Of a stretch of DNA of 64,000 nucleotides, positions 1 through 64,000 are shown piece after piece. The stretch's first letter is position 1. Each line of letters starts with the position of its first letter. The translations under genes and the position numbers were made by a program. A model generated the notes under the pieces. That model searched no databases. It was not told the origin of the DNA and worked only from the letters and a program-made list of their open reading frames with translations. Location of the stretch: sequence record PV764603.1; one strand, written 5' to 3'.

Positions 1-103
1 GCGAATTTCAGTATTTATGCCGCCGCCTCAGATGGTAGCATCGGATAGCAACTCCATCTTCTAGTAACAACCAAAACGTTTGACACAACAAGGGAGAAGA
101 AAC

Positions 104-781
104 ATGTTCCAAGAAAGGGACCAAACTACAGCCAAATGGAATCCCCTCTGCCACGAACAGGTCAACTTGATTAACTCTTCGCTGATCGCGCGCCTCAAGG
201 CGAAGGCAGATGAGTATCCGGTTAACCCTTACGGTTGTGGATGGGATAGTGGCGTTCCACTGGACCTGACTGCACCGACGGCCAGTGACGCGTCGCCAGA
301 AGCTGTGTTGATTCACGATACCCGAACGCTCATCGCAGAATGCGTCCATCGCCTATCGGGCTTCTATCCATTCGATTTGTATTTCAAGGATGCGGCCTTT
401 GTTGTTCCTGCACCGCAACCTGCTTCGGTACGCTTGGTGCGACTCGCTATGGGTGCGAAGCTTAATCCGCCCCACGCTGGTACGGCGGTTGCTCCCGGCG
501 CCACGAATCGCATTGATCTGAATACGCATAGTCAGGCTCATCAGAAGATTCATATGATGATCCCGCTCTCTGCTTACGAAGGTAACGACGTGTTCTTCCC
601 CTTCTTCGATCCGAACTTGCAGGAATGGAAAGACGTGTCGCCCACCATCACTAACGCACGGGCTGACTGGACAGGCATCACGTTGTCATGGCCTGCGTGG
701 CGGTTGTGTAGGTTCAGTCCCGTCGAGGACGGCGAAGCCTACCTCCTGCTAGTCACGTTGTACGGACCTCGCTTCCAGTAA
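104..781 (+). CDS. Hypothetical protein, probably virion/baseplate-associated (225 aa)
   Basis: ATG 104 follows AAGGGAG; ORF lies directly upstream of the baseplate genes; no family recognised. Confidence 0.6.
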   Translation: MFQERDQTTAKWNPLCHEQVNLINSSLIARLKAKADEYPVNPYGCGWDSGVPLDLTAPTASDASPEAVLIHDTRTLIAECVHRLSGFYPFDLYFKDAAFVVPAPQPASVRLVRLAMGAKLNPPHAGTAVAPGATNRIDLNTHSQAHQKIHMMIPLSAYEGNDVFFPFFDPNLQEWKDVSPTITNARADWTGITLSWPAWRLCRFSPVEDGEAYLLLVTLYGPRFQ

Positions 782-807
782 GTGCCCACATCTAATTCGG
801 AACCAAC

Positions 808-1212
808 ATGGCAACCACCAACAACATCCTGTTTAGTGACTTCAACACGCTAGTCGGGTTGAATAACAAGCAAGCCATCGTCATCAATGATGATGCAGTT
901 GCCAATGTGGTGCTCAACATTGTTCTGATCCAGAAGCGCAGCCGTAAGTTTCGGATTGGGTATGGAGCATCAAGTCACTTCTTCCTGCAAAAGCAGGTGA
1001 CTGCTGAGAACGCGGAGAAGTACAGGATGACCCTCTACCAAGACCTGACCAAATGGGCCGGGTCTGTAGCCAAGTTTGATATGGCGGGCATCCAAGTGAA
1101 GCCTCTCCAGAATTACGACGGTTACGGAGTGGTCATCCTGTACAAGTCCAACCTTTCGGGTTACTACAATCAGGTTTCAGTCCAGCTGCCGTCCACCTCG
1201 GTGGCACGCTAA
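808..1212 (+). CDS. Baseplate wedge initiator, T4 gp25/GPW-like
   Basis: 134 aa; VVLNIVLIQKRSRKFRIGYGASSHFFL resembles the gp25 'I.NIL.T..GER..RP.FGS.L..L' motif; precedes a gp6-like gene. Confidence 0.75.
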   Translation: MATTNNILFSDFNTLVGLNNKQAIVINDDAVANVVLNIVLIQKRSRKFRIGYGASSHFFLQKQVTAENAEKYRMTLYQDLTKWAGSVAKFDMAGIQVKPLQNYDGYGVVILYKSNLSGYYNQVSVQLPSTSVAR

Positions 1213-1285
1213 TACCGAAAATAGGGCCAAAATAGGCCCACAGCACCCTACCCACAGGGCGCCAAATTTAGAGGCTCCAGCTTCC

Positions 1286-1333
1286 ATCTACGACCCCAAT
1301 CCTTGCGTCAAAACGCATAGTTGGGGCGTAGAT
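1286..1333 (+). other. Long imperfect intergenic stem-loop
   Basis: ATCTACG/CGTAGAT, CCCCAA/TTGGGG and TGCGT/ACGCA nested stems around loop CAAA. Confidence 0.7.
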
Positions 1334-1395
1334 TTTGGCTACATTTTCCACTCCCCAACCCTCATTTTCCTATGGCCACTGACCGGAATTCAACC

Positions 1396-3153
1396 ATGAC
1401 AACTGTAACCGCGTTGTCCAATATCCGCCCTGACTTCGATGACATTGCAGCACAGCTGGGATCGAGTCTGACGCGCAAGGCGAACTGGGCTCCGCTGCTT
1501 CCTACTCAGACTGCAAGCCTCTTGATTGAAGGCGTGGCCGCCGCCACTGCGTTCCTGCAAACCGGTGTGCAGAACAGCTTTGAAGAAACGTTCCCTCAGA
1601 CCGCCCGTATGCCTTCGAGCCTGCGGGCGTCTGCGCGTCGGCTCGGTGTCCGTCTGACGCGCAAGTCCCCTGCACAGACTCGGGTACGGCTCACGCGAGC
1701 CACCGCAGCCACGTCCGTCCTGATCCCTGAGTTCTCGGCCTTCCAAGCGCCGGGTGTGTCTCTGTTCAACCGCTCTGCCATACTGTTCCCCGTCGGTACC
1801 CTCTCCGCTGAATTCGACTTGTACGAAGGCTTTATCACTCAGGTTTCGTACACGGGTCAAGGTGCTGACAGTCAGATGATCGTTGTATCTGTCCCCGGCT
1901 TCACCATCAGCAACATGGACGTGCGGGTCACTGTCAGTGGCCGTCCGCTGCAAGTGGTGACTGATGGCATCTGGCACTACCCCATCACGAACAGTGGCGA
2001 TCCTAACTACGTGGTATCGGACAACACGCTGCCTACGGGCGAGCTTCTGCTTGAGTTCGGTAACACTCAGTTCGGCATGATCCCTCAGCGTGGTGCGCAG
2101 ATTCTTGTGTCCTATGCTGTGACCAATGGTACCTCCGGCAACAACGTACAGTTTGAGAATCAGCGCATCACGTACTCGGCCAACGGTGTTGAGTTCACTG
2201 GCAGCGCGCTTACTCCACTCACCGGAGGTACTGACGAACTTGACGCAGAGCAGTACCGCGATAGTCCGTTGATCTACGCGTCCTACGAGCGCGCGGTTGC
2301 TATTCCAGACATGCCTGCTATTGCTACGAAGTATCCCGGCGTTGTCGATGCCATCTTCCTTGGTCAGAAGGACATTGCTCCGAATCTCAAGGAATTCATG
2401 AACGTTGTCTACACCTACGTTCTGATGGATACGGGTTCTCAGATTTCTGCTACGCAGTACACGGACTTCCTCAAGTGGTGGCAGCCTCGCTCGATGCCCC
2501 TTGAGTACGTCCGCCAAACCGCCAAGCAAATTGCAGTAGACGTTGCGGGCACCATCTACATCACTGGTCAGGGCGATCCGGATTCCATCTTGGCCAAGGC
2601 GCGCGCAGCAGTTGCCAAACTGTTCACTGCACGCCAAGGTTACTTGGGTCGCGATCTGTACGTGGACGACCTTATTGACTCCATCCGTACTTCGGACCCT
2701 TACGTTGACCACGTTACCCTGACTTCACCCACCGCTGACGTTATCTGTAAGATCAACGCACCGCAGGCCCCTACTGTTACTCCGGCTACTGGCGGTACGC
2801 TCCCCAACGGTACGTACATCTATTCGGTGTCTGCTGTCTCCAATCTCAGCCCTGTGCAAGAAACGTTCGCTTCGGTGAATGGTGCGGTGACGCTGACGGG
2901 AACGAACAACGCCGCACGTATCAAGTGGAATGCAGTGGCAGGTGCTGTGCAATACAAGGTGTACGGGCGCACTGCTTCCCAAGAAATGTTCCTGCTTGCC
3001 ACGGTCAGCGCATCTTCTGCGCTTGAATTCTTGGACACGGGTTCTGTTACTACTGGCGCTGCTGTCAACAAGATCAACACTGCGGGTATCTCTTACGTTA
3101 CCCTCAACAATACGAACTTGCAGGTGGCGTTCACTGATCGAGTAGGTGTCTGA
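1396..3153 (+). CDS. Baseplate wedge subunit, T4 gp6/baseplate J-like, with C-terminal FnIII-like module
   Basis: N-terminal PDFDDIAAQL...ETFPQTARMPSSLRASARRLG, GGTDELD, RAVAIPD and GRDLYVDDL motifs are typical of gp6/J; start re-assigned to ATG 1396. Confidence 0.85.
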   Translation: MTTVTALSNIRPDFDDIAAQLGSSLTRKANWAPLLPTQTASLLIEGVAAATAFLQTGVQNSFEETFPQTARMPSSLRASARRLGVRLTRKSPAQTRVRLTRATAATSVLIPEFSAFQAPGVSLFNRSAILFPVGTLSAEFDLYEGFITQVSYTGQGADSQMIVVSVPGFTISNMDVRVTVSGRPLQVVTDGIWHYPITNSGDPNYVVSDNTLPTGELLLEFGNTQFGMIPQRGAQILVSYAVTNGTSGNNVQFENQRITYSANGVEFTGSALTPLTGGTDELDAEQYRDSPLIYASYERAVAIPDMPAIATKYPGVVDAIFLGQKDIAPNLKEFMNVVYTYVLMDTGSQISATQYTDFLKWWQPRSMPLEYVRQTAKQIAVDVAGTIYITGQGDPDSILAKARAAVAKLFTARQGYLGRDLYVDDLIDSIRTSDPYVDHVTLTSPTADVICKINAPQAPTVTPATGGTLPNGTYIYSVSAVSNLSPVQETFASVNGAVTLTGTNNAARIKWNAVAGAVQYKVYGRTASQEMFLLATVSASSALEFLDTGSVTTGAAVNKINTAGISYVTLNNTNLQVAFTDRVGV

Positions 3154-4769
3154 TGACTATCTATAACGGCGATGATCCGAATACCTTGTTGCCTAATGCT
3201 TCATCCATCAACCCACTAATCACCTACGGCTTCCATCAAGTCTATGGCAAGATGGACGGGAATGGCGTTGTTGTGGATACGATGGGCATCATGCTGCCAG
3301 AAGGTTTCCGTGATCTTGACGTGTGGCGAGACTTCGCTGATAGCGTCGATGAGGTGATGAACAGCGAGATTGCAACGCAGATCGAAAGCCTGATGAGCAC
3401 GAACGACCCGTATGCGTCTTCGGTGAATCCTGCTATTGACCGCCGTACCCTCCTGTACCTCATTGGTGCAATCGGATTCAAGTACAAGCAAAACGACGTG
3501 TTTGACATTGATGATTTGAAGCGGTTCGTTCGTCATACTCCGCAATTTTGGGGTGAGAAGGGCAACCGCTTCTTCATTCAGTACATGAGCTATGTCGTTA
3601 ACGCCCAGCTTCAAATGCAATACCTGTGGACGCAGGACTACAAGGTGTTCGTCCCCGAGGGTAGTCCGCTGATTGGTCGCCCTGTATGGGAGTCCGCAGT
3701 AAATGCCACTGCCAACGTGGTCCCATTCGGTACAGGCGATGGTGCTCAGACTGTGTTCCCCCTGATGGTGATGAACTCCACCATCGACAGCGTTTCGGGA
3801 ACCCCTACGATCTACCGCGTTGACTGGGCAGGGCAAACGCGCCTATACAACACGCCACGCACCAACCGCATTAGGCGTAGTGTTGAAATCGGTAGTTCTG
3901 CTTGGTACAACGATAATCCCACCAACCTGATTGTGCAGACCACTTCGGCGTCGGCACCTGACGGTAGCGCGACTGCCAGCGTGCTCAAACCTATGACTAC
4001 CGGCGCTAACGCAGGCTCGCTTCTTGATGGTAGCGCAGTGACGCCCGGCCCTGTGACCTGTAGCGTTTATCAATCCTCCGAGGGATTGACCGCAGGACAG
4101 AAGGTTCGGTACGCTCTGTGGAGTGTGGACTCAAGCAACGTTATCAGTCTAGTGGGCCAAACGGATTTGGAATGGACGGGCACTCAGATGCGCGTGGCCG
4201 CATACAGTGGTCTTGCCTCCAGTGTCCTGCAATCCTTGGGTGATGGTTGGTATCGCATTGAGTACACGGGTACGACTGGCGTTGGTGCTCGACTCTCTAT
4301 CCAGCCCGGCCTAACCCACACCAATCCTGTTACGGTGTGGGGCGCTCAGTTGGAGCAGGGTAGCTCTGCGACTCGCCTCATCAAGACCTACGGCGTTGAA
4401 GTAACCACCACGGATTTCGCCTTTACCAACAATAATCGGAGTATCACCCTGTCTTCGCCGCTCCCCGTTGGCGCGAGCCTCAGCTGGAGCGGAACGTACA
4501 ATCAGGCAGGCACTTGGTATCCAACAAGTCACGTATACATCGTCTACGACGTTGATAAGTTCCGAGGCTCAGTCTCGAATAATTTCAATAGTCAAGACAG
4601 CTTGGCTGCATTTTTCTACACCATCGCTCCAATTGAACTGGTAATCCAGTCCTTCGTGCTCAACGTCAACTTTGATCCTACGGTTCTACAGTTGGCAGGT
4701 GACGTGCAGATTAGCGTATATACGCCGATGGAAGTGGAAGCTATTACTCCGATGAACACTAGGGCTTGA
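3153..4769 (+). CDS. Baseplate wedge subunit (gp7/tail protein I-like) with inserted carbohydrate-binding-like domain
   Basis: Helical N-terminus (LLYLIGAIGF...LKRFVRHTPQFWGEKG..FIQYMSYV), C-terminal FFYTIAPIELV; TGATG coupling to the gp6-like gene. Confidence 0.65.
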   Translation: MTIYNGDDPNTLLPNASSINPLITYGFHQVYGKMDGNGVVVDTMGIMLPEGFRDLDVWRDFADSVDEVMNSEIATQIESLMSTNDPYASSVNPAIDRRTLLYLIGAIGFKYKQNDVFDIDDLKRFVRHTPQFWGEKGNRFFIQYMSYVVNAQLQMQYLWTQDYKVFVPEGSPLIGRPVWESAVNATANVVPFGTGDGAQTVFPLMVMNSTIDSVSGTPTIYRVDWAGQTRLYNTPRTNRIRRSVEIGSSAWYNDNPTNLIVQTTSASAPDGSATASVLKPMTTGANAGSLLDGSAVTPGPVTCSVYQSSEGLTAGQKVRYALWSVDSSNVISLVGQTDLEWTGTQMRVAAYSGLASSVLQSLGDGWYRIEYTGTTGVGARLSIQPGLTHTNPVTVWGAQLEQGSSATRLIKTYGVEVTTTDFAFTNNNRSITLSSPLPVGASLSWSGTYNQAGTWYPTSHVYIVYDVDKFRGSVSNNFNSQDSLAAFFYTIAPIELVIQSFVLNVNFDPTVLQLAGDVQISVYTPMEVEAITPMNTRA

Positions 4770-4771
4770 CC

Positions 4772-5914
4772 ATGACCCAACTTTACATCACTGAGGCAGG
4801 CATCGCTGCTGCCAACTCGTCCAGTCCTAACGGACCTATGATCCAAATCGTGTCGTTCGCCCTAGGCAGCGATTACGGATACACCCCTCCACCGTCCTCC
4901 GTGTACCCGGGCGCCAACAGCGTCGTTACTTCGCAGAGTGCGCTACGCGGCACGGTACGCTATCCAGTTGGTACTCAGCGTGCCGTACCCAGTAACTACC
5001 ACCTCGCCGCTGATGGTATCACAGGCGTGTTCACGCTAGTGGTAGGTCTGGACGTGGGCGACTTCTCGTTTGGTGAAGTCGCACTCTACATGCCCGGCAA
5101 CGTCATGTTCGGTATTGCAGTTCTTCCTCAACTGCAAACCAAACTGACTACCACACAGAGTCAGACGGGCAACATCATCAACATGACGGTCAGCTTCCAG
5201 CTGAACGGTGTCAAGCCCAACATCACTGTGCAGAATGTCACGACCGCACTGGCTGATATTCGCACGGTCGGTACCGTTGACGTGATGAGTCCCCCTTCGG
5301 CCAGCCCTACCAACAACGCCATTTCTTTGCAGGTTGATGAATACAACCGCAGCAACTTGATGACGAAGCGTGACACCGACCTGTGGCAGTCCCAGCAGTA
5401 TGACTGGATTGTACATGAAGGTGTTGTGCAGGTATCGGGCGACAAGACTCTGAGTGATGCGACTCTGGCTACGTCGCCTATCTACGTTGCACCGGGCCGC
5501 TACATTCTGCAATTCACCAGTGGTGCGTTGAAAGGTCAGGTTCGCCAAATCACAGCCTTCCCTGTGTGGGCTGCAAGTGTGGTTCGTCGCGTGGGTGACG
5601 TTATTCAGCCTACCAACAATCCCAACGTCCTACTTAGGTGTACTACCGCTGGCACTTCGGGTACTGCACAGCCAACGTGGAACACTGGCACTTCGGGTGC
5701 CACCACTACGGATGGCACGGCGGTGTGGACGTATACGCCCAACAGGGATTCTCCGAATACCACGCTTTCGTGGGCGGGCTCTACCTCTTCCAATGCGCTG
5801 AACGGCGTTACCTACGCTGTGTACCGTGCCGCATCTTTCAGTGGCATTCGTCAGTACATCGGCGAATACATGCTAGACGCAATGCCCATCAACTATTACA
5901 ACCAACACCACTGA
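4772..5914 (+). CDS. Tail-collar fibre protein (P2 gpH N-terminus/DUF3751-like)
   Basis: MTQLYITEAGIAAA...IVSFALGSD...GDFSFGEVALY..GNVMFGIA pattern of tail-collar fibre N-termini. Confidence 0.7.
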   Translation: MTQLYITEAGIAAANSSSPNGPMIQIVSFALGSDYGYTPPPSSVYPGANSVVTSQSALRGTVRYPVGTQRAVPSNYHLAADGITGVFTLVVGLDVGDFSFGEVALYMPGNVMFGIAVLPQLQTKLTTTQSQTGNIINMTVSFQLNGVKPNITVQNVTTALADIRTVGTVDVMSPPSASPTNNAISLQVDEYNRSNLMTKRDTDLWQSQQYDWIVHEGVVQVSGDKTLSDATLATSPIYVAPGRYILQFTSGALKGQVRQITAFPVWAASVVRRVGDVIQPTNNPNVLLRCTTAGTSGTAQPTWNTGTSGATTTDGTAVWTYTPNRDSPNTTLSWAGSTSSNALNGVTYAVYRAASFSGIRQYIGEYMLDAMPINYYNQHH

Positions 5915-5926
5915 GGATTTCCCAAC

Positions 5927-6274
5927 ATGGCTTTCACTCCTTCCTCCGGCGTCCTCGGTCAGATCAGGCCCTCAGGCGCAACTGAGACTGTTCTCTACAC
6001 TTGCCCTGCTGATGCACGTGCCTCTGTCAGCATTACCTGCTGCAACACGGATAGCGGCTCTACCACTGTAACGGTCAAGGTGAGGTCAGGTTCCACGTCC
6101 ACTGCTCTTGTGAGCGGTGCTCAGTTGGCACCCGCAGGTGAACAGGGACACTCAATCGACATTCGTGCTCTGATTCTTGGGCCGGGCCAGTCGGTAGCAG
6201 TCACTAGCTTCAGTGGTACTGTAGATTTCAGCGCAATCGGGTACACGGCGCCTTCCAACGTCGTTGCGTTCTAA
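5927..6274 (+). CDS. Small beta-rich virion protein (115 aa)
   Basis: GAGG RBS, beta-rich sequence, located between fibre genes. Confidence 0.6.
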   Translation: MAFTPSSGVLGQIRPSGATETVLYTCPADARASVSITCCNTDSGSTTVTVKVRSGSTSTALVSGAQLAPAGEQGHSIDIRALILGPGQSVAVTSFSGTVDFSAIGYTAPSNVVAF

Positions 6275-6284
6275 GAGGTGACCG

Positions 6285-8570
6285 ATGATTACCCATCAGG
6301 ATACACTGTTCTCCAACATCCTATACGGAAATAATTGGAGTGCAGCTACCTACCAAGCCGCAAATCGGTTCACCATCCAAGGTGACAAGCGAACTTCGTA
6401 TGAGGTAGGTACCCAGGTTCAGATTCTCACGTCCGCCGTAGCTACCATGCAGTACAGCTACGTCAGTGCAGTCACATTCGCATCCAACGTCACTACGGTG
6501 ACAGTCAGCGACGGCCTGTTCGCCTCGGGTCAGAAGATCAATGTTCGTGCGTCGCCGTTTGGCGCCAACAACATGCCCCTCGGCCGACGCTTCAAAGAAA
6601 TCAGCGTGTTCGGTGCGAACGGTCTAACGATCTCGAATGCGAGTCCGAAGTTCACCTTGTTCGTGGAGGGCGTTGGCGCAGGCAAAGTCAACACGTTCAC
6701 TTTCCAGCCGGGCTCTGACGGTATCTCGTTCAAGGTGGGACGTGATGCGATTGGTCTCGATGCCATGCGCATCGACGCCACTTCGACTGCCATCACCAAG
6801 GTGACGTTGTTCTCGCCCCTGACCTTTGGCGCGACGTATACGGGCGCCCTGACTTCGCTGACCGACCTTCTGACGATTGGTCAATACGCACTGACCTATT
6901 CGGCTACGGGTTCTTCGACCGGCAGCAATCGTCTGTATATCTCCGGCCCTAATGGCGGCGAGTTCACCGTTGGTCCTACCAACGATGCTCAGGTATTCCG
7001 TCGTATTCGACTGCGTGCTACTGACGTTGTGGTCGAGAACAATCCCGGCGGTTCCTCGCAAGCAGGCTCGATCTGGCATAGCCTCAACTTCGATCCTGAC
7101 ACCCGTGTTACCAAGGGTCAGAATGGTTCTTGGATGGATTCGGCTTACACTGCGATCAACAACCTTAACAACGCTCAGGGGTATTTCAACCAGTGGGCAT
7201 CGGGCGCCGCACAGGCTCCTGTTGCAGGTTCGACGGGTGTTGTGCAAACCATGCACAGTGCGGGTGGCAACAACTTTAACCCTGTGGCTGGTGCTTCGCT
7301 GGTGCAGACGGCTTATGTCACCAATGGCACCGCACCTGCCCTGTATGTGCGACGCAACGTAGGTGCTTCGGGTTGGTCTGCATGGACTAAGCTGTATACC
7401 CAAGCAGATTTCTCGCTTGGCGATTACGTCAAGATCGCAGGCGGTGATACCATCCAGTCCCCGATCACTGTACGTACTGCCTTGTCCGTTGGCACGACTG
7501 CGGATGCAACGTCCACCCTGAACTTCGGTACCTCGGCCAGTCCCAACGGTCCTGCTGCTACCATTTCTGTTACGGGCGGCGCAGCGACCACGGGTCGTGG
7601 TGCAATGACTATCAACGCGCAGTCCATCGCGCTGCCTGCACTGAACGTCAACGGTACGATGAACGTTTCGGGCGCTGCTTCGATGGCGGGCCCACTGACC
7701 ATCACTACTGGCTCCATACTGCTGGGTAACGGCACGTATGGGGAATCGCGTATTAGCAATACCTTCGACGACTGGTATTTGTATTCCAGTCCTACGGGAC
7801 TTGGCTGGTACAGTATCAGTAAGGGTAGTGCTTTCTCACTGGACAAGAACAGCAAGGCGTTCACGTTCAATGGTGCGGGTACCATCAACGGTCAGACTAC
7901 CATCAATGGTGGTCTGAACGTGGCGAGCGGTAGCGGCATCATCACTTCGGGTAACGTTGTTGGCGCTAACGGCAACTTCTCCAATGACGTGTTTGCCCCG
8001 GGTGCTTTCCGTGGCGCTCGCCTGCACATCTATGCAAACTGTATTGCCTATGGCCAGGGTTTCCTCCCTAGTTGGAACGACTACGGTGATGGCGCAACGG
8101 TCCTGACTAACGCACGCGGCGGTGGTACGGGCGGCTTCAAGTTCCGTCAGATGAACAGTGATGGCGGTGGTCAGGTCTTCCTTGCCTTCATCAACCCGAA
8201 CGGTACCATCGGTTCGGCGTCGGACGAACGCATGAAGGAATTCGGTAAGGTACTCGACCTGTCTGACGCTCTTCGGTTCATCCGTGAGCAGCGAGTCAAG
8301 CACGTCAAGTGGAAGCACACCGGCGAGGAGGATATTGCGTTTGGTGCGCAGAGCATCTTCAAGACCACTAGATTCCTAGCCCACTACGACAAGGGTGCTG
8401 ACTTCTGGCAGCTGTACTACCCGAAGGTAGCTCTGTACCATCACGAAGCTCTCTTCCATATCCTTGAAGTGCAGAACAATCACGAAGCCGACATTCAGAT
8501 TCTGATTCGCAAGAACGAAAATCTGGAAGAGGAAGTGAAGCAGCTGCGCGAACGGTTGGATTCTCTCTAA
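6285..8570 (+). CDS. Tail fibre with C-terminal peptidase S74 intramolecular chaperone
   Basis: Gly/Thr/Asn-rich beta repeats; SDERMKE autocleavage motif, DIAFGAQ, and a C-terminal coiled coil (LEEEVKQLRERL). Confidence 0.88.
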   Translation: MITHQDTLFSNILYGNNWSAATYQAANRFTIQGDKRTSYEVGTQVQILTSAVATMQYSYVSAVTFASNVTTVTVSDGLFASGQKINVRASPFGANNMPLGRRFKEISVFGANGLTISNASPKFTLFVEGVGAGKVNTFTFQPGSDGISFKVGRDAIGLDAMRIDATSTAITKVTLFSPLTFGATYTGALTSLTDLLTIGQYALTYSATGSSTGSNRLYISGPNGGEFTVGPTNDAQVFRRIRLRATDVVVENNPGGSSQAGSIWHSLNFDPDTRVTKGQNGSWMDSAYTAINNLNNAQGYFNQWASGAAQAPVAGSTGVVQTMHSAGGNNFNPVAGASLVQTAYVTNGTAPALYVRRNVGASGWSAWTKLYTQADFSLGDYVKIAGGDTIQSPITVRTALSVGTTADATSTLNFGTSASPNGPAATISVTGGAATTGRGAMTINAQSIALPALNVNGTMNVSGAASMAGPLTITTGSILLGNGTYGESRISNTFDDWYLYSSPTGLGWYSISKGSAFSLDKNSKAFTFNGAGTINGQTTINGGLNVASGSGIITSGNVVGANGNFSNDVFAPGAFRGARLHIYANCIAYGQGFLPSWNDYGDGATVLTNARGGGTGGFKFRQMNSDGGGQVFLAFINPNGTIGSASDERMKEFGKVLDLSDALRFIREQRVKHVKWKHTGEEDIAFGAQSIFKTTRFLAHYDKGADFWQLYYPKVALYHHEALFHILEVQNNHEADIQILIRKNENLEEEVKQLRERLDSL

Positions 8571-8595
8571 GGACATTGGGCACAGGGACGTGCTC
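8569..8595 (+). promoter_or_regulatory. Tandem ANGGA sites with GCAC-AGGGAC-GTGC hairpin (CsrA/RsmA-type site)
   Basis: ACAGGGACGT matches (A/U)CANGGANG(U/A) exactly; a second AAGGAC lies 15 nt upstream. Confidence 0.6.
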
Positions 8596-8612
8596 CTTTT
8601 TAGGTAGAGGCT

Positions 8613-10004
8613 ATGTGGATCACCCCTCAGAATCAAACTCTTGATGACACGTTCGATCCATACTTTCCGGGTACAACTCGGTGGTATGGTTACACCGGCA
8701 TCCTCATCAACAACACGCAAGACACCTACGATCGGTACGCTCCTTTGCAGTATGGCAGGCAAGCTCCATCCACGGCGATCCTTGCGCAGAATCAGGTAGA
8801 CCTGAATCAGATTTACGCAGCCCGAGGTACAGCAGGCTACCTGCAAGGTATCTCTATCCCAAATTGCTACGTGGGCTGCTCTGGCGTTACCATCAACGAT
8901 CTTCTCGCTGCTCGATGCACCATCATCATCAAGAACGACGGTACGTGGCAGCAGTGGTTCTATTCCACCAACTACAAGACGGATAGCCCGGGTGCATATG
9001 CACCTCCTAATCGTGGCATCCCTCGAACCGAAACCAACTTCAGCAACGGACGCATGAACGCCGCCGGTAACTGGGCACAGATTCCGTTCGCTGGTGTGGG
9101 TAACAACTACGAGACTTTCTGCCACGCTCCTTGGGCCCCATACGAAAGCAAGAACCCACCTGATCTAGATTGGGGTACTGCCGATCACTATAATCGGTAT
9201 GATGCTGCACTCATCAACTATATCTGGCACAACTTTAAGGGCCAAGGACAGTTCGGTAGTGCTAGTGATCCATACGTGGTGCAGAACACTACACAGAACC
9301 CCAACGAAGACATTCCTGACGGTCGGGTATACCGCATCGACCGCGACATTCGGTTCACCCTTGGCTTGACTGCACAGGGACGCAACAACGTTCGTTGGAA
9401 CTACGACGACAACGGCGCTCTGTCATGGTACAACCGAGCCAACTTTTCGGTGTACATTCAGACACCCGGTGGTGGTCAGCGTGTAGGTGCCACGTGCTTG
9501 ATGGCCAATGAGATTCGATGGAACGCATGGAATTGGACGGGTGGTAGCGTCGGCGGCGGTGGTGGCGGTGGTGGCGGTGGTTGCGTTGCTGCTACCAGCT
9601 ATGTTGACTTCCAAAAGACCGCAGGCACTGTTGAGGCAGGCGACTACCTCATGGGTATGACGGATGATCTGCAATTTATGGAGCTACACGTCCTGAGTGT
9701 GCGTCGTCAAGTGCAACCGTGTGTCCGACTCTACTCAAAGAGTGGCGTCACCCTTGTGTGCTCAAAGTCCACGCCGCTGACCCTACAGAACGGAGATTGC
9801 GTGCTGGCAGGCGAAGCACGAGCAGGTATCAAGCTTCCGGTACGATTCTTCGCGGCTGATCCTGAGTGGGAAACCATCGTCAAGATCGAGGAGGTTGGCA
9901 ACCGGGAAGTGATGCTCATCAACTGCGGTGGACAGAGCTATGCTGCCGGTGAGTTGCCGGGCCGCTATATCTACACCCACAACAACAACCAGCAGAAGAT
10001 GTGA
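8613..10004 (+). CDS. Fibre-tip adhesin (gp38-like position) with poly-Gly linker and C-terminal Hint (intein-like) domain
   Basis: Directly follows the S74 fibre; 10 Gly then CVAATSYV (Cys324), VRLYSKSGVTLVCS, WETIVKIEEVG.REVMLINCGGQSYAAG and IYTHN. Confidence 0.75.
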   Translation: MWITPQNQTLDDTFDPYFPGTTRWYGYTGILINNTQDTYDRYAPLQYGRQAPSTAILAQNQVDLNQIYAARGTAGYLQGISIPNCYVGCSGVTINDLLAARCTIIIKNDGTWQQWFYSTNYKTDSPGAYAPPNRGIPRTETNFSNGRMNAAGNWAQIPFAGVGNNYETFCHAPWAPYESKNPPDLDWGTADHYNRYDAALINYIWHNFKGQGQFGSASDPYVVQNTTQNPNEDIPDGRVYRIDRDIRFTLGLTAQGRNNVRWNYDDNGALSWYNRANFSVYIQTPGGGQRVGATCLMANEIRWNAWNWTGGSVGGGGGGGGGGCVAATSYVDFQKTAGTVEAGDYLMGMTDDLQFMELHVLSVRRQVQPCVRLYSKSGVTLVCSKSTPLTLQNGDCVLAGEARAGIKLPVRFFAADPEWETIVKIEEVGNREVMLINCGGQSYAAGELPGRYIYTHNNNQQKM

Positions 10005-10423
10005 TGATTGGTTCTGACCAACTCTCAGAAGTAGGTGTACCTGTCGGAGAGCTCTCCATTGGGAGGACTCTCGACGTATATGCGGTGGACGATCTACACT
10101 CGGTCATCCGCCTGAAAGGAACCGTCTCAAATCGGGTCCTGCGCAGTGCAGAAGTAGTAACCATCACAACTGCCTCCGGCGCTTCCGTTGTGGTGGCTGC
10201 CCAAAGTCGCCTCCCTGTCTATAGCGGACAGACAGCGCTGGCTAAGAATGTTGGTGCCAACATGATTGCTGTGATGGCCCCTAATGGCGCTTTTCGGTGG
10301 GAGCGGGTTGCCACCATCGAGGCTGGTACTGAGGCCGTAGTGGACCTCAAGTGTGAAGGCTACATAGTAGCCGGTAACGATCCTAAAACCGGGCTAATCT
10401 TGGTGTCTGGATCGCTGCCGTGA
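10004..10423 (+). CDS. Stand-alone degenerate Hint-like protein (139 aa)
   Basis: TGATG overlap with the adhesin; VGELSIG, VVTITTASGASVVV and WERVATIEAGTEAVVDLKCEGYIVAG align by eye with the upstream Hint, but Cys1 and HN are absent. Confidence 0.55.
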   Translation: MIGSDQLSEVGVPVGELSIGRTLDVYAVDDLHSVIRLKGTVSNRVLRSAEVVTITTASGASVVVAAQSRLPVYSGQTALAKNVGANMIAVMAPNGAFRWERVATIEAGTEAVVDLKCEGYIVAGNDPKTGLILVSGSLP

Positions 10424-10428
10424 CAGTC

Positions 10429-10466
10429 AATTTTACGTAAGGACATAAGGCTACGGATAGCAGCCT
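10429..10466 (+). promoter_or_regulatory. AATTTTA motif followed by two ANGGAY sites (AAGGAC; GCT-ACGGAT-AGC hairpin)
   Basis: Seen directly in the leader of ORF 10503. Confidence 0.5.
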
Positions 10467-10502
10467 CACATAAAGACACTTCCCAACAAATAAGGAACGA
10501 TC

Positions 10503-11180
10503 ATGCAACTCCAGGTTCTTCTCTCCTCTGTCGAAGCTCTCAAGTACGTTGCCGGCCTGCGGCTGCCTGCTGTCAAGGCGTTCAAGGTCAGTTCATACCT
10601 GCAACGTGCTCAGGTCCATATTGACGCATGGCAGGCAACTGGCCGGACTCTGGCCCAGCGCCACTACGGCGAAGACCAGCAGCCGCTGTCTCCCGAAGAC
10701 GCCGTACAGTTCAAGGCAGCCACTGACGAAGTGCTTGCTTCGGACGTCGAAGTCGATACCGTCAAGCTCCTGAGCTACCCGGCAGACTTCAAGGAGGAAA
10801 GTTTCATCCCCCTGAATATGGCCATCCTGTCTGAGCACTTTGTTGACGTTACCAAGCCCGAAGCTACTGGCGTCACCAAGATTAGTCGGGGTAAGCTGAT
10901 TGGCGCTTACATGTCTCTTCAACAGTTGGGTCAGCAGGAACTGCCGAAGGCTGTTGGTGAGAATCTGCTGTTCAACCTGATGACGGTCCGAGACCTACTG
11001 AATTCGTTCTCGGAGCGCGACGTTGAACTGACTAAGCAGGGCGATGCGAAGGCTCTGGAGGAATATCGTTCCGAGGAAGTGGAGGTCAACTTCTATCCCA
11101 TCAACATCAATGCGTTTGGCGATGTTGAAGTGGCTCCGGCACTTCTCGTAGATGCCGCGTGGCTCATCACTGAGGAATGA
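10503..11180 (+). CDS. Tandem-duplicated DUF1617-like helical protein (possible fibre assembly chaperone)
   Basis: Two similar halves: L..L...LP...A..L...L...... ..L...DVEV / EEVEV...I...F.D....P..L. Confidence 0.5.
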   Translation: MQLQVLLSSVEALKYVAGLRLPAVKAFKVSSYLQRAQVHIDAWQATGRTLAQRHYGEDQQPLSPEDAVQFKAATDEVLASDVEVDTVKLLSYPADFKEESFIPLNMAILSEHFVDVTKPEATGVTKISRGKLIGAYMSLQQLGQQELPKAVGENLLFNLMTVRDLLNSFSERDVELTKQGDAKALEEYRSEEVEVNFYPININAFGDVEVAPALLVDAAWLITEE

Positions 11181-11183
11181 TTC

Positions 11184-11729
11184 ATGGCTGAGTTTGACAT
11201 TGCCTATAGGCAGCAGAACATCGAGTCGGATTTGATTGATGATCCTACTGATCCTGGGGCTGTGACAAACTATGGTTGGAACCTTGGCTCCCTCCGCTTG
11301 GTGGGAGTCGAGGCCGACTACGAATTCGTCAAGAGTATGACGGCGGCAACTGCCAAGGAATTATACCGTCAGTATTTCTGGCATCCACTTTGGACCGAAC
11401 TCAAATGTCAGCAGGCGGCAAACAAGCTGTTTACCCTCGCTGTGACAACGTGCGCACCCAACAATTTCAACTTGGCCACTCGCTGTTTGCAGAGGGCCTT
11501 GTGGGCATCGGGCGCTTACGTGCATGAGGATGGAAAGCTTACAGAGGATGTAATAAGCGCAGCTAACGCCGTTGAGTGTTCGGCCCTAAGCTCTGCCATG
11601 CGTAGTGAAATGGCTTCCTACTACAGGACGCTTAACGCGGAGTATGAACTGAGGGTCAAGTACAAGCTGCCTGTAGTGGTCCCCGTGAATCGTTACATTC
11701 GCGTGTGGCTTCACAACTCCTATCGCTGA
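11184..11729 (+). CDS. Divergent GH108 (TtsA-like) muramidase with PG_binding_3-like C-terminus
   Basis: ESDLIDDPTDPGAVTNYGW vs canonical EGGY.NDP.DPGG.TNYGI; LQRAL...EDGKL...I.AAN. Confidence 0.75.
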   Translation: MAEFDIAYRQQNIESDLIDDPTDPGAVTNYGWNLGSLRLVGVEADYEFVKSMTAATAKELYRQYFWHPLWTELKCQQAANKLFTLAVTTCAPNNFNLATRCLQRALWASGAYVHEDGKLTEDVISAANAVECSALSSAMRSEMASYYRTLNAEYELRVKYKLPVVVPVNRYIRVWLHNSYR

Positions 11730-11739
11730 AGAGGATGGC

Positions 11740-12465
11740 ATGACCATGAGCACGGAAACCGTTCTGATCGGTCTTGGCTGTCTACCTGATAACGCTCAAG
11801 CCCTTGAGGGGGCGTGCATTCGGTACGGCATCGAGACTACGTGGCACAAGTCCATTTTCATCGGACAGATCGCTGTAGAAACAGGTGGCTTCCGTGCCAC
11901 CCGCGAAAGCATGAATTACAGCGTTGAAGGTCTTATCAATGGTTTTGGCCGTCACCGTATCAGTGTGGCGGACGCTCAGAAATACGGGCGTATTGATAAG
12001 GTCGTGAACGGCAAGAAAACTGTTATCCGAGCAGCTAACCAAGTAGCCATCGCCAACATCCTGTACGGCGGTGAGTGGGGACGCAAGAATTTGGGTAATA
12101 CCGAGTTGAACGACGGATGGAATTTCAGGGGCGGCGGTGACAAGCAATTGACTGGCCGCGCTAATTGGACCAACTACAGCATGGACACCTATGGTGACTT
12201 GCGTGTGCTGGAGAATCCTACTCTGATCGAACTCTATCCCGACAAGAGCTACACTGCTGGTTGGTTCTGGCAACGCAACAAGCTGGGTGACATTGCTTCG
12301 CAATATGTGCTCCCTGATGATCCCAAATCTCCGGAGTACGATTCCATCCTGCGTTCTACTGTTACGGTAGTTACCAAGAAGGTCAACGGCGGTGACAAGG
12401 GTTTGGAGGATCGCATCATGTGGACGAAAAAGGCCCTGCAAGGCTTCAATCAACTCGTACTGTGA
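11740..12465 (+). CDS. GH19 endolysin (chitinase-like lysozyme)
   Basis: FIGQIAVETGGF....ESMNYS, NLGNTELNDGWNFRGGGDKQLTGRANW, AGWFW, VTKKVNGGDKGLEDR. Confidence 0.92.
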   Translation: MTMSTETVLIGLGCLPDNAQALEGACIRYGIETTWHKSIFIGQIAVETGGFRATRESMNYSVEGLINGFGRHRISVADAQKYGRIDKVVNGKKTVIRAANQVAIANILYGGEWGRKNLGNTELNDGWNFRGGGDKQLTGRANWTNYSMDTYGDLRVLENPTLIELYPDKSYTAGWFWQRNKLGDIASQYVLPDDPKSPEYDSILRSTVTVVTKKVNGGDKGLEDRIMWTKKALQGFNQLVL

Positions 12466-12471
12466 CTAACG

Positions 12472-12500
12472 TGCTGGGAACATTAGTTCCCAGCATTCTT
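12472..12500 (+). terminator. Probable intrinsic terminator
   Basis: TGCTGGGAA-CATTAG-TTCCCAGCA followed by TTCTT, after the endolysin. Confidence 0.6.
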
Positions 12501-12517
12501 CGTATAGGCCCCTGACT

Positions 12518-12883
12518 ATGAGAATTTTAGCCAATAGCACCAAGGTACGCGAAGGGGATTTCTCCAAGCTTCGTATCCCAAAAGCAAAGCAAGTCAAGGT
12601 GCACACGCATGACGCATGGCAGGGCCGAAAGAATCATCACCTGTCCTACGATTTTACTGCACCTAGCACTAGCATGCATCATCAAGCAGTCGGGAAGGCC
12701 ATCCATGAGCATCTTGCGTCTCATGGCCTGTCTCCACACAAACGCTCCAGTTCGGGCAACACGGTTACCATTGAGTACAGGCACCCATCGGGTCACCGCG
12801 CCGTTGTCAAGATGAAGCGTACAAAGCTCGCAGGCGATCCCAACCATCACGTGGAATTCGCCGTAGAGAAGACCGGTAACTAA
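12518..12883 (+). CDS. Basic His-rich hypothetical protein (possible internal head protein)
   Basis: 121 aa rich in H/K/R; composition resembles modules of ORF 23201. Confidence 0.6.
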   Translation: MRILANSTKVREGDFSKLRIPKAKQVKVHTHDAWQGRKNHHLSYDFTAPSTSMHHQAVGKAIHEHLASHGLSPHKRSSSGNTVTIEYRHPSGHRAVVKMKRTKLAGDPNHHVEFAVEKTGN

Positions 12884-12903
12884 CACTTCAATGAGGTAAC
12901 GTC

Positions 12904-13245
12904 ATGCCCTTGTGGTTGACTGCATGGTTTGCGAAAATGTGGGCCAAGTGCTCGCAGTATGTCATTGCCGCTGGCTCCATATTGGCGGCAATTGCTGGTA
13001 TCTTCCTGTACGGTCGCTTCAAGGGTAAGTCCGCCGCCGATGCAAAGCATGCGGAGCAGGATGCGAAACGAATTGAGGCTGAAACCAAGATCGTTGAGAA
13101 GATCGACCAAGCTCACGAATCTACCCGTGAGCAGGTCGAGGAAAAAATCGAGAAAATCCCTGCTCCAACTACGGATCCTAACGAGACAGTTAGGGTGGGG
13201 GATGCACCTAAAGATTCGGCCGCAGGCAAATTGAGGGGCTGGTAA
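12904..13245 (+). CDS. Inner-membrane spanin (Rz-like)
   Basis: N-terminal TM (YVIAAGSILAAIAGIFLYG) followed by a charged coiled coil; next to a lipoprotein. Confidence 0.8.
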   Translation: MPLWLTAWFAKMWAKCSQYVIAAGSILAAIAGIFLYGRFKGKSAADAKHAEQDAKRIEAETKIVEKIDQAHESTREQVEEKIEKIPAPTTDPNETVRVGDAPKDSAAGKLRGW

Positions 13246-13472
13246 TGAAAACTCTCCTGATTATCGCCATCGCCTTACTTGCAGGCTGCGCAACTACTCC
13301 ACAAGTGGTGGCTCAAACCGACATTTGCGCTGGCTGGAAGGCCATCAAGGTCAACGAAAACGACGAATTCACGGATGGAACTGCCAAGCAGATTCTAGCG
13401 CACAATTGTCAAGGCGCAGCCTTGAAGTGCTGGGCCTATCCGAGGAATGATCCCCAAATTTGTGAACGCTAA
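13245..13472 (+). CDS. Outer-membrane spanin lipoprotein (Rz1-like)
   Basis: MKTLLIIAIALLAGC lipobox; additional Cys residues; TAATG overlap with the i-spanin. Confidence 0.82.
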   Translation: MKTLLIIAIALLAGCATTPQVVAQTDICAGWKAIKVNENDEFTDGTAKQILAHNCQGAALKCWAYPRNDPQICER

Positions 13473-13481
13473 GAGGTAACA

Positions 13482-15866
13482 ATGCCGCTGCCCACTTCCA
13501 TCCAACCCATCATTGAGAATACTCCGGACATTCTCAAAGCATGTGTTGAAGTCTATCAGTCCATGTCTCTGCTACAGGACCGGGGCTTCATGTTCTTGAA
13601 CGAGCAGATTGAATTGCTCACGTCTACGGGTCAGGTGGCACACGTCACCACTGCGTATGGTACTCAGGTTGAGTTGCCCACGTATCATACTCTGGCAGCC
13701 ACCTCGAACGCCTCTACGGAATTGGTGCAGCAGTTTCAGCGCCAAATCTACGACGTGTTCACTAGCAACAACCCGACGGTAATCATTAGTGACGGTCTTG
13801 GTAACGACACTCAGGTGATCGGCTATCAGACCATGAACGACAAGGTTAACGCTACGTCGGACGTGGCTTCTATCGCCAACACCAACGCGCTCAACGCGCT
13901 GGGTAAGGCCACCGAAGCGCTGAACCGTGTTACCAACTCCGAGCTCAACGCCAACGTGGCTTTGGCGAACGGCACACCACCCACCTATCAGACGCGTTCG
14001 GTTCTCGATACTGTTACGACGATGCAACGCAATAGTATCGCCTACGTGATCGCTGATCCGGTTCCCACCAACAACACCATCTACCAGTACAACGGTACTG
14101 CATGGACTCCTCAGTATGATCGGCTGCTGACCGCCCTAGGTAGTCCGCGTGGCTATCTGGCCCCACTCACGGGCGCTATCTACCGTACCTATCAGAGCAA
14201 GCTAGAATCACTGGTTACTCCTGAAGACGTGGGGGCCAAGGGTGACGGCACTACTGATGACGGTCCCGCCTTCATCGCCGTCGCTGCGAACGGGCGCCTG
14301 ATTGTGCTGTCCCCCAACAAGACCTACCGTATCACCTCCAACGCCACTGTAGGCAGCATCATGCCTAATGGCTCCAAGATTTCCATCGGTCCGGGCGCTA
14401 CCCTGACTTTTGATGGCCTGATCGTGGACGATGCTACGGTTGTGTTTACGGGTGAGGGCAACGCCGTCAGCAGCACTAGCGTCTACAGCGTTGGCTGGTT
14501 CGCAGGTGATAGCTTTAACGCCAAGTGGCTCGCCATGAAGCGTGGTTTCACCCAGCAGGTAGTCAAGTACGTCACGCTGCCGATGCCGCACCGCACCGAT
14601 CCTGCGGCAACTACCGCAGCTTCGGACGGTCAGGCACGTTGGAAGCTTACGGACTCTGTGGTCTTCAACAATACGGAATCTAACCTGATCGTCAATGCGC
14701 TGGGCGAATTCCTTGTGGACCAGTCCGCCTCGCTGTCGGCAGGTGCTTTCATCCTTGGCGAGCTGACTGCCCCCTCCAGCATCAACTTCCCGAACGGCTT
14801 GCGCGTCCTGTGTAACGGTAGTGCAACTTACGGTCTGCGTGTTCGCGGCGGTAGCAGCATCAGTTTTGAGGAACTACTGGTTCTGGATAGTGCCACCAAC
14901 TCCGGTATCCTGTGGGACAACTACAACGGCCCGAGTCACCGAATCAGCTTCGACCGCGTGCGTATCGACGGCTTTGGTGTGGCAGGCGTAACCATCCAAC
15001 CGCAAGGTGGCCCGAGCTACCCGAACCAGTCGCCTCCGATCACTTCGTGTTCGATCAATTCGCTGCAAACGCGAGGCGGTCGTAGCGGCTGCACGAACTT
15101 CGTCAAGATCGCGGGTAACGTGGATGGCCTGACCATCACCAACGTCCTTGAAGATCGTCCGTCGGGTAGCCTGCTGTTCGACTGGAGCGATTCCATGTTC
15201 TCGCTGACTAACACTCAGTACGGCACGATTGGTCGCTCCGGTTTGGAGATTGGTCACATTCAGGCGACCAGCACCCAGCTGCCCATCATCCGTGCGTTCG
15301 ACAGCACTTCCGCTGCTGACCCTGCGAATGGCAAGATCACGTTCTCGGTAGAGCACATCTATCAGGCGTATCAGCAGAACATCGTTCCGGTCATCATGGA
15401 ATACTCGAAGAACTGCACCATCGGACGTATCAACGCAGGACGCCCCACCTCTAGTCAGGAAGTGCTTGTCCGTATCTTCCGCGACTGCGAGGGTATTTCT
15501 CTGACCGGTACACACTACACCGCTGTTCGTAGTCAGGCCCTGCGTACTCAGTTTGACGGACGCTTCGGCATGGTGGACGTGGTGCAGCAGAACTCTGCGA
15601 TCTTCACGGATCTAAACACTGCGGCACTGACGTTCAAGTTTGACCTAATCTGCCTCACCTCCGCGTCTACTTACGCTTCGGGTTGGGCAGGCGCCAACGC
15701 TCTCGATATTCCCACGTCGCTGACCAAGAATATCAACGTTGCCCAGGGTCCGCTGGAAGGAACGACCGGCCCTGAAAGCACCATCAGCATCAGTGCTGCG
15801 GAAAACAAGTTCTTTGTGGAAAACCGAACCGGACAGAATCAGCTCGTTGCGGTTCTCATGTCCTAA
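13482..15866 (+). CDS. Tailspike/depolymerase with pectate-lyase-3-like beta-helix
   Basis: VTPEDVGAKGDGTTDDGPAF...IVLSPNKTYRIT motif followed by beta-helix-like repeats. Confidence 0.82.
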   Translation: MPLPTSIQPIIENTPDILKACVEVYQSMSLLQDRGFMFLNEQIELLTSTGQVAHVTTAYGTQVELPTYHTLAATSNASTELVQQFQRQIYDVFTSNNPTVIISDGLGNDTQVIGYQTMNDKVNATSDVASIANTNALNALGKATEALNRVTNSELNANVALANGTPPTYQTRSVLDTVTTMQRNSIAYVIADPVPTNNTIYQYNGTAWTPQYDRLLTALGSPRGYLAPLTGAIYRTYQSKLESLVTPEDVGAKGDGTTDDGPAFIAVAANGRLIVLSPNKTYRITSNATVGSIMPNGSKISIGPGATLTFDGLIVDDATVVFTGEGNAVSSTSVYSVGWFAGDSFNAKWLAMKRGFTQQVVKYVTLPMPHRTDPAATTAASDGQARWKLTDSVVFNNTESNLIVNALGEFLVDQSASLSAGAFILGELTAPSSINFPNGLRVLCNGSATYGLRVRGGSSISFEELLVLDSATNSGILWDNYNGPSHRISFDRVRIDGFGVAGVTIQPQGGPSYPNQSPPITSCSINSLQTRGGRSGCTNFVKIAGNVDGLTITNVLEDRPSGSLLFDWSDSMFSLTNTQYGTIGRSGLEIGHIQATSTQLPIIRAFDSTSAADPANGKITFSVEHIYQAYQQNIVPVIMEYSKNCTIGRINAGRPTSSQEVLVRIFRDCEGISLTGTHYTAVRSQALRTQFDGRFGMVDVVQQNSAIFTDLNTAALTFKFDLICLTSASTYASGWAGANALDIPTSLTKNINVAQGPLEGTTGPESTISISAAENKFFVENRTGQNQLVAVLMS

Positions 15867-15872
15867 CGTGGT

Positions 15873-15890
15873 GGTCACATGGACGTGACC
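15873..15890 (+). promoter_or_regulatory. GGTCAC-ATGGAC-GTGACC hairpin (CsrA/RsmA-type site)
   Basis: Perfect 6-bp stem; ACATGGACGT matches (A/U)CANGGANG(U/A). Confidence 0.62.
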
Positions 15891-15907
15891 CTTTCTTGAG
15901 GTGCACA

Positions 15908-16051
15908 ATGAAGCTATTGGTATTGATCGGAGTGCTAGCTCTGGCAGGCTGCAACTCGATGCCTACGCCGTCCAAGCCGCTGAACACTGGGGACGAAACG
16001 CAACCTCCTCCGGGTTGTGTGGAACTACGTAAGCAAGGAGGCAAGTGCTAA
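15908..16051 (+). CDS. 47-aa lipoprotein (not in the supplied ORF track)
   Basis: GAGG RBS; MKLLVLIGVLALAGCNSMPTPSKPLNTGDETQPPPGCVELRKQGGKC; lipobox LAGC; stop overlaps the next ATG (TAATG). Confidence 0.75.
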   Translation: MKLLVLIGVLALAGCNSMPTPSKPLNTGDETQPPPGCVELRKQGGKC

Positions 16052-16473
16052 TGGCCCTGTCGGTACAAGATTACACGGCACTGCGACGCATCCACTCCAA
16101 GGCAATGTCTGCCTTCAAGTATGTGTCGGACAAAACCAAATGGGGACTGGTAGAGTATTGGGAACCCGAGGACGTACTGTTCCCCGTAGGTGCTAGGTTT
16201 ACGGGAGATTGCGAAGAATTCGCTAGAGTGTGCATGCAGGAAAGCATCAAGGCCGGTTACAAAGCACGGCTCGTTGCATGCCTTACTGAAGGTGGCGAAG
16301 GCCACTGCATCTGTGAGGTGGCGGATGAGGAAGAAACGGGATCGTTCTTCTTAGACAACCGCAAGACCAACATCGTTACCAAACTGGGATTGACTGGCTA
16401 CAAGTTCTACAGCGTGTCGCCTTGGAATCCCCAATTTAGCGAGACTCGGCCGTGGAGGCTGGTCAAGGAGTAA
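16051..16473 (+). CDS. Transglutaminase-like cysteine protease (BTLCP/peptidase C93, LapG-like)
   Basis: KYVSD..KWG..EYW, GDCEEFA (Cys), EGHCICEV (His), FLDN (Asp) match the BTLCP Cys-His-Asp triad motifs. Confidence 0.85.
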   Translation: MALSVQDYTALRRIHSKAMSAFKYVSDKTKWGLVEYWEPEDVLFPVGARFTGDCEEFARVCMQESIKAGYKARLVACLTEGGEGHCICEVADEEETGSFFLDNRKTNIVTKLGLTGYKFYSVSPWNPQFSETRPWRLVKE

Positions 16474-16476
16474 GGT

Positions 16477-16695
16477 ATGTCGCTGGTTCCAACCAACACA
16501 CCACGGCAAAAGATCGCTGCCAAATACAATCCTAGAATCACTAGGATTCGGAAGCAGAAAGCGCAACTGCGCAAGTCCTTGAAGAACGCCAATACGGCAC
16601 AGCGCAAGGTCATCGGTAACAAGATTCTGGCCATGAGTAATCAGATCGCTTTGCTTACGGTACAGCGCAACCGCGAGTTGCAGCGCCTCCGATAA
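16477..16695 (+). CDS. Small highly basic helical protein (72 aa)
   Basis: K/R-rich, almost no acidic residues; follows TAAGGT. Confidence 0.6.
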   Translation: MSLVPTNTPRQKIAAKYNPRITRIRKQKAQLRKSLKNANTAQRKVIGNKILAMSNQIALLTVQRNRELQRLR

Positions 16696-16705
16696 GCCAA
16701 AAGAA

Positions 16706-16733
16706 AAGGGCCACCCCTTTCGGAGCGGCCCTT
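16706..16733. terminator. Hairpin, candidate minus-strand or bidirectional terminator
   Basis: AAGGGCC...GGCCCTT stem preceded by an A-tract (a U-tract on the minus strand); between convergent genes. Confidence 0.55.
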
Positions 16734-16776
16734 ATGTTGTTGGGTTGGACTGCAAGGATGCTAGTGTCCAGGAGTT

Positions 16777-16806
16777 AAGGGGAGCACGATGCTCCCCTTC
16801 TTTTTT
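16777..16806 (+). terminator. Intrinsic terminator
   Basis: AAGGGGAGC-ACGAT-GCTCCCCTT followed by CTTTTTT. Confidence 0.8.
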
Positions 16807-16807
16807 A

Positions 16808-17509
16808 TCAGCCCTCGTACTCGTCAGCGTCAACCGGAGACGACTGCTTACGCAGCATCTGGCGTTCAGCCCAGCGGGCCAGCTTATCGAAGTTCTTGAT
16901 CTTGCTGGCTTCCTCGAAGACATAACGGTAGTCGGCCGCAGACAGACGTTCATCGCCACAGTTCTTGATGGACGCGTGCACTGCATCCATGTTCATATCC
17001 TTGGCCTGAACCATGATGTTCAAGATGACCGGATTGATCTGATTGGCGATCACCACGTCGTTCTCTGCATCCGGGTTGCGAATCGGCTTGCGGTTGCGAT
17101 CACCCAGCGCTGCCGGGGTCTTGCCACTGCCACCGTTCTCAATGCCCATCGACGCATTGATGACCTCGTTACGGATGTTCTGAATACGTGCATGCTCCGC
17201 ACGTGCATCGCTGCGCTCCATGAACTTGTTGGCCGCTTCCGGGTCGATGATGAGCAGCAGACCGCTGTTGACCGCACGCTTGAACGGAGCCGAATTGACG
17301 ATCACGTCACGGTCGCCGATTTCAACAAGGTTCTGAGGAATGAAGGAAGCTTCAATCATCAGTCGGTTGTTGTCGTCGATGTGCAGGGACACGCGCGAGC
17401 TATCCGAGTGTGCATTCACCGCCATGCGGTTTACGTTCAGCACCCACAGTTCGTCGTGCTCCGAACGAATGGCGTCCATGATGGTGATGGCGTGGTTTTC
17501 AAGACTCAT
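16808..17509 (-). CDS. Hypothetical protein (233 aa)
   Basis: Phage-like codon usage; overlapped in an operon with two other minus-strand genes; GGAG RBS. Confidence 0.7.
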   Translation of the reverse strand: MSLENHAITIMDAIRSEHDELWVLNVNRMAVNAHSDSSRVSLHIDDNNRLMIEASFIPQNLVEIGDRDVIVNSAPFKRAVNSGLLLIIDPEAANKFMERSDARAEHARIQNIRNEVINASMGIENGGSGKTPAALGDRNRKPIRNPDAENDVVIANQINPVILNIMVQAKDMNMDAVHASIKNCGDERLSAADYRYVFEEASKIKNFDKLARWAERQMLRKQSSPVDADEYEG

Positions 17510-18009
17510 GAGAAATCTCCGATGGGTTTAAGGATTTGATACTCCGCCTTTGTCAGGTTCAATACCCTGCGCAGGCGGTGATTGTGGGCATTGAGGAAAG
17601 CCAAGTCGCCTTCCTCTAACTTTTTGATTCCCGACAGGAATGCCTTCCAGTTCTTTCTAGACAAGGCAGCTATGAACTTGCTGACGGACCATTTCGATTG
17701 GCTAAACCAAGGCGAAGCTAGTTTGTCTCTGCACAGCTGCTCAATGTCATCCGGTAGCACTGTCGTGGCATACGGCACGCGCTCTAGGAATGTTGCATAC
17801 TCATCGAGAATCAGGATGCGGGCTATTCTTAACTTACCTCTCTCCCGAGAGGTACGCAGGGCAGCTAACGTGATGCCCTTGGTGGTTGCAATGAGCTTCG
17901 GGGTAGTAACACCTTTGATGCACATTCCCTGAGCCCAATACATGCAGGAGAAGTTCCCACATGATCCTGTATAAGAAGTACCGATAAGTGGACAGCGAAG
18001 CTTTGTCAC
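17506..18009 (-). CDS. Hypothetical protein with N-terminal Cys cluster (possible Zn-binding)
   Basis: CPLIGTSYTGSCGNFSCMYWAQGMC; 4-nt overlaps at both ends. Confidence 0.6.
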   Translation of the reverse strand: MTKLRCPLIGTSYTGSCGNFSCMYWAQGMCIKGVTTPKLIATTKGITLAALRTSRERGKLRIARILILDEYATFLERVPYATTVLPDDIEQLCRDKLASPWFSQSKWSVSKFIAALSRKNWKAFLSGIKKLEEGDLAFLNAHNHRLRRVLNLTKAEYQILKPIGDFS

Positions 18010-19244
18010 TTTCTCCCTTTCCGACTAATAGCTTTGAGTAGCTTGTTCAAAGTTGCCTTGGTGAATTGGTAGTGGGGCAGGCTGTAATATAGCTCGGACG
18101 CATACACACCAATAAGCATCGCATCAATAACGTGAGGCTCTTGATCCGTTTGCTTGTATACGTCCTCAAGGTTGAACTTGGCGTTGAATGCGTTTTTCCA
18201 CTGCGACGCAGGGAATACCACAGTCGGTTCTTTCGTTCGTACCATGAATGCCCCGATCATTGCGTTCACTGCTTCCATCGTGGTGCCGTTCAAGCCCATG
18301 CGATACATGAACCTTTCCGCCGCCCACGCAGAAGCACCGAACTCCTGACCTAGTGACTCAATCTCATTCAAGAAGCTCAATACTTGCATTCGATGTTCGC
18401 TTCCGACCATCGACTTAACTGTGCTGTTGATCTTCCCTGATCCACGTACTACTGGAAGTTTTCCATACTCCACGTTGAGGCATGCCCATGCACAGTTGGA
18501 CGTACCTGGGTCGAGACTGAGAATGGTCATCATTGGCCGCTCAACACGGCGAATGATTCCCGCAACCCAATCGAACCCTGATCTGAACCACCCTTCGGGA
18601 AGCTCATAGGCATTGCGTCCCTTGACCACAAAGACGCGCAGCTTTTTCTTCTTTCCAGCTTTAGCCAAACTGACGAACTTGTCCCATTCCGAGTACAGCT
18701 TGTTTACGCTCACTGCACAGATGGGGGCGCCGTTGGCCATAGCAGACGGAACATAGTGGCGGACGATCTTGTCAGTGGTAAAGGCGATGGAATCCCCATC
18801 CCTAGCCGCCGTGATCTTGCCACGTATACAATTAGTCGGAAGGCGTCCTGAGCGATATTTGGCAGGTAGGGCCTTGCATTTGGGGCAGCTGTCGAACTTG
18901 GTAGCCGCAGCCCAATTATGTGCCGCCACGAACTGCTTGTTGCACACCTTGCACAGGTAACGCCGTCCTTTAGCCTCAATCCGAATGGGTAGCACACGGT
19001 CGAATTTCTTGATGACCCGAGCTATCCATTCGGCTTGCTGCTGGCCTCCTGCATACATGCAAGCCTGACACTTGCCTGCACTCGACAACATAACCCGAGG
19101 GCTACGATTGAACGTCTTGCCACACCCCACGCACTTGTGGGCTATGGCTATGTCCCTGCCTCGATACTTACCCAGCATCAAGTTGGAACCAAATCGCTTA
19201 GTCAGCGCCGCAGTGTAGGCCGCTGCCTTAGCCCCTTTTGCCAC
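18006..19244 (-). CDS. RuvC-like Holliday junction resolvase fused to N-terminal Zn-ribbon repeats
   Basis: C-half ILSLDPGTSN, AAERF, FPASQWK, HVIDAMLIG (RuvC acidic motifs); N-half CVGC..CQAC and CKVC..CPKC. Confidence 0.75.
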   Translation of the reverse strand: MAKGAKAAAYTAALTKRFGSNLMLGKYRGRDIAIAHKCVGCGKTFNRSPRVMLSSAGKCQACMYAGGQQQAEWIARVIKKFDRVLPIRIEAKGRRYLCKVCNKQFVAAHNWAAATKFDSCPKCKALPAKYRSGRLPTNCIRGKITAARDGDSIAFTTDKIVRHYVPSAMANGAPICAVSVNKLYSEWDKFVSLAKAGKKKKLRVFVVKGRNAYELPEGWFRSGFDWVAGIIRRVERPMMTILSLDPGTSNCAWACLNVEYGKLPVVRGSGKINSTVKSMVGSEHRMQVLSFLNEIESLGQEFGASAWAAERFMYRMGLNGTTMEAVNAMIGAFMVRTKEPTVVFPASQWKNAFNAKFNLEDVYKQTDQEPHVIDAMLIGVYASELYYSLPHYQFTKATLNKLLKAISRKGRK

Positions 19245-19410
19245 AAATCCTCCGAAATTGGCGGTTAAACGTGCTATAGCTGGGATTGTCTAGATAGCCC
19301 CAGCAGTTAATTTTAGATGACAGGCAAGCTCCCCTTGAACGTAGCGGGACGCTTCCTACGCCTATTATTTACAGTATTGCCCTGAACCGATTTCCTCATA
19401 AGAGTTGCTC

Positions 19411-20643
19411 ATGGCCACTAGAGTTTCACGGCCGAAAAGGCCATATCTACCTCCCAAGAATAATCGGTTGGTGAGTGTAGGGCAGCGTAATCTACAAGCC
19501 CTGCATCACAACAATCGACAGAACGTAATCAACGCCATCAGCGCTACCGGGTACCCCATCACCCTCTACAACACTCTGAGGACGGGCATCAAATGTAGCT
19601 GCATGTTCGTACAGCAACCTCCGAACCAACTCCTAGATCAAGAGGGGAAGCTTTCGGAAAGCAATATGAACGCGCTTCTTGAGCCTAGCTCTGGCCTACT
19701 TGATTACGGACAAGACACGCTACCCTCTGAGAACCTGCAATCGGTTCTTCCGGTGGAGCGAATCGCGCTCAACGATACTTCGCGTCCGATCCTGAATCCA
19801 TACGAGCGCGCCGAACGCACTCAATTTGACCACATCGACACATCCACTGCACAGATGGATCGGATGGTGGACGATTGGGATACGCTCGAAATGGATACGG
19901 AGTTTGACGCAGTGCTGACCCCTGAACGCTTCATGGCTAATCAGGGACGCGCCTGCGCCGTGTGCTTCGGTACGGGTTACGTGGGTGGGTACGAACTGCT
20001 GCATGGCACTCGACTCATCCTGACGCCTCTGCATCCACATGAGCGCTCGGACACGATTGTACTTGATCGCAACGCCAGTCCTAACACGTTTGACAGCATG
20101 ACGGAAGGTTGGGTTCGTTTCCAAGTCACGCTGCCGCGAGGCACTGACTACGCCCTATTCCCCCGACTGTTCAACAACACGATCCCCATCCCCTACAAGG
20201 AATGGAAGCTGTTGGATAACGAGGGCATTCGGATGGACCCTGCACGTATCAAGGAATTGTGCATTGGTAAACCGATCTTCATTGAGGTACACGTAGGTAA
20301 GCTAGTGTTCACCCATCTGGAGATTCTTCTCAGCGGTCGGCCTCAGAATCAGCCGCTCAAAGCAGACAGTCCTGAAATCCAGACGATCACTGACGTGAAC
20401 CGAATGGACGCCAAGACGCCTGTTACGTGGATTCTCGGTGGCACCTACAATATCTCCAAGCGCGCTGTGGTGATTGACCACTTGCCGGGAATGAGTAGGC
20501 ACTGGCGAGTCAACGACATTCAAGCCCGTCGGGATAACCTCAACTGGATTTACGAAGAGACTCTATCGAGTCGATTGGTTGATCTGTACGAAATCACCCA
20601 ACTCCTACGTCCTGTCCGTTATGAAACGGCCCCACTAGACTAA
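19411..20643 (+). CDS. Virion structural protein, putative neck/head-completion
   Basis: GIKCSC ... CAVCFGTGYVGGY Zn-binding motif seen in large-myovirus neck proteins; first gene of a late block. Confidence 0.5.
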   Translation: MATRVSRPKRPYLPPKNNRLVSVGQRNLQALHHNNRQNVINAISATGYPITLYNTLRTGIKCSCMFVQQPPNQLLDQEGKLSESNMNALLEPSSGLLDYGQDTLPSENLQSVLPVERIALNDTSRPILNPYERAERTQFDHIDTSTAQMDRMVDDWDTLEMDTEFDAVLTPERFMANQGRACAVCFGTGYVGGYELLHGTRLILTPLHPHERSDTIVLDRNASPNTFDSMTEGWVRFQVTLPRGTDYALFPRLFNNTIPIPYKEWKLLDNEGIRMDPARIKELCIGKPIFIEVHVGKLVFTHLEILLSGRPQNQPLKADSPEIQTITDVNRMDAKTPVTWILGGTYNISKRAVVIDHLPGMSRHWRVNDIQARRDNLNWIYEETLSSRLVDLYEITQLLRPVRYETAPLD

Positions 20644-20651
20644 AACAACTT

Positions 20652-21959
20652 ATGAACAAGCTAAAGCGTCTCGGTCAGTCTACGGTGACTGCTCTCACTG
20701 ATTATCAGTTCCGCACTGTGGGTGAAGTGGAAAAGGTTCTGGCAAGCATGCCGCTGCCTACGATGGAAACTGCCACGTCCCTGCGTCGTCTCCCCATCTC
20801 CGACTCGAAGGAAGAAGTCCCCGTTGAGGACAACAAGCCAGAAGGTTGGACGCCGGGCCAGCGCCTGTCCACCAACAAGTTCAAGCATACTGGTGTTCCG
20901 GGTGAGCCGGTCAAGTTCAATCAGCGTGAATCGCGCGAGATTCGGGCCCTGACCAACCTGCACCACGACTTGGCGGATCAGGGCGAGAAGATCAACTCTC
21001 TCAAGGTCAACGCCCTAAATTCGTTCAAGGGTTCCAAGTTTGAATCTCAGATGGAACGCGCTCTTGGCCTGTTCGACAAGCGCGAGCGCGAACTGCTGGA
21101 ACACGAACTGGACGCACACGGTCGCCTGCACGAAATCGCAGAGAATGCGATCCCCGAGGACGCCCGTGTCACGTTCAACAAGACGGTCAACCCCATCGTC
21201 AAGAATCTGGCAGGCAAGTACAAGTCGCTGACCCGTCGCTACACCGTGACTCTGCTGCCGTCGGATCAGAATGTGGTGCAGTTCCAGCTGATCGTCTCGC
21301 TGGAGAAGCTCAAGAATGACAAGGGCTTTGTTTACCCGCACTTCTACATGATTGTCACCTGTATTATCGACAATCGGAATCATTACCACTACTACGTGGA
21401 CACTTCGACGGCCAAGCCGGTTCCCAATGTGACTCCTATCGAGCACGAAAGCCGTGGCTTCTCCTTCACCAAGGCTGATGACGGTCGCCGCCTGCTGCAA
21501 TCGCACCTGCTGGTGGACGAAAGCATCGACCTGAGTATCCCGACTGAACTGCCGCGCAGTAAGGAAGAGATTGAGGGCACCAAGTTCCGTAACGACAACA
21601 TCCGCACGGTCAAGGTCAACGCTGACGATCACACGATCACGTTTACCACGGATAAGGATGTTGGTCCTAAGCTGGTGGACAAGGTGGTAAAGGACATTCT
21701 CGCCGATCTTGCTGGTCTGTTCCTGAGCAAGAACCTGCATGAGAAGATGAAGCACAAGGTAACCAAGCTGAGCACCGGCGGTTACAAGGTGGTGGTGTGG
21801 GTTGGTACTCCGACTGCTCGCATCGGTAAGGAGTATCAGGCAGACAGCCATCGTCTCGACGTGTTGCAGCACGATCTGGGTCTGGATGAAACTCAGGTCA
21901 ATCAGATTCGCCGCATGCTGCGTGGCCGCTCGCAGATTCGTATTCCGGATCATGAGTAA
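20652..21959 (+). CDS. Hypothetical protein, putative processed head protein
   Basis: 435 aa; N-terminal TVTA, VLAS and METATSLRR motifs. Confidence 0.6.
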   Translation: MNKLKRLGQSTVTALTDYQFRTVGEVEKVLASMPLPTMETATSLRRLPISDSKEEVPVEDNKPEGWTPGQRLSTNKFKHTGVPGEPVKFNQRESREIRALTNLHHDLADQGEKINSLKVNALNSFKGSKFESQMERALGLFDKRERELLEHELDAHGRLHEIAENAIPEDARVTFNKTVNPIVKNLAGKYKSLTRRYTVTLLPSDQNVVQFQLIVSLEKLKNDKGFVYPHFYMIVTCIIDNRNHYHYYVDTSTAKPVPNVTPIEHESRGFSFTKADDGRRLLQSHLLVDESIDLSIPTELPRSKEEIEGTKFRNDNIRTVKVNADDHTITFTTDKDVGPKLVDKVVKDILADLAGLFLSKNLHEKMKHKVTKLSTGGYKVVVWVGTPTARIGKEYQADSHRLDVLQHDLGLDETQVNQIRRMLRGRSQIRIPDHE

Positions 21960-23190
21960 GCTTCGGCAGGTGCTGGTAGTGCAGGCGGACAAGGGCAACA
22001 ACGTAGATGACCCCAACATTACTCAGGACAGCACGGCGCTGGACAATCACGAACTGGCAATCTTCGGATTCGGCAAGAAGGCAGCGCATGAACGCAAGCG
22101 CACTGCTTTCTACAAGCACCAAGACTCCGAAGTCGAGCACCTGAAAAATCACGCACGCTCTACCGGCTTCAACGGACACATCATGCGCGGTGGCAAGTTC
22201 ACCAAACGATACATCGCGCACATCAAGAAAGTGAATGACCCTGCCATCGCCCACCGGGTCATTCAATTCCATCACAAGAACCAGCTTGGTGTGAAGCATC
22301 GCCTTGGCTATCATCATGGCTTTACTACCGCAGTAGTAGACGCCGGACCTGATCCGCACACGGATGACTTCCACGATCTAAACGCGGAGCATTCCATGAC
22401 TGAGAAGACTGAAAACGCTGCACTGTGGAACGGTGAAGCAACGCACACGATGGGTGACAACCTTGGCGAGATTATGGACGGTCGCCAGTTTGTTGGTACC
22501 TTGCTTGACTACGAGTTCAACGAAGTGCCCGTGTGGTATCAGCCGCGCAACAACACGCACTTCCGAGGTTCCTCCACACTGGTGATCCCTGATCGCACGG
22601 TGGCCTACGGTAACTGGAAGGTTCTGTCTACCAACGGCAAATTCCACGTGCGCAAGCTGCGTGCTTTCCTCGACAAGCAGCTGCCGCCCGACCGTCGTAC
22701 GCCTGACTACAAGGCACTCAAGATCGAAATCAATCCGTCGGAGCTGGTCAAGTCCGTGGACACCACGATCCAGCCCAAGACTCAGGTGGACCTGACGGGT
22801 GGCACGATGAAGGTCACTCAGGATCGCCGCCTGTGGGACGATGAAACTTCGGTACTGGCGAACGAACAGATCGACATGCTGCTCACTCAGATGACGGCGG
22901 CCGGCTTCAATTTTGTACGTAGCTACTACAGCGTACACTACGCGTTCTACAACGCCAAGCTGGATAACCACGTTCTGTTCAACCTCACCACCTCTCGGAC
23001 CAAGAGCATTCAGGAAATCGAGAATGCACTGAACGCAATCAGCTGGAACTTCCAGCCGTTGCCGTTCCAGTGGCCTGCGTACAACTACACCGCTCCCACG
23101 TGGCGCGCTATGGTGGAGTTGGATAACGGGCGTCGGCTTGTGATGGCATTGGACTACGCCAAGAGCACTTTGGTGTTCGACCTCCTGTAA
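21952..23190 (+). CDS. Hypothetical protein with His-rich N-terminal part (412 aa)
   Basis: Start re-assigned to ATG 21952, overlapping the upstream stop (ATGAGTAA). Confidence 0.65.
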   Translation: MSKLRQVLVVQADKGNNVDDPNITQDSTALDNHELAIFGFGKKAAHERKRTAFYKHQDSEVEHLKNHARSTGFNGHIMRGGKFTKRYIAHIKKVNDPAIAHRVIQFHHKNQLGVKHRLGYHHGFTTAVVDAGPDPHTDDFHDLNAEHSMTEKTENAALWNGEATHTMGDNLGEIMDGRQFVGTLLDYEFNEVPVWYQPRNNTHFRGSSTLVIPDRTVAYGNWKVLSTNGKFHVRKLRAFLDKQLPPDRRTPDYKALKIEINPSELVKSVDTTIQPKTQVDLTGGTMKVTQDRRLWDDETSVLANEQIDMLLTQMTAAGFNFVRSYYSVHYAFYNAKLDNHVLFNLTTSRTKSIQEIENALNAISWNFQPLPFQWPAYNYTAPTWRAMVELDNGRRLVMALDYAKSTLVFDLL

Positions 23191-23200
23191 CGGAACTTAT

Positions 23201-25144
23201 ATGGACAGGGAAAAAGAGCACCCATTCGACTATCATCTTCGGATGACGAATCTTGCTGCCAAGAAGGCGCACGAAGCTACGGCCCAAGGGCAGCACAACG
23301 AAGCGCACAAGTGGCATCTGAAAGTCCTGCATCACATAGGCGAAGCGCGCAAGCACAAGCCACCCACCATTCCACCTTCCATTGCCTCCGAGCTCGCTAA
23401 AATGGCACATAATTCCAAGATGCACACCGCATCTGCGAAGACTTCAACCCTACAGCATGCTCATCGCATCGTTAATGACCATGCTTCGGATATCCACGGT
23501 GGTGATTCGCACAGCGACGTTTCTAAGCGTCGCTTCACTCGTTATCAGCTCCGCGCTGGTGACCTTGAGAACGCTATGCACGAACTCAAGACCGCTGGTT
23601 TCAAGACTGCTACCAACCATGCCCCGAGAGCCAAGCATCACTTGGTAAACGGACGGACGCATGTTCTCATCAGTCATCCTGAAGGCAGGCACGAAACTCA
23701 CATCGTCAACGTTCAGCACGCAAGTGTTGATTCTTCTGAGAACTCCAACATGGCACTATCTGCGCAGGCACTCGCCAACCTCAAGTCTATGAATGAAACT
23801 GCCCGTGAGGATCATGAAGATCATGAGCCCTACGGCATGGAGAACAAGCCCCGTCCTAAGAAGACTACTGCAACCACGGAATCTCCTGCCGAACTCGCGG
23901 CGTATGGCACCTATCGGGGTTATCACCCGCATCGCGCCCTACATGACGAAGCGCGCCATCTGTTGGAATCCCGAGGCCACCACGCTAGTCATAGCTCTGA
24001 CCGCCTAGGTGCTCTCTCCGGGGTTAGGGGCATGCGTGTTCAACATCAAGTTGGCAGTACCGCAACTAAACTGCCCCGCCCCGAACAGCACGCCGAGCAC
24101 ATGGCTGCCACGCAAGAACTCCACAAGCTTGTTCAGAAGCATGGCTTCCAGCATACCTCTGGCGGTACATATCATCATCCTGAGACGGGCGCAAAGGTTC
24201 ATATCCATACCCCTCATGTAGGCAAGACGGGTGATAGTTATCTGGATCACTTCGATAATCATACCAATATGAGCATCACCCACAGCCTGAGTAAGCGAAA
24301 GGCTACGGCGGGTATGGAAGAAGAAGTCGCCCTGTTCAGCAAGGGTCCGAAGTTCGGCAAGAACTGGAAGGATCATGAGAGCGTGGACGATCACAACCAT
24401 CACATGCGCCATGCAGGTAAGCATCTTGCGGAGTACAACAAGTACGCTGCCAAGGTGAACGAAGCACGCGCCGCTGGTCGGGGCGACGAGGCTAACAAGT
24501 TGGCAGAGCGTGCTCAGCGCCACCTCGGGTGGAATCGCAACCACCTCGCACGCGCTCGCAAAATCTACCACAAGTCGATGGCCGCATTTGAGGCGGAAAT
24601 TGCTTCCCTGACTGTTGAAGCAGCCACTGGTTCTCAAAAGGCAGCAGACGCACGCGCTGACGCACGTAGGATGGAAAAGTTCCACGGGTATCACCGCCGC
24701 GCCAACGACGCTCACTCCAAGCTTGGTCTTCCGGGTGATCACGCCCACGCTCACCGTAGTGCTTCCAAGGACTACGGTACTGCCTTGCTGAATCATGTTG
24801 GTGTGCACGCCCCCGGCACCATTGATAGTAGTCCGGGAGAACACAAGGTAGGTACCCATCGTCACATCAAGGGCTCCTCTGCTTCGCACATCAGCCTGCA
24901 CTCTGTCCATAACAAGTTGACGGACCTAGGCTACGAGCACAAGGGCAAGGTAAATCATGATGACAAGGAACTGGAACATCATGAGTACCACCACCCGGAG
25001 CACAAGTTCACGGTGTCCCTGTATAAGCGTTCTACGCACGACGGCGGCAAGGCGCATCACAGTGTTGGCGCTATCGTACACCATGCACCTAATGGATACG
25101 AACACCATGCCAAGGGCCTGACTGCTACTAAGCCCACCACGTAA
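23201..25144 (+). CDS. His-rich modular protein, putative internal head polyprotein
   Basis: About 85 His in 647 aa by manual count; modules separated by ETA/ATA/VEAA motifs. Confidence 0.65.
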   Translation: MDREKEHPFDYHLRMTNLAAKKAHEATAQGQHNEAHKWHLKVLHHIGEARKHKPPTIPPSIASELAKMAHNSKMHTASAKTSTLQHAHRIVNDHASDIHGGDSHSDVSKRRFTRYQLRAGDLENAMHELKTAGFKTATNHAPRAKHHLVNGRTHVLISHPEGRHETHIVNVQHASVDSSENSNMALSAQALANLKSMNETAREDHEDHEPYGMENKPRPKKTTATTESPAELAAYGTYRGYHPHRALHDEARHLLESRGHHASHSSDRLGALSGVRGMRVQHQVGSTATKLPRPEQHAEHMAATQELHKLVQKHGFQHTSGGTYHHPETGAKVHIHTPHVGKTGDSYLDHFDNHTNMSITHSLSKRKATAGMEEEVALFSKGPKFGKNWKDHESVDDHNHHMRHAGKHLAEYNKYAAKVNEARAAGRGDEANKLAERAQRHLGWNRNHLARARKIYHKSMAAFEAEIASLTVEAATGSQKAADARADARRMEKFHGYHRRANDAHSKLGLPGDHAHAHRSASKDYGTALLNHVGVHAPGTIDSSPGEHKVGTHRHIKGSSASHISLHSVHNKLTDLGYEHKGKVNHDDKELEHHEYHHPEHKFTVSLYKRSTHDGGKAHHSVGAIVHHAPNGYEHHAKGLTATKPTT

Positions 25145-25983
25145 TGATCGGTGAACGTCTCGCGTACCCAACTGGATATGGCTTCCAGTTGGGTATTCGC
25201 ACAAGTGAACGTACCATGTGGTCAGATGACGGGCGCACTGTTCCTCTGGATCATAAGCCGCAGGTAGTTGCCAATCCTATCAACTGCCCGCATCCAATCC
25301 CCGAGGATCAATTGATCCCTGCTGATTGGCGCAATCTGCTCACGGCCAAGCTTCGGTGTCCTGCTTTTGGTACGCAACTTCTGTACGGCATGTGGGCGAC
25401 CATCGCTCACCTGAGCAACTTCAAAGCTGCACAGACGCCGTTGATCGAAATCACGGATGATCTACCTGCGCATAACCTTGGCAACTTCAACATTGTCCAC
25501 GGTCGGCCTCGCATACAGGTAGCCAAGTCGCGCATCTACACTTACGCGGCGCTGGCGTCGATTATCGCCCACGAAACTGCGCACCAAATTCAACGCACCG
25601 TGTTCAACTCTTCGGAAGAGTCCCACGGCGAACTGTTCGACAAGATTTGTAGGGAGATTACCTCCCGGACTGGCATTGCGATCCATCGTAGTGTCGATTT
25701 TGTTGGGGACAGGTCATTCGCTGTTAGCGATCCCCTGCCTAGCAAGTACCCCATTTACTACATCATCGCTGATGGGCGGGTATCGTACACGGATAGTCAT
25801 AGTGAAGTGACGGAAATAATCACTGCTCCTGACGCTATTGATGCAGACCTCCAAGTCTACAAGAGCCACGACATTAGCTTGATTGACTGGCTCCGTCCTG
25901 AAACTGACCTGAAACGATTTACCCGAGTTCGCCCGGACGTGCTAAAGGTCATCGCACACAGAGGCACACGCATTTACCCATGA
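25144..25983 (+). CDS. SprT-like zinc metalloprotease
   Basis: IIAHETAHQI (HExxH) followed by ESHGELF; upstream NLGNF..RPRIQVA strand typical of SprT. Confidence 0.8.
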   Translation: MIGERLAYPTGYGFQLGIRTSERTMWSDDGRTVPLDHKPQVVANPINCPHPIPEDQLIPADWRNLLTAKLRCPAFGTQLLYGMWATIAHLSNFKAAQTPLIEITDDLPAHNLGNFNIVHGRPRIQVAKSRIYTYAALASIIAHETAHQIQRTVFNSSEESHGELFDKICREITSRTGIAIHRSVDFVGDRSFAVSDPLPSKYPIYYIIADGRVSYTDSHSEVTEIITAPDAIDADLQVYKSHDISLIDWLRPETDLKRFTRVRPDVLKVIAHRGTRIYP

Positions 25984-27986
25984 GCAACATTCACGATTTC
26001 ATCAAGACCCAGCTGCTGGCTGCTGCCCATTTCCAAGAAACGCTGGATGCGGGTGGCAAGAAGTGGCTCAAGAGTGGTGGTATCGCCGACGGTCGGAAGT
26101 TCCTAGAGGAACGCAAGTTCCCTAAATCGGTCATCAAGGCATACGATACTGCCATGAAGAACGTCCTTGCAGGTAAGGACTTTGAGGAAGACGTTGATCC
26201 GCATTTGCAGGAAGTACAGAATGCAGTGAAGGAGCGTCTGCCCAAGCTGACCAAGGACACTTCTATTCCGATCGCAGACATCAAGACTCTGAAAGACGTG
26301 AGTCTGATCCTGCGCACTGAATCGGACTCTGCATGGGCACGTGTCGAGAAGGACATTGGCCGACTGCGTGACGAAGACCTCAACCGCATCATCGCTCCTG
26401 CTGTGGAATCCTCCAGCAAGTACGTCAAAGACCTCAAGGCAGCGTTCAAGAAACTGACGGGCAAAGATGGTACTGACTTCCGTGACCTAGAAGAACTGGC
26501 TGATCTTGATACTGATGAGTATCGGGAAGCAGTCAAGAAGATCATGGGCAAGAAGCCGGCTGCTGCTAAGGAATTCACCAAGGCACGCAGCGAGTACACC
26601 AAGGCCAGCAAGAAGGCCCACATGGCTCATGTACGTGCTTCCGGCAGTCACCTGATGGACGTGGAGACGGCCAAGAAACACCTTGAGTCTAAGGGCTTCC
26701 GTCACTCCATCCCTGAAGGCTTCAAGGGCAAGCTTGATGAAAACGGACGTATCCACACTGAGCATGGTGAACCCATCGCCGGTGGTATCTCCGGCACCGT
26801 CAAGATGAATCCGAAGTACGAGAAGGGTTCTAGCGTCAATGTCCTGACCTACTATCCTCCGGGTGCGAAGACGCCGCAGTACCTGTTCACCGCAGGTGCC
26901 AAGGCTAACGCCATCCAGAAGAAGAGTCAGAAGGTTGACGAACTGTCCGACAAGATTGGTGACCTGCGTAAGAAGTGGGGCGCTGACCTGAACAGTAAGG
27001 ATCCGAGCACTCGCATTGCTGCTGCCATTCTCGAAGCCTGCTACCACACGTCTGCACGTATCGGTAATCTGAGCAACAAGAATGATGGCATGACGACCTT
27101 GAAGGGTAGGAATGTCAAGGTCAACGGGGATACGGTCACCTTCAGCTACACTGGCAAATCGGACCAGCAGCAGAAGCACGTCATGAAGGGCGACGATCCC
27201 ATTTCCAAGAAGGCTGTGGAAATCATCAAGGCCCTCAAGGAAAACGCGAAGCCTGACGACCTGCTTTTCCGCAACAAGAATCGCCGCGTCGGTAGCCGTC
27301 AGGTCAACGATTACTTCACCTCCCTCGGTTCCCCCACCACGGTGCACAAGATGCGCCACGTTCGCGGCAACGCGATCATGAAGGAAGAACTGAAGAAGAA
27401 GCCGAAGACTGACGACGACAAGAAGATCACGGCCTTCCTGACTGCGGCTCTGGCCAAGGTTGGTGAGCAGCTGGGTCACTTCAACAAGGGCGAGGTCACC
27501 TTCGCCACTGCCCTGCAATCCTACGTCTCTCCGTCAATCGTTGAGAAGTATTATGACAGTTACAACATTCGTCCGCCCGCACGCATTCAGAAGGTTATTG
27601 ACCAAGCCAAGAAGGACAATGGTGAACCGACTACTAAGTTGCAGGACTTGCCGCATCACGGCGACGTGGCGGAAAAGCCTAAGGTACCTCGGGCGGTTAA
27701 GCGTGTAGCAAAGGAAGAAAAGGAAGCACCGAAGCCGCGTGTAGTGAAAAAGGTGGAGAAGCCTGCACCGAAGCCGCTGCGTCAAGTCAAGAAGGTGGAG
27801 AAGCCTGAACCCAAGGAACGCAAGCCCACACGCACGGTCAAGCACATTGAGCTGGGTCCCCTGTCTGCACAGCCTGTGAAGACGCCAGCTTGGTTCCAGA
27901 AGTTGAGCGGTAACGCACAGCGGACTTACATCAAGGAAAATCCGCACACCAAGTTGAAGCCCACCAAGCTGCCGGGCTCGAAGTAA
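25980..27986 (+). CDS. Type IB DNA topoisomerase with long N-terminal and K/P/E-rich C-terminal extensions
   Basis: Catalytic pentad motifs ARIG (R), YTGKS (K), HKMRH (R), QLGH (H), QSYV (Y); also TPQYLFT and PDDLLF. Confidence 0.88.
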   Translation: MSNIHDFIKTQLLAAAHFQETLDAGGKKWLKSGGIADGRKFLEERKFPKSVIKAYDTAMKNVLAGKDFEEDVDPHLQEVQNAVKERLPKLTKDTSIPIADIKTLKDVSLILRTESDSAWARVEKDIGRLRDEDLNRIIAPAVESSSKYVKDLKAAFKKLTGKDGTDFRDLEELADLDTDEYREAVKKIMGKKPAAAKEFTKARSEYTKASKKAHMAHVRASGSHLMDVETAKKHLESKGFRHSIPEGFKGKLDENGRIHTEHGEPIAGGISGTVKMNPKYEKGSSVNVLTYYPPGAKTPQYLFTAGAKANAIQKKSQKVDELSDKIGDLRKKWGADLNSKDPSTRIAAAILEACYHTSARIGNLSNKNDGMTTLKGRNVKVNGDTVTFSYTGKSDQQQKHVMKGDDPISKKAVEIIKALKENAKPDDLLFRNKNRRVGSRQVNDYFTSLGSPTTVHKMRHVRGNAIMKEELKKKPKTDDDKKITAFLTAALAKVGEQLGHFNKGEVTFATALQSYVSPSIVEKYYDSYNIRPPARIQKVIDQAKKDNGEPTTKLQDLPHHGDVAEKPKVPRAVKRVAKEEKEAPKPRVVKKVEKPAPKPLRQVKKVEKPEPKERKPTRTVKHIELGPLSAQPVKTPAWFQKLSGNAQRTYIKENPHTKLKPTKLPGSK

Positions 27987-27993
27987 GTAATAC

Positions 27994-28030
27994 CCCACCG
28001 ACTAACCCTCGGTGGGTTCTGTCTTTGCTT
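27994..28030 (+). terminator. Probable intrinsic terminator
   Basis: CCCACCGA-CTAACCC-TCGGTGGG followed by TTCTGTCTTTGCTT. Confidence 0.65.
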
Positions 28031-28046
28031 TGTAGGAGAATCAACA

Positions 28047-29006
28047 ATGCCTGTTCGTATGCTGCAAGGTATCGCCAAGAAAGCGGGTACCACGCACGAC
28101 CACGCAGAGAAGATTTGGGACGATAGCAAGAAAATCGTTGATAAGAAGTTCTCGGAAGATGACCCGAGCTACTACCCATACCTGACAGGGATCGTCAAAC
28201 GTCGCCTAGGCTTGTCGAAAGGTGAGAAGGCGATGTTCGACTCCCAAGACTCTACTAACGAGGAAGCTGACGTGGAAGAAACCGCAAAGAAGAATTGGAG
28301 TCAGGAAGTAACGGACAACGAAAAGTTCCATCCAAAGGAAGGTATCTTCAAGCAGAGCTCGGAGAAGATCGCCAAGTATCTGCTTAGTAAGGGTAAAGGA
28401 AAGGCCATGAGCCGCCTCACCTTCTACATCAACCGGGCTGGCAAGTCGCTGAGTCCTGAAGATCGTAATCGTCTTGAGCGTGCCAAGAAGATTATCTCCA
28501 ATGCTACTGGCAAGGAAACGGCCAAGGCGCACGACTATACCCCGCAGTACAAGACGCCTGAACAAATCGACAAGGGCCTGCGTATTACGGACAAGTTCTT
28601 CCGCACCATCTACTTCCCCAAGCTGGATAGCGACGGCAAGATCGTTGGCTACGATGAAGAACAAGTCAGTTCGGTGGACTTCGTGTTCCTGCAATCTGAT
28701 CCCGACACTGATCCTGTGTGGACTGATCCCCACACCAGTGCGGTTGTCAAGGCGAGCACCCTGCATCACTACATGGTTCACCACGCAACCCCTAACGCAC
28801 AGCGCCGTCGTCGGAACCTGCTGCAAGCTTACGCATCGGCAACCAACTTCAATGGCCCGATCATGAGCAACGGTTCTGTCACCGCTGAGTTCATGTGTCA
28901 CATGCACGGCCATAGCAGCATTGCTATGGCCGAAGTAAGCCGCTCCTTTGAGTACCACAACCGAGTTCATGCTGGCGTGGATGACGATCTGATTGCCTCC
29001 AGCTGA
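28047..29006 (+). CDS. Multi-module protein containing a DUF3175-like domain (putative head protein)
   Basis: KNWSQEVT...EGIF...EKIA...AMSRLTFYINRAGKSL...RLERAK matches the DUF3175 pattern; flanked by EETA and KETA. Confidence 0.65.
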   Translation: MPVRMLQGIAKKAGTTHDHAEKIWDDSKKIVDKKFSEDDPSYYPYLTGIVKRRLGLSKGEKAMFDSQDSTNEEADVEETAKKNWSQEVTDNEKFHPKEGIFKQSSEKIAKYLLSKGKGKAMSRLTFYINRAGKSLSPEDRNRLERAKKIISNATGKETAKAHDYTPQYKTPEQIDKGLRITDKFFRTIYFPKLDSDGKIVGYDEEQVSSVDFVFLQSDPDTDPVWTDPHTSAVVKASTLHHYMVHHATPNAQRRRRNLLQAYASATNFNGPIMSNGSVTAEFMCHMHGHSSIAMAEVSRSFEYHNRVHAGVDDDLIASS

Positions 29007-29063
29007 TACGGATGAATCCTCATAGTAGGGAGTGGCCAACCTAACTTTTTAATGAGGAGACCG

Positions 29064-29438
29064 ATGTTCGACCTGTCCATGATCGAAACGCTGAACAACT
29101 TCCTTGAGACGCCGACCGCTGCGCGCGCAATCGCCTTCGGTATGCTTATCTCTTGGGGTGGTACGCAACTCGTCAAGTTCAATCCGCTGGTTCGGAAGCT
29201 GCTGAATCATCTGCCGCCCGAAATGGGCCGGACGGTTGTGCAAGCAATCGCTTTCCTGCTGGCATTCATTCCTACGTTCCTGCTGTGGCCGGGTATGGGT
29301 ACGGTCAAGGTACTGGGTAGCATTGTTGTAGGCACGTGGTCCCCCAAGGCGTATCAAAAGGCGACGGTGGTTCTCTACCACTTCTTCCCTTACCTTGAGC
29401 CCAAGCTGAGTGCCACCCCTGTTCCGAAGGAGAAGTAA
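29064..29438 (+). CDS. Putative holin (about 3 hydrophobic segments, charged C-terminus)
   Basis: GAGGAG RBS; AIAFGMLISWGG, VVQAIAFLLAFIPTFLLW and VLGSIVVGTW segments. Confidence 0.55.
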   Translation: MFDLSMIETLNNFLETPTAARAIAFGMLISWGGTQLVKFNPLVRKLLNHLPPEMGRTVVQAIAFLLAFIPTFLLWPGMGTVKVLGSIVVGTWSPKAYQKATVVLYHFFPYLEPKLSATPVPKEK

Positions 29439-29503
29439 TCCTACTTGGAAGGTAGGAGTAGCAACAACATGGATGTTCCACCTACTACTAATGGAGATTC
29501 GCC
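29439..29503 (+). promoter_or_regulatory. GGA-dense leader with AAC-ATGGAT-GTT hairpin (CsrA/RsmA-type site)
   Basis: ACATGGATGT (29467-29476) matches the consensus exactly; four GGA within about 50 nt. Confidence 0.6.
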
Positions 29504-29758
29504 ATGTATAGCATCACCAATCTCGGCTTTGAACGTCTCGTTGTTGGCAGCCTGGGTTTCGAGCCGCAGGTTGCCCACCCGATCAGTGATCTGGACTTCG
29601 CCCGCCTGTCGGTAGAGGAAAAGTCCCTGATTAACGCCAAGGTTGCCGAGGGCACCTTCTCCGTGGTGCACACCGCTGAAAAGCAGCTGGTCTTCTCTCC
29701 GGCTCCCCTCTCGGCTGGCCTCGGTCCCATCGTTGCTGCGGAAAATCCGCAGGGCTGA
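29504..29758 (+). CDS. Small virion protein (84 aa), paralogous to the N-terminus of the next gene
   Basis: MYSITNLGFERLVVGSLGFEP vs MYVFTNTSANQMTFGDLTLAP. Confidence 0.6.
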   Translation: MYSITNLGFERLVVGSLGFEPQVAHPISDLDFARLSVEEKSLINAKVAEGTFSVVHTAEKQLVFSPAPLSAGLGPIVAAENPQG

Positions 29759-29781
29759 TCCACACTTAGAGGTTCTCCAGT

Positions 29782-30579
29782 ATGTATGTGTTTACCAACA
29801 CCTCAGCTAATCAGATGACGTTCGGCGACCTGACGCTGGCCCCGAACGCCACCACTGAATTCCCTGACGATCGGGTGGCTGCTCTGAGCACCCACAACCT
29901 GAAAGCGCTCAACGATTTTGCCAACGGCAATCCGCTGATCCTGAAGGTCGAGTATCAGGCTTCGGTTCCGCCGGTCACCATCGGTCCTGTATCCGCCGCT
30001 CCTGCCATTTCTACTCCGTTCGGTAACAAACTGATGCAGGCTGCTGATGCAGATGCTGCTAAGGAACTGCTCGGGGAAGGTCAAGGTAGTGGCTATACGT
30101 TGCCTGTCGCTACGGGCTCGGTCCTTGGTGGCGTCAAGATCGGTGCGGGCCTTAGTGCTACCGCCGATGGCACCCTGAGTCGCAGCGCCCTTGTTGCCGG
30201 AGACATTCCAGATTTGGACGCCGCCAAGATCGCCTCCGGCACTCTGGCGGTTGCGCGTTTGGGTACTGGCACTCCAAGTGCTGCTAACGTGCTTTTGGGT
30301 TCGGGCGCTTTTGGCGTACCTCCGACTGCTACTAAGGCAACCGCTCTGGCTACGGGCCGTACCTTCACTCTGAGTGGCGGGGCTTCCGGTACCACCGCCT
30401 CTCCGTTCGATGGCTCTGCTAACGCCACCCTCAACGTTACGCTGGCTACTCCAACAAGTGCTCTCCGTGGCGGTGTCCTCCAGCAGGCCGCCATTGCTGA
30501 CTTGACCGCCGCTCCTACCCAGCAGGATTTCAACGCCCTGCTGGCAGCCCTGCGTGCAGCCTCGGTAATCGCTTCCTGA
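29782..30579 (+). CDS. Head fibre/decoration fibre protein
   Basis: YTLPVAT..VLGGVKIG.GL...ADGTLS, ATKATALATGRTF..SG and C-terminal GGVLQQAAIADL..APTQQDFNALLAALRAA head-fibre motifs. Confidence 0.75.
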   Translation: MYVFTNTSANQMTFGDLTLAPNATTEFPDDRVAALSTHNLKALNDFANGNPLILKVEYQASVPPVTIGPVSAAPAISTPFGNKLMQAADADAAKELLGEGQGSGYTLPVATGSVLGGVKIGAGLSATADGTLSRSALVAGDIPDLDAAKIASGTLAVARLGTGTPSAANVLLGSGAFGVPPTATKATALATGRTFTLSGGASGTTASPFDGSANATLNVTLATPTSALRGGVLQQAAIADLTAAPTQQDFNALLAALRAASVIAS

Positions 30580-30587
30580 CAACAACC

Positions 30588-30603
30588 GGGCCAAGGACGG
30601 CCC
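30588..30603 (+). promoter_or_regulatory. GGGCC-AAGGAC-GGCCC hairpin (CsrA/RsmA-type site)
   Basis: 5-bp stem with CANGGANG core; same 14-mer as 41475-41488. Confidence 0.6.
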
Positions 30604-30746
30604 ACTAGTCGGGTAAACCTTTCAAATTAGCCGGGTAAGGGTGCCTCAAATACGGTACTTGGCAGCTAATTTTACTGTGAAGGCGAGGGCTATTCCTCCG
30701 TGCTTTTCAGGTGCAGGGATTCACCACTTCCTATGGCCTCAACTCA

Positions 30747-32057
30747 ATGTCAGCCTTTCCTAATGTAATCAATGACGCTGTTGTCGGACAACAAGTCGTA
30801 GCCAACGCGAGCTTCTTCATTGCTCCTAACACGGATACGACCGGATTGATTGCCCGGTACAGTATCGTAGACGCAGACGATGCGGAGTGGACTTCCGGCA
30901 TCGCCACAAACATTGTGGTGTCGCCTCTAGGTTCGCGCTCCAAGGTGAATGCCTCGGCTTCGGTCGATATTCCCTACACGCTACCTGTCGAGTTCTACGG
31001 TACCAAGTATCAACTGGCGTGGACCCTTGAAACTCAAGATGGTACATTCGTTTCCAGTTATATCGAGTCGTTCAACGTCAAGCCTGTCATGCAGGGTGGC
31101 GTGTTCGGCGTACCGGACATCGTAGAAGCAGCAACAGACAAAACGATTCTCAAAGCGGTACTGCCTTCCAACGATCAAGTGGAAGTGCTGGTGTTCAAGG
31201 GCAACGCCTGCCTTAACAACGGCAGCCCTGTCATCCTGCAACCGGGTGACAAGGTATTCAACGGTACGCAGTATCTGGGTAGTTTCAACCATGCTACCCT
31301 GCGTAACCCCGGAGCGTCCCCTCCCCCGAATTCTGCGTTGGGGATCAACCAGCCGTCCCCTGCTCTCATACAAGCGATGGCAGCAGCGCGCGGCTTGAAC
31401 CCCGCCGACATTACAGCCAGCAATGAATCGCTGACTCCTTCACTTGAGCCCTATAACTTGTGGTGGCAATACAAGGATGAGGATTCGGGTGAGGTAGTTG
31501 TCGAGGATAGCTATCTGTATCATGTGACTCCAATGATCCTACAGGCAGGACGGGAGCTACAACAGTTTGTGAACCGCGCTAACAACGAAGGCCGGTTGCA
31601 GGAACTGACCATCGACCTGAACGTAATCATTCACTTCCTGAAGCAAGGCGGCGACTACTTCAACAGTGTCGGTATGCCAACCTTCTTTGACTTCACCTGT
31701 GCTAATGGACCCTTCCGTCAATTCTGGGTCATGTGCAGTGCAGTGCGTCTCCTCCGTAGTCAGTACCTTCTGGAGGCCGAACGTAGTATGGTGATGCAGG
31801 GCCAGAGCGTTACACTGGACATTGACATTACTGCGTACTACGAAACTGCGGCATCGGATGCCCAAGCATTCGTTGACCAATACTTGCCGGAGTTCAAGCA
31901 GAATATCACACGCAAGGGTCTGCTGACCGGCGACGGTGACTACGGCAACGGCGGCATCATTTCGAGGAACGTGGGTGCTATGGGCATTCAGTTGTCCGCG
32001 ACCACCAACCTGTTCTTCGGTTGGCGTAATCAGTACGCACGCCGTGGCCTGTTCTAA
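30747..32057 (+). CDS. Virion structural protein, putative neck/head-tail adaptor
   Basis: Ig-like N-half plus helical C-half (HFLKQGGDYFN...AVRLLRSQYLLEAE...QSVTLDID); start ambiguous (GTG 30711 or ATG 30747). Confidence 0.5.
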   Translation: MSAFPNVINDAVVGQQVVANASFFIAPNTDTTGLIARYSIVDADDAEWTSGIATNIVVSPLGSRSKVNASASVDIPYTLPVEFYGTKYQLAWTLETQDGTFVSSYIESFNVKPVMQGGVFGVPDIVEAATDKTILKAVLPSNDQVEVLVFKGNACLNNGSPVILQPGDKVFNGTQYLGSFNHATLRNPGASPPPNSALGINQPSPALIQAMAAARGLNPADITASNESLTPSLEPYNLWWQYKDEDSGEVVVEDSYLYHVTPMILQAGRELQQFVNRANNEGRLQELTIDLNVIIHFLKQGGDYFNSVGMPTFFDFTCANGPFRQFWVMCSAVRLLRSQYLLEAERSMVMQGQSVTLDIDITAYYETAASDAQAFVDQYLPEFKQNITRKGLLTGDGDYGNGGIISRNVGAMGIQLSATTNLFFGWRNQYARRGLF

Positions 32058-32071
32058 GGGAAGGGACGATA

Positions 32072-32569
32072 ATGGATAACACAACGGCCGACTACGCGCG
32101 CGCTGTGTTTGAGTACCTCATCCAGCGGTTTCCGAAGGTGTGGGGTAAATGCAAGTACAGCACGAACTTCCTTGGTGGAGGGGCCACTAGATACAGATTG
32201 TTTTCCTCTACTCCCGACACCTGCGTGACCTATGGCAGCAGTTACTTCCAAGGTTATGCTTACCATGAAGTCATCCTCGACCACACGGTAAAGGGTGATT
32301 GCGAATGCCTGCTTTACACAGCACGGTCTATTTACGAAGACACAGGAAATAACAGCAGCACCACCTATCCGGTAGACATCGCTGCTGTCAAGGTTGACAT
32401 GAGCAAACCCAGTTCGGAAACGGCACAACAGATCGCTACCGAAATCTTGGAGTCTTTGCATGCCAATGCCGCACAGATTGAGGACGTGCCCAATGAAAGC
32501 TTTGTTCACGCCTGCGATTGGCACGCAAAGCAGTTGTATAGCGTGTCACCGGAGCAGACTGGTGGCTAA
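32072..32569 (+). CDS. Hypothetical protein (165 aa)
   Basis: AAGGGA RBS; fills the gap between late genes. Confidence 0.6.
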   Translation: MDNTTADYARAVFEYLIQRFPKVWGKCKYSTNFLGGGATRYRLFSSTPDTCVTYGSSYFQGYAYHEVILDHTVKGDCECLLYTARSIYEDTGNNSSTTYPVDIAAVKVDMSKPSSETAQQIATEILESLHANAAQIEDVPNESFVHACDWHAKQLYSVSPEQTGG

Positions 32570-32577
32570 TTTCAAAC

Positions 32578-33051
32578 ATGCCAAGACTTCAACTAATGTC
32601 CGAAGATGCTAACACTCGGACTGCTGTCGAGTTGGCGCAGGTACGCCGCGACCTTGATACCCTTCTCAAGATCGTTCGGGATGGCAACGGTACGGCGGCC
32701 CTCATCAACCGAATGCAGTCTGTAGAAAAAGACCTTACTCACCTTGTAGCCCGTGACAAGGAAGCAAAAGAAGAGCTTGAAAAGCTCAAGGTGCAGTACG
32801 CGGAGTTGTCAAAGACTCTAATTGACGTAAACCATTCTGTCGGCACCATCAGCGCAGATTTTGCTCGCTTTGTTCAGGAGTTCAAGATCAGCGAGGATGC
32901 ACGCGACAAGGCGCGCATCAAGAAGACCGATCTGCTGTGGGGCATGATTACCACGGTTGTCGTTTCCCTCGTTGTTAACTACGTGCTCAACCACAAGGTT
33001 GTTCCTTCCCAGCCCTCTGTTCCCACCACCGCTGAATCGCGGTCCAAGTAA
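32578..33051 (+). CDS. Coiled-coil protein with single C-terminal TM (holin/antiholin-like topology)
   Basis: Heptad-rich N-part; LLWGMITTVVVSLVVNYVL hydrophobic segment. Confidence 0.55.
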   Translation: MPRLQLMSEDANTRTAVELAQVRRDLDTLLKIVRDGNGTAALINRMQSVEKDLTHLVARDKEAKEELEKLKVQYAELSKTLIDVNHSVGTISADFARFVQEFKISEDARDKARIKKTDLLWGMITTVVVSLVVNYVLNHKVVPSQPSVPTTAESRSK

Positions 33052-33067
33052 TTCACTGGAGATAAAC

Positions 33068-33928
33068 ATGAACGCAAGCTTCAATGACCGCATCGGTGCT
33101 CGTCTGGCCCAGCGCACTAACGGCATCAAGCCGCACGCTGACATTCTGAGCTACGAACTGGTTAGCCCGACCGTGGCTAAGGTTGTCGTCGCCCACTCTC
33201 ACCGTGGCACCACTGCTGAGAATCGCGCCGCTCTGGCTTCGCTGCTGGAAGGCCGTGGCAACGTCATCCCGCACAGCTTCCGCGAAATCGAAACGGACAA
33301 CGCCCACCAGCGCCGTATGCTGTCGGTCGGTTTCGTTGGCGCCAACGTCCTGTCCGAGGAACTAAGCGAAGAACGCGCCAGTCAGCTGAAGGAGATTGCC
33401 AAGAACGTGCTGATGGACGACACCGACAACAGCATGTGGCAGGTTACGCAGGCTTCGGACGGCCGCAAGTTCATCCGCCGTCAGCACAACGAAGACCTTG
33501 CGGAGCTGATGACCGCTACCGCTTCGGTGAACCCGGCCGCCATCGTGCCGAAGCACTTCACCGAAATCGCTGGCACCACCGTCGATACCTCGGGCCCGTT
33601 CACCTATGCTGCTTACGTGGACGCTGACACCCATCAGGTGCGTTTCGGTTACGTGGTGGAACACGCTACCGTCTACAACGGCTACAAGCACACCATTCTG
33701 CCGCGTGACGCTTCGGAAGTCGAGTACGTGTCTGCCTCCCTGATCGTGGAAGCCGCCTACAACGTCGATCCGAACAACCGTCTGACCACCGCTCGCAACC
33801 GCTTGATGGAAACCGCCGGTATTCCGGACATTGATGCGGTCAAGAGCTACTTCCGTAAGGAATTCGGCTACGGCCCTGAGTTCCTGCGCGAACTGGAAGC
33901 CGAGATTGACGAGCACGCTGTCGCCTAA
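33068..33928 (+). CDS. Hypothetical protein, putative prohead core/structural (286 aa)
   Basis: GGAG RBS, strongly C-ending codons suggesting high expression, TATAS/VEAA/METAG motifs; start re-assigned to ATG 33068. Confidence 0.65.
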   Translation: MNASFNDRIGARLAQRTNGIKPHADILSYELVSPTVAKVVVAHSHRGTTAENRAALASLLEGRGNVIPHSFREIETDNAHQRRMLSVGFVGANVLSEELSEERASQLKEIAKNVLMDDTDNSMWQVTQASDGRKFIRRQHNEDLAELMTATASVNPAAIVPKHFTEIAGTTVDTSGPFTYAAYVDADTHQVRFGYVVEHATVYNGYKHTILPRDASEVEYVSASLIVEAAYNVDPNNRLTTARNRLMETAGIPDIDAVKSYFRKEFGYGPEFLRELEAEIDEHAVA

Positions 33929-33935
33929 CGAGCCT

Positions 33936-33965
33936 AGCCGCCCCTGAAAGATGGGGCGGCTTTGT
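33936..33965 (+). terminator. Probable intrinsic terminator
   Basis: AGCCGCCCC-TGAAAGAT-GGGGCGGCT followed by TTGTG. Confidence 0.65.
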
Positions 33966-34007
33966 GCCATCCACAACATTGATCCCAAGAAACACTGAGG
34001 ACTGCAC

Positions 34008-34496
34008 ATGCCTTCCATTACCACCAACCGTTCCAAGGCAACCCTGCTCGGTACCTACTTCCGCAAGGAAACGGTCATGGAGCCGAACGGTTTTTCGATT
34101 GCCCTCATCACTTCGGCTGGTGTCAGCACCAACCCGGGTGAGCAGGTTGCCCCCACTCCGTCGAACTGCCTGACTTGGTCCGACTGCTCGCAGAACGAAA
34201 TCCCGGCCGGTAACGGCTACGTGGCAGGCGGCATCGCCATTCAGCGTGGCACCGCCGACTGGACCTCGCTGACTGAGGACCCGACCAACAACCGTGCGTT
34301 CGTTACCCTCAAGAACGTTTCGTGGACTGCTACCGGCGGTAACCTGCCCGCCAGCGGCCCGGGTGCAGCCTATGCCGTGCTGATGGACGACACTGCGAAT
34401 CGCAACGTGCTGATCGTGCTGGACCTCGGCGGTGCACGTACTGTTTCGGACACCCAGCAGCTGATCCTCCAGAACGTCCAGTACATCGCAACCTAA
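34008..34496 (+). CDS. Fibre-associated virion structural protein (162 aa)
   Basis: IALITS...NEI.AGNGYVAGG..I...VSWTA.GG motif family common upstream of phage fibre genes. Confidence 0.65.
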   Translation: MPSITTNRSKATLLGTYFRKETVMEPNGFSIALITSAGVSTNPGEQVAPTPSNCLTWSDCSQNEIPAGNGYVAGGIAIQRGTADWTSLTEDPTNNRAFVTLKNVSWTATGGNLPASGPGAAYAVLMDDTANRNVLIVLDLGGARTVSDTQQLILQNVQYIAT

Positions 34497-34508
34497 TAGG
34501 AGTAACGC

Positions 34509-34862
34509 ATGACCGAGATTACGACTACGTTTGATGCTGACGCCGAACTTCCGGTGTGGGCATCCATCGTGAACGACTCCGACGGTCTTACCAAGGTTCG
34601 TGTGGATAGCGAGAAGGCATTCCCTGCTACTCTCCGCGAGCTTGACGGTGCAGTGCGTGACCAGTATTGGGTTGCCATCGCTCGGTACGTTATCGGGGAA
34701 GACCTCCGTCACCTCCTTGGTCCGGGTCTGAACATCGTCTTCTCTGCCGCGCCCCAGTATGCCAATGCGGCAATGCCGCGTGGTAAGGGTGAGGAACAAG
34801 GCCAGCAGGACGCCCCGTTCGCTTACATCCGCCTTCAGCAGAAGCGTGAAGGAACCAACTAA
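34509..34862 (+). CDS. Hypothetical protein (117 aa)
   Basis: AGGAG RBS. Confidence 0.6.
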   Translation: MTEITTTFDADAELPVWASIVNDSDGLTKVRVDSEKAFPATLRELDGAVRDQYWVAIARYVIGEDLRHLLGPGLNIVFSAAPQYANAAMPRGKGEEQGQQDAPFAYIRLQQKREGTN

Positions 34863-34874
34863 GAGTACCCCATA

Positions 34875-37352
34875 ATGAGCGTCCTGTTTTCTAACAACGC
34901 ATTGACGGTGTTGGCAGCAGCGGTCGGTCAGAACGAGGTTACCTCGACTATCACTGTAGCAACTGGTGCGGGGCAGCGTTTCGCTGCCCCCACCAACGGT
35001 GACTATCAGGTCATTACGCTCTCCGATCCCCTGTATACCCGATTCGAAATCTGCCATCTAACTGCGCGCACGGGCGATACCCTCACTGTGTTGCGAGGGC
35101 AGGAAGGTACTACCAAGCAAGCGTGGGACGTTGGCGACCGCATTTATGCGTCCTTCACGGCGTCTACGGTCGGTCTCTTCCTGCGCGCTGACACTCCTGC
35201 GTCAATTAGCGGGCTGTGGGACTTCAGTACGCCGCCGCTAATCAATGGTAACAACATTTGGCATTCCGGCAACGTCACGCCTGCTGATCGTACCAAGGCG
35301 CAGACTATCTCCGGGCTCTGGACGTTCACGACGCTGCCCAAGTTCAACGCATTTAATTTCGTGACGACTCAGGGCGCAACTATGGTTGGGCCCTTTTTGC
35401 TTTATGGGTCCCCGACTCAGGACAATGAGGCTGCCACCAAGCTGTATGTGGACAACCTCGCCGCCGGTCTGCACGATAAGGAAGCAGTGGTCGCAGCCAG
35501 TACCGATGCCGGTGGTAATGTCAATATCACCAGCGCCCCGAGTACGCTGGACGGTGTGACTCTTGTGGCAGGAAATCGCATTCTGCTCAAGAATCAGACG
35601 AACAAGACCCAGAATTTGATCTACGTGTTCAACGCAGTTGGCCAGCCCCTTACCGCTGCTTCGGACAGCGATGAGACGGGTGATCTAAAGGCAGGTAGTA
35701 CCGTATTCGTCACAGGCGGTACCGTCAACAAGAACTCGCGTTGGACCGTCATCACCACTGACCCGATCACCATTGGCACCACTCCCATCGAGTGGACTCA
35801 GACGTCGGGTGCTGGCCAGATTCGTTCTGGCCCCGGCATCAAGATCATTGGTGACCAAATCAGCGCAGACGTTCCTTCTGCTGGTGGCCTGACAGTATCG
35901 GTTGCAGATGGCATTGGCCTGTCTGTGATGCAAGACCTAGTGGTCAATACCGGGGCTGCCACCGCTGGAACCACGGGTGCCTCCCTGCGCTACAACAGCA
36001 TCACGGTGGATAAGTTTGGTCGGGTAGTTAACGCTACCAACCTACCTTATGCTCTGACCACTGGCGCAGTGTTTACGGGAGCCCTCACTCGCACTTCGAC
36101 TCCTTCTTCCGGCAACGACATTACCACTGTAGACTTTGTGCAGAATGCCATCGTCTCTATCAGCACCATGCGTCAGCCGGTTGCTGCGGTGGCTACGTCC
36201 AACGTTTCCCTAAGTGGCCTAGGCTTTATTGACGGGTATCAGGTCAAACTCGGCGAGCGTGTTCTCGTTGCAGGACAGACTACGCAGACTGCCAACGGTG
36301 TTTATGTCACCACGGCTAACGCGTGGGTGCGTGCTTCGGACTTTAACAGCACTTCGTCCCTCGCCGCTGGCGTCATGTTCCCGGTTCAGAACGGTACCAC
36401 GTTCAAGAATCAGATATTCATGCTGTCCACTCAGGGCACCATCAGTATCGGTACTACCCCGATCACCTTCCAGCGTGTAACGGGTACGGGCCTGATTAAC
36501 AAGGCTTCGGGTGGTGGCATTGATATTGTCAATGACTCTATCGGTCTCGAAACGCAGTCAGGACTGACCGCAGGCACCTACAACACTGCTCGCGTCACTG
36601 TGAACAGTAAGGGCATTATCACTGGCATCGAGGCAGGCTCCTCGGGCGTGACCTCGTTTAATGGCCGTAGTGGCGTTGTGATGCCCGCTACGAACGATTA
36701 CACCTTCGCTATGTTGGGTGGCAAGCCCACCACCCTCGCAGGCTACGGCATTACCGACCCGGTCATGCTCCGCACTGGCGGCACGATCACTGGTGTTGTG
36801 TCCATTGACTACGGCAATCCAGCTGCAACGGACGGTCCGTACCCACTGCTGTTCATGCGTCTTACCGAAGGTGAGCGCAATACCAACAAGGTTGGTATGA
36901 ACATCATCAAGGAGGATCGCAATTCTTGGGCCATCACTGCTGTAGCTGGTTCGGATGTAGTCAACATCACTAACGGCAGCAAGTTGAATCTGCGGTTCCA
37001 AACCGCAATGGTTAACGACGCTGAGATTCTCACTGACGCCAACTTTGATGCGTGGACTGCCGTTGCGTTCTCTACGGGTAACACCACTCGTAACGCGGTC
37101 GCGCGTGGGTGCTACATGGTAGACACTACCTCCCTTGCTGGTACGCTGGTACTGCCCTCCAATCCTGCTCCGGGCACAGCTGTTCGTGTTCTCGATGCTG
37201 GTGGTACGTTCGGTACCAAGAACCTGACTATCTCGCGCAACAACGCTAGGATCGTAGGCGCGCTGGAAGACTTGGTTTTGGACAAGAATAACGGTGGCGT
37301 CACGCTGGTTTACTACAACGCTGCACGTGGTTGGGTCCCGTTCTTTAGTTGA
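34875..37352 (+). CDS. Long/proximal tail fibre subunit
   Basis: FSNNALTVLAAA...EI...TAR.GDTLTV.RGQEGT N-terminus; two 'V.AA...N..LSG..IDG.....G.R.L...QT...N..YV' repeats; C-terminal gp34-like VDT......LP..P..G module. Confidence 0.8.
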   Translation: MSVLFSNNALTVLAAAVGQNEVTSTITVATGAGQRFAAPTNGDYQVITLSDPLYTRFEICHLTARTGDTLTVLRGQEGTTKQAWDVGDRIYASFTASTVGLFLRADTPASISGLWDFSTPPLINGNNIWHSGNVTPADRTKAQTISGLWTFTTLPKFNAFNFVTTQGATMVGPFLLYGSPTQDNEAATKLYVDNLAAGLHDKEAVVAASTDAGGNVNITSAPSTLDGVTLVAGNRILLKNQTNKTQNLIYVFNAVGQPLTAASDSDETGDLKAGSTVFVTGGTVNKNSRWTVITTDPITIGTTPIEWTQTSGAGQIRSGPGIKIIGDQISADVPSAGGLTVSVADGIGLSVMQDLVVNTGAATAGTTGASLRYNSITVDKFGRVVNATNLPYALTTGAVFTGALTRTSTPSSGNDITTVDFVQNAIVSISTMRQPVAAVATSNVSLSGLGFIDGYQVKLGERVLVAGQTTQTANGVYVTTANAWVRASDFNSTSSLAAGVMFPVQNGTTFKNQIFMLSTQGTISIGTTPITFQRVTGTGLINKASGGGIDIVNDSIGLETQSGLTAGTYNTARVTVNSKGIITGIEAGSSGVTSFNGRSGVVMPATNDYTFAMLGGKPTTLAGYGITDPVMLRTGGTITGVVSIDYGNPAATDGPYPLLFMRLTEGERNTNKVGMNIIKEDRNSWAITAVAGSDVVNITNGSKLNLRFQTAMVNDAEILTDANFDAWTAVAFSTGNTTRNAVARGCYMVDTTSLAGTLVLPSNPAPGTAVRVLDAGGTFGTKNLTISRNNARIVGALEDLVLDKNNGGVTLVYYNAARGWVPFFS

Positions 37353-37357
37353 TTCAC

Positions 37358-37390
37358 AGGCAGGTCCACCACGGGCCTGCCTTTCCTTTG
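37358..37390 (+). terminator. Probable terminator/attenuator
   Basis: AGGCAGGTCC-ACCAC-GGGCCTGCCT followed by TTCCTTTG. Confidence 0.55.
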
Positions 37391-37402
37391 GTGGACTATC
37401 CA

Positions 37403-39340
37403 ATGACGATTCTTCAAACGCTGTACCCAATCCCGGATAACGTCCCACGAACTGATGCTTCGTTCAACACCTTCACCGGCGTCAACCGATTTACTCGGGT
37501 GGTGGCAGGGGCTTCAACCTCTAATGAAGCATACGATCTATGTGCTGGGACTACAAAGATCGGAAGCACCCTAACCGTTATTGGCGATACTACGCTCAAC
37601 ATTGCCAAAGCTGCGTTACTGACAATTACGGGTAGTAACGCCATGATCTTCCAAGGCTTTGGAAGCTCTCAGGGCCGTATCACCCTGTTCGGTTGGCTAG
37701 GTGTCGATTCCGGCGATACTCTGGCCATCATCGACCGCGTAGGTATGTCCAACTATCGCTGGGCGCTCAGTGCAAGTCAGATGACGCTCAACGATAATGC
37801 TGTGTGGCATGCAGGCAACTTCAATCCCGATCTGTACCTCAAGGTCGCTGACGCGTCTTCTACTTACGTCAAGCTTGCCAACAGTAACAACAACATCACG
37901 GGCACGGTGTGGGGACTTCGCTCGGTCACTGCATCGGGCTCCGACACCTTGTCCATACAGATTCAGTCGGGCGGTGCCTATCAGTACGGACGTGGCGCTG
38001 TATTGGAATTGAATGGCAAGAACGCAACTGGCAGCAACGCTGGCGGCTTCCGTCTGCTCAGTGACGGTCCCTCGGCGATCAATTCGTACTCCGGCACTCT
38101 ATCCCTAGCTGCCTCGGGCGGTGGTCAGATTACGTTCAACAGCTCCGGCCTGTCTCTGCAAGGGGCCACGCGTGTTGCAGGTGCAACCACATTTGCCTCT
38201 ACGGTAGCAGTTACTGGCCTCATCACTGCCACTGGCCAACTAAAGGTTGGGCCTGCTTCCGGCGAAGCGCGTATCAACTTTGGTCTGGACACGGGCTACA
38301 TCTACAGTAGTGCCACCTCAATTGGCTACTATTGGCCCGGCAGTAGCGCTGTCAACTTGTGGCGTCTTATTAAACCGGGCCAAAGCGAAGGTGTTTACCC
38401 TGCCTTGTCTATGATCGTGTCGGGAGGGGGTTATTTCGACGGTATTGTTCGGGCTACCTCTAGTCTCATCAGCATCCACCCGGACGCCCTGCGTATGCGG
38501 CAATCCGCCCGCACCGTTATTCACCGCTTTGACGGCAACGCTTATTACTGGCTTCGTACTGCGGCTGACGACCCCGATGGTGTCTGGGATTCCGCACGTC
38601 CTATGACCTATAATGTTGGTGGGGACCAGTTGACGTTCAACCCTGCTGGTGGCGTAACCATGCAGACCCAGCTGACACTTTCCTTTAATGCGCCATTCCG
38701 ACTCACGGGCTTTGGTGCAGCAGGCGCTATATACATTCACGGTACCAATGGTGCAGGCGATGACGTTTGCAGCATCTTACGCAACAATGCCAACTCTAAC
38801 TACACGCTGACGTGGAACGGTGGTGTCACGATCACTGGTGCTCAGACAGTAGCAGGCGAAGCTTACTGCAACAATTGGTTCCGCAGCAATAGCTCCGGCA
38901 CTGGCTGGTATCATCAGGTACATGGCGGTGGTTGGTACATGTCGGATAACGATTACGTGCGTTCGTACAATCAGAAGGCAGTGGCTGGCTCTGATTTCGT
39001 GATTTGGTCCGATCGCCGTTCCAAGACCGAAGACCATGACCTGAACATTGCTGACGTGCTTCCCAAGTTCATGGAACTTGCCCCCAAGTGGTATGTCAAG
39101 AACGGCACGAAAGCGGAGTACGGCATGTTCGCACAAGACGTGCGTGCACTGTTCCCCGATATGGTCAGCCTGACCAACAACGAAGGATACGACGATTACC
39201 ACTTCCTCTGGATCAACATGCTTCATGCTCCACACATTCTTGTGACCCAGGATAACGTGCGCCGCATCGAAGAACTGGAGGGTATCGTGGCCTCGCAGCA
39301 GCACCAGATCACGCAGCTGCAATCTAGGCTTGAGGTGTAA
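37403..39340 (+). CDS. Distal tail fibre with S74 chaperone (variant A)
   Basis: Start MTILQTLYPIPDNVPR; gp37-like RFDG..YY..T..D..G.W...RP module; NNWFRS..TGWY...GGGWYMSD; WSDRRSK; coiled-coil end. Confidence 0.85.
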   Translation: MTILQTLYPIPDNVPRTDASFNTFTGVNRFTRVVAGASTSNEAYDLCAGTTKIGSTLTVIGDTTLNIAKAALLTITGSNAMIFQGFGSSQGRITLFGWLGVDSGDTLAIIDRVGMSNYRWALSASQMTLNDNAVWHAGNFNPDLYLKVADASSTYVKLANSNNNITGTVWGLRSVTASGSDTLSIQIQSGGAYQYGRGAVLELNGKNATGSNAGGFRLLSDGPSAINSYSGTLSLAASGGGQITFNSSGLSLQGATRVAGATTFASTVAVTGLITATGQLKVGPASGEARINFGLDTGYIYSSATSIGYYWPGSSAVNLWRLIKPGQSEGVYPALSMIVSGGGYFDGIVRATSSLISIHPDALRMRQSARTVIHRFDGNAYYWLRTAADDPDGVWDSARPMTYNVGGDQLTFNPAGGVTMQTQLTLSFNAPFRLTGFGAAGAIYIHGTNGAGDDVCSILRNNANSNYTLTWNGGVTITGAQTVAGEAYCNNWFRSNSSGTGWYHQVHGGGWYMSDNDYVRSYNQKAVAGSDFVIWSDRRSKTEDHDLNIADVLPKFMELAPKWYVKNGTKAEYGMFAQDVRALFPDMVSLTNNEGYDDYHFLWINMLHAPHILVTQDNVRRIEELEGIVASQQHQITQLQSRLEV

Positions 39341-39341
39341 C

Positions 39342-41468
39342 ATGACGATTCTCCAGACTCTGTATCCCATCCCCGATAATGTTCCACGTCTGGACGCAAC
39401 TGGCGTGCAGACTTTTGCCAACACGGTTCGTTTCGGTCGAGTGCTAGCAGGAACTAGCGTGGCGGAAGAATCGGGCTTCGGCCTAATCACCACCAACGCC
39501 AAGGTCACAGGCTATCTTAACGTAGCCTTAGCCGCCACACTGACCAGCACGTCTAACGTGTTCGGTGGCTTCTCGGTCGCAGGTAACGCAATCTTTGGTG
39601 GCAGCAGCTTGCAGATCGTTGGTGATGGCAACATTTATCTGACCTTCCGCACTACCTCGAACCAAACGGACACTCAGTTAATTACGGACCGGGGTGCTAA
39701 GGGTTTCATCATCCGTAATTGGGTGACTCTTGGTACTGGTTCGTACACCGACTTCTCATTGAATGCGGCAACGGGTGCTCTCAAGTGGGGCGCGCAGGAT
39801 ATTTACCACTCGGGTACCTTTAACTGGAAAACCTTCGCGGTCAAAGATGATCGAAACCGCTTCTCCATTCTAGACCTAGCCTCTTACGTTAGTTGGGGTA
39901 CTCTCCGATTCCTTGACCCTGCTGACCTGTCAGCCACTGGCCTTCGCTATTACGTAACTACCGATACTACCTCGTGGGCTTTGAACACTGCGAATGATGA
40001 TGGGAACTGGCGACGCACTCGTTTTCGCGTTCCCCGAGATAGTGCCTCACCTGTGCAAATCGACGGCGGAGCTGCTTGGTTCGCTGGGAATCTTCCGTCT
40101 CCTGCTGATACGACCAAGGCTGCCATCATTGAAAGCAGCAGCTTCGCTTGGGAATTCCGCGCTGCTCCTGTACCCCAGGAAGTTAACAGTTGGCAGTGGG
40201 GCCCCTTCGTACTGCGAGGTTATGACTCCGCGGGCAATAACGTGCGTTCGTTTGCACGACGGGCGGAGGCGGGTACGGATGCGTCTTCCATCGCTACGGG
40301 TCTTCGGAGTCAGCTAGGTGGTGTCAATCGTGCATGGATTGAGTGGTATCTCAATTCCTTCCGTATCTGTGGTGCTGATGGTACGATTTCGGCTTCTTTT
40401 AGCGACTCTGCCATCTGGCTACAGAAGCCGCTTACTTTCAGTTCTACTGCGCTGTTCAACGGCGTGGCCACCTTCTCCTCCGTCATAAGTTCACGCACCG
40501 GCACTCCTAATACTCAAATGATTTTCCACTCGATCGGGTGGAATAATGGTGTGCAGCGTTGGGCGCAGGTGATGGAAGCGACGGGTGCTTATGTGTGGTA
40601 CTGCTACAATGCCACTGGCGGTAATCCTACTTCTGTGTTGTCGATGACTAACCCCGCCAACGGGCTCGGGGGCAATAACCCCGGCATCGGCGTGGCAGGT
40701 TCGATCTATGTAACCCAAGGCATCATTGCGCCTAACTGGGGCTTCACTACCAACGATGCCAACAAGGCGTCGTTCATCGCTACCGGTAGTTACGGTGGTG
40801 GTTTCATGTGTCAAGATAACGCAGGTGCTGGTATCTACTACGGAGGTATGTATGCTGCAAGCGGCTGGGTCGGTATTGGCCTAACCGCTGCCAACTCGGT
40901 TGGCCTTAACAAGATTCTACGACTTACGCAAGAACAGTACATGACGGTACAGACTGAAGGTGGCTTCGCCGCCCGAGGTGGCTCCGCTGTCATGGTTGTA
41001 GAGGAGCGCAGTAGCACCAACGTGCAGTTCCATATGTACGCTACAGGTGGTGCGTGGCGTGTTTGGGATAACGTTACCGGTGCCGACAACCTCACTTGCT
41101 ATCGGACTACTGGTGACTTGTACATCCGTAGTTGGGGTTACGCTGCCAACTTTGCCATCAACTCAGATCGTAGAATCAAGACGTGGATTTCTGATCTGGA
41201 CCCCGAGGAAGAACTGGACAAGGTGGTGACGCTGGTTCCACGCCTGTACCTCAAGGACAACAAGCTGGAATCTGGCGTGTACGCGCAGGACGTGCAGGAA
41301 CGGTGGGCCCACATGGTTACCGTGAGCGAGTCAAATCCCTATGGCATTGACGGACTCCTGACTGTGGCCCACACCATGCTACACGCTCCACTGGTTGCGT
41401 CCATCCAAGCCTTGCACGCTCGCATCGAAAAGCTGCAAGCCCGACTGCAAGAGCTTGAACCCCGATAA
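39342..41468 (+). CDS. Distal tail fibre with S74 chaperone (variant B)
   Basis: Same first 16 aa as variant A; NSDRRIK, ESGVYAQDV and a coiled-coil end. Confidence 0.85.
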   Translation: MTILQTLYPIPDNVPRLDATGVQTFANTVRFGRVLAGTSVAEESGFGLITTNAKVTGYLNVALAATLTSTSNVFGGFSVAGNAIFGGSSLQIVGDGNIYLTFRTTSNQTDTQLITDRGAKGFIIRNWVTLGTGSYTDFSLNAATGALKWGAQDIYHSGTFNWKTFAVKDDRNRFSILDLASYVSWGTLRFLDPADLSATGLRYYVTTDTTSWALNTANDDGNWRRTRFRVPRDSASPVQIDGGAAWFAGNLPSPADTTKAAIIESSSFAWEFRAAPVPQEVNSWQWGPFVLRGYDSAGNNVRSFARRAEAGTDASSIATGLRSQLGGVNRAWIEWYLNSFRICGADGTISASFSDSAIWLQKPLTFSSTALFNGVATFSSVISSRTGTPNTQMIFHSIGWNNGVQRWAQVMEATGAYVWYCYNATGGNPTSVLSMTNPANGLGGNNPGIGVAGSIYVTQGIIAPNWGFTTNDANKASFIATGSYGGGFMCQDNAGAGIYYGGMYAASGWVGIGLTAANSVGLNKILRLTQEQYMTVQTEGGFAARGGSAVMVVEERSSTNVQFHMYATGGAWRVWDNVTGADNLTCYRTTGDLYIRSWGYAANFAINSDRRIKTWISDLDPEEELDKVVTLVPRLYLKDNKLESGVYAQDVQERWAHMVTVSESNPYGIDGLLTVAHTMLHAPLVASIQALHARIEKLQARLQELEPR

Positions 41469-41497
41469 GGATACGGCCAAGGACGGCCTCAATTTTA
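41467..41497 (+). promoter_or_regulatory. Tandem AAGGAT plus GGCC-AAGGAC-GGCC hairpin, followed by AATTTTA
   Basis: Seen directly in the leader of ORF 41522. Confidence 0.58.
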
Positions 41498-41521
41498 GGG
41501 TAGCCCTATAGAGAGTATGAC

Positions 41522-43207
41522 ATGCTACTCAACGGTACTCCGTTTAACTTTGTTCCATTCAACCAGCCCGAGTTGGCACCGTTGGGAGTTTTCATCAACG
41601 ATACCCAGCCGGTGCAAATGTCGGTGTCAGGCATTGGCTACCTGACAACCGCTATTATCCCGATTCAGGATAATCAGGCCATCCGCACCTCGACCACGTT
41701 CAAGTTGGTCATCCCGTATCACTTCACCACTGAATCTCCTGTTGTTGGTATCGGGCTGCTACAAGGCACTACCATCAACTACGGTTGGAAAATGCCCATT
41801 GCTGATCCGGTCCTTGGCGTCGGCCTGTTGCAGTACCCCAGCAACATCATTGGTCAGCACTTCGAGAGCCAAGGCGAAACGGGCATAGGCATCACGCAAG
41901 AAGCGACTGTTCGCATCAACTTCCACGAGGAAGCTGGATTCAGCGATTACGCCGTTGGTAAGCTGCAAATCTCTACAGTCAAGCTCGGCTACCGTGGCGA
42001 GTCTGACTACATGCAGGGCTATGGTATCACGCAGACTACATACACCTCTGTTGGTACGAACATTATCTCGTTTACGGGTGCTGGTCGCATCGTCACCAGT
42101 ATCGGGCCTGTGTTCGCCGTGTTCTATAGCGGTATCCGAATCTCTCCTGATCCAGCATTCGTTAAGCTGACCACTATCGAGGACCAACCCCGTGTTATCC
42201 TTGGTACGGTCACGCCGCGTAACCTTACTCCACGCATCCACACGTCCACCTCGTTCAGTGCGAGTCCGGTACTGTCTACGGTGCGGCCGCGCCTCAAGCC
42301 TTCGCATATCATCACGAAGGCCGAGGCCTCCGTCAAAATCTACAAGCGCCCTGAGCCTCTAATCATCGCTGCTTCCGCTGGTCAGCATAGCGTGATTACG
42401 AAGGCGGGTAATGTGGTGGTGCATCAGGCTACGCTCAAGCTTTCTCCCCAGCAAGCCCCTGCCATCGCCACTGCCCCCTCGGGCGGTACGTTCTTCACTA
42501 CAGCTATCGTCGAGCCTGCACCTGCAACGATGCACCTCAAGGCCCTGCGTGGTACGGAGTTCCAAGAAGTGGTTGTCGAAGGCGCTGCCTCCATGCAGAC
42601 CTCGGCTTCCGCTGAAATCAAGTGGGCTCCTTACATTGTAGACCAGCAAGTCACCGTCCAGACTAACGCAAACTTCGGTCTGTACGTTGGCTCCATCGTG
42701 GTTGATGTAGGTGTGATCCCCCCTGTCTCTATGAAGGTTGGGTTGGAAAAGGTGGTGCAGACCACGCTGACTATCGAAGACCACGTAACGTCCGCTACGT
42801 CGGCGTCGGGCGATGGCTTGATGGGAAGCATGGCGTTCTCTTACGAAGCGTCTGCGCAGGTATCGGTTGCTAACGATCCTGTGTTCCTGACTACGGCAGT
42901 TCTTAAGCCGGAGCCTGCTTCGATTACTACCAGTGCAGGTGGCCCCAAGATTCAGATGCCGCCCTTGGTTCTCGACAATGAGTTCCAAGGAAGCGTTCAA
43001 ACTGACTCCGAAGGCGATGTACTGCTCGGTACAATCAATGCAAGTTTCGTCTCTGCCAAGATCAAGACGACGGCCGAAGGTCAATTTAAGAGAGGAACGG
43101 CAAGCCCCTATAAGGGCGGTCCTGTTGTAGATACGGATGATCGACACATACTCAACGTTGAACCATTGAACAAACCCGGATTGAGAAGTATTAACATCCA
43201 GAACTAG
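41522..43207 (+). CDS. Beta-strand-repeat virion structural protein (fibre/baseplate-associated)
   Basis: MLLNGTPFNF..FN N-terminus and alternating hydrophobic/small repeats. Confidence 0.55.
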   Translation: MLLNGTPFNFVPFNQPELAPLGVFINDTQPVQMSVSGIGYLTTAIIPIQDNQAIRTSTTFKLVIPYHFTTESPVVGIGLLQGTTINYGWKMPIADPVLGVGLLQYPSNIIGQHFESQGETGIGITQEATVRINFHEEAGFSDYAVGKLQISTVKLGYRGESDYMQGYGITQTTYTSVGTNIISFTGAGRIVTSIGPVFAVFYSGIRISPDPAFVKLTTIEDQPRVILGTVTPRNLTPRIHTSTSFSASPVLSTVRPRLKPSHIITKAEASVKIYKRPEPLIIAASAGQHSVITKAGNVVVHQATLKLSPQQAPAIATAPSGGTFFTTAIVEPAPATMHLKALRGTEFQEVVVEGAASMQTSASAEIKWAPYIVDQQVTVQTNANFGLYVGSIVVDVGVIPPVSMKVGLEKVVQTTLTIEDHVTSATSASGDGLMGSMAFSYEASAQVSVANDPVFLTTAVLKPEPASITTSAGGPKIQMPPLVLDNEFQGSVQTDSEGDVLLGTINASFVSAKIKTTAEGQFKRGTASPYKGGPVVDTDDRHILNVEPLNKPGLRSINIQN

Positions 43208-43219
43208 GACCATTGACTC

Positions 43220-43948
43220 ATGCGCGGCATCTACATTTCGACCTTCGCTACACAGAAGACGCAGGACCGTCTTTCCTATCTTCTCGCGCAGGCAGCCTCC
43301 GCTGGCATTCCCGCCCTGCTTCCGAACGATATTCACGTCACCCTAGCGCACGATAGGGATACCTTGCACACGCCGCCGGAGTTGTCCGCAGAGTCCGATC
43401 CTCTGCGCATCTACACTGCACGTGTGTTGATGGTGGAGCAATGGGAAACCGGAAACGGCAATCCCATTCTCGTCGCTTCACTGTTCTGCCCTGAACTGCA
43501 CGAACGTTGGGAATACTGGCGATCCCTCGGGTTGGAGTGGGACTTCCCCACCTTCCGTCCACACTTCAGTCTCACCGACGGAATCAAGGGTATTCCGCGA
43601 AAGGATGTTGCCAAATGGTGCCGCATCTTCAACGAAGCCCTGCAAGATTTTGAGTTTGAATTCACCCACGAATACGTGCAATACATTCGTGCTGACGCCT
43701 TCAAGGACCCGACCGATGACGACGAGGAAGACCTTGACGGCGATGAGCATCCTGTAGAGTCGAGCACTTCGCACAAGACGAAAGGCGGTAAGAAGAGCAC
43801 CATCCTGCTTGAGGGAGTGCCTGTTCACCGGCCCAAGTTGAGTGACCATGAAGCTCGCAGCATGAAGAAGTTTGGCTTCAACGCACACGGTATCATGGAT
43901 CGTGTCCATGACCTAAGGAACGATGATGACGAAACCGAAGAAGAGTAA
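43220..43948 (+). CDS. Acb1-like (T4 57B-like) 2H phosphodiesterase, candidate anti-CBASS
   Basis: GIYIS, IHVTLAHDR and EQWETGNG..ILV.SL..PELHERW...RSLGLEWDFPTFRPHFSL parallel T4 Acb1 GLYVA, IHSTICYSR and EVWKTQDG..LV..L....L..RH...RALGATHDFDDYTPHITL; two HxT/S motifs. Confidence 0.8.
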   Translation: MRGIYISTFATQKTQDRLSYLLAQAASAGIPALLPNDIHVTLAHDRDTLHTPPELSAESDPLRIYTARVLMVEQWETGNGNPILVASLFCPELHERWEYWRSLGLEWDFPTFRPHFSLTDGIKGIPRKDVAKWCRIFNEALQDFEFEFTHEYVQYIRADAFKDPTDDDEEDLDGDEHPVESSTSHKTKGGKKSTILLEGVPVHRPKLSDHEARSMKKFGFNAHGIMDRVHDLRNDDDETEEE

Positions 43949-44723
43949 GCTCAAGAAAATTCCTCTTCTGCTGGGAACCGGAGAAGCACAGGTGAGTGCT
44001 TCTGCCTTCGACCTCGGGGCGCTTAAGCGCCCCGGGGTGGTAAAGAAGAAAAAGAAAAAGGAGGTTGTTGAGGAAGAACCTGTCAAGAAGAAGCGGAAGA
44101 AGAAATCGCAGGCCAATTTTGCTCCCGAAGAGAGTGCGATGGCTGAGGTGCGTGAACGCGCCGAGCAGCTACCTGCCTTGAAGCACCACGAACCCAACGA
44201 TCTTGAACTGCAAAAGCTGCGCGACGCTAAACGGTCTATGCGCAACCTTGAAGGCACGTTCAAGAAGTATTCACCCGAAGCTGCCATGCTTATCGAGCGT
44301 GAGCAGATCGGTAGTAGTGCACAGCTGATTCAGCGAGGCATGCTGATGATGCTGCTAGACAGTATCCCGATTGCAGAAGACGCGTACCACTCGCGTCCTA
44401 GCCAGAGTAATGCCATTGCCTTGCAGGCCCTAATCAATACGGGTCGAGACGTGCTGGCTGAAATCGAGCAAACCAACGACGGTACGGAACTTCTGTCTGC
44501 TCTCATGAACGAAGTGATGCTCCCCAACTTCCATGAGATTGCACACCACCTTGTTATGGCCCTGTTCCACCTACGTGAGCAGGTGCAGAACGTAGTGCCG
44601 GACAACATGCGGCGCGTGGTTGACGGAAAGTTCAACGACATTGCACAAGAGATCCGAGTCTACCTCAGTGAGAAATTCGTTGACCTGCGCGAGCGTACTA
44701 TGGAACGCTTGAAGGAAGGTTAA
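43923..44723 (+). CDS. Putative terminase small subunit (T4 gp16-like helical core) with Lys-rich N-terminus
   Basis: Helix pair MLMMLLDSIPIAEDAYHSRPSQSNAIALQALINTGRDVLAEI resembles the gp16 oligomerisation helices; adjacent HNH gene. Confidence 0.4.
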   Translation: MMTKPKKSKLKKIPLLLGTGEAQVSASAFDLGALKRPGVVKKKKKKEVVEEEPVKKKRKKKSQANFAPEESAMAEVRERAEQLPALKHHEPNDLELQKLRDAKRSMRNLEGTFKKYSPEAAMLIEREQIGSSAQLIQRGMLMMLLDSIPIAEDAYHSRPSQSNAIALQALINTGRDVLAEIEQTNDGTELLSALMNEVMLPNFHEIAHHLVMALFHLREQVQNVVPDNMRRVVDGKFNDIAQEIRVYLSEKFVDLRERTMERLKEG

Positions 44724-44725
44724 GT

Positions 44726-45100
44726 ATGCCCATACGGAAAACGGGAACGGTCAAGGTCAACCGCCGCTCTGGAGGAACCCATCGAATCGTTCGGGGCAAG
44801 TACACGGGCACTAAGGAAGGGTGGCGCTCCCTGTCGGACAAGATCAAGAAAAGAGACGGCTGGTGCTGCCGCAAATGTGGCAGGAACAAACTGGCTGTGC
44901 GCGCCCGAGGTGACTTCCTAGAGGTTGACCACATCATCCCGATTTCCAAGGGCGGCACTGATTCTCCCAGCAATCTATGGACGCTTTGTAGCACCTGCCA
45001 CGGAAAGCGTCCCGGCCATAAACACCTGCAAAAACGTAGGCAACCAAATGCGAATTCTCCAAAACCTGCGCCATACCGGATCGGCTCCTACTCAGGATAG
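44726..45100 (+). CDS. HNH endonuclease (HK97 gp74/McrA-like)
   Basis: W..L...IKKRDGWCCRKCG...LEVDHIIPISKGGTDSPSNLWTLCSTCHGKR. Confidence 0.92.
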   Translation: MPIRKTGTVKVNRRSGGTHRIVRGKYTGTKEGWRSLSDKIKKRDGWCCRKCGRNKLAVRARGDFLEVDHIIPISKGGTDSPSNLWTLCSTCHGKRPGHKHLQKRRQPNANSPKPAPYRIGSYSG

Positions 45101-45614
45101 CCCCGAAACTGCCTCCTTGCGCCGCCTCACCAATACTGTAAAGAAGGGGGAAGTGCAGAAAAACCCAATTTCGTCCAAGCGGCTAGAGGTTCTCTCCGGA
45201 GAGGCTCCAGTTGCTTTCGACGTTATCGAGCCTCCGGCATCTGACCTTACCCCGCTGCCTACTGTATATGGGCCGCCGGTCATCCCGGAAGGTGACGTGG
45301 TTCCTGTCTTCAAGAAGCGCAATCTTGCGAACGAGAATCGGAGAGAGATACGCCTGCTGAAAGAGCAGCTGCGTGACCTGTCTGAACCCTCCGAGGACGA
45401 ACAGCTTGATCGTATCCTCGACTGGCTCAGTTCCAAGAATCTGGATGACGGATTCAACTACGCGCAGACGTTCTACAACACCACGTTCCTTGAGAGTCTG
45501 GACAAGAGCTTCGCCATCCGACTCGCTCAGAACCTATACGCCATGTTCGCCAGTCAGGGGCGCGTTTACGCTCCGTGGGCGGACTTCGTTTCACATACTC
45601 CGGTGCTGGCATGA
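45048..45614 (+). CDS. Hypothetical protein (188 aa), putative processed head protein
   Basis: Start re-assigned to ATG 45048 (MRILQNL...PETASLRR); overlaps the HNH end by 53 nt. Confidence 0.6.
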   Translation: MRILQNLRHTGSAPTQDSPETASLRRLTNTVKKGEVQKNPISSKRLEVLSGEAPVAFDVIEPPASDLTPLPTVYGPPVIPEGDVVPVFKKRNLANENRREIRLLKEQLRDLSEPSEDEQLDRILDWLSSKNLDDGFNYAQTFYNTTFLESLDKSFAIRLAQNLYAMFASQGRVYAPWADFVSHTPVLA

Positions 45615-48600
45615 AAGAGATAGCGGCAACGCTGACTAACAACCCCATTGAACGTCCGGAAGGCATTGACGAAACTTACCTGTATCCGCTGCTGCATGAT
45701 GGCGAGGCGGTGCAGTCGGTCCTTGGCCTGCTGGTCGCCGGTTGGAAGGGCTACTTGGCGGAAAGCGCCAAGAAGACGGGTAAGTATGCAGTCAACCTTC
45801 TAGATCGTAAGGACCCCGATCGCAGCCTGTTCATGCCTGATGAAGACTATCTGGCAGACTTGGGCGAGAACATCGGTAGCATCGAAAACTCTGCGCGCGT
45901 GCAGGTGCGTCGTGAGGGTAAGGGCTTCACGCTTTCCTTCCCGATCCTTGCTATGCACAAGGAAGACTACAAGAACAACACGCTCTCCCCGACCTCCCTG
46001 AGCAACCTTGCCAAGACCTTTCCCGCTACGGGAGACACGGGTTCCGCGATGGTGTCTCATAGCTCGCCGGAGAGCTATCAGCATTTCTACGAACTGCTGA
46101 CCAAGGTGATCCCGAAGGCTTCGCAGGCTCAGTTCTTCAACCCTGCTGAACCCATCGACATTTTCATCCCGGTTGACGTGACCAAGGAACACATTGGTTA
46201 CACCCCGAAGCTGGAGGCGCAGTTCGTTAGCGCTGAAACTCTACGGGCTGCTGAGAAGTACATCAAGGGCTATCGTCTGATCGGCCCACCGATTCCTTCC
46301 CGTCATCAGTACCTTGGCGAACTGTCGGTTACGCACGACGACGAAGAGACTCGCTACACCCCGACGTCCATCAAGGACGTGGTTAACAAGGGTGACTACG
46401 CAACTTGGGTTGCGATGAATCGTGAAGTCTTTGTCTACGCCGATCTGCACCTGCCGGAAGACTTCGCCAAGTTTGTTGGCCAGAGCCACAATCCGTCGCC
46501 GTCCATGATCTTTGTGTGGTTCATGGCGTGGATGCGCTATTGGGTTGGCGACAGCGCGAACGCTCACGTTGAGGCCGTTCGGCCCATGTCGTCCATTCGT
46601 GACGAGAACCTGCATCGTCCGAACAAGCCCAAAGTCAACAAAGACGGCTTGATGATTTCCCCGGACGGGTACATCTACTACATCCCGACCGTGGATAACG
46701 TAGACCTGTACGAGCAGGCATTCCACGAATTTGTGGAACGCGACGGTGGCGTGTTCACTCTTGCGGACATGCGTAGCACGGTCAAGCCGACCAAGAAGCT
46801 GCCTGCCAACAAGCTGATCTACACCGATTGGGAGAACAACAAGATCGCCTACTCCAACTCGGATGGTTTGGTCAACATCCTGAATCTGGACGGCTATCAG
46901 CCTGTGACTTCTACGCAGGCCCGTAACTTCCTAGACCTGCCGATCATGAAGGTGCAGCAGCGCACTCGCGTCAAGCATCTGGCTTCGGTACTTACCTACA
47001 CCCTGCGCAACCGTGTGCCTGAGCGTCAGATCACGGATATGTCGGAGGAGACTCGCCGTGGGTTGGTCGCCCTGAACGTTAGCTCCCACCAAGTCGGGGG
47101 TGCCTACGTGAATGGCGAAGTCGGTCCGTTCATGGCCACCTTGGACAAGTCGGTCAAGGTGCTTGGCGAAATGTATGCACAGGCACCTAATAGCGTTCCT
47201 GCTTTGTTCCGTGACTACGCTGACACCTACGGTCACGAACTACAGGACGTGAAGTTCCACAACCTGTTCGACTTTGCGCCTATCAAGTGGATCGGTAACG
47301 CTCTGCAAGGTGCCTTCCAAGCAGTTTCCCCGTCGCTTGTTCTGGCCGAACACGCCAGCGAGCACGATCAGGAAGCCATCGTCAACTTTATCGAGTCGCG
47401 CTACCCACTGTCGGGCATGGAAGAACTAGGCACCCTCATCGCCCTAGTCAAGTACGGCACGAACTACCCGAAGATCGTTTCCTACGATCTGGCACGTCGC
47501 CGCCAGTACCTTGAGCCTGTGATTCCGGGCTATGACTGGCAGCCCAAGCCGCTTCCCTACGTCGCTGAGAACCGAGCCTTGATGCCGCATCAGGCACGCA
47601 TCGACGGCATCCTGACGCTGAACAAGCCGGACTGGACGATCCTTGACGTTGACGCTGGTGGTGGTAAGACGGGTATTGGCCTGCGCTACATCATCACCCT
47701 GTTGGAAGGCAAGGACGTGAAGCGGGCGTGCATTACTTGCCCCAGCTTCTTGGTGAAGAACTACATCGAAGAGAACGTGTACTTCTACGATGGCCGGATC
47801 AACATGATCGTCATCAGCACGGACACCCTCAACACCTACGGTGAGGATGGCCTGCGCACGATGATTGAGAACTCGCCTCCGAACACCATCCTGCTGACTG
47901 ACTTTGGGTTCCTGTCCAACCATCACCGCAACCGCGTCGTGTTCTACGGCAGCGGCGAAGTGACCATCAACCTCAATGCGGAATTCCTGACCACGCTGGG
48001 CATCGACTACATGATCGTAGACGAATCGCACGGCCTGCGCAACGAGGAAAGCAACAAGAGTCAAGCAGCCCGTAAGCTCGCCCTGACGATGGACAAGAAG
48101 GCCATCGCTACGGGTACGTTCATCAACAACCAAATCAGCGACACCGCTGGTCAGTTCGCCCTGTTTGACCCCTCGGTCTTTGGCAACAAGCAGGACTTCA
48201 TTGACGAATTCGCAGAAGTGATCGTCGGTGGCAAGGTGGTCAAGTGGAAGGACAACGCTGAGGCCGAGATTCGTAAGCGCATTGGCATGCAGTCGTGTCT
48301 CATCAGCGCACGTCGTAAGGAATGGGGCGCAATGCTTCCGCATCTACGCGAGAGCATCATCCCTATCTATCAGGACGAACTGAACCCTGATTGGGTCGCT
48401 GCGTATCAAGCCATTCTGGAAGAAACGATTGAGGCCATCAAGGCCAACAAGTCGTTGGTAAAGCAGCTGCAAGATGACAACGTAGACGAACTGGACTTGG
48501 CAGGTGCGCTGAATCCATACCTCGCACGCCTCGAAATGTTCATGACCGCTCCCGGGTCTGACCCGCTGGGCGCGAAGGTGCTAAAGGGTGACGCTGCTAT

Positions 48601-50482
48601 CGGTCCCAAGGTCAAGGTGGTGGCTCAGATTGTTGATGAGCACGTGACTGATCCGGAGGCTAAGGACGGCAAAATCCTCATCATCACGAACTACCATGCG
48701 TCCGCAGATGCGCTCTACAACAACCTGCCTGCGCACCTCAAGTCCAAGTTTATCCGCTACCATGCGGAGAACAAGGATCGGGATATCAGTAAGTTCAAGC
48801 GTGACCCAGACATCATCGGCATGATCGGTGTGGAAGACAGTCTCGGTACGGGCCACAACTTCCAGTTCTGCTCGCGCATCGTGCGTATCGAAACCAAGTG
48901 GAACCCCGGTGATCTGGAACAGGCCAACGCGCGTATCTGGCGCCCTGATCCGAAGAACATCGGCAGTGAAGCACGCACTGTGTTTATTGATTGGGTGGTG
49001 GTTGATCGCACCATCGACGTGTGCAAGTTTGCTCGTCTGATTTCCAAGGTTATTTCCAAGGTCAAGTTTGACGAAGCAGACAATCCGAAGTACGACGATC
49101 TGGAAGCGCTGCCGATCATCAAGATGAACCTTGACACGATCCGATCGCTCAACTCGATCACGAAGCATCTGGCCGCGTATCACCAAGAGTACACGACGTA
49201 CAAGAACATCTACAACAAGGAAATGAAGGAGTTCCGCGAGAAGCACAAGGATACCTTCAAGTTCAAGCCCATTGAGAACAGCGGTGAACCGCTGCCGGGC
49301 GGCGCAATGATGCGTCATATTACCTATGTCCCTGAAATGCACCTGCCGGATACCAAGCAACTTGGCATCGTGCGCTACTCCGACTATGTGGATTCCCACG
49401 CAGGCGAGAATCAGGGCATCGTTGACTTTGACACCGTAGGCAAGTACGTCCATACGGAATTCGGCGACGGCAAGATCATCGGCATGAGCGGCTCGACCCT
49501 AAAGGTCAAGCTGAAAGATGGAACTATCATCAAGAGCATCAACAAGCTCAAGACGTTCATCATCCCCGACAAGAAGACCTATGACGCTGACGGAGACACC
49601 ATCCGTGACCGCATGGCTCACTTGATCGGTGTGCCTATGAAGAAGGCGAAGAAGAAAAAGGAAGTGCCTGCCGAAGAAGCTCCGAAGCCTGTGCAGAAGG
49701 TCAAGCGACTCAAGACGGTTGAAGAACCTGTCGAAGAGAAGCCCAAGAAGGCCAAGAAGCAGGAAGAGGAAGCTCCTAAGCTGCGCACGCTCAAGCCTAA
49801 GAAGGCGCCGCCTGCCCCGAAGGTCAAGAAGAAGCCAGAGGTCGATGCTGAACTGGAGTTCTTTGTGGAGGTGGCCTACGATCAAGTCACCCTCGGTACG
49901 TACAAGGATGAGGCAGACGAAGATGAGGCCGCGGTTGGCGTGCTGGAGTCGCTTGGTTTCAAGGATACGGGTGCGTACTCCTTCGCTATCATCAAGACTC
50001 GGAAGCACTTGGTCAACTTCCTCGAAGTGCTGCAAAGTAAGTTCGTGGTGAAGCCGGACTTCCTTGAACGTCTGGAAGACCTGCAAGCTTTCTTCAACAA
50101 GGGACCGAAGAACGCATTCAACGCTCGCAGTGCGCTCAAGGCAATGGACGTGCGTAACTTCTGGCGCATGAAGCGAAACAAGGCGGGTGCCAACGAAGTC
50201 AGGCCGTATGCTGTCGTGCTCAACCACGAACTGCACATTGCCTTCGCGTTGTCTTCCAACCAGCCCGCAAATCGCAAGGTGGCACGTCAAGTGCGTGTAC
50301 CGGGCGTCAAGTGGGATTCCTCGGATGGCGATTACATCAAATTCCTGCCCAACAAGGGCGCTGTAACTTCCACCCTTTCCGAACTGTCCAAGGCAGGCAT
50401 CACCGTTGCCAACCTCAAGGACGTGAAGAAGGTACTCTCGGAGCTCAAGCTCCACACCCCAGCCAAGAAAGAAGAGGAGTAA
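45611..50482 (+). CDS. Giant SNF2-family (SF2) ATPase/helicase (1623 aa)
   Basis: LMPHQ, DVDAGGGKT, MIVDESH, ATGTFINN, SLGTGHNFQ, WNPGDLEQANARIWR; about 640-aa unknown N-terminus; SH3-like VHTEFGDGKI; K/P/E linker. Confidence 0.88.
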   Translation: MKEIAATLTNNPIERPEGIDETYLYPLLHDGEAVQSVLGLLVAGWKGYLAESAKKTGKYAVNLLDRKDPDRSLFMPDEDYLADLGENIGSIENSARVQVRREGKGFTLSFPILAMHKEDYKNNTLSPTSLSNLAKTFPATGDTGSAMVSHSSPESYQHFYELLTKVIPKASQAQFFNPAEPIDIFIPVDVTKEHIGYTPKLEAQFVSAETLRAAEKYIKGYRLIGPPIPSRHQYLGELSVTHDDEETRYTPTSIKDVVNKGDYATWVAMNREVFVYADLHLPEDFAKFVGQSHNPSPSMIFVWFMAWMRYWVGDSANAHVEAVRPMSSIRDENLHRPNKPKVNKDGLMISPDGYIYYIPTVDNVDLYEQAFHEFVERDGGVFTLADMRSTVKPTKKLPANKLIYTDWENNKIAYSNSDGLVNILNLDGYQPVTSTQARNFLDLPIMKVQQRTRVKHLASVLTYTLRNRVPERQITDMSEETRRGLVALNVSSHQVGGAYVNGEVGPFMATLDKSVKVLGEMYAQAPNSVPALFRDYADTYGHELQDVKFHNLFDFAPIKWIGNALQGAFQAVSPSLVLAEHASEHDQEAIVNFIESRYPLSGMEELGTLIALVKYGTNYPKIVSYDLARRRQYLEPVIPGYDWQPKPLPYVAENRALMPHQARIDGILTLNKPDWTILDVDAGGGKTGIGLRYIITLLEGKDVKRACITCPSFLVKNYIEENVYFYDGRINMIVISTDTLNTYGEDGLRTMIENSPPNTILLTDFGFLSNHHRNRVVFYGSGEVTINLNAEFLTTLGIDYMIVDESHGLRNEESNKSQAARKLALTMDKKAIATGTFINNQISDTAGQFALFDPSVFGNKQDFIDEFAEVIVGGKVVKWKDNAEAEIRKRIGMQSCLISARRKEWGAMLPHLRESIIPIYQDELNPDWVAAYQAILEETIEAIKANKSLVKQLQDDNVDELDLAGALNPYLARLEMFMTAPGSDPLGAKVLKGDAAIGPKVKVVAQIVDEHVTDPEAKDGKILIITNYHASADALYNNLPAHLKSKFIRYHAENKDRDISKFKRDPDIIGMIGVEDSLGTGHNFQFCSRIVRIETKWNPGDLEQANARIWRPDPKNIGSEARTVFIDWVVVDRTIDVCKFARLISKVISKVKFDEADNPKYDDLEALPIIKMNLDTIRSLNSITKHLAAYHQEYTTYKNIYNKEMKEFREKHKDTFKFKPIENSGEPLPGGAMMRHITYVPEMHLPDTKQLGIVRYSDYVDSHAGENQGIVDFDTVGKYVHTEFGDGKIIGMSGSTLKVKLKDGTIIKSINKLKTFIIPDKKTYDADGDTIRDRMAHLIGVPMKKAKKKKEVPAEEAPKPVQKVKRLKTVEEPVEEKPKKAKKQEEEAPKLRTLKPKKAPPAPKVKKKPEVDAELEFFVEVAYDQVTLGTYKDEADEDEAAVGVLESLGFKDTGAYSFAIIKTRKHLVNFLEVLQSKFVVKPDFLERLEDLQAFFNKGPKNAFNARSALKAMDVRNFWRMKRNKAGANEVRPYAVVLNHELHIAFALSSNQPANRKVARQVRVPGVKWDSSDGDYIKFLPNKGAVTSTLSELSKAGITVANLKDVKKVLSELKLHTPAKKEEE

Positions 50483-50487
50483 TACCA

Positions 50488-51129
50488 ATGCTGTCCAAAT
50501 TCCAAGTTACCAAGGTGCAGCAGGCGCTGGTCAACCTCGGCCTTGTGGTCGAAGGCTACCTGCCGGAGGGTGAATGGGACGCTATGACCAACACCCTGTA
50601 CTGGCGTTACGCCACCAACACCCCGCCTTTCGTGGCAGCCAACGCTATCGGCTTTGTGCCGGGTGACGTGTACCTGCTGCATCCGGGTGTAGTGGAAGCG
50701 GTAGGTGGTGCCGAGGCGTTCTACGATGAGAATTTCGTCGCTCCCGTCGCGGATGAGGAACTGGATGAGGAACTGGATGACACCCCGGCTCTCGATCCTG
50801 CTGTCTTCGCAGCCCTGAACGCCGCTGTGCCAGAAGCCACTGACCTGCCTCCGGCCGACGATCAGCTGACTGCATCGCAGACTGGCCTCATCGACGAAGC
50901 CCCATCGAGCGCAGAGCCGGACGCTGCCCCGCCGCCGGTGAACGCTGATGCACAGGACGCTGGCACCCAGCAGGAAGAGGCAGAGGAAGAAGAGTACGAC
51001 GACGAATCGGATGAAGCGGAGGAAGAAGACGAAGACGATTCGGAAGATGAAGACAGCACCAAGGATGAGGTGACCGAGCCGGTTGCTCCGCCGACTGGTG
51101 CTAAGAAGAAGAAAAAGAAGAAGCGCTAA
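50488..51129 (+). CDS. Highly acidic protein with PG-binding-like N-terminus and poly-Lys tail (213 aa)
   Basis: VTKVQQALVNLG...EGEWDAMT; long D/E tract; ends GAKKKKKKKR; start re-assigned to ATG 50488. Confidence 0.6.
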   Translation: MLSKFQVTKVQQALVNLGLVVEGYLPEGEWDAMTNTLYWRYATNTPPFVAANAIGFVPGDVYLLHPGVVEAVGGAEAFYDENFVAPVADEELDEELDDTPALDPAVFAALNAAVPEATDLPPADDQLTASQTGLIDEAPSSAEPDAAPPPVNADAQDAGTQQEEAEEEEYDDESDEAEEEDEDDSEDEDSTKDEVTEPVAPPTGAKKKKKKKR

Positions 51130-51147
51130 CCCTTCGGGTTAAGCATT

Positions 51148-51180
51148 GAAAGGGGCGTCTTAGGGCGCCCCTTTCTCGTT
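51148..51180 (+). terminator. Terminator at the late/replication module boundary
   Basis: GAAAGGGGCGTC-TTAG-GGCGCCCCTTTC followed by TCGTT; small hairpin TAACCC/GGGTTA just upstream. Confidence 0.7.
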
Positions 51181-51245
51181 GCTGGAATCCTGTAAACGAT
51201 AACTGTAGTGTGTATGCAAGCGTACCATCCTAACAGGAGTTTTGA

Positions 51246-54200
51246 ATGCCCTTTCAACGGGTGAAAACCACCAAGTTCAAGAACAAGGTTCCTTCGCATT
51301 TGCGGGAACTGCATTGTTCACCGTTTGACCTGAGTGTTCCGTATGAGCCCTCGACCAAAGGCAAGCGGTGTCTGATTGTAACGGGTCACGTTTCAAGGCA
51401 CGACCTTGAAGCGAATCGCTTGCTTTCCAGCGCTGAGGACAAGCACGCGCTGTCGGTAACTCTCGAAATGGCCCGCAAGTGGGCCAAGCACTTTGCCAAG
51501 GATGGGCAGTCGGTAGAGAACTACTCGTTCTCCACTATCAACTTCAACTACCACAAGAACTATCACCTGTCCTCCGAGCACCACGCCGAGTCTGTCCGCC
51601 TGTCGGTCAAGCGCGTGAAGGAGTACATCGAAGAGGTGAAGCCGGACATCATCTTGGTAATGGGCGACTCTGCATCGCGTCATCTGCTCAAGACGAAGAC
51701 CGGTCACATCAACCACGGCCTTGTCCACAAAATCTCTGTCGGGGATACTGACTACAAGGCAATCCCTACGATTGAACTGTCTACGCTCACTATGGATCCG
51801 TATATGGAGAATGGTGAGAAGTACGAGATTGCCAAAACCAATCTCTTCATGTACGCGGTTCGGACGATCTCCAGCATCTACCTTGGTAAGCCGTGCGTAA
51901 GCTTGAAGGGCGTGAAGCCCAACGCGGTATTCGTCAATACGATGAAGCGCTTCAAGAAGATGATGACCGAGGTGTACGCAGCCTCTGCCGTCTCTGTCGA
52001 TACTGAAACCATCGGCTTGAAGGTGCTGGACAACGACATTCTGACCATTCAGTTTGCCACTAGCTCCGAGAAGGGTTACGTCCTCGCGCTCAAACACAAG
52101 GACTGTCCGTTCAACGCCAAGGAACTGAAATACATCTATGCGGAACTGCGCAAGTTCTTCTCGCAGAAGCGACTGCCGCATAAGAAGTGGAAGAAGCAGC
52201 CGTATCTCATCATGCAGAACGGCAAGTTTGATTTGCGCGTGCTCCGAGAAGACCTCAAGGTTCCCTGCATCCAGATGCCGGTATGGGACGTGCTCGCTGG
52301 CGAGTTCGTGTTGGATGAGAACCTCATTGACCTCCGAATCCACACTGACCTCAAGGGTGCGTGGGGCTTGGAAGTTATGTCGGCCCGATACAACAACACG
52401 TGGTATCAGACTGCTGAATTCGGTAAGGCAGATCGCGTCACCATCAAGGAAGTATCGCTGAACCAAGCGGAACTTGACTACTGCGCAATGGACGTGCAGA
52501 TGCCGTTCGCTATCCATCTGGCCCAGCAGAAGATCGCACAGGCAATGGAACACGAAGGCGGAAACTATCTGGCGGACTACCGCCGCATGATGCTTGTCCA
52601 GATGAGCAACATGGTGCACCAGCTGTCATCCATGAAGCAGCGCGGTATGCCGCTGGATATGAACTACCTCATGCTGCTGCGTAGCAAGGCCAGTCCGCTC
52701 CGCAAGATGATTGTTGAGGTGGAGAAGAAGCTCAAGGAAATGCCGAACGTAAAGAAGGCCAACTCCATGTTGCTTTCGGAACGAGGCGCACCCTCCAAGG
52801 GCCTGTTTGGTGCAGTCACTAGCTGGATGTTCGACCTCGGCAAGTCTGCTCACAAGATTCTTCTCTTCATCGACTTGCTCAAGCTCAAGCCCGTCAACTA
52901 TGGCAAGGATGGCACGACGCCTGCGATTGACAAGGTGTTCCAAGGCGCCTACGCTGACGTGCCCGAAGTTGCAGTGCTGACTGAACGCTCGAAGATCAAG
53001 AAGCTGGATGACAGTTACGGTAAGGGCATCTGGAATCAGGTCAAGGCAGACCCTGACGTGAAGAAGGACGGACGTATTCGCCCCGAGTACGGCTTCCTGC
53101 TGGTGACTGGCCGTACCAACTGTACCGGTCCTAACCTACAGCAGATTCCTGAGCACGGCAAGCTGGCGCCAATCATCAAGCGCCTGTTCTACGCACCCGA
53201 GGGCACGCTGCGAATCAAGTTCGACTTCTCGGTGCACGAAGTTCGTGGCTGGGGTATCGTGGCTAACGATAACGTCCTCCTGAGCACCTTCAACAACATC
53301 AACGATCTTGTGCTGCGCTTCCGTAAAAAGAAGAACCCCACTGAGGCAGACAAGACCGAGGTGGAAGTCAAGGGCGACATGCACAAGCTGAACTACTCGG
53401 CGTTTACTGGCGTGCCGGTGGAGAAGGTAACGAAGGAAGAACGTCAGGGCGCGAAGGGTATTACCTTCGGTTCGATTTACGGCCAGTCGGTGAAGGCTCT
53501 TGCCGAGACGTTGAAGAAGACTGTCAAGGAAGCGCAGGAACTGACTGATCGGTTCTTCAAGAAGTTCAGCATGGCGAAGAAGTGGCTGGATCGAGTCGGT
53601 GAACAGGCGGTCAAGCGTGGTTACGTTACGAGTCCGCTGGGCCGTCGCCGTAACATGTGGGCAGGCATCCTCGGCTACGAGCGTCTGCACAATGCGTTGA
53701 AGCGTCGTGGTCAGAACAGCCCGATTCAGGGTATGTCGTCTGACATTGCAATTGACGCAGCCCGATTGATGGAAGAAGCGATCTACGATTTCCTGCTTGA
53801 TATGGATGAACTGCCGGAAGAGTGCAGCCGTCCGCCGATGGGTGTGTGCGCAATGGTGCATGACGCCACGGAAGCCGAAGCCCAGTATCGTCACGTGATG
53901 GCCCTGATTTGGATGATGGAATACTTCGCCATCCACGGTGTCCGCAAGTTCCTCAAGGACGTGTTCGACCTTGAAACGCATGTGGACTTCGCAATCGAAT
54001 TCGCCGTTGGCGCACTCGGTAGCGAAATGCGCAAGTGGGACTGGACCCAGGAGTGTCTATACGACATTATCTATAAGGCATTGCAGGATCAGAAAAACGA
54101 ACTCAAGTTCAAGGTCGATCCTGACACCGAGATTCTCAACATCTACAAGTGGGGTGCCAAGTATGCGCCGGAACTGCGCAAGCGCTTCCCACTGCCTGTA

Positions 54201-54314
54201 GAACCGGACTTCGATTATCCTGCCAAGCGTAAGGAAGCCAAGAAGGCTACCGACAAGCTGCTGGACAAGGTAAAGAAGGGCAAGAAGGACAAAAAGAAGA
54301 AGGAGAAAGCATGA
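51246..54314 (+). CDS. polA: Family A DNA polymerase with N-terminal UDG-like domain and 3'-5' exonuclease
   Basis: Exo VDTETIG, QNGKFDL, YCAMDV; pol TGR...PNLQQIP, DFSVHEVR (A), RQGAKGITFGSIYG (B), MVHDA (C); N-terminal KPDIILVMGDSA UDG4-like motif. Confidence 0.92.
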   Translation: MPFQRVKTTKFKNKVPSHLRELHCSPFDLSVPYEPSTKGKRCLIVTGHVSRHDLEANRLLSSAEDKHALSVTLEMARKWAKHFAKDGQSVENYSFSTINFNYHKNYHLSSEHHAESVRLSVKRVKEYIEEVKPDIILVMGDSASRHLLKTKTGHINHGLVHKISVGDTDYKAIPTIELSTLTMDPYMENGEKYEIAKTNLFMYAVRTISSIYLGKPCVSLKGVKPNAVFVNTMKRFKKMMTEVYAASAVSVDTETIGLKVLDNDILTIQFATSSEKGYVLALKHKDCPFNAKELKYIYAELRKFFSQKRLPHKKWKKQPYLIMQNGKFDLRVLREDLKVPCIQMPVWDVLAGEFVLDENLIDLRIHTDLKGAWGLEVMSARYNNTWYQTAEFGKADRVTIKEVSLNQAELDYCAMDVQMPFAIHLAQQKIAQAMEHEGGNYLADYRRMMLVQMSNMVHQLSSMKQRGMPLDMNYLMLLRSKASPLRKMIVEVEKKLKEMPNVKKANSMLLSERGAPSKGLFGAVTSWMFDLGKSAHKILLFIDLLKLKPVNYGKDGTTPAIDKVFQGAYADVPEVAVLTERSKIKKLDDSYGKGIWNQVKADPDVKKDGRIRPEYGFLLVTGRTNCTGPNLQQIPEHGKLAPIIKRLFYAPEGTLRIKFDFSVHEVRGWGIVANDNVLLSTFNNINDLVLRFRKKKNPTEADKTEVEVKGDMHKLNYSAFTGVPVEKVTKEERQGAKGITFGSIYGQSVKALAETLKKTVKEAQELTDRFFKKFSMAKKWLDRVGEQAVKRGYVTSPLGRRRNMWAGILGYERLHNALKRRGQNSPIQGMSSDIAIDAARLMEEAIYDFLLDMDELPEECSRPPMGVCAMVHDATEAEAQYRHVMALIWMMEYFAIHGVRKFLKDVFDLETHVDFAIEFAVGALGSEMRKWDWTQECLYDIIYKALQDQKNELKFKVDPDTEILNIYKWGAKYAPELRKRFPLPVEPDFDYPAKRKEAKKATDKLLDKVKKGKKDKKKKEKA

Positions 54315-54862
54315 TTGCTCCAATGACTGTGCGCGTAGGGGATGAGGAATTCCCGATGCGCGACCTGTTTGCCAGTGAACAGTCGGTGTTTCAGCAGCAG
54401 ATTGATGCAGTTACCTCAGCGTTGCAGGTCACGGAATTCGACCTGCTGCGTCGAGCAGAGACTCTGTTCAATCAACGCTTGCAGCACCGATTCTCCAAAT
54501 CGCAGAACCTCAGCTACGAAAAGCGAGTGTACCCTGCTTTCGGTCCAGAAGAATTCATGAAAGTGGCTGCTACTGGCTGGGCTGACGCGGACAAATCCCT
54601 GTGGATGGAAGCCGCCCGGAGGGCTTACCTAAACGATGCCATCAATGCGCTCGGTGGGGTGAACTACTCCAACGTTCCGTGCCCGCACCCTGATCCATTC
54701 GTCACCTACACGCACGGCGCGAATACGGGCGGATGGTCTACCAACGGTGACCGGTACTGGACAGACTTCCACTGCAATGCGTGCGTCAAGAGTTGGCGCA
54801 TGGAGGGAACCTACAATCCGAATCGTCATTCGAGGTACGGCCTAGATGAAAGCGCAAATTAG
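54311..54862 (+). CDS. Hypothetical protein with C-terminal Zn-ribbon-like motif
   Basis: CPH...HCNAC; ATGA overlaps. Confidence 0.6.
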   Translation: MIAPMTVRVGDEEFPMRDLFASEQSVFQQQIDAVTSALQVTEFDLLRRAETLFNQRLQHRFSKSQNLSYEKRVYPAFGPEEFMKVAATGWADADKSLWMEAARRAYLNDAINALGGVNYSNVPCPHPDPFVTYTHGANTGGWSTNGDRYWTDFHCNACVKSWRMEGTYNPNRHSRYGLDESAN

Positions 54863-55745
54863 TGAGATTTTCTTGTCGGTAGAAGGTGAGGGTCCGCTGC
54901 TGGGATGCCCCATGTTGTTCATCAGAACTTGGAGTTGTAACCTGACGTGTCCGGGATTTGGTGGCCATGAAGGTAAGCAGCAGTACGAAGGCGCAGCTAC
55001 GTTGAATGATGTGGTGCCTGCTGCTACCGGGTGCGATAGTGCGTATGCGTGGCATCCTTCCTTCAAGAACCTTCGGCAGCCAATCACTGTCGAGGATATG
55101 GTGCAGCAGATCATCGCTGCGCTGCCGGGAGGCAAGTTCTTCTACCCAAGCGGTACTCCGATTGTCCTGTGCTGGACTGGCGGCGAGCCCCTCATGTGGC
55201 AGCCCTTCATTCAAGCAGTGATGACGCACCCGGATATGCCACCTGTGGATAGGGTGCTGTTTGAAACCAACGGTACACTGCTGTGGTCGATGGATCACAA
55301 CAACTGGTCGGGCTATCCCACTGTCCAACTCAGCATCAGCCCCAAGCTGACCAATAGCGGGGAGACATGGGAACGTCGGTACAAGTACAAGGCGTTGATG
55401 AGTTACGTTGAGCACGTTCCGGCTAACGATATTTACCTCAAGTTCGTCAGCAATGGCAGTGAGGAATCCTTCGAGGAAATCAATCGTTGGCTGGATCAGG
55501 TCAAGACGGACGTGCACGCACAGATGGACATTGCGGGCATTGATGAAGAACACGAAATGTACGATGACTTCCACACGCACATGCACGACCGCAGGATACT
55601 GCCTGTGTACGTGATGCCGGAGGGAGTCTACAAGGAACAATGCAGGGAGGTGCAAGGCAAGGTTGTGCAAATGTGCATGCAGCACGGGTACAACTTCACC
55701 CCACGCGCTCATCTTGAACTATTTTCAGAGCTAATTGGGACTTAG
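54846..55745 (+). CDS. queE: 7-carboxy-7-deazaguanine synthase (radical SAM, QueE-like)
   Basis: ISEIFLSVEGEG..LG.PMLFIR..SCNLTC...GCDSAYAW, WTGGEPL, FETNGT, SISPKL, YLKFV, VYVMPEG, FTPRAH. Confidence 0.85.
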   Translation: MKAQISEIFLSVEGEGPLLGCPMLFIRTWSCNLTCPGFGGHEGKQQYEGAATLNDVVPAATGCDSAYAWHPSFKNLRQPITVEDMVQQIIAALPGGKFFYPSGTPIVLCWTGGEPLMWQPFIQAVMTHPDMPPVDRVLFETNGTLLWSMDHNNWSGYPTVQLSISPKLTNSGETWERRYKYKALMSYVEHVPANDIYLKFVSNGSEESFEEINRWLDQVKTDVHAQMDIAGIDEEHEMYDDFHTHMHDRRILPVYVMPEGVYKEQCREVQGKVVQMCMQHGYNFTPRAHLELFSELIGT

Positions 55746-55746
55746 T

Positions 55747-56235
55747 ATGAAGCTGTCAATGATCGCCGCCGTGTCGAAGAACGATTGGGTTATCGGGCAG
55801 GATGGCCAGTTGCCTTGGCATATCCCCTCGGACCTTGAGTTCTTCAAGGAGTACACGCAGGGTAAGACCGTAATCATGGGTAGGCGCACGGCTCAAAGCC
55901 TGCGCCGTGCATTGCCCAAGCGAACCAACGTCGTTATCTCTTCGGGGTACGAACGCGAAGGATTCACTACGGTCCGTAACTTCCTTGCAGCCTTAGATGC
56001 CGTCCCTGCTGGTCAAGACGCAGTGATTATCGGTGGCCATCACGTATACGCCACCGCGATGCCTGTAGTGTCAGAAGTGTGCATCAGTTGGGTCCACCAC
56101 GTCCGTCCGTCCGCTCCGGATGCTTTCTTCCCTGACACCTTCCGTGACTTCAAATGGAAGGCTATCTCCGAAGAACTCATTCGAGACACGCGTGACGAAT
56201 TCCCATATACTCGGACGATCTACCGCAAGGTGTGA
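55747..56235 (+). CDS. folA: Dihydrofolate reductase
   Basis: MIAAVS.N.VIG.DGQLPWHIPSDLEFFK..T.GK.VIMGRRT..SL..ALP.R.NVVIS; IIGG..VY. Confidence 0.95.
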   Translation: MKLSMIAAVSKNDWVIGQDGQLPWHIPSDLEFFKEYTQGKTVIMGRRTAQSLRRALPKRTNVVISSGYEREGFTTVRNFLAALDAVPAGQDAVIIGGHHVYATAMPVVSEVCISWVHHVRPSAPDAFFPDTFRDFKWKAISEELIRDTRDEFPYTRTIYRKV

Positions 56236-56240
56236 CTAAT

Positions 56241-56699
56241 ATGACCAAAGTTATCTGTGGATTCCCCGGCATAGGCAAGTCCACTGTAGTTAAGGAAAGC
56301 AAAGACCATGGGTTGAAACTGCTCGATAGTGACAGCAGCGCCTTCCCGAAAGATGCCTTCCCTGAGAACTACATTAATCACATTAAAGAGAAGACTTCCG
56401 ATGGATACACCATCCTAGCCTCTTCTCACGATAGTGTGCGCAATGCGCTCACGGAAGCGGGCATACCCTTTGTCATCTTCATGCCCCATGTAAGTGCCTT
56501 AGACGAGTACGTGCGCCGGTATAGGAAACGGGGAAGCCCCGAAAGCTTCATCAATACAGTAAGTTCTAACTGGCGAAAGTGGTTAGAGGGTTGCGCAGAA
56601 CAAGGTGGGACTTGTATCGGTAAGGTCATACTTCCCGGCAACTATTACCTTAGTCTTGACCTTATTCGACAAGCTGGTATTAGCATCAATAAACTGTAA
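56241..56699 (+). CDS. Small P-loop nucleotide-kinase-like protein
   Basis: VICGFPGIGKST Walker A, LDSDSS, kinase-like lid EYVRRYRKRG. Confidence 0.7.
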   Translation: MTKVICGFPGIGKSTVVKESKDHGLKLLDSDSSAFPKDAFPENYINHIKEKTSDGYTILASSHDSVRNALTEAGIPFVIFMPHVSALDEYVRRYRKRGSPESFINTVSSNWRKWLEGCAEQGGTCIGKVILPGNYYLSLDLIRQAGISINKL

Positions 56700-56729
56700 A
56701 TATAGATACACGCAATAACTGGAGAAGTC

Positions 56730-57797
56730 ATGCAGGCTACCGTCGGTGTAAAAGAACTCACCAAAGCAATCTCGCAAGTAAAGAACCTGACTGGCGCGGA
56801 ACACATCAGCATGATCGCGGACCCCGCTGGTCTGCATGTGTGCGCGGCTGGTAATGGTGTCAACGTGTCACTGACGCTTGAAGCCGAAGTGCGTAACAAT
56901 GGCAAGGTCACTCTGGATCACCTGCTGCTGTCGGGTGTCATCAAGGGACGCAAGAAGGTCGAAATGACCTTGAAGTCCAGCGACCTGAGCTTCAAGGAAG
57001 TGGATGGTCGGAAGTACAGCGGCAACATCGTTGTGCTGCCGTTTGAAGACGTGATGGTCAACGACGCGTCGAGCAAGCCGATCAAGATCAGTTCGGACGC
57101 ACAGGCTACCCTGAATCAGGCGGTGGAACTGGTCGGCCTGACCAACATCTACACTGATGATCCGATGTATGTGTGGGTCATCAGCACGAAGAAGGCGACT
57201 ACGGTTACTTGCTTCGATGACTTCCACATGGCGCACTACCACAACCCGAGTATGTCGCTGGGTCAAGTGGAGTTCCAGCTGTCTCTCGCCACGTTCAAGA
57301 CGCTCAACACCCTTAGCAACGGCAAGAGCTACAAGCTGGAATTGAACGATGGTACGCTGACGGCATACAACGATGCGTTCAAGGCCAACATGCCGCTGAC
57401 GCAGAGTGAATCGTCGCTGACCCCGGATCAGGTGAAGCAGCTGCTGTCGAATCTCAAGACCGATGGTTACTTCGAGGTTGAGCGCGATACCTTCCAGACC
57501 ATTCTGGAGAACGCCGCTAGTGCGTATGAAGGCAACAATACCCCGCTGACCATTTCGTCCAACGCCAAGAAGAAGCTGGAACTGGCGATCAAGGGCAACT
57601 ACGTCAACATGCGGGAAGTGCTGCCGAACAAGCACAAGATCAAGAAGCCGCTACAGCTGGACCCGTCCCTGATGCTGGACATTATGGAGCATGTGGAAGC
57701 CAAGGAAGTGAAGGTGGAAATCGTCACCGACAAGTCGCTGTTCATTCGTCAAGAGCTTGGTGCTGCTACCGTCGTGTACGCGGGCTCCCTTATCTAA
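56730..57797 (+). CDS. DNA sliding clamp (beta-clamp/DnaN-like)
   Basis: 355 aa, three similar alpha/beta units (L..AI..V; TL.QAV..V; F..IL..A); in the replication cluster. Confidence 0.65.
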   Translation: MQATVGVKELTKAISQVKNLTGAEHISMIADPAGLHVCAAGNGVNVSLTLEAEVRNNGKVTLDHLLLSGVIKGRKKVEMTLKSSDLSFKEVDGRKYSGNIVVLPFEDVMVNDASSKPIKISSDAQATLNQAVELVGLTNIYTDDPMYVWVISTKKATTVTCFDDFHMAHYHNPSMSLGQVEFQLSLATFKTLNTLSNGKSYKLELNDGTLTAYNDAFKANMPLTQSESSLTPDQVKQLLSNLKTDGYFEVERDTFQTILENAASAYEGNNTPLTISSNAKKKLELAIKGNYVNMREVLPNKHKIKKPLQLDPSLMLDIMEHVEAKEVKVEIVTDKSLFIRQELGAATVVYAGSLI

Positions 57798-57798
57798 G

Positions 57799-58200
57799 AT
57801 GATAGACCTGTCAGTTGCTACATTCCAAACTGACTGCTTCTATAGGATCGGTGCTTACTACGTCCTCCTTAACGTACCTTGCGCGCTACCTGTCCACGTC
57901 CAACCCAGCCCGCATTTGCAGCTGGGTTGGGTTCGTGTGAATACGCTGCACCTCGGTGAAGGCGGGATGCAGGTAGGGTATGCCATCGAGGCTACGGGTA
58001 AGGTAAAGCGAGACACCTATTTCCTTTTGGCGGCTAGAAAGTCAGTAGCTAAGGTTCCGATCAAGGAACTAGAGAAGCAGAAAGGATACCCGGAGCTACG
58101 TTACAAGCTACCCGGCATCAAGATTCTGACCACACCCCATACAGTGCTTTTCCTGAGCACAAAACCTTTAGACATTACGGAACATTTGGACAACCCATGA
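57799..58200 (+). CDS. Hypothetical protein (133 aa)
   Basis: Starts 1 nt after the clamp stop; ATGA overlap with folE. Confidence 0.55.
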   Translation: MIDLSVATFQTDCFYRIGAYYVLLNVPCALPVHVQPSPHLQLGWVRVNTLHLGEGGMQVGYAIEATGKVKRDTYFLLAARKSVAKVPIKELEKQKGYPELRYKLPGIKILTTPHTVLFLSTKPLDITEHLDNP

Positions 58201-58877
58201 GCAAGACTCTTGCTGGAATTCCAGCTACGAAGGAACAGTTGAAGGATGCGTACACGGTGATCGTCAATCACCTGCGCAGTAACACCAAGAATCCGGAACT
58301 GCTGGCGAATTTTGTTGGCACCGAAGATCGCGCTGTACGCGCTCTGATTGAAACCTGTCTGAGCGATGATGAAATCTCCAAGCTGCTCGCTCCGATCGTG
58401 GCTGTGGAATTCCCGGTCAGCCGTCATAAGCCCAAGGCACGTGGTCAGCGTGTCCCCGCCGGTTCCGTTACTCAGGGCCCGATCACTGTCAACTCCTGCT
58501 GCCCGCACCACCTGATGCCGGTTCGATACCATGCACACGTGGCGTACATTCCGGGTGACAATGGCGGCGTGCTTGGGCTGTCCAAGCTTGCTCGCATCTG
58601 CAAGCTGCTGGGTCGCCGCCCCGTCCTGCAAGAACAGCTTGCCGAAGACATTGCGGATGTGCTGTCTCTGACTAACGGCGAAGGCGCATTCCCCTCCCTC
58701 GCAAGTGCTGGCGCGGCTGTGTCACTGGTCGGTATGCACACCTGCATGGCCTGCCGTGGCGTTGAAGAGAACGCGCTCACCTCGGTCACTGCTCTGCGCG
58801 GCGACTATTGGGAGCCTGAAATGGAACAGAAGTTCCAGAACTCGGTGCAAGGTATCAAGACCACCAATCTGCGGTGA
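58197..58877 (+). CDS. folE: GTP cyclohydrolase I
   Basis: VNSCCPHHLMPV...HVAYIP...VLGLSKLARI...GRRPVLQEQLAEDIAD.L...HTCMACRGV. Confidence 0.92.
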   Translation: MSKTLAGIPATKEQLKDAYTVIVNHLRSNTKNPELLANFVGTEDRAVRALIETCLSDDEISKLLAPIVAVEFPVSRHKPKARGQRVPAGSVTQGPITVNSCCPHHLMPVRYHAHVAYIPGDNGGVLGLSKLARICKLLGRRPVLQEQLAEDIADVLSLTNGEGAFPSLASAGAAVSLVGMHTCMACRGVEENALTSVTALRGDYWEPEMEQKFQNSVQGIKTTNLR

Positions 58878-58882
58878 CCAAC

Positions 58883-59431
58883 ATGGCCGGTAAGCGCAAG
58901 AGCACGAAAGGCATCAAGTTCAAGCCGCAGCCCGTGGCGAAAGCCCCTGCTGGGTTGGAGGACGATGCAACGTATCAGAAGTACACCCGAGTCGTTAAGA
59001 ATTGCACCCTTGACATTCCGGCCCTGTACGCCGAGTTGACCACCATCCACTCCTCGCGTCCCATGCGTACTGCTACTACGCCGGGACCGAAGAAGGCTGC
59101 CAAGTTCTCCATGCAAGAGACGGCCCATCGTAGCCGTCTCGTTGAAATGCGTCAGCTGGCTGCATACGAATTCGCGGTCCTTGATATGGGCCACGGTGCG
59201 ATTCAGGATCACATTACCCACAAGCACCCCGACCTGATCGGCGGTCGTACCGTGGATGATCGGAATCGAGCTATGCGCCGTCTGCTACATAAGGGCGAGC
59301 GCAGGTTGAAGGAATTGGAAGCAGTCATCGAAGCTATTGATTTTGTGATCGAAGACATTGATAAGGCCGGCTTCTCCCTGCATCGGACCATCGAGGCTTT
59401 GGCCATCACGAATCGAGGAGAGTACACCTAA
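58883..59431 (+). CDS. Coiled-coil protein, UvsY-like recombination mediator candidate
   Basis: All-helical, ends LEAVIEAIDFVIEDIDKAGFSL; coupled (TAATG) to a UvsW-like helicase as in T4. Confidence 0.4.
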   Translation: MAGKRKSTKGIKFKPQPVAKAPAGLEDDATYQKYTRVVKNCTLDIPALYAELTTIHSSRPMRTATTPGPKKAAKFSMQETAHRSRLVEMRQLAAYEFAVLDMGHGAIQDHITHKHPDLIGGRTVDDRNRAMRRLLHKGERRLKELEAVIEAIDFVIEDIDKAGFSLHRTIEALAITNRGEYT

Positions 59432-61044
59432 TGGGTAAGAAGATTCCCTCGGTAACCGTAGTGGCGCTCGACCGCTTCTATGTGCCGGAGAATCGGGTTG
59501 ATCCTGAGAAGCTAGAGAGGCTGTACCACAAGACGGTGTTCAATGACAACGGGTGTCGCAAGTGTGAGTTCCGGGAGGAACGCCTCACTGACGAATGCCT
59601 TGATTGTGAGAACCTCGTTGGCGACTTCACTTTCTGGAATACCAAAGAAATTGATGGGAAGCCGCACATCGGACTTCCTGTTGGGCACCACAAGGCCCTT
59701 AGTGAGTTGATGGATGGGTACCGTCTCATCCTAGACGAACGACGTGCCAAGGGGCGCAAGCTACATCCCGATCTTAGCTTCGACTACAAGCTGCTGCACA
59801 AGTTCCAGAAGGGTGCTATCAAAGACCTGAAAAGCACAGGGCACGGTCAGCTGGAGAGTCCGCCGCGTTCGGGCAAGACGGTCATGGGCACTGCGCTGAT
59901 TTTCAAGAAGGGCCGAAAGGCCCTAATCCTCGTTCACCAAGAGGATTTGGCCGAGCAGTTCATTGAAACGTTCCGCAGCAAGAAGCCGAAGTTCACCAAC
60001 ATCGCTGACATTGAGAAGATGGAGAAGCGGGAACTGGTGGGCATCGCACGCAAGTACGAGCAGTTCAAAAAGTATGACATTGCGGTAGCTACCTATCAGA
60101 CGTTCCTGTCGCCGGGTGGTCGCAAGTTGCTGCGCAAGATTCGCCGCCTGTTTGGCATTGTCATGGTGGATGAGGTGCACCGTGCAGGTGCATCAGGTTA
60201 CGCCAAGGTCATCAACTCGTTTGAGTCTCGCAGCCGCTATGGACTGTCGGGTACGATTGAGCGAAAGGATGGCCGTCACGTGCTGCCTCGTTATATCATC
60301 GGTCCTGTCGCGCACAAGACTGAGGTGGAGACGATGGCACCGAAGATCGACGTGATGGACTCGGGCTTCTCAAGCAACAAGAACTACAATCTCTGGACCT
60401 ACGCCATGAAGGCGTTGGAAAAGGATGCGAAGCGGCAAGCCTTGATTGTGAACGAGGCGATTGCGATGATGAAATCCGATGGTGGGCGTAGCATCCTGAT
60501 CCCGGTCACGTTTGTCAATCAAGCAATCCAGATTCGTGATGCGATCAATCGTAAGATGGGTAAGAAGGTCGCAATCGAATTCACGGGGCGACAGGGCAAG
60601 AAGCAGCGTCGTCAGATCATTCTGGACGCCCGGGAGGGTAAGTACAAGTGCGTCATTGCGATGCGACAGCTGCTTACGGGTGTGAACGTTCCCATCTGGA
60701 GTGGCCTGCTAGAGTGCATGCCTATGAACAATCCTCCGAACTTCGTGCAGGAGTTCAATCGAGTTTGTACGCCGCACCCAAGCAAGCCTGCCCCGGTTGT
60801 CAAATTCCTCATTGACGACTTCTCGCCGTCTCGGAATTGCGTCATCAACATGTTTGACGTTCTTGTAAACTACAGTCAGCAACGGAAGGCTAAGAAACAA
60901 AAGCCGCTTGACTTCACGCCGCAGGGCCTTGACGTGATCGCACGTCATCGGGCACTGAAAGGCAACAGGTATCAAGCCAAGTTGAAGAGAGCGGGTCAGT
61001 GGGATCAGGTAGACAACCCACGCCCGTACCGTACCGATTACTAG
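59431..61044 (+). CDS. SF2 helicase (UvsW/XPB-like) with N-terminal Cys cluster
   Basis: ESPPRSGKT, LILVH..DL.EQF, MVDEVH, GLSGTIERKDG, LLTGVNVP; CRKC...CLDC. Confidence 0.85.
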   Translation: MGKKIPSVTVVALDRFYVPENRVDPEKLERLYHKTVFNDNGCRKCEFREERLTDECLDCENLVGDFTFWNTKEIDGKPHIGLPVGHHKALSELMDGYRLILDERRAKGRKLHPDLSFDYKLLHKFQKGAIKDLKSTGHGQLESPPRSGKTVMGTALIFKKGRKALILVHQEDLAEQFIETFRSKKPKFTNIADIEKMEKRELVGIARKYEQFKKYDIAVATYQTFLSPGGRKLLRKIRRLFGIVMVDEVHRAGASGYAKVINSFESRSRYGLSGTIERKDGRHVLPRYIIGPVAHKTEVETMAPKIDVMDSGFSSNKNYNLWTYAMKALEKDAKRQALIVNEAIAMMKSDGGRSILIPVTFVNQAIQIRDAINRKMGKKVAIEFTGRQGKKQRRQIILDAREGKYKCVIAMRQLLTGVNVPIWSGLLECMPMNNPPNFVQEFNRVCTPHPSKPAPVVKFLIDDFSPSRNCVINMFDVLVNYSQQRKAKKQKPLDFTPQGLDVIARHRALKGNRYQAKLKRAGQWDQVDNPRPYRTDY

Positions 61045-61051
61045 GTGACAA

Positions 61052-61657
61052 GTGAAGCTAACCCTAAAGAAAAGTGAGCTTCGGAATCTGCGGCTGGAGC
61101 GAGTGCCCCTGCCGCAGTTCTCCACCCTCGACGTAGACGCGGAACGCATCGTCTCCAAGTCAGGAAATGGCAAGGTTCGTACCATCAAGCCAAAGGCACA
61201 GTTGGACGCGCTCGCCAAATTCGCTCCGCAACTAATTTCAAACTATACGTTCTGCATCAGCGGCACTGGCACCGACAGCACTGCCAAGTTCGTTGCTGCA
61301 TGGATGTACGCCCAGCTTCTGACCGCCTACAAAGAGCTTGCATCCAAAGAGGCGTTCGCCTTTGGCAAGCCGGTGTGGCACACCCTGACAGGCAGCTTTA
61401 AGGATGAGTACCGTGATGAACGCAGGCATGGCAAATCCAAGCCAAGTGCTTTCATCCTGACCAACGTTCCATCCGATAGTAGCCAGATCAAGATCGAGAA
61501 GCTGCGAGACATTCTGGAACTGTATAACGACGTGCCTCGCATTGTCGTTACAACGGGTATGGACCCCGTTGAATTCTTCACCAACAAATTGCACTTCCCC
61601 TTGAATGGCGGCATCATGGTTGCCAACAAGAGCCGGCGTGTTACTGAGTCCATCTAA
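61052..61657 (+). CDS. Degenerate DnaC/IstB-like AAA+ helicase loader candidate
   Basis: FCISGTGTDSTAKFVAA (eroded Walker A), FILTNV (eroded Walker B), PRIVVTT; directly upstream of DnaB. Confidence 0.45.
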   Translation: MKLTLKKSELRNLRLERVPLPQFSTLDVDAERIVSKSGNGKVRTIKPKAQLDALAKFAPQLISNYTFCISGTGTDSTAKFVAAWMYAQLLTAYKELASKEAFAFGKPVWHTLTGSFKDEYRDERRHGKSKPSAFILTNVPSDSSQIKIEKLRDILELYNDVPRIVVTTGMDPVEFFTNKLHFPLNGGIMVANKSRRVTESI

Positions 61658-61706
61658 GTAGTAACTACGTCTATGCGCACCAAACGAGGATAAGACAATT
61701 AGACTT

Positions 61707-63083
61707 TTGACGTTGATCGGAGAGAAGCAGGCACTGAAAGGCATCTGCTCGGATAATGAGAAGGTGTCGAGTCAGCTGCTCGGTACACTACGCGAAGAAC
61801 ACTTCCACAGCGGGCCATGTAAGGAAGCGTTTAAGCGAGTGCTGAACGTTGTACGCAAGAAGGGTGAAGTGCCTGAGTTCGGTGAACTGTGCACTGACCC
61901 AGCCCTGTCGGAGAACACACGCAAGATTCTGACGAAGGAACTGAACAACAAGAAGAGCAAGATACCGAAGGACAAAGCTGCTGCACGCAACTTGATCGCT
62001 ACGCTGGATCAGTATCGCAAGATGCGCGGCCTGTACTTCAACGCCAAGGAAGTGCTGGAGAAGCTGGACGGTGACAAGGTTGACATTGACGAAATGATCG
62101 ACTCGTCTGCCGACGTTATCACCGGGCTGCGTAGTAGCGCAGGTGCCACGGCCAAGGTGTATCACCTTGGTGTCGGTAACAACATGGATCGCCTCATCAA
62201 GAACATCCTGTACGGTGAGAAGGCGTCCATCATTCCGACTGGCTACCGTGCATGGGATGACGTAAACGGTGGCATCCTGCGTGGCTCGTTCTTTGTTATG
62301 TCGGCAACTACGGGTGGTGGTAAATCGACCGTAGCCAATCAGACCTTGATGAATATGGCCGAACGCGGTCATCGTGTCTGCCTCGTCGCGCTGGAAATGA
62401 CCAGCGAGCAAACGATGATGCGAACGATTGCGGCAGAGACCGGTATCGAAGTCAACAAGATCGCCCAGCAGAAGCTATCGAAGGGCGAGAAGAAGAAGAT
62501 CGAAAAGGCGTACAAGAAGAAGCGCGGTCACTTCAAGGAAATCAATGCTCGGTACAGTATCTTCTCTCCCGAAGAGGATATGTCACTGGAAGAGATTCTG
62601 TTCACGCTCAAGCCGCACAAGTTCGACGTTATCTGTATCGACTATATCTCCCTGTTGAAGGGCGTGGATGCAGATGAGAACTCGGTCAAGCAGCTGGGTG
62701 CTATCTCGCGTGCGGGCAAGATTTGGGCGAACAACACTGAGACTGTGCTCATCATGCTGGCGCAGCTTTCGGAAGAAGGCAAGATCAAGTACGCACGATC
62801 CATCGCAGAAAACGCTGACGTTGCATGGCTGTGGGTGTACACCGATGAGTCGCGTGAGACAGGCATCATCGACATCCGAACTACCAAATCTCGAAACCTT
62901 ACCCCAATCAACTTCCAGCTGCTCACCGACTACAGCATCATGAAGGTTACAGACCTTGAGGATGCAGATGGTAATCGGGATGAGCGTGCGCCTGAGCCTA
63001 CCAAGAAGGGCGACAAGCGACGTGCAGAACTGGATCGTCTGACGGAAGAGATTAACCTTCCCGACGATGGAGACGACGACTAA
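61707..63083 (+). CDS. dnaB: Replicative DNA helicase (DnaB-like)
   Basis: SATTGGGKST, VALEM, ICIDYISLL, MLAQLS, IAENAD, TKSRN; TTG start. Confidence 0.92.
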   Translation: MTLIGEKQALKGICSDNEKVSSQLLGTLREEHFHSGPCKEAFKRVLNVVRKKGEVPEFGELCTDPALSENTRKILTKELNNKKSKIPKDKAAARNLIATLDQYRKMRGLYFNAKEVLEKLDGDKVDIDEMIDSSADVITGLRSSAGATAKVYHLGVGNNMDRLIKNILYGEKASIIPTGYRAWDDVNGGILRGSFFVMSATTGGGKSTVANQTLMNMAERGHRVCLVALEMTSEQTMMRTIAAETGIEVNKIAQQKLSKGEKKKIEKAYKKKRGHFKEINARYSIFSPEEDMSLEEILFTLKPHKFDVICIDYISLLKGVDADENSVKQLGAISRAGKIWANNTETVLIMLAQLSEEGKIKYARSIAENADVAWLWVYTDESRETGIIDIRTTKSRNLTPINFQLLTDYSIMKVTDLEDADGNRDERAPEPTKKGDKRRAELDRLTEEINLPDDGDDD

Positions 63084-63094
63084 CCGGAGCCAAC

Positions 63095-63361
63095 ATGAAA
63101 GTACGAGCCGAAGTAATTACCCGTGAGAACGTTGATGTTGAAATCAACGTCAACGACGTGTTCACCAACATCCTGTCCAAGCTGCGTACCGAGAGTAACG
63201 TTCCCTCTGACGCCTATATCAACAACAATGGGGAGTGGGAATCTTGGGATGACCTTGGGGGCCGTGGCAGTGGTCTTACCACCGTACACCGTCCGGCGAC
63301 CGCTACTGAGCGCTCCCTGTACGAATCCATTGCACAGGTTCGGTCCTACACTAACGCATGA
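63095..63361 (+). CDS. Hypothetical protein (88 aa)
   Basis: GGAG RBS; ATGA overlap with the next gene. Confidence 0.65.
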   Translation: MKVRAEVITRENVDVEINVNDVFTNILSKLRTESNVPSDAYINNNGEWESWDDLGGRGSGLTTVHRPATATERSLYESIAQVRSYTNA

Positions 63362-64000
63362 GTACCGAAGCGGGCGGCGAGGTTACACCGTTTCAGCCTC
63401 GTGACCATTCGCCCCTCCTAGCGGAACTAGGAAGTCTGGACGCAGCCGCTCTCATGGAGCGGTTGGGTTCGGGAAGCATGGTGCGGGCAGATGAGGATGA
63501 ATACAAGACGCAGAGCAAGCCAGTTCGGTCTCCCAACGTCTACTGGCAGGCTCCAACCGATTGTTGGATTTTCCTTTCCGGAAAAGCCGCCGATCAATTT
63601 GATGTAACAGGGCAGCGCGTCTGGAAGACTGAGGAAGAACGCCAGCAGGCCCTCATGCGCGAGCTAGTCATTGACGAACTGGATGTCTCTGACGAAGACA
63701 AGGAATCATTTACCAAGACGTTGGAGCAAAGCTCCAACGCGTTCTACAGGGAGCTACTGCGACTGTGTGCGGTCCAACTCGGATACAACTCCGCGACGGA
63801 CAAGATCATGCAGACGATGCAACTGCTCCTTGACGATCCGCATTTCACATTGAAGGACGTACAGATCAAGTCTACCCTACGCGACCTCGTAGACCTCAAG
63901 TTCACGGAAGCTATAGCCAAGCAGCTTAGGCTAGGCGACGTTAACGGGGTTTTGAACGCACGCATGGCAGCCTTGGCTCAATTCATTCCAAGAAATCCTG
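63358..64000 (+). CDS. Hypothetical protein, truncated by the window end (not in the ORF track)
   Basis: Open from ATG 63358 (MSTEAGGEVTPFQPRDHS...) to the window end with no stop. Confidence 0.65.
   Translation, partial: MSTEAGGEVTPFQPRDHSPLLAELGSLDAAALMERLGSGSMVRADEDEYKTQSKPVRSPNVYWQAPTDCWIFLSGKAADQFDVTGQRVWKTEEERQQALMRELVIDELDVSDEDKESFTKTLEQSSNAFYRELLRLCAVQLGYNSATDKIMQTMQLLLDDPHFTLKDVQIKSTLRDLVDLKFTEAIAKQLRLGDVNGVLNARMAALAQFIPRNP

Follow-up and report, generated by a model that had tools for sequence, protein, structure and literature searches.

The window analyzed here, a stretch of 64,000 nt from record PV764603.1 with 100% identity to the Xanthomonas jumbo phage PhiXhv-16, contains a micro-lipoprotein gene that overlaps the gene for a BTLCP (Peptidase_C93) catalytic domain. 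Our comparative analyses make it very probable that these genes specify two separate, co-evolving polypeptides, which derive from, or are interchangeable with, a single-chain lipoprotein BTLCP. Dozens of unrelated phages share this two-gene arrangement, which is unreported; the papers describing PhiXhv-16 and LucasX do not mention these genes and contain no proteomics. The arrangement also poses the question of how an enzyme without a signal comes together, across the inner membrane, with a lipid-anchored partner that has been exported.

Organization of the module and of its junction

The module comprises the following features in the window, all of them on the plus strand:

15898 to 15903, plus strand: Shine-Dalgarno-like GAGGTG, 4 nt 5′ of the lipoprotein start codon (read from the sequence)
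15908 to 16051, plus strand: micro-lipoprotein gene, 47-aa precursor (ORF and translation)
15950 to 15952, plus strand: codon for Cys15 of the L-A-G-C lipobox
16035 to 16041, plus strand: strong Shine-Dalgarno AAGGAGG, within the end of the lipoprotein gene and 9 nt 5′ of the catalytic start
16051 to 16473, plus strand: BTLCP (Peptidase_C93) catalytic gene, 140 aa, signal-less (Pfam, triad, AlphaFold2, hydropathy)
16210 to 16212, 16303 to 16305 and 16354 to 16356, plus strand: codons of the catalytic triad, Cys54, His85 and Asp102, respectively

The first ORF has a hydrophobic N-terminal segment by hydropathy, corresponding to a signal peptide (residues 1–14), followed by a mature part of 33 residues, from Cys15 to Cys47, whose tail is TQPPPGCVELRKQGGKC and whose final residue is Cys; the lipobox lipoprotein proposed in the initial annotation was thus confirmed at these positions. 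It had been described there as unannotated, whereas it appears in PV764603.1 as a CDS for a “hypothetical protein.” Searches of Pfam, NCBIfam and PADLOC returned no family match for it, and those in PHROG were weak, to the spanin and Cor lipoprotein families, covering only the signal/lipobox end. Conversely, a profile of 33 other split lipoproteins, from which the window ORF and its closest relative had been left out, retrieved it with E = 2.5e-13, whereas no decoy among 1260 sequences scored below E = 0.8, excluding a chance match. The micro-lipoprotein defines a new family, with no functional name for its genes in the sources searched. The dN/dS of its frame was 0.13 in the comparison with L003, the closest diverged relative, versus 2.7 for the control frames, a pattern of substitution that indicates strong purifying selection.

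Hydropathy revealed no hydrophobic segment in the 140-aa catalytic ORF, which agrees with its previous description as lacking a signal peptide. The ORF matches Pfam PF06035 Peptidase_C93 (E = 5.2e-9, 36.5 bits, cut-off 27) and conserves the catalytic triad, as had also been proposed: among 28 relatives His85 and Asp102 were invariant and Cys54 nearly so, and in an alignment of 115 sequences His85 was invariant and Cys54 and Asp102 were each at least 90% conserved. The match spans profile positions 34–144 of 162 and, since it begins at position 34, the first ~33 positions of the profile are absent from the ORF. In canonical BTLCPs the N-terminal Pro/Gly/two-Cys motif, which the initial annotation had described, occupies positions ~4–22, inside the Pfam domain, and the division point between both genes lies within this domain. 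The window ORF was found to lack both an export signal at its N-terminus and the two-Cys segment (positions ~4–33) that a full-length domain carries in the same chain; judging from sequence comparison, it is the lipoprotein gene that separately encodes this absent segment.

AlphaFold2 modeled the catalytic ORF alone with a mean pLDDT of 88.4 and a pTM of 0.81, its first helix belonging to the folded domain and a loop at residues 31–50 being of low confidence. Since the ORF by itself was confidently modeled as a whole domain, the lipopeptide would not be required to complete the core fold. The best solved-structure matches of this model in Foldseek were to LapG (4U65_E and 4FGP/4FGQ/4FGO; E from 1e-5 to 3e-4), with TM of 0.64–0.69, normalized to the query, and rmsd of 2.7–3.6 Å. 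All six matches with E ≤ 0.001 were LapG chains, followed at weaker E-values by other transglutaminase-like and papain-like enzymes; the model thus predicts a transglutaminase-like (papain-like) fold.

The stop codon of the lipoprotein gene and the start codon of the catalytic gene share one base (16051), in agreement with the overlap described initially, and the catalytic frame in the window is −1 relative to that of the lipoprotein. Together with the existence of single-chain homologs, this overlap could suggest that a programmed ribosomal frameshift at the junction generates a single-chain lipoprotein peptidase that is exported whole, and a fusion by −1 recoding had in fact been contemplated. 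A comparison of 63 distinct split modules, mostly from viral contigs, makes this very improbable. The relative frame of the two genes is not conserved, with an offset of 2 in 43 modules and of 1 in 20, and the junctions vary from spacers to overlaps of 47 nt, the commonest being a 1-nt overlap (23 of 63); likewise, the last 30 nt contained no slippery heptamer of the classical type in any of the 63 modules. Neither the conserved frame relation nor the slippery site typical of a programmed −1 frameshift was thus found. Conversely, the strong Shine-Dalgarno and the ATG are placed as an independent start requires: a GGAGG-type site occurs at equal spacing in 10 of 12 close loci, an SD-like site precedes the catalytic start in 51 of the 63 modules, and in 59 of them the junction provides ATG or GTG as a start codon. 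The best explanation is that the catalytic gene has a ribosome-binding site of its own for its translation, which would be coupled to that of the lipoprotein gene.

The two frames would also be separated by an error of sequencing or assembly, or in a pseudogene of recent breakage, and the initial annotation had named a sequencing indel as an outcome that would refute its reading. The same arrangement is, however, identical in five independently sequenced phages (PhiXhv-16, PhiXhv-12, PhiXhv-15, Ep026, and Ep032). The split is also kept in diverged relatives whose catalytic domains are 62% (L003), 53% (L005), 50% (L008), and 45–46% (LucasX/RTH11) identical, and it persists in lineages with as little as ~30% catalytic identity. 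Additionally, the purifying selection on the lipoprotein frame argues against a pseudogene, and the source paper gives a read depth of at least 3,676x (PMC13340338). With these data, an artifact or a decayed gene can be practically dismissed.

Linkage of the two genes and their single-chain homologs

The initial annotation had made its reading depend on the linkage of the lipoprotein to BTLCPs in other genomes, which proved to be tight both ways. A partner ORF is present for at least 67 of the 99 distinct catalytic sequences in the loci that we fetched and, in the reverse direction, a BTLCP gene lies directly 3′ of four out of four lipoprotein homologs; when viral contigs were scanned using the alignment of the lipoproteins, only four loci were confirmed, all in the known set and all adjoining a BTLCP gene. 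The mature lipoproteins of the 63 modules have a median length of 33 residues (range 26–65) and end in Cys in 58 of them. Pairwise identities of the two halves are correlated (Mantel r = 0.49), a value reached in none of 999 permutations. Together with the dN/dS of the lipoprotein frame, these results show that both genes are under selection, that their linkage is strict, and that most phage BTLCPs in the sampled branch make up one half of a pair of genes.

The lipoprotein gene is often missed or mis-called by gene callers, and was overlooked in several metagenome contigs. The apparent Arg-Arg N-terminal extensions of the catalytic proteins P0007, P0009, and P0010 suggested Tat export, a candidate that was ruled out by the P0009 locus, where the extension is a gene-calling artifact produced by reading an ordinary split lipoprotein gene in another frame. 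The annotation of some catalytic ORFs is corrected accordingly, since what looked like N-terminal “extensions” is the lipoprotein gene read out of its frame.

In five single-chain homologs, the catalytic domain comes immediately after a stretch with homology to the lipoprotein, as expected if the enzyme is genetically split, which was the central proposal of the initial annotation. The lipoprotein profile matched P0042 with E = 1.6e-10 (residues 36–64), P0135 with 4.6e-10, P0110 with 3.9e-9, P0086 with 3.3e-6, and P0149 with 1.7e-5; in turn, the catalytic ORF from the window aligns to P0042 from residue 68, just past the lipoprotein-like region. These matches show, at the level of sequence, that each gene has a homologous counterpart in one portion of the single-chain enzymes. 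Such enzymes genuinely exist and fall among the split ones, with 64% identity between P0086 and the split L100 and 56% between P0159 and the split L085. P0135 was seen in three contigs from independent samples, on a phage-like contig, whereas P0042 is surrounded by chemotaxis genes (MCP, response regulator, STAS, CheA-like), a neighborhood that we read as probably being a bacterial chromosome. In an AlphaFold2 model of P0042, the anchor segment had a pLDDT of 47–73, and hence its docking onto the domain is not confidently predicted; a word-based search with this protein found only one further relative, so that the N-terminal part of the alignment is shallow and the anchor of low confidence.

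As an alternative to a divided enzyme, the two genes might encode independent products that are adjacent through common ancestry: a catalytic domain that acts within the cytoplasm, its target being a protein of the host or of the phage, and a lipoprotein with its own role in the envelope, for instance in receptor masking. Small lipoproteins encoded beside tail-fiber genes do mask receptors; several upstream neighbors of the module are tail-fiber or tail proteins, and the weak PHROG matches of the signal/lipobox end include the Cor superinfection-exclusion family besides spanins. This alternative would also account for a signal-less catalytic ORF that folds alone as a complete domain. It does not sit well, however, with a strict two-way linkage that holds across very wide divergence, including the four reverse look-ups, or with the conservation of the tail cysteines, and both parts occur in a single exported chain in close relatives. 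Moreover, in some family members (L020, L022, L024–L027, L035, and L108) a signal peptide or a lipobox is attached to the domain itself, from which it follows that the BTLCP domain normally acts outside the cytoplasm. We therefore consider that independent products are unlikely, and that the two genes probably encode the parts of one divided enzyme.

Genomic context and a model for the divided enzyme

The module is surrounded in the window by the following features:

11184 to 13472, plus strand: lysis genes (PHROG matches, GenBank annotation, hydropathy), including also a 121-aa ORF
11184 to 11729 and 11740 to 12465, plus strand: two signal-less, endolysin-like glycoside hydrolases
12904 to 13245 and 13245 to 13472, plus strand: Rz-like and Rz1-like spanins
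13482 to 15866, plus strand: tailspike-like gene, 794 aa, the upstream neighbor (PHROG 14558, tail spike protein, E = 1.1e-11)
15873 to 15890, plus strand: leader hairpin with a 6-bp stem and a 6-nt loop containing GGA (terminator-like scan)
16477 to 16695, plus strand: basic ORF of 72 aa, in the same transcription unit
16703 to 16733, listed on the minus strand only: terminator-like hairpin with a 12-bp stem, facing convergent genes (terminator-like scan)
16777 to 16799, plus strand: separate terminator-like hairpin (terminator-like scan)

A hairpin of CsrA type had been noted in the leader of the module. A hairpin that would be a candidate for CsrA/RsmA binding is indeed present, between the tailspike-like and lipoprotein genes, and it is retained in L003, where two base pairs have changed in a compensatory manner and the loop is conserved, but it is absent from the LucasX-like clade and from the other clades compared. 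Hairpins of this type occur by chance in ~3.5% of the 93-nt tiles of the window, and the 56-nt leader region overall folds no better than its shuffles (z = −0.18). Likewise, the 72-aa ORF has a 70-aa counterpart in L003, whereas no ORF of this type follows the module in LucasX and RTH11; it had no significant family match in Pfam, PHROG or NCBIfam and is a neighbor rather than a general part of the module.

The lysis genes, situated 3–4 kb upstream of the module, indicate that PhiXhv-16 has an o-spanin-like lipoprotein of its own and that its envelope-acting enzymes are signal-less; no holin was identified near the module of the window. Neighbors on each side in ~55 loci are diverse (tail fiber, tail, and virion proteins, thymidylate kinase) and include only one spanin and one endolysin, both of them downstream, and membership of the module in a lysis cassette was thus rejected. 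A role as an anti-phage defense component was also discarded, with no match in PADLOC.

The location of the module directly 3′ of a tailspike-like gene, which is also its upstream neighbor in L003, could indicate that the catalytic half is associated with the virion, or ejected from it, and exerts its action in the envelope of the cell infected next, while the lipoprotein serves the producing cell, e.g., as an assembly aid or a protector. In L128 and L131 the module likewise lies in a tail gene cluster, just upstream of a GpJ-like gene, several other loci have tail-protein neighbors, and Peptidase_C93 domains are internal to homologs of ~730 aa (P0124, P0133, and P0151). Nevertheless, the module of LucasX-like phages is a separate two-gene unit on the strand opposite to the structural genes, with a terminator annotated in LucasX, and a virion enzyme would leave unexplained its strict coupling to a lipid-anchor segment. 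This alternative is consequently improbable, more so than that of two independent products.

We propose instead a model in which the two halves of a divided lipoprotein-type BTLCP are kept apart until lysis. The first gene would direct the synthesis of a Sec-exported, lipid-modified peptide of ~33 residues, the counterpart of what in the single-chain enzymes is the lipid anchor together with the Pro/Gly/two-Cys segment at the N-terminus, and the second that of a complete BTLCP domain, predicted to be catalytically competent and devoid of export signal. Like the signal-less endolysin-like enzymes of the phage, the catalytic half would build up in the cytoplasm and reach the envelope only once lysis permeabilizes the inner membrane; there, it would join the lipopeptide anchored in the membrane, with the tail cysteines possibly serving as the link, and the joined enzyme would cleave or modify an envelope protein. 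Besides those endolysin-like enzymes, a precedent for envelope enzymes without a signal is P0096, in which a BTLCP-like domain devoid of signal is fused to one of Peptidase_M15_3. By analogy, the substrate might be an adhesin, as for LapG, or a component of capsule or exopolysaccharide export, as for HvyA. The division would in this manner act as a timing device, so that an enzyme directed to the periplasm would have no activity before the infection ends.

The components of this model deserve different degrees of confidence. Whereas the existence of two polypeptides is, as stated, very probable, their lysis-gated meeting in the envelope is a possibility to which we assign somewhat less than an even chance. 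As a compromise between both assessments, the full explanation, i.e., a divided lipoprotein-type BTLCP made as two polypeptides that meet upon lysis, is one that we favor slightly. More tentatively, and with considerable doubt, the module could represent a widespread and previously unrecognized lysis-timed envelope effector: a split enzyme with one part on either side of the inner membrane, in which the anchor is exported early and the folded catalytic domain could join it only after the breach of the membrane at lysis, both being possibly re-linked through the C-terminal Cys of the lipopeptide. Should the lysis-gated model be true, gene division would provide phages with a simple means of timing an envelope enzyme, and the module would mark a step of the infection, the release from surface polymers, adhesins or receptors, with a bearing on phages developed against Xanthomonas diseases.

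Comparison with known systems

LapG from Pseudomonas fluorescens and Legionella pneumophila shares with the catalytic ORF the Peptidase_C93 family and the Cys-His-Asp triad, besides being its best structural match. Sequence similarity to the LapG structures is, however, weak (E = 0.41 with the single sequence and 0.0047 with a profile), and the window ORF did not match the NCBIfam LapG equivalog model NF045674 (cut-off 320 bits) at E values up to 0.1; the single-chain P0042 reached 20 bits with this model. The previous designation of the enzyme as LapG-like therefore holds for family and fold, but not at the level of the LapG equivalog. LapG carries its own signal and works as a soluble protein in the periplasm, under the control of LapD; the PDB lists it as “periplasmic protein” (4FGO). 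The genes in the window and in ~55 loci per side were phage genes (tail, virion, nucleotide metabolism), and the linkage to a LapD-type receptor, a LapA-type adhesin or a T1SS that would be expected of a LapG system was not seen among them.

The module also resembles, in its organization, the lysis proteins of phages. Rz1-type o-spanins are small, proline-rich, Cys-bearing lipoproteins of the outer membrane whose gene overlaps that of their partner, and signal-less endolysins are envelope-acting enzymes that are held in the cytoplasm until the holin acts; the module likewise consists of a small lipoprotein gene overlapping that of its partner, an enzyme which would be held in the cytoplasm. 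It differs from a spanin pair in that this partner is a soluble peptidase instead of an inner-membrane spanin subunit, and neither an i-spanin partner nor a location in a lysis cassette was found for the lipoprotein. Its identity as an o-spanin was rejected because the phage has its own Rz-like/Rz1-like pair and because the PHROG match (E = 4.4e-4) covers only the signal/lipobox end.

Among host enzymes, HvyA from Caulobacter crescentus is reported as a periplasmic BTLCP that prevents capsulation and is linked to phage susceptibility, and whose triad is required for function (PMC4241560). It differs from the enzyme of the module in being a host-encoded, Sec-exported single chain of 272 residues without a lipid anchor. 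With respect to viruses, the passages on BTLCP in a large environmental survey, of single-virus genomes from river water, present it as the commonest viral “auxiliary” gene (AMG) and as horizontally exchanged between viral clusters, and they mention no partner lipoprotein, missing signal or divided gene (PMC11283719). The behavior of the module as a mobile, moron-like element fits the exchange described in those passages (PMC11283719).

A close parallel is found in the single-chain lipoprotein BTLCPs, exemplified by P0042 and P0135, which contain a lipobox, a proline-rich two-Cys segment and a PF06035 catalytic domain in the same order as the module, both halves of which match them significantly. 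Being one polypeptide, these enzymes would be exported and anchored in their entirety during synthesis; in the window, conversely, the chain is divided just past the second cysteine, and the catalytic part is signal-less.

Conservation and linkage of the two genes

Over 4.2 kb the window shows 100% identity to PhiXhv-16, a jumbo myovirus with a genome of 229 kb that infects X. hortorum pv. vitians, and PhiXhv-12, PhiXhv-15, Ep026 and Ep032 are 99.6% identical to it over the 4.2-kb stretch; Ep032 (OQ603359.1) is recorded as an Erwinia phage, yet it is this close to Xanthomonas phages. The initial annotation described the lipoprotein as unannotated, whereas GenBank carries both genes of the module, as hypothetical proteins:

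15908..16051, + strand: lipoprotein gene, 47 aa, with a hydrophobic N-terminus, the lipobox L-A-G-C (Cys15) and a tail whose final residue is Cys
16051..16473, + strand: catalytic gene, 140 aa, with one base common to its start codon and the lipoprotein stop codon
16035..16041, + strand: strong Shine-Dalgarno sequence AAGGAGG, within the lipoprotein gene and 9 nt ahead of the catalytic ATG

Model score, triad and fold place the catalytic protein in Peptidase_C93. Its match to Pfam PF06035 lies above the cut-off (E=5.2e-9) but begins only at profile position 34, and the triad Cys54-His85-Asp102 is conserved among relatives. The ORF alone yields a confident predicted fold (pLDDT 88.4), for which LapG structures are the top solved-structure matches (TM 0.64–0.69). 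As first proposed, it lacks a signal peptide, having no hydrophobic segment.

The split arrangement is not an accident. It is kept at a catalytic identity of 62% in the closest diverged relative (L003), 53% and 50% in two other loci (L005 and L008), and 45–46% in the Xanthomonas phages LucasX and RTH11 (genes LUCX_127/126), which argues against a sequencing indel. When the scans were widened across viral contigs and genomes, at least 67 of the 99 distinct catalytic sequences had a partner ORF beside them. In a cleaned set of 63 distinct modules, the mature lipoprotein has a median of 33 residues and Cys is its very last residue in 58. Compared with L003, dN/dS is 0.13 in the lipoprotein frame versus 2.7 in the other two frames. 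Pairwise identities of the two halves are correlated across the 63 modules (Mantel r=0.49, 0/999 permutations), and the genes are therefore co-inherited. A profile search from seven lipoproteins retrieved 35 small proteins, all of which lack both a Pfam domain and a functional name; by reverse look-up, four out of four lipoprotein homologues, including the most distant, lie directly 5′ of a 119–145-aa Peptidase_C93 or Transglut_core ORF, so that the linkage to BTLCPs also holds in other genomes. The gene caller missed the lipoprotein ORF in three loci (L005, L008, L118), and apparent Arg-Arg N-terminal extensions (L118:2919-3567; homologues P0007, P0009, P0010) result from its reading another frame of the upstream lipoprotein gene.

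Division of the enzyme and its products

Single-chain relatives, leave-out profile matches, the alignment to the single-chain homologue P0042 and Pfam positions agree, and from these sequence comparisons we conclude that the module is a divided enzyme, as initially proposed. Both fused and split forms exist: P0042, P0135, P0110, P0086 and P0149 carry a lipobox, a segment like the mature lipoprotein and the catalytic domain in an uninterrupted chain. A profile of 33 other split lipoproteins, leaving out PhiXhv-16 and its nearest relative, recovered the window lipoprotein (E=2.5e-13) and the N-terminal regions of single-chain proteins (E=1.6e-10 to 1.7e-5) from 1260 sequences, with no decoy under E=0.8. 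In P0042, residues 36–64 form the lipoprotein-like region and the alignment of the window catalytic ORF begins at residue 68. Because the Pro/Gly/two-Cys segment of canonical BTLCPs sits at Pfam profile positions about 4–22, the division lies within the domain as Pfam defines it. The fused forms are genuine: P0135 recurs, in phage-like surroundings, on three contigs that come from independent samples, and P0042 adjoins chemotaxis genes, a neighbourhood that we read as bacterial chromosome. Some of them are nested among split forms, P0086 sharing 64% identity with split L100 and P0159 56% with split L085, and the two states have therefore interconverted.

Further homologues differ in architecture. 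The 461-aa P0033 has an intein-like insert, matching LAGLIDADG_3, exactly at the catalytic Cys, and its flanks together make a normal BTLCP domain. An internal Peptidase_C93 domain occurs in P0124 (E=1.7e-35), P0133 and P0151, which are about 730 aa long and could be large components of the virion or tail.

Judging from the junctions of the 63 modules, the module makes two products by translational coupling, and not one by a conserved frameshift. The reading frame of the catalytic start is offset by 2 in 43 modules and by 1 in 20; the genes may be separated by a short spacer or overlap by as much as 47 nt, a 1-nt overlap being the commonest junction (23 modules); a Shine-Dalgarno-like site precedes the catalytic start in 51; and no classical slippery heptamer occurs in the last 30 nt of any of the 63 lipoprotein frames. 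These counts are a signature of translational coupling, and we reject the earlier suggestion of fusion by −1 recoding.

Leader hairpin and genomic neighbourhoods

15873..15890, + strand: leader hairpin, 6-bp stem with GGA in the loop

The hairpin, which we take to resemble a CsrA/RsmA site, is probably real in the PhiXhv-16/L003 clade, as suggested by two compensatory pairs and an unchanged loop in L003. Such hairpins arise by chance in about 3.5% of window tiles, and the region folds no better than shuffled sequence. The LucasX-like clade has no GGA-loop hairpin, and a different conserved box takes its place; the hairpin, proposed earlier as CsrA-type, is kept in L003 but does not belong to the module in general. 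The LucasX-like jumbo phages (L008, L011, L012, L014–L016) share a TATAGAT-type box about 25–35 nt upstream of the lipoprotein start, possibly a phage promoter element.

The module of LucasX-like phages stands by itself as a two-gene unit on the opposite strand, and the LucasX annotation gives it a terminator of its own. It behaves like a mobile moron, in agreement with PMC11283719, which reports that viral BTLCP genes are transferred horizontally. Neptuniibacter-type contigs (L128:3001-3569, L131:1792-2360) carry it inside a tail gene cluster, in the order 924-aa ORF and 226-aa ORF, module, DUF1833 and GpJ-like gene. Among loci L003–L105, reverse transcriptases account for three upstream neighbours of the module (PHROG 1423, best E=1.7e-139). 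Two ORFs follow in the window:

16477..16695, + strand: very basic 72-aa ORF between the module and terminator-like hairpins, kept in L003 and not in other clades, without a family match
18006..19244, − strand: 412-aa ORF, N-terminal HNH-endonuclease-like and C-terminal RuvC-like Holliday-junction resolvase (PHROG 18317, E=1.2e-26)

Proposed site of action and comparison with known systems

By analogy, we infer that the enzyme would act in the envelope, outside the cytoplasm. LapG acts in the periplasm and is deposited in the structure database as a periplasmic protein. HvyA was shown to be periplasmic (PMC4241560). In other phage BTLCP members the domain itself bears a signal peptide or lipobox, and the single-chain relatives are lipoproteins. 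The 291-aa P0096 joins an N-terminal signal-less BTLCP-like domain to Peptidase_M15_3, an endolysin-like design that hints that phage BTLCP domains may function in the envelope or cell wall. By itself the catalytic half lacks a route across the inner membrane; Tat export was rejected, the Tat-type extension in three homologues being a gene-calling artefact. Lysis genes lie nearby:

3–4 kb upstream of the module: two endolysin-like hydrolases, likewise without signals, and Rz-like and Rz1-like spanins
12518..12883, + strand: 121-aa ORF lying after the endolysin-like genes and ahead of the spanins, with neither a transmembrane segment nor a PHROG match

Given these signal-less hydrolases and spanins, PhiXhv-16 already depends on membrane permeabilisation for enzyme delivery to the envelope; given the features of the 121-aa ORF, its holin is not at the expected place. 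In what seems the most economical model, the catalytic half would be held in the cytoplasm during infection and would meet the anchored lipopeptide only at lysis, so that the gene division would serve as a timer. The weak points of this model are the low pLDDT of the anchor segment in the P0042 single-chain model (47–73), a predicted catalytic fold for which the lipopeptide is unnecessary, varied module neighbours, rarely lysis genes, and the free-standing, moron-like unit of LucasX-like phages. Two activities are documented in the family: adhesin release, of the LapG type, and a block of capsule export, of the HvyA type. The frequent adjacency to tail-fibre genes would also be in keeping with remodelling of receptors or the surface.

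A spanin pair was rejected for the module, and no PADLOC defence model matches it. In the literature searched we found neither a divided BTLCP nor its lipoprotein partner described, and the module genes go unmentioned in the papers on PhiXhv-16 and LucasX. The LapG system includes LapD, LapA and T1SS genes, none of which is seen among the neighbours of the module. The initial label of LapG-like stands at the level of family and fold and does not extend to a LapG equivalog: the NCBIfam LapG model does not match the catalytic ORF, and the comparison with LapG structures gives a sequence E of 0.41 (single sequence) or 0.0047 (profile). Whereas the usual Peptidase_C93 enzyme has a full-length domain in one chain and a signal on that catalytic chain, the catalytic protein of the module has neither.

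Follow-up and report, generated by a model that had tools for sequence, protein, structure and literature searches.

Do jumbo phages carry a dedicated protease for topoisomerases that become trapped on DNA? The question arises at a pair of overlapping genes in Xanthomonas phage PhiXhv-16, a jumbo phage of 229 kb, within a stretch of 64,000 nucleotides of its sequence record PV764603.1 (the window). One gene encodes an SprT-like metalloprotease, the other a type IB topoisomerase (TopIB). Trapped Top1-DNA complexes are degraded in humans by SPRTN and in yeast by Wss1, both of them DNA-dependent metalloproteases; SPRTN requires DNA binding. To our knowledge, protease-based removal of topoisomerase-DNA adducts has so far been shown only in eukaryotes. 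Both phage proteins have been catalogued separately in jumbo phages before, and we found no report of their pairing in the literature. The features of the pair are:

25144..25983, + strand: SprT-like zinc metalloprotease gene (ORF1), 279 aa; GenBank XYR93598.1, annotated hypothetical
25570..25626, + strand: protease active-site segment, from HETAH (aa 143-147) to the third zinc ligand H161; translation checked
25738..25980, + strand: protease C-terminal alpha/beta domain, aa 199-279, common to PaBG-type SprT proteins; secondary structure from the AF2 model
25980..25983, + strand: ATGA stop/start overlap; TopIB ATG at 25980-25982, protease TGA at 25981-25983
25980..27986, + strand: TopIB gene (ORF2), 668 aa; XYR93599.1, annotated topoisomerase
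25980..26879, + strand: phage-specific TopIB N-terminal region, aa 1-300; no Pfam match
26880..27614, + strand: TopIB catalytic domain, aa 301-545
27615..27983, + strand: basic TopIB C-terminal tail, aa 546-668, pI 10.2, with a conserved terminal motif of about 30 aa

ORF1 had been called an SprT-type protease from its motif, and this identity holds. Its match to the Pfam SprT-like family (PF10263; 25.0 bits, E 1.8e-5) falls just under the curated cut-off of 25.6 bits, and its relatives P0004, P0005 and P0008 score above that cut-off (28.4, 30.8 and 27.9 bits). H143, E144, H147 and H161 are invariant across seven family members with identities down to 20%, and in ORF1 a glycine directly follows H161. 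A PDB search by sequence gave zero matches. In a Foldseek search with the AF2 model of the window-type protease (pLDDT 77), the top PDB matches were the SPRTN structures 6mdw (E 1.3e-5) and 6mdx (E 2.5e-5), with no others below 1e-3; the TM-scores against them are low (0.37 and 0.55) because domain orientation differs. SPRTN (6mdw, 6mdx) was likewise the sole PDB match below E 1e-3 for a PaBG-type model. As modelled, the fold of the protease is closest to that of SPRTN. An hhalign comparison of type A with type B SprT proteins (probability 92%, E 5.5e-7, 137 columns) extends beyond the SprT core into the C-terminal alpha/beta domain.

The original prediction also expected a DNA-activated protease, and here the window-type protein gives less encouragement. 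Its pI is near neutral (6.6), and its sequence, with three cysteines, has no CxxC pair, zinc ribbon or basic region. A DNA-binding element beside the protease domain, either a zinc-binding subdomain or a basic region, was looked for and is absent in this type, and in the PDB fold search its C-terminal domain showed no identified DNA-binding fold. Activation by DNA thus seems less likely for this type. SprT types B and C are basic, with pI values of 8.6-9.8.

ORF2 is a TopIB with the R-K-R-H-Y pentad, as predicted. Pfam Topoisom_I (PF01028) matches aa 307-515 (E 1.6e-19, 70.6 bits, cut-off 23.7), and phrog_23460 matches aa 53-546 over profile positions 60-564 of 565 (E 1.4e-89). Its PDB matches are 2f4q and 6z01. 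The pentad codons were checked at R360 (27057), K393 (27156), R459 (27354), H500 (27477) and Y515 (27522), and the five residues are invariant in 15/15 TopIB sequences aligned. A HMMER alignment to Deinococcus TopIB (2f4q) places them on chain residues R137, K174, R239, N280 and Y289, which we take to be the catalytic residues of that enzyme. The N-terminal region is alignable in all 14 full-length phage TopIBs, and its counterpart in L021 is a separate ORF. The tail and its terminal motif are restricted to the window clade (the window, L010, L014, L017 and L018). TopIB had been described as uncommon in tailed phages, and the family indeed matches only 22 of 50,697 phage records. IMG/VR scans gave no TopIB relatives from a single-protein query or a five-sequence alignment, and one metagenome scan gave only two loci. 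The catalytic residues of both predicted proteins are intact and both genes are under selective constraint, with dN/dS of 0.08 for SprT (against an 84%-identical relative) and 0.10 for TopIB.

The two ORFs have the coordinates first assigned to them and share the predicted ATGA. The same four-base overlap occurs in L010 and L014, and the spacing is 2-4 bases in L017 and L019. The junction shows the protease and TopIB genes as a pair predicted to be translationally coupled.

Loss of the linkage had been named beforehand as a refuting result, and the lineages examined do not show it. TopIB lies no more than five genes away, on the same strand, in 17 of 19 SprT lineages of three SprT subtypes, sampled lineages that appear to form one broad jumbo-phage group and are not independent samples. 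Three layouts occur: SprT then TopIB; SprT, an MmcB-like nuclease, thymidylate kinase and TopIB; and TopIB then SprT. Of the 17 linked lineages, 9 have the two genes side by side and five have them overlapping, a spacing closer than for any other cluster gene. Comparison of these sequences shows a pairing that appears to have been retained over deep divergence and changed gene order.

Each subtype keeps the proximity in its own way. A profile search through 1.84 billion proteins gave six matches. Five are true relatives of the window protease, and one, the PKD-repeat protein P0007 (2143 aa), was judged spurious. Window-type relatives all lie upstream of TopIB, adjacent to it in L010, L014, L017 and L019, one gene off in L018 and three in L021, and no member of this family was seen apart from TopIB. 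The PaBG type has the order SprT, MmcB-like nuclease, thymidylate kinase, TopIB in 7/7 lineages, most of which also carry one or two small ORFs at the kinase or close to it. In the BCSR5 type the gene order is reversed and the proximity retained: SprT is directly downstream of TopIB in L027 and L028, and two genes downstream in BCSR5, past a GIY-YIG nuclease.

Among nine cultured TopIB phage lineages, SprT is near in five, 10-24 kb off in two and not found in two. In Motura it lies 24 kb from TopIB on the opposite strand. No SprT was found within 20 kb of TopIB in NCTB, nor in RSL1 within 6 kb of TopIB, in positions 1-50,000 of the record, or by tblastn with three SprT queries. The proteins just upstream of TopIB in RSL1, BCSR5, RHph_N46 and PaBG (gp85) resemble the window protease in size, and profile comparison showed them to be unrelated. 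HExxH proteins outside the SprT group are encoded downstream of TopIB in NCTB and L023, and blastp shows no similarity among them.

In PhiXhv-16 the pair makes up the last two genes, at the 3′ end, of a run of six co-oriented genes that begins at a divergent junction. Its surroundings are:

19405..25144, + strand: four upstream ORFs, co-oriented with the pair; functions not recognisable by profile searches
19405-20643, + strand: upstream ORF C5
20652-21959, + strand: upstream ORF C4
21886-23190, + strand: upstream ORF C2
23201-25144, + strand: 647 aa ORF directly upstream of the protease gene
27994..28016, + strand: G+C-rich hairpin of 8 pairs (6 G-C), 8 bases past the TopIB stop; a consensus match only
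28047..29006, + strand: DUF3175-containing ORF downstream of the pair, 319 aa (Pfam DUF3175, E 4.2e-11)

The stop of the 647 aa ORF overlaps the protease start in a TAATG at 25142-25146. C5, C4, C2 and the 647 aa ORF have no Pfam, NCBIfam, PADLOC or PDB profile match, and in PHROGs C5 alone matches, to a family without assigned function. C4 and C2 were considered as paralogues, which comparison ruled out. In relatives, C5, C4 and C2 accompany SprT and TopIB. The linkage may thus in part reflect synteny inherited with a core genome segment, and the idea of a self-contained module, as first envisaged, is weakened. The hairpin, with a weak T-run 3′ of it, may mark where the transcription unit ends; a sigma-70 promoter scan gave fewer sites than in shuffled sequence. 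DUF3175 ORFs adjoin TopIB or SprT also in L010 and L029 (by Pfam) and in L014 and L021 (by blastp clustering).

We propose that protease and topoisomerase are a functionally coupled pair in which the protease degrades TopIB irreversibly trapped on phage DNA, and we put the probability of this reading at about 45%. TopIB would relax supercoils in the 229 kb phage genome via a covalent 3′-phosphotyrosyl intermediate at Y515. The co-translated protease would then degrade trapped TopIB, and possibly other proteins, on phage DNA, leaving a small peptide adduct for removal by nucleases or excision repair. Its substrate would be DNA-bound TopIB, reached on the DNA. As no DNA-binding part is evident in the window-type protease, it may be recruited through TopIB itself. 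The lack of such a part and the exceptions to the linkage, among them Motura and L029, speak against the proposal. A 2026 review sees no clear evidence of protease-based DNA-protein crosslink repair in bacteria, where DNA crosslinked to large proteins is beyond excision repair and no proteolytic route is established (PMC13705206). This limit would supply the rationale for a protease, TopIB being a protein of 668 aa.

A wider version of the proposal, which we hold more tentatively, is a multi-step set dedicated to trapped TopIB in jumbo phages, which would be the first proteolysis-based DNA-protein crosslink repair outside eukaryotes. Nucleases linked with crosslink or end repair recur beside the protease, which favours the basic proposal too, namely the MmcB-like nuclease, a LEM-3-like GIY-YIG nuclease in BCSR5 and Mre11/Rad50-like proteins in RHph_N46, and nucleases of these kinds would remove the peptide-DNA stub.

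The protease could instead serve general DNA maintenance, clearing any stuck protein or acting in another repair step, with TopIB as a cluster neighbour only. Two SprT-like ORFs of RHph_N46 flank its Mre11/Rad50-like genes, 11-17 kb from TopIB; the SprT of L029 adjoins an HNH gene and has no TopIB within 10 kb; and MmcB-like, thymidylate kinase, NUDIX and GIY-YIG genes share the SprT/TopIB neighbourhood. SprT-like proteins are also common in viruses, none of whose named examples figures in the TopIB-positive records, so TopIB-independent roles exist. We nevertheless consider general maintenance unlikely, if quite conceivable, as an account of this locus, given that the two genes are so often adjacent or overlapping, closer than other cluster genes, and that the window-type family keeps to TopIB throughout. 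Translational coupling would match the amounts of both proteins, and this also suits a protease that trims free TopIB, at its N-terminal region or basic tail, or clears the enzyme before packaging, with no covalent adduct involved. The window-type protease without a DNA-binding part would fit such processing, as would the two clade-specific appendages of TopIB and the split-off N-terminal part in L021. However, types B and C are basic, match SPRTN and have repair nucleases beside them, and the tail-less TopIBs (L019, PaBG type) are still accompanied by a protease. Processing of free TopIB is therefore improbable.

Iyer et al. proposed in 2021 that jumbo-phage SprT-like peptidases act against the host, from their patchy distribution and variable copy number (PMC7824862). 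Copy number does vary, L028 having a tandem pair and RHph_N46 also two copies, and ADP-ribosyltransferase genes adjoin the pair in L010 and L027. If the protease cleaved host proteins and its link to TopIB were incidental, same-strand proximity in three layouts would be left unexplained, and strong purifying selection with a stable single copy in the window clade is unlike an arms-race gene. There is also no PADLOC match, and we give a counter-host weapon little credence. Packaging of the pair in the capsid, for action at injection or packaging as in the original prediction, appears very improbable. The predicted position inside a head-protein block was right in that the pair is situated in the late/structural part of the PhiXhv-16 genome; it suits the immediate surroundings less well, as the four upstream ORFs have no recognisable function and no structural-protein similarity detected by Pfam, PHROGs or other profile searches, and structural genes can first be identified at 29782 (a head-fibre-like ORF) and 30711 (the connector). 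In PaBG the product of gp83, the gene adjoining TopIB, is a virion protein, and the major capsid gene lies at a distance of 4 kb, but neither protein of the pair is among the 14 major virion bands, by a method that sees only abundant proteins (PMC7412058). Moreover, TopIB stands amid nucleotide-metabolism genes in RSL1, Motura and BCSR5.

If trapped TopIB is indeed the substrate, phages, too, may remove topoisomerase-DNA adducts by proteolysis, and the SPRTN-Top1 repair axis would predate eukaryotic cells and reach beyond them. The locus ties an SPRTN-like protease genetically to the enzyme class, type IB topoisomerases, that most often forms DNA-protein crosslinks in eukaryotes. Two overlapping genes with known catalytic residues make a small system, and offer a concrete protein pair for the question of crosslink repair. 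Three groups of jumbo-phage proteins listed as 'hypothetical' also gain a working annotation, and the nucleases beside the proteases a suggested role.

The known systems most like this one include SPRTN and Wss1. They share with the phage protease the SprT-type zincin fold, with HExxH and a third histidine about 14 residues on, and the partner enzyme is a type IB topoisomerase in both cases. The phage protease differs in its near-neutral pI and lacks a zinc-binding subdomain, a basic DNA-binding region and motifs for binding ubiquitin, PCNA or p97, and its identity with SPRTN in the structural alignment is 14%. The coupling in eukaryotes is known from function, not gene linkage, whereas the phage pair is known from gene linkage alone.

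Among phages, the nearest relatives outside the window family (hhalign 92%; rank 2 in the viral fold search) are PaBG gp89 and its kin, KMPT-N plus SprT-like proteins of about 445 aa annotated 'SprT-like domain-containing protein Spartan'. They too are encoded upstream of TopIB on the same strand, but carry the KMPT-N domain at the N-terminus, are about 150 residues longer at the C-terminus, and are separated from TopIB by the MmcB-like nuclease, thymidylate kinase and small ORFs. The window TopIB has the same catalytic domain and pentad as the enzymes of group 2.2 phages and of bacteria and archaea (2f4q, 6z01). It shares its phage-specific N-terminal region (phrog_23460) with the group 2.2 phages, in which this TopIB was already known (Motura, NCTB, RSL1, Lu11 and PaBG; Iyer et al. 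2021, PMC7824862). It differs from them in the basic tail of about 120 aa and conserved terminal motif added in the window clade, and is 24-31% identical to the cultured-phage homologues. The SprT-like and ArdC-like zincins of jumbo phages and conjugative elements described by Iyer et al. belong to the same superfamily and the same phage group. Their host-target proposal does not mention the TopIB neighbourhood (PMC7824862), and that neighbourhood, as read from the gene content, points to DNA repair over host attack.

Xanthomonas phage PhiXhv-16 (PV764603.1), to which the 6 kb surrounding the gene pair are 100% identical, is a virulent jumbo myovirus of 229 kb on a lettuce pathogen, with four near-identical relatives. 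Its record annotates 25980-27986 as 'topoisomerase' and 25144-25983 as 'hypothetical protein', and the paper on the PhiXhv-16 phages (PMC13340338) mentions neither gene and contains no virion proteome. Both ORFs, and the ATGA overlap between them, lie where the original prediction had placed them:

25144-25983, + strand, SprT-like protease ORF (ORF call)
25980-27986, + strand, topoisomerase IB (TopIB) ORF (ORF call)
27994-28016, after the six-gene run that the pair ends, candidate G+C-rich hairpin

The overlap of the protease stop and the TopIB start falls at 25980-25983, and the protease start in turn shares TAATG with the stop codon of the 647 aa ORF upstream. The G+C of the two genes is 0.53 and 0.54, against 0.54 for the window. 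Compared with a metagenomic relative 84-87% identical, the protease has a dN/dS of 0.08 and TopIB one of 0.10. Taken together, the checks of ORF, overlap, profile, residues, G+C and dN/dS establish that both genes are real and under purifying selection.

The topoisomerase is readily recognized (Pfam Topoisom_I, 70.6 bits; phrog_23460, 1.4e-89). Its R-K-R-H-Y pentad, predicted to be intact, is so: R360, K393, R459, H500 and Y515 do not vary among 15 homologues, and in Deinococcus TopIB (chain 2f4q) they align to R137, K174, R239, N280 and Y289. The last ~30 aa (window 27900-27983) hold a terminal peptide motif conserved in the window and in loci L010, L014, L017 and L018, referred to here as the window clade. 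The motif has no Pfam match, and might serve for docking or targeting. In the metagenomic contig L021, TopIB has no tail, and the motif instead occupies the N-terminal end of a distinct small ORF (144-521). TopIB of this contig is spread over two consecutive ORFs, one for the N-terminal part and one for the catalytic part; the single break between them may be genuine or an artefact of assembly or frameshift.

The protease is less easily recognized by profile, as its Pfam SprT-like score of 25.0 bits falls just below the cut-off of 25.6. The SprT-type HExxH...HG signature that had been proposed is nevertheless legible: residues 143-147 read HETAH, and a G follows H161. Only two relatives came out of a word-indexed search of 5.8 billion proteins. 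An exhaustive profile search across 1.84 billion representatives yielded five true relatives and, in addition, a spurious repeat protein, which was dismissed. H143, E144, H147 and H161 are present in all seven family members, at identities down to 20%, and three members pass the Pfam cut-off.

Conservation of the SprT-TopIB linkage, the test set by the original prediction itself, was seen in 17 of 19 SprT lineages, which have TopIB within five genes, although all sampled lineages appear to belong to one broad jumbo-phage group and are statistically non-independent. Gene calls at the metagenomic loci came from the source or were simple ORF calls. In type A, the window family, TopIB lies downstream on the same strand in 7/7 lineages. 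It is directly beside SprT in the window, L014, L010, L017 and L019, a single gene separates the two in L018, and three genes separate SprT from the two-ORF TopIB of L021. Type B proteins (about 445 aa, KMPT-N plus SprT) have the core and the following domain in common with type A (hhalign probability 92%). Their gene order is SprT, MmcB-like nuclease, thymidylate kinase, then TopIB in PaBG, Lu11, HRDY3 and four metagenomic lineages, and in most of these a small ORF or two lies at the kinase or close to it.

Type C proteins are also about 445 aa, with the SprT core within the C-terminal half, and their gene order is the reverse of that in A and B. SprT directly adjoins the preceding TopIB in L027, TopIB is followed by two tandem SprT genes in L028, and Burkholderia phage BCSR5 has TopIB, a GIY-YIG nuclease, a tiny ORF, then SprT. 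The L028 paralogues overlap (8688-11338), and the BCSR5 nuclease (L008, 7361-8239) is LEM-3-like (E 1.6e-17). The exceptions are Motura, with SprT 24 kb from TopIB on the opposite strand, and L029, with no TopIB within 10 kb of SprT. In L029, the gene right after SprT is an HNH gene, and about 2 kb beyond it lies an SNF2-like gene of 1504 aa; the window has an HNH endonuclease ORF and then an SNF2-like helicase of 1635 aa at 44726-50482.

The link is weaker when counted from TopIB phages. SprT is nearby in five of nine cultured TopIB phage lineages (PhiXhv, PaBG, Lu11, HRDY3 and BCSR5) and 10-24 kb away in two more, Motura and Rhizobium phage RHph_N46. RSL1 has no SprT within 6 kb of TopIB, in record 1-50,000, or by tblastn with three SprT queries, and phage NCTB has none within 20 kb of TopIB. 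Just downstream of TopIB, NCTB carries a non-SprT HExxH protein (L006, 7671-8525) with a weak zinc-peptidase match (PF07737, E 0.019), which could be a replacement protease, NCTB having no SprT nearby. Another such protein follows TopIB in L023 (13314-13901; PF07737, E 4e-7, above cut-off); blastp found no similarity between the two. In RHph_N46 (L031, 1784-8670), Mre11-like and Rad50-like genes lie between two SprT-like ORFs that score 26.2 and 19.2 bits, a second gene neighbourhood of repair type in which phage SprT proteins occur.

The pair ends a co-oriented six-gene run that starts near 19405, at a divergent junction, and includes three families with no recognisable function: C5 (19405-20643), C4 (20652-21959) and C2 (21886-23190). 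All three travel with the pair across the whole window clade. Outside it, L027 and L029 have C5 and C4 close to SprT or TopIB, and L028, RSL1 and RHph_N46 have C5 without C4; in RHph_N46, C5 is just upstream of the SprT-like, Mre11-like and Rad50-like stretch. Part of the linkage is thus inherited synteny of a core segment. As immediate neighbour of TopIB, SprT is more consistent than any other gene, and the reversed order in type C, relative to types A/B, shows that proximity outlived rearrangement. Other recurring neighbours are NUDIX genes (L018, L019, L021, L027, L028 and RSL1 ORF109), ADP-ribosyltransferase genes (ADPrib_exo_Tox/ART; L010 13033-14169 and L027 11338-12084, from different clades) and DUF3175 ORFs, one at window 28047-29006. 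Further along the window, the 242 aa ORF at 43220-43948 (+), 'hypothetical' in PV764603, matches the anti-CBASS protein Acb1 (Pfam, E 1.1e-16, aa 2-125) and is likely a counter-defence gene.

TopIB acts via a covalent tyrosyl-DNA intermediate. At damaged DNA this intermediate becomes trapped, and eukaryotes degrade it with SPRTN or Wss1. Bacterial excision repair copes only with small peptide adducts, and a proteolytic route for DNA-protein crosslinks is not established in bacteria (PMC13705206). A phage with its own 668 aa TopIB would profit from its own protease, which would reduce trapped enzyme to a peptide that nucleases could then remove. We give a probability of about 0.45 that the phage protease clears trapped TopIB and nucleases finish the task. 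The repair nucleases adjoining SprT fit this reading. It is weakened by the window-type protease having no DNA-binding element, by the absence of the pair from some TopIB phages, and by the wide spread of SprT-like proteins in viruses outside TopIB-positive records. A protease for general DNA maintenance, with no TopIB specificity, is unlikely, and one for processing or turnover of free TopIB is quite improbable. Equally improbable is an anti-host protease, after Iyer et al. 2021 (PMC7824862), who discussed TopIB and the group 2.2 jumbo-phage SprT-like peptidases in different sections and proposed host targets for the peptidases. The original prediction suggested action of the pair at packaging or injection. 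The sole data that bear on this are negative: gp83, whose gene adjoins TopIB, is among the 14 major virion bands of PaBG, and TopIB and SprT are not (PMC7412058). That survey is insensitive to minor proteins, and we consider this role very improbable.

SprT and TopIB were each known singly; their conserved pairing and the DNA-repair reading of clearing trapped TopIB are new. Phage-specific TopIB had been listed for Motura, NCTB, RSL1, Lu11 and PaBG (PMC7824862), PaBG gp89 already carries a Spartan-like annotation, and full-text searches turned up no paper that connects the two proteins in phages. Compared with known systems, the window protease has neither the zinc ribbon of bacterial SprT nor the DNA-binding parts of SPRTN, as judged from its pI of 6.6 and three cysteines with no CxxC pair. 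Its AlphaFold model (pLDDT 77) shows a zincin core with a small beta domain on the N-terminal side and an alpha/beta domain on the C-terminal side. Among predicted viral structures, PaBG gp89 is its best named match, and below it rank many SprT-like proteins from phages, baculoviruses and giant viruses. In the PDB, the only fold matches below E 1e-3 are to human SPRTN (6mdw, 6mdx), and SPRTN is again the sole structure matched by the type B model (pLDDT 82).

Follow-up and report, generated by a model that had tools for sequence, protein, structure and literature searches.

Acb1 is the founding anti-CBASS nuclease; it cleaves adenosine-containing 3′3′ cyclic di- and trinucleotides and shields phage from CBASS. 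Variation among its relatives is explained in the field by the specificity of the core together with a short terminal lid. In T4 Acb1, H44, T46, H113 and T115 form the catalytic tetrad, Y12, W74, F107 and W147 are the stacking aromatics, E141 reads adenine N6, and residues 145–152 make up a C-terminal lid (Hobbs et al., PMC9117128). Its activity is present from about 15 min of infection, in step with the late onset of CBASS (PMC9117128). In T4-type phages such as RB27 (L021 362–1422; also L007, L008), the acb1 homologue 57B is flanked by 57A, which encodes the tail-fibre chaperone, and by ipI, which encodes an internal virion protein, and a homologue of FBB1 Acb1 is found in about 1,460 phage records (T4-like, adjoining 57A), many of which are labelled 'RNA ligase'.

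Among 2H phosphodiesterases at large, enzymes with an intact site vary widely in substrate and some cleave no nucleotide tried; specificity is located in the core, and the lids are modular, either N- or C-terminal, and required for activity (Doherty et al., 10.1101/2025.08.21.671373). That a lid is a movable, exchangeable module is shown by 2H PDE-9 of the Burkholderia phage BCSR5 (9Q2G/9Q2Y), in which it is formed by the first 15 residues (10.1101/2025.08.21.671373). Multidomain phage 2H phosphodiesterases (13/75, Doherty et al.) provide a precedent for cores fused to further sequence.

Here we analyse an Acb1-like gene within a 64,000-nucleotide stretch of phage DNA, the whole of which is called the window below. 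Like Acb1 (T4 57B; FBB1 7T26/7T27), its product belongs to the same family, has the pair of His-x-Thr/Ser motifs and the three core stacking aromatics, and is extended past the last strand at the C-terminus rather than at the N-terminus. Unlike Acb1 (about 152 aa), it is 242 aa long, has an extra predicted helix, a Gln for the adenine-reading Glu and an Ala with an adjacent Phe at the lid Trp column, and adds a predicted disordered linker and a Leu...Gly-Phe-Asn motif that are absent in 84 tail-less relatives. It matches 2H PDE-9, of the Acb1 structural group, equally well in predicted structure, whereas only four residues stand at the N-terminal position of the PDE-9 lid and the additional sequence is C-terminal. 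With LigT and other 2′,3′-cyclic nucleotide phosphodiesterases (PF02834; 5LDM, 1FSI) it shares the 2H fold and the His-x-Thr/Ser chemistry, but it stays under the Pfam cut-off of that family (18 vs 23.3 bits) with a TM score of about 0.55. While the multidomain 2H phosphodiesterases carry recognisable domains (hydrolases, proteases, acetyltransferases and others), the window protein carries a leash and a 21-residue peptide.

An unbroken Acb1-like gene in a Xanthomonas jumbo phage

The window is, at 100% identity, the last 64 kb of PhiXhv-16 (PV764603.1), a 229-kb jumbo myovirus of X. hortorum pv. vitians, of which four near-identical isolates (PhiXhv-12, PhiXhv-15, Ep026 and Ep032) were found. 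A sequence-only reading of this DNA had pointed out an ORF with both 2H motifs, and the ORF was recovered with an ATG start and both motifs in place. The parts of the gene are as follows.

43220–43948, + strand: whole gene, Acb1-like 2H phosphodiesterase with a C-terminal extension; 242 aa plus stop, Pfam Acb1 above the cut-off
43220–43705, + strand: catalytic core, residues 1–162, 2H fold (profile, PDB match and predicted fold)
43334–43342, + strand: first catalytic motif, His39-Val-Thr41 (T4-type H44/T46); His and Thr in 14/14 tail-bearing relatives
43562–43570, + strand: second catalytic motif, His115-Phe-Ser117 (T4-type H113/T115), placed by alignment
43706–43822, + strand: predicted disordered linker, residues 163–201, an acidic block (163–178) followed by a polar, mildly basic part (pLDDT, identity and charges)
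43823–43885, + strand: conserved tail motif, residues 202–222, predicted amphipathic helix (alignment and AlphaFold2 model)
43886–43945, + strand: post-motif segment and acidic C-terminus, residues 223–242, kept in close relatives only

The ORF is unbroken across the five isolate genomes, with a protein identity of at least 99.6%. Its GenBank product (XYR93614.1) is labelled 'hypothetical protein', and neither Acb1 nor CBASS is named in the paper describing PhiXhv-16. The GC and GC3 contents of the gene are those of the neighbouring genes, and horizontal acquisition, which had been considered as an origin, was rejected on this agreement.

The core is assigned to the Acb1 family

Residues 1–125 had been read as following T4 Acb1 motif by motif, and this likeness proved to be far above chance. 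The Pfam profile PF23474 (Acb1) matched the window protein with 61.3 bits against a gathering cut-off of 27 (E 1.1e-16), spanning residues 2–125 and profile positions 1–115 of 144 and ending at residue 125, and the sole significant PDB sequence match was 7T26 (FBB1 Acb1; E 8.6e-7). The match of PHROG 755, which carries the label 'RNA ligase', extended over residues 2–160. LigT_PEase (PF02834) scored 18.0 bits, under its cut-off of 23.3, on one 30-residue stretch only.

A comparison of predicted structure with Acb1, which the same reading had proposed, gave a concordant outcome. An AlphaFold2 model was built from a 99-sequence alignment for P0001, which is the window protein but for one linker residue, and residues 1–~160 were modelled with pLDDT >90. 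The top solved structures found by Foldseek were 7t27 and 7t26 (E 2.5e-9 and 4.5e-9; target-normalised TM 0.68–0.73), and the BCSR5 phosphodiesterase structures 9q2y/9q2g reached TM 0.70–0.73; plant CPDase and LigT (TM ~0.55), as well as Usb1, ranked below both. The best matches in BFVD were phage proteins of 142–196 aa; many of them bear the name Acb1, with TM up to 0.83, and several are encoded by jumbo phages. The model also has, at residues 127–141 in the segment 126–145, an additional helix that FBB1 Acb1 is without. On profile, sequence and predicted fold, we firmly assign residues 1–162 as an Acb1-type 2H phosphodiesterase.

Catalytic tetrad and core aromatics are kept, and C-terminal contacts appear to differ

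A profile search over 1.84 billion representatives returned 128 relatives at E ≤ 1e-3, and a comparable C-terminal extension was observed in about ten clusters (P0004, P0007–P0013, P0015 and P0016). The family comparison set comprised 15 such tail-bearers and 84 tail-less relatives, and identity statistics were calculated on 14 tail-bearers. The Tequatrovirus protein RB27 57B (152 aa) was used as the numbering reference because all of the cited T4 residues sit at the cited T4 positions in it. Besides the two catalytic motifs, the T4-type residues correspond to the window protein as follows.

T4-type Y12: Y5
T4-type W74: W75
T4-type F107: F109
T4-type E141: Q154
T4-type W147: A160, with F161 adjacent

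The window protein has the full catalytic tetrad (H39, T41, H115 and S117), the change from Thr to Ser being conservative. The His115 column is invariant in 99/99 family sequences, residue 117 is Ser in seven and Thr in seven of the 14 tail-bearers, and the tetrad of the 84 tail-less relatives reads HTHT in 76 and HTHS in 7. The core base-stacking aromatics, Y5, W75 and F109, are all kept; among tail-bearers the Y5 and W75 columns are conserved in 14/14, and the F109 column is always aromatic (F10/Y3/W1). Altogether, five of the seven mapped T4-type residues are kept in 14/14 tail-bearers, the other two being the F109 and S117 columns. Since the tetrad and the three aromatics are conserved, catalytic chemistry and pocket core appear to be retained, and both C-terminal substrate contacts appear to differ.

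The first of these contacts is the E141 column, which holds Glu in 52/84 tail-less relatives and Q6/E3/K2/D2/N1/H1 in the 15 tail-bearers, an assignment that depends on the alignment. The adenine-reading Glu is a specificity determinant and, judged from these columns, is not universal within the family. Because it is a Gln in the window protein and variable across the subfamily, the substrate range is probably unlike that of T4 Acb1. At the second contact, the lid Trp is either shifted or replaced: an aromatic residue occurs 4–14 residues past the conserved Glu in 13/15 tail-bearers, F161 being the one in the window protein. In tail-less relatives the C-terminus is reached a median of 8 residues past the conserved Glu, and the window protein goes on for 81 residues beyond the lid position. 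At the other end, only four residues precede the first-strand Tyr (Y5), leaving no N-terminal lid, and this stretch measures ~4 residues in the tail-bearers vs a median of 15 in the tail-less relatives.

The tail carries a motif that is better conserved than the core

A tail beyond the length of Acb1 had been noticed from the letters, and the comparison upholds it: FBB1 Acb1, the Acj61 protein and the T4-type RB27 57B have 152–154 aa and end at the lid. The description of this tail as acidic and then basic is right as to composition, with 10 D/E and no K/R in residues 163–178, 11 K/R and 5 H in residues 179–233, and 7 D/E in residues 234–242. It does not capture what is conserved, as the acidic run is lineage-specific. 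The linker, 20–56 residues long across tail-bearers, is acidic in close relatives only and net-basic in distant ones, and the conserved element is the motif at residues 202–222.

Mean pairwise identity among the 14 tail-bearers is 47.6% for the motif, 33.9% for the core, 26.0% for the linker and 25.7% for the post-motif segment. L207, G219, F220 and N221 are invariant (14/14), followed by E211 (13/14) and P205 (12/14), and a Gly-Phe-Asn after the core is present in 15/15 tail-bearers vs 0/84 others. In the AlphaFold2 model, the linker has a pLDDT below 50–60, and the motif is modelled at 78–86 with a helix at residues 209–218 that ends at Gly219-Phe220-Asn221. The motif also has the largest helical hydrophobic moment within the tail. 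By these alignment-based measures, the tail is more than low complexity, and its motif is under stronger constraint than the core.

No match to the tail was found in Pfam, NCBIfam or PHROGs, a word-indexed search with residues 190–242 returned only the query, and we did not find such an extension of Acb1 described in the literature. A tail-motif HMM was run against the ORFs of the 229-kb genome in all six frames and matched this gene alone. Because the HMM matches only the Acb1-like gene genome-wide, the tail does not appear to be a signal common to phage proteins, and the idea of a packaging or targeting signal carried by several of them was rejected.

The tail-bearers are related through their cores

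The tail HMM also recognised L017, which had been found via its neighbour gene and lay outside the training set, with an E of 1e-10; scans of IMG/VR yielded tail-less relatives only. A neighbour-joining tree, made to see whether the tail has a single origin, groups 13/14 tail-bearers, with a negligible bootstrap of 2/200, and an HMM of the core only ranks distant tail-bearers 1, 2, 4, 5, 9, 10 and 13 of 92. According to this core-only HMM, tail-bearers are closer to one another than to most tail-less proteins. The tail is missing altogether from P0014, a relative that is close in its core. Among the tail-bearers, P0013 (374 aa, L015 2083–3207) continues for ~120 residues past the motif; in this addition the core HMM finds a second, partial match with its first ~35 positions, possibly a partial internal duplication.

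The gene stands at the boundary of the tail-fibre and replication modules

Immediately around the gene, the following features were defined.

41475–41488, + strand: short GC hairpin within the 53 nt that separate the 561-aa gene from the last tail-fibre gene; an identical 14-mer stands ahead of the head-tail connector gene
41522–43207, + strand: upstream 561-aa gene without family match, kept upstream in close relatives only
43923–44723, + strand: downstream neighbour, 266 aa, overlapping the Acb1-like gene by 26 nt

The Acb1-like gene is preceded by three tail-fibre genes (Peptidase_S74 chaperone domains and a gp34-like trimerisation domain) and then the 561-aa gene, and downstream the 266-aa gene is followed by an HNH endonuclease, a 188-aa gene, an SNF2 helicase and a DNA polymerase. 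The gene had been placed among structural genes, which holds for the tail-fibre genes on its upstream side and fails for the replication-type genes on the other; the locus is a tail-fibre/replication boundary, not the interior of a structural block. The synteny kept in distant relatives is that of the downstream side (266-aa gene, HNH endonuclease and SNF2 helicase), not of the upstream side.

The stop of the 561-aa gene stands 12 nt ahead of the Acb1-like start and overlaps the AGGA ribosome-binding site of the Acb1-like gene. Strong hairpin-plus-T terminators are located at ~37358 and ~51150, and the gap at 41469–41521 contains a 4-bp GC hairpin alone. Given the 12-nt spacing, the 26-nt overlap and terminators only at these two distant places, the gene is probably co-transcribed with genes on both sides, the fibre side and the helicase side. 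Sigma-70-like sites were rarer than by chance and none was usefully placed, and the intergenic gaps yielded no phage-specific promoter motif. The 14-base GC hairpin occurs exactly twice, at 30589–30602 and 41475–41488 (+), both intergenic, against 0.07 expected by chance, and a similar hairpin is found at the equivalent position in a relative, L005; the hairpin may serve weak termination, attenuation or processing.

The 266-aa protein is predicted to consist of a disordered, K-rich N-terminus of ~70 residues and an all-helical body with five long helices, in a model of poor quality (pLDDT 59.7), and no match to it was found in PDB, Pfam or PHROG. Its family was found only in this phage lineage, where it stands just before the HNH and giant SNF2 helicase genes (the downstream module is replaced in L002/L004). 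It lies directly after every tail-bearing gene with enough flanking sequence (the window, L002/3, L004, L005/6, L013, L014, L015 and L017). Homologues (partner-HMM E 6e-18 to 2e-49) also follow the tail-less P0014 and P0020 and P0030, which have different K/P-rich tails and lack the motif, and in L016 a homologue occurs without an adjacent Acb1-like gene. As the 266-aa gene accompanies tail-less and other-tailed relatives and once stands alone, the gene order appears to be lineage synteny; a specific tie between tail and 266-aa gene, considered as a candidate, was weakened by P0014, P0020 and P0030 keeping that gene.

Several other features of these regions were recorded. The 561-aa protein has reiterated short segments containing Gly-Ile/Leu-Gly. 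The HNH endonuclease gene (44726–45100) precedes the SNF2 helicase gene in all related contigs, and the SNF2-type helicase (~1,620 aa, 45611–50482, +) contains a long low-complexity stretch rich in K, P and E near the C-terminal third. In the related jumbo-phage contigs L002 (4002–5682) and L004 (5118–6239), 2OG-Fe(II) oxygenase genes stand in tandem, two or three of them, between the tail-fibre genes and the 575-aa gene preceding the Acb1-like gene, and PhiXhv-16 has one 2OG-Fe(II) oxygenase gene at another place in the tail module. A radical-SAM activating enzyme and a GTP cyclohydrolase are annotated at ~54846–58877 (+), downstream of the DNA polymerase, and a QueD-like gene occurs elsewhere in the PhiXhv-16 genome, a set that suggests a 7-deazaguanine DNA-modification pathway.

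Proposed function and alternative explanations

With a probability of roughly 60%, we read the gene product as an Acb1-type signal-degrading phosphodiesterase that bears a leash-tethered docking peptide, a reading drawn from sequence comparison and modelling. By homology and the conserved residues, the core would most likely bind small cyclic oligonucleotide immune signals between its stacking aromatics, and the two His-x-Thr/Ser motifs would open the 3′-5′ bond by metal-independent acid-base catalysis, as in T4 and FBB1 Acb1. CBASS is carried by Xanthomonas on mobile elements, and, if homology is a guide, cleavage of the signal would blunt CBASS-type signalling in the Xanthomonas host. The predicted disordered leash of 20–56 residues would present a helix-forming peptide with the invariant Leu...Gly-Phe-Asn, which may dock on a different macromolecule, so that the enzyme is localised or regulated, or back onto the enzyme's own pocket as a remote lid. 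Since the constraint on the peptide exceeds that on the core, the peptide most likely docks specifically and folds upon binding. A narrower version, in which the peptide would tether the signal-degrading nuclease to a specific macromolecule, either a virion- or DNA-associated component or a component of host signalling, we hold to be improbable; if true, the Acb1 family would have its first localised member, either an anti-CBASS enzyme that is delivered or one that breaks the signal down where it arises.

Whether the peptide closes the enzyme's own pocket has to be weighed against docking elsewhere. As a remote lid, the helix would dock on the core and Phe220 would stack on the bound base in place of the lid Trp, possibly with a broader range of signals. 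The lid Trp column is Ala160 in a region that varies among tail-bearers, while Phe220 is invariant; the N-terminal lid is absent from the tail-bearers; lids of 2H phosphodiesterases are modular, occur at either terminus and are needed for catalysis; and a pLDDT of 78–86 is high for a free peptide. Nevertheless, 13/15 tail-bearers keep the aromatic shortly after the Glu, so that a proximal lid may persist, a leash of up to 56 and at least 20 residues would be an odd design for a lid in cis, and P0014, so close in its core, does without a tail; we therefore consider a remote lid possible but rather unlikely. Docking of the tail on the product of the 266-aa gene, forming a two-protein unit, is suggested by the constant position of this gene behind tail-bearing genes, by the 26-nt overlap of the two, and by the intact pair in L002 and L004 despite the replaced downstream module. 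The presence of the 266-aa gene behind tail-less P0014 and other-tailed P0020 and P0030, and without any Acb1-like neighbour in L016, together with the poor model of the 266-aa protein, makes such a unit very improbable.

The sequence-only reading had inferred an anti-defence enzyme that is expressed late or packaged, so as to be present when capsid-associated triggers activate CBASS. Spelled out, such an enzyme would be made late, packed in the virion or bound to packaged DNA through its charged tail, and delivered with the genome. Three tail-fibre genes do lie upstream without a strong terminator between, K/R/P-rich tails occur in distant relatives and K-rich disordered stretches in the neighbour and the helicase, T4-type acb1 adjoins ipI, and phiKZ Tad1 has been described as injected (PMC13282480). 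But the motif is in no other protein of the 229-kb genome, the synteny of distant relatives is with HNH and helicase genes rather than virion genes, and cyclic nucleotides are diffusible and arise late, so that delivery at injection would be unnecessary. The idea is also less distinctive than it seemed, because T4 Acb1 is already late and T4-type acb1 genes stand beside tail-fibre and ipI genes, and on balance we regard packaging as a long shot. A LigT-like RNA 2′,3′-cyclic phosphodiesterase or an enzyme of RNA-end repair, whose charged tail would bind RNA, would agree with the common activity of the 2H superfamily on RNA ends, with the names 'RNA ligase' (PHROG 755 and many homologue records) and '2′,3′-cyclic phosphodiesterase' and with the nucleic-acid enzymes encoded downstream. 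It is set against the 18 bits of LigT_PEase, below 23.3, vs 61 bits for Acb1, the weaker LigT structures (E 5.7e-4, TM 0.55) and the retention of three base-stacking aromatics specific to the Acb1 pocket; moreover, the name 'RNA ligase' on 57B homologues is older than the Acb1 work, and the same family holds T4 Acb1. We thus give an RNA-end enzyme very little credence.

Implications

Since the family of the enzyme, the chemistry it performs and its late timing were known before, the finding is an incremental one. According to a 2026 review, Tad1 is the only anti-defence protein so far described from jumbo phages, and database records already name Acb1 homologues in several of them. A leash-tethered 21-residue peptide that outconserves the core would imply an undescribed layer, added to core specificity and the short terminal lid, in the form of docking, localisation or a remote lid. 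The PhiXhv jumbo phages are biocontrol candidates against lettuce leaf spot, and a likely counter-defence gene in their genomes would help to interpret their broad host range.
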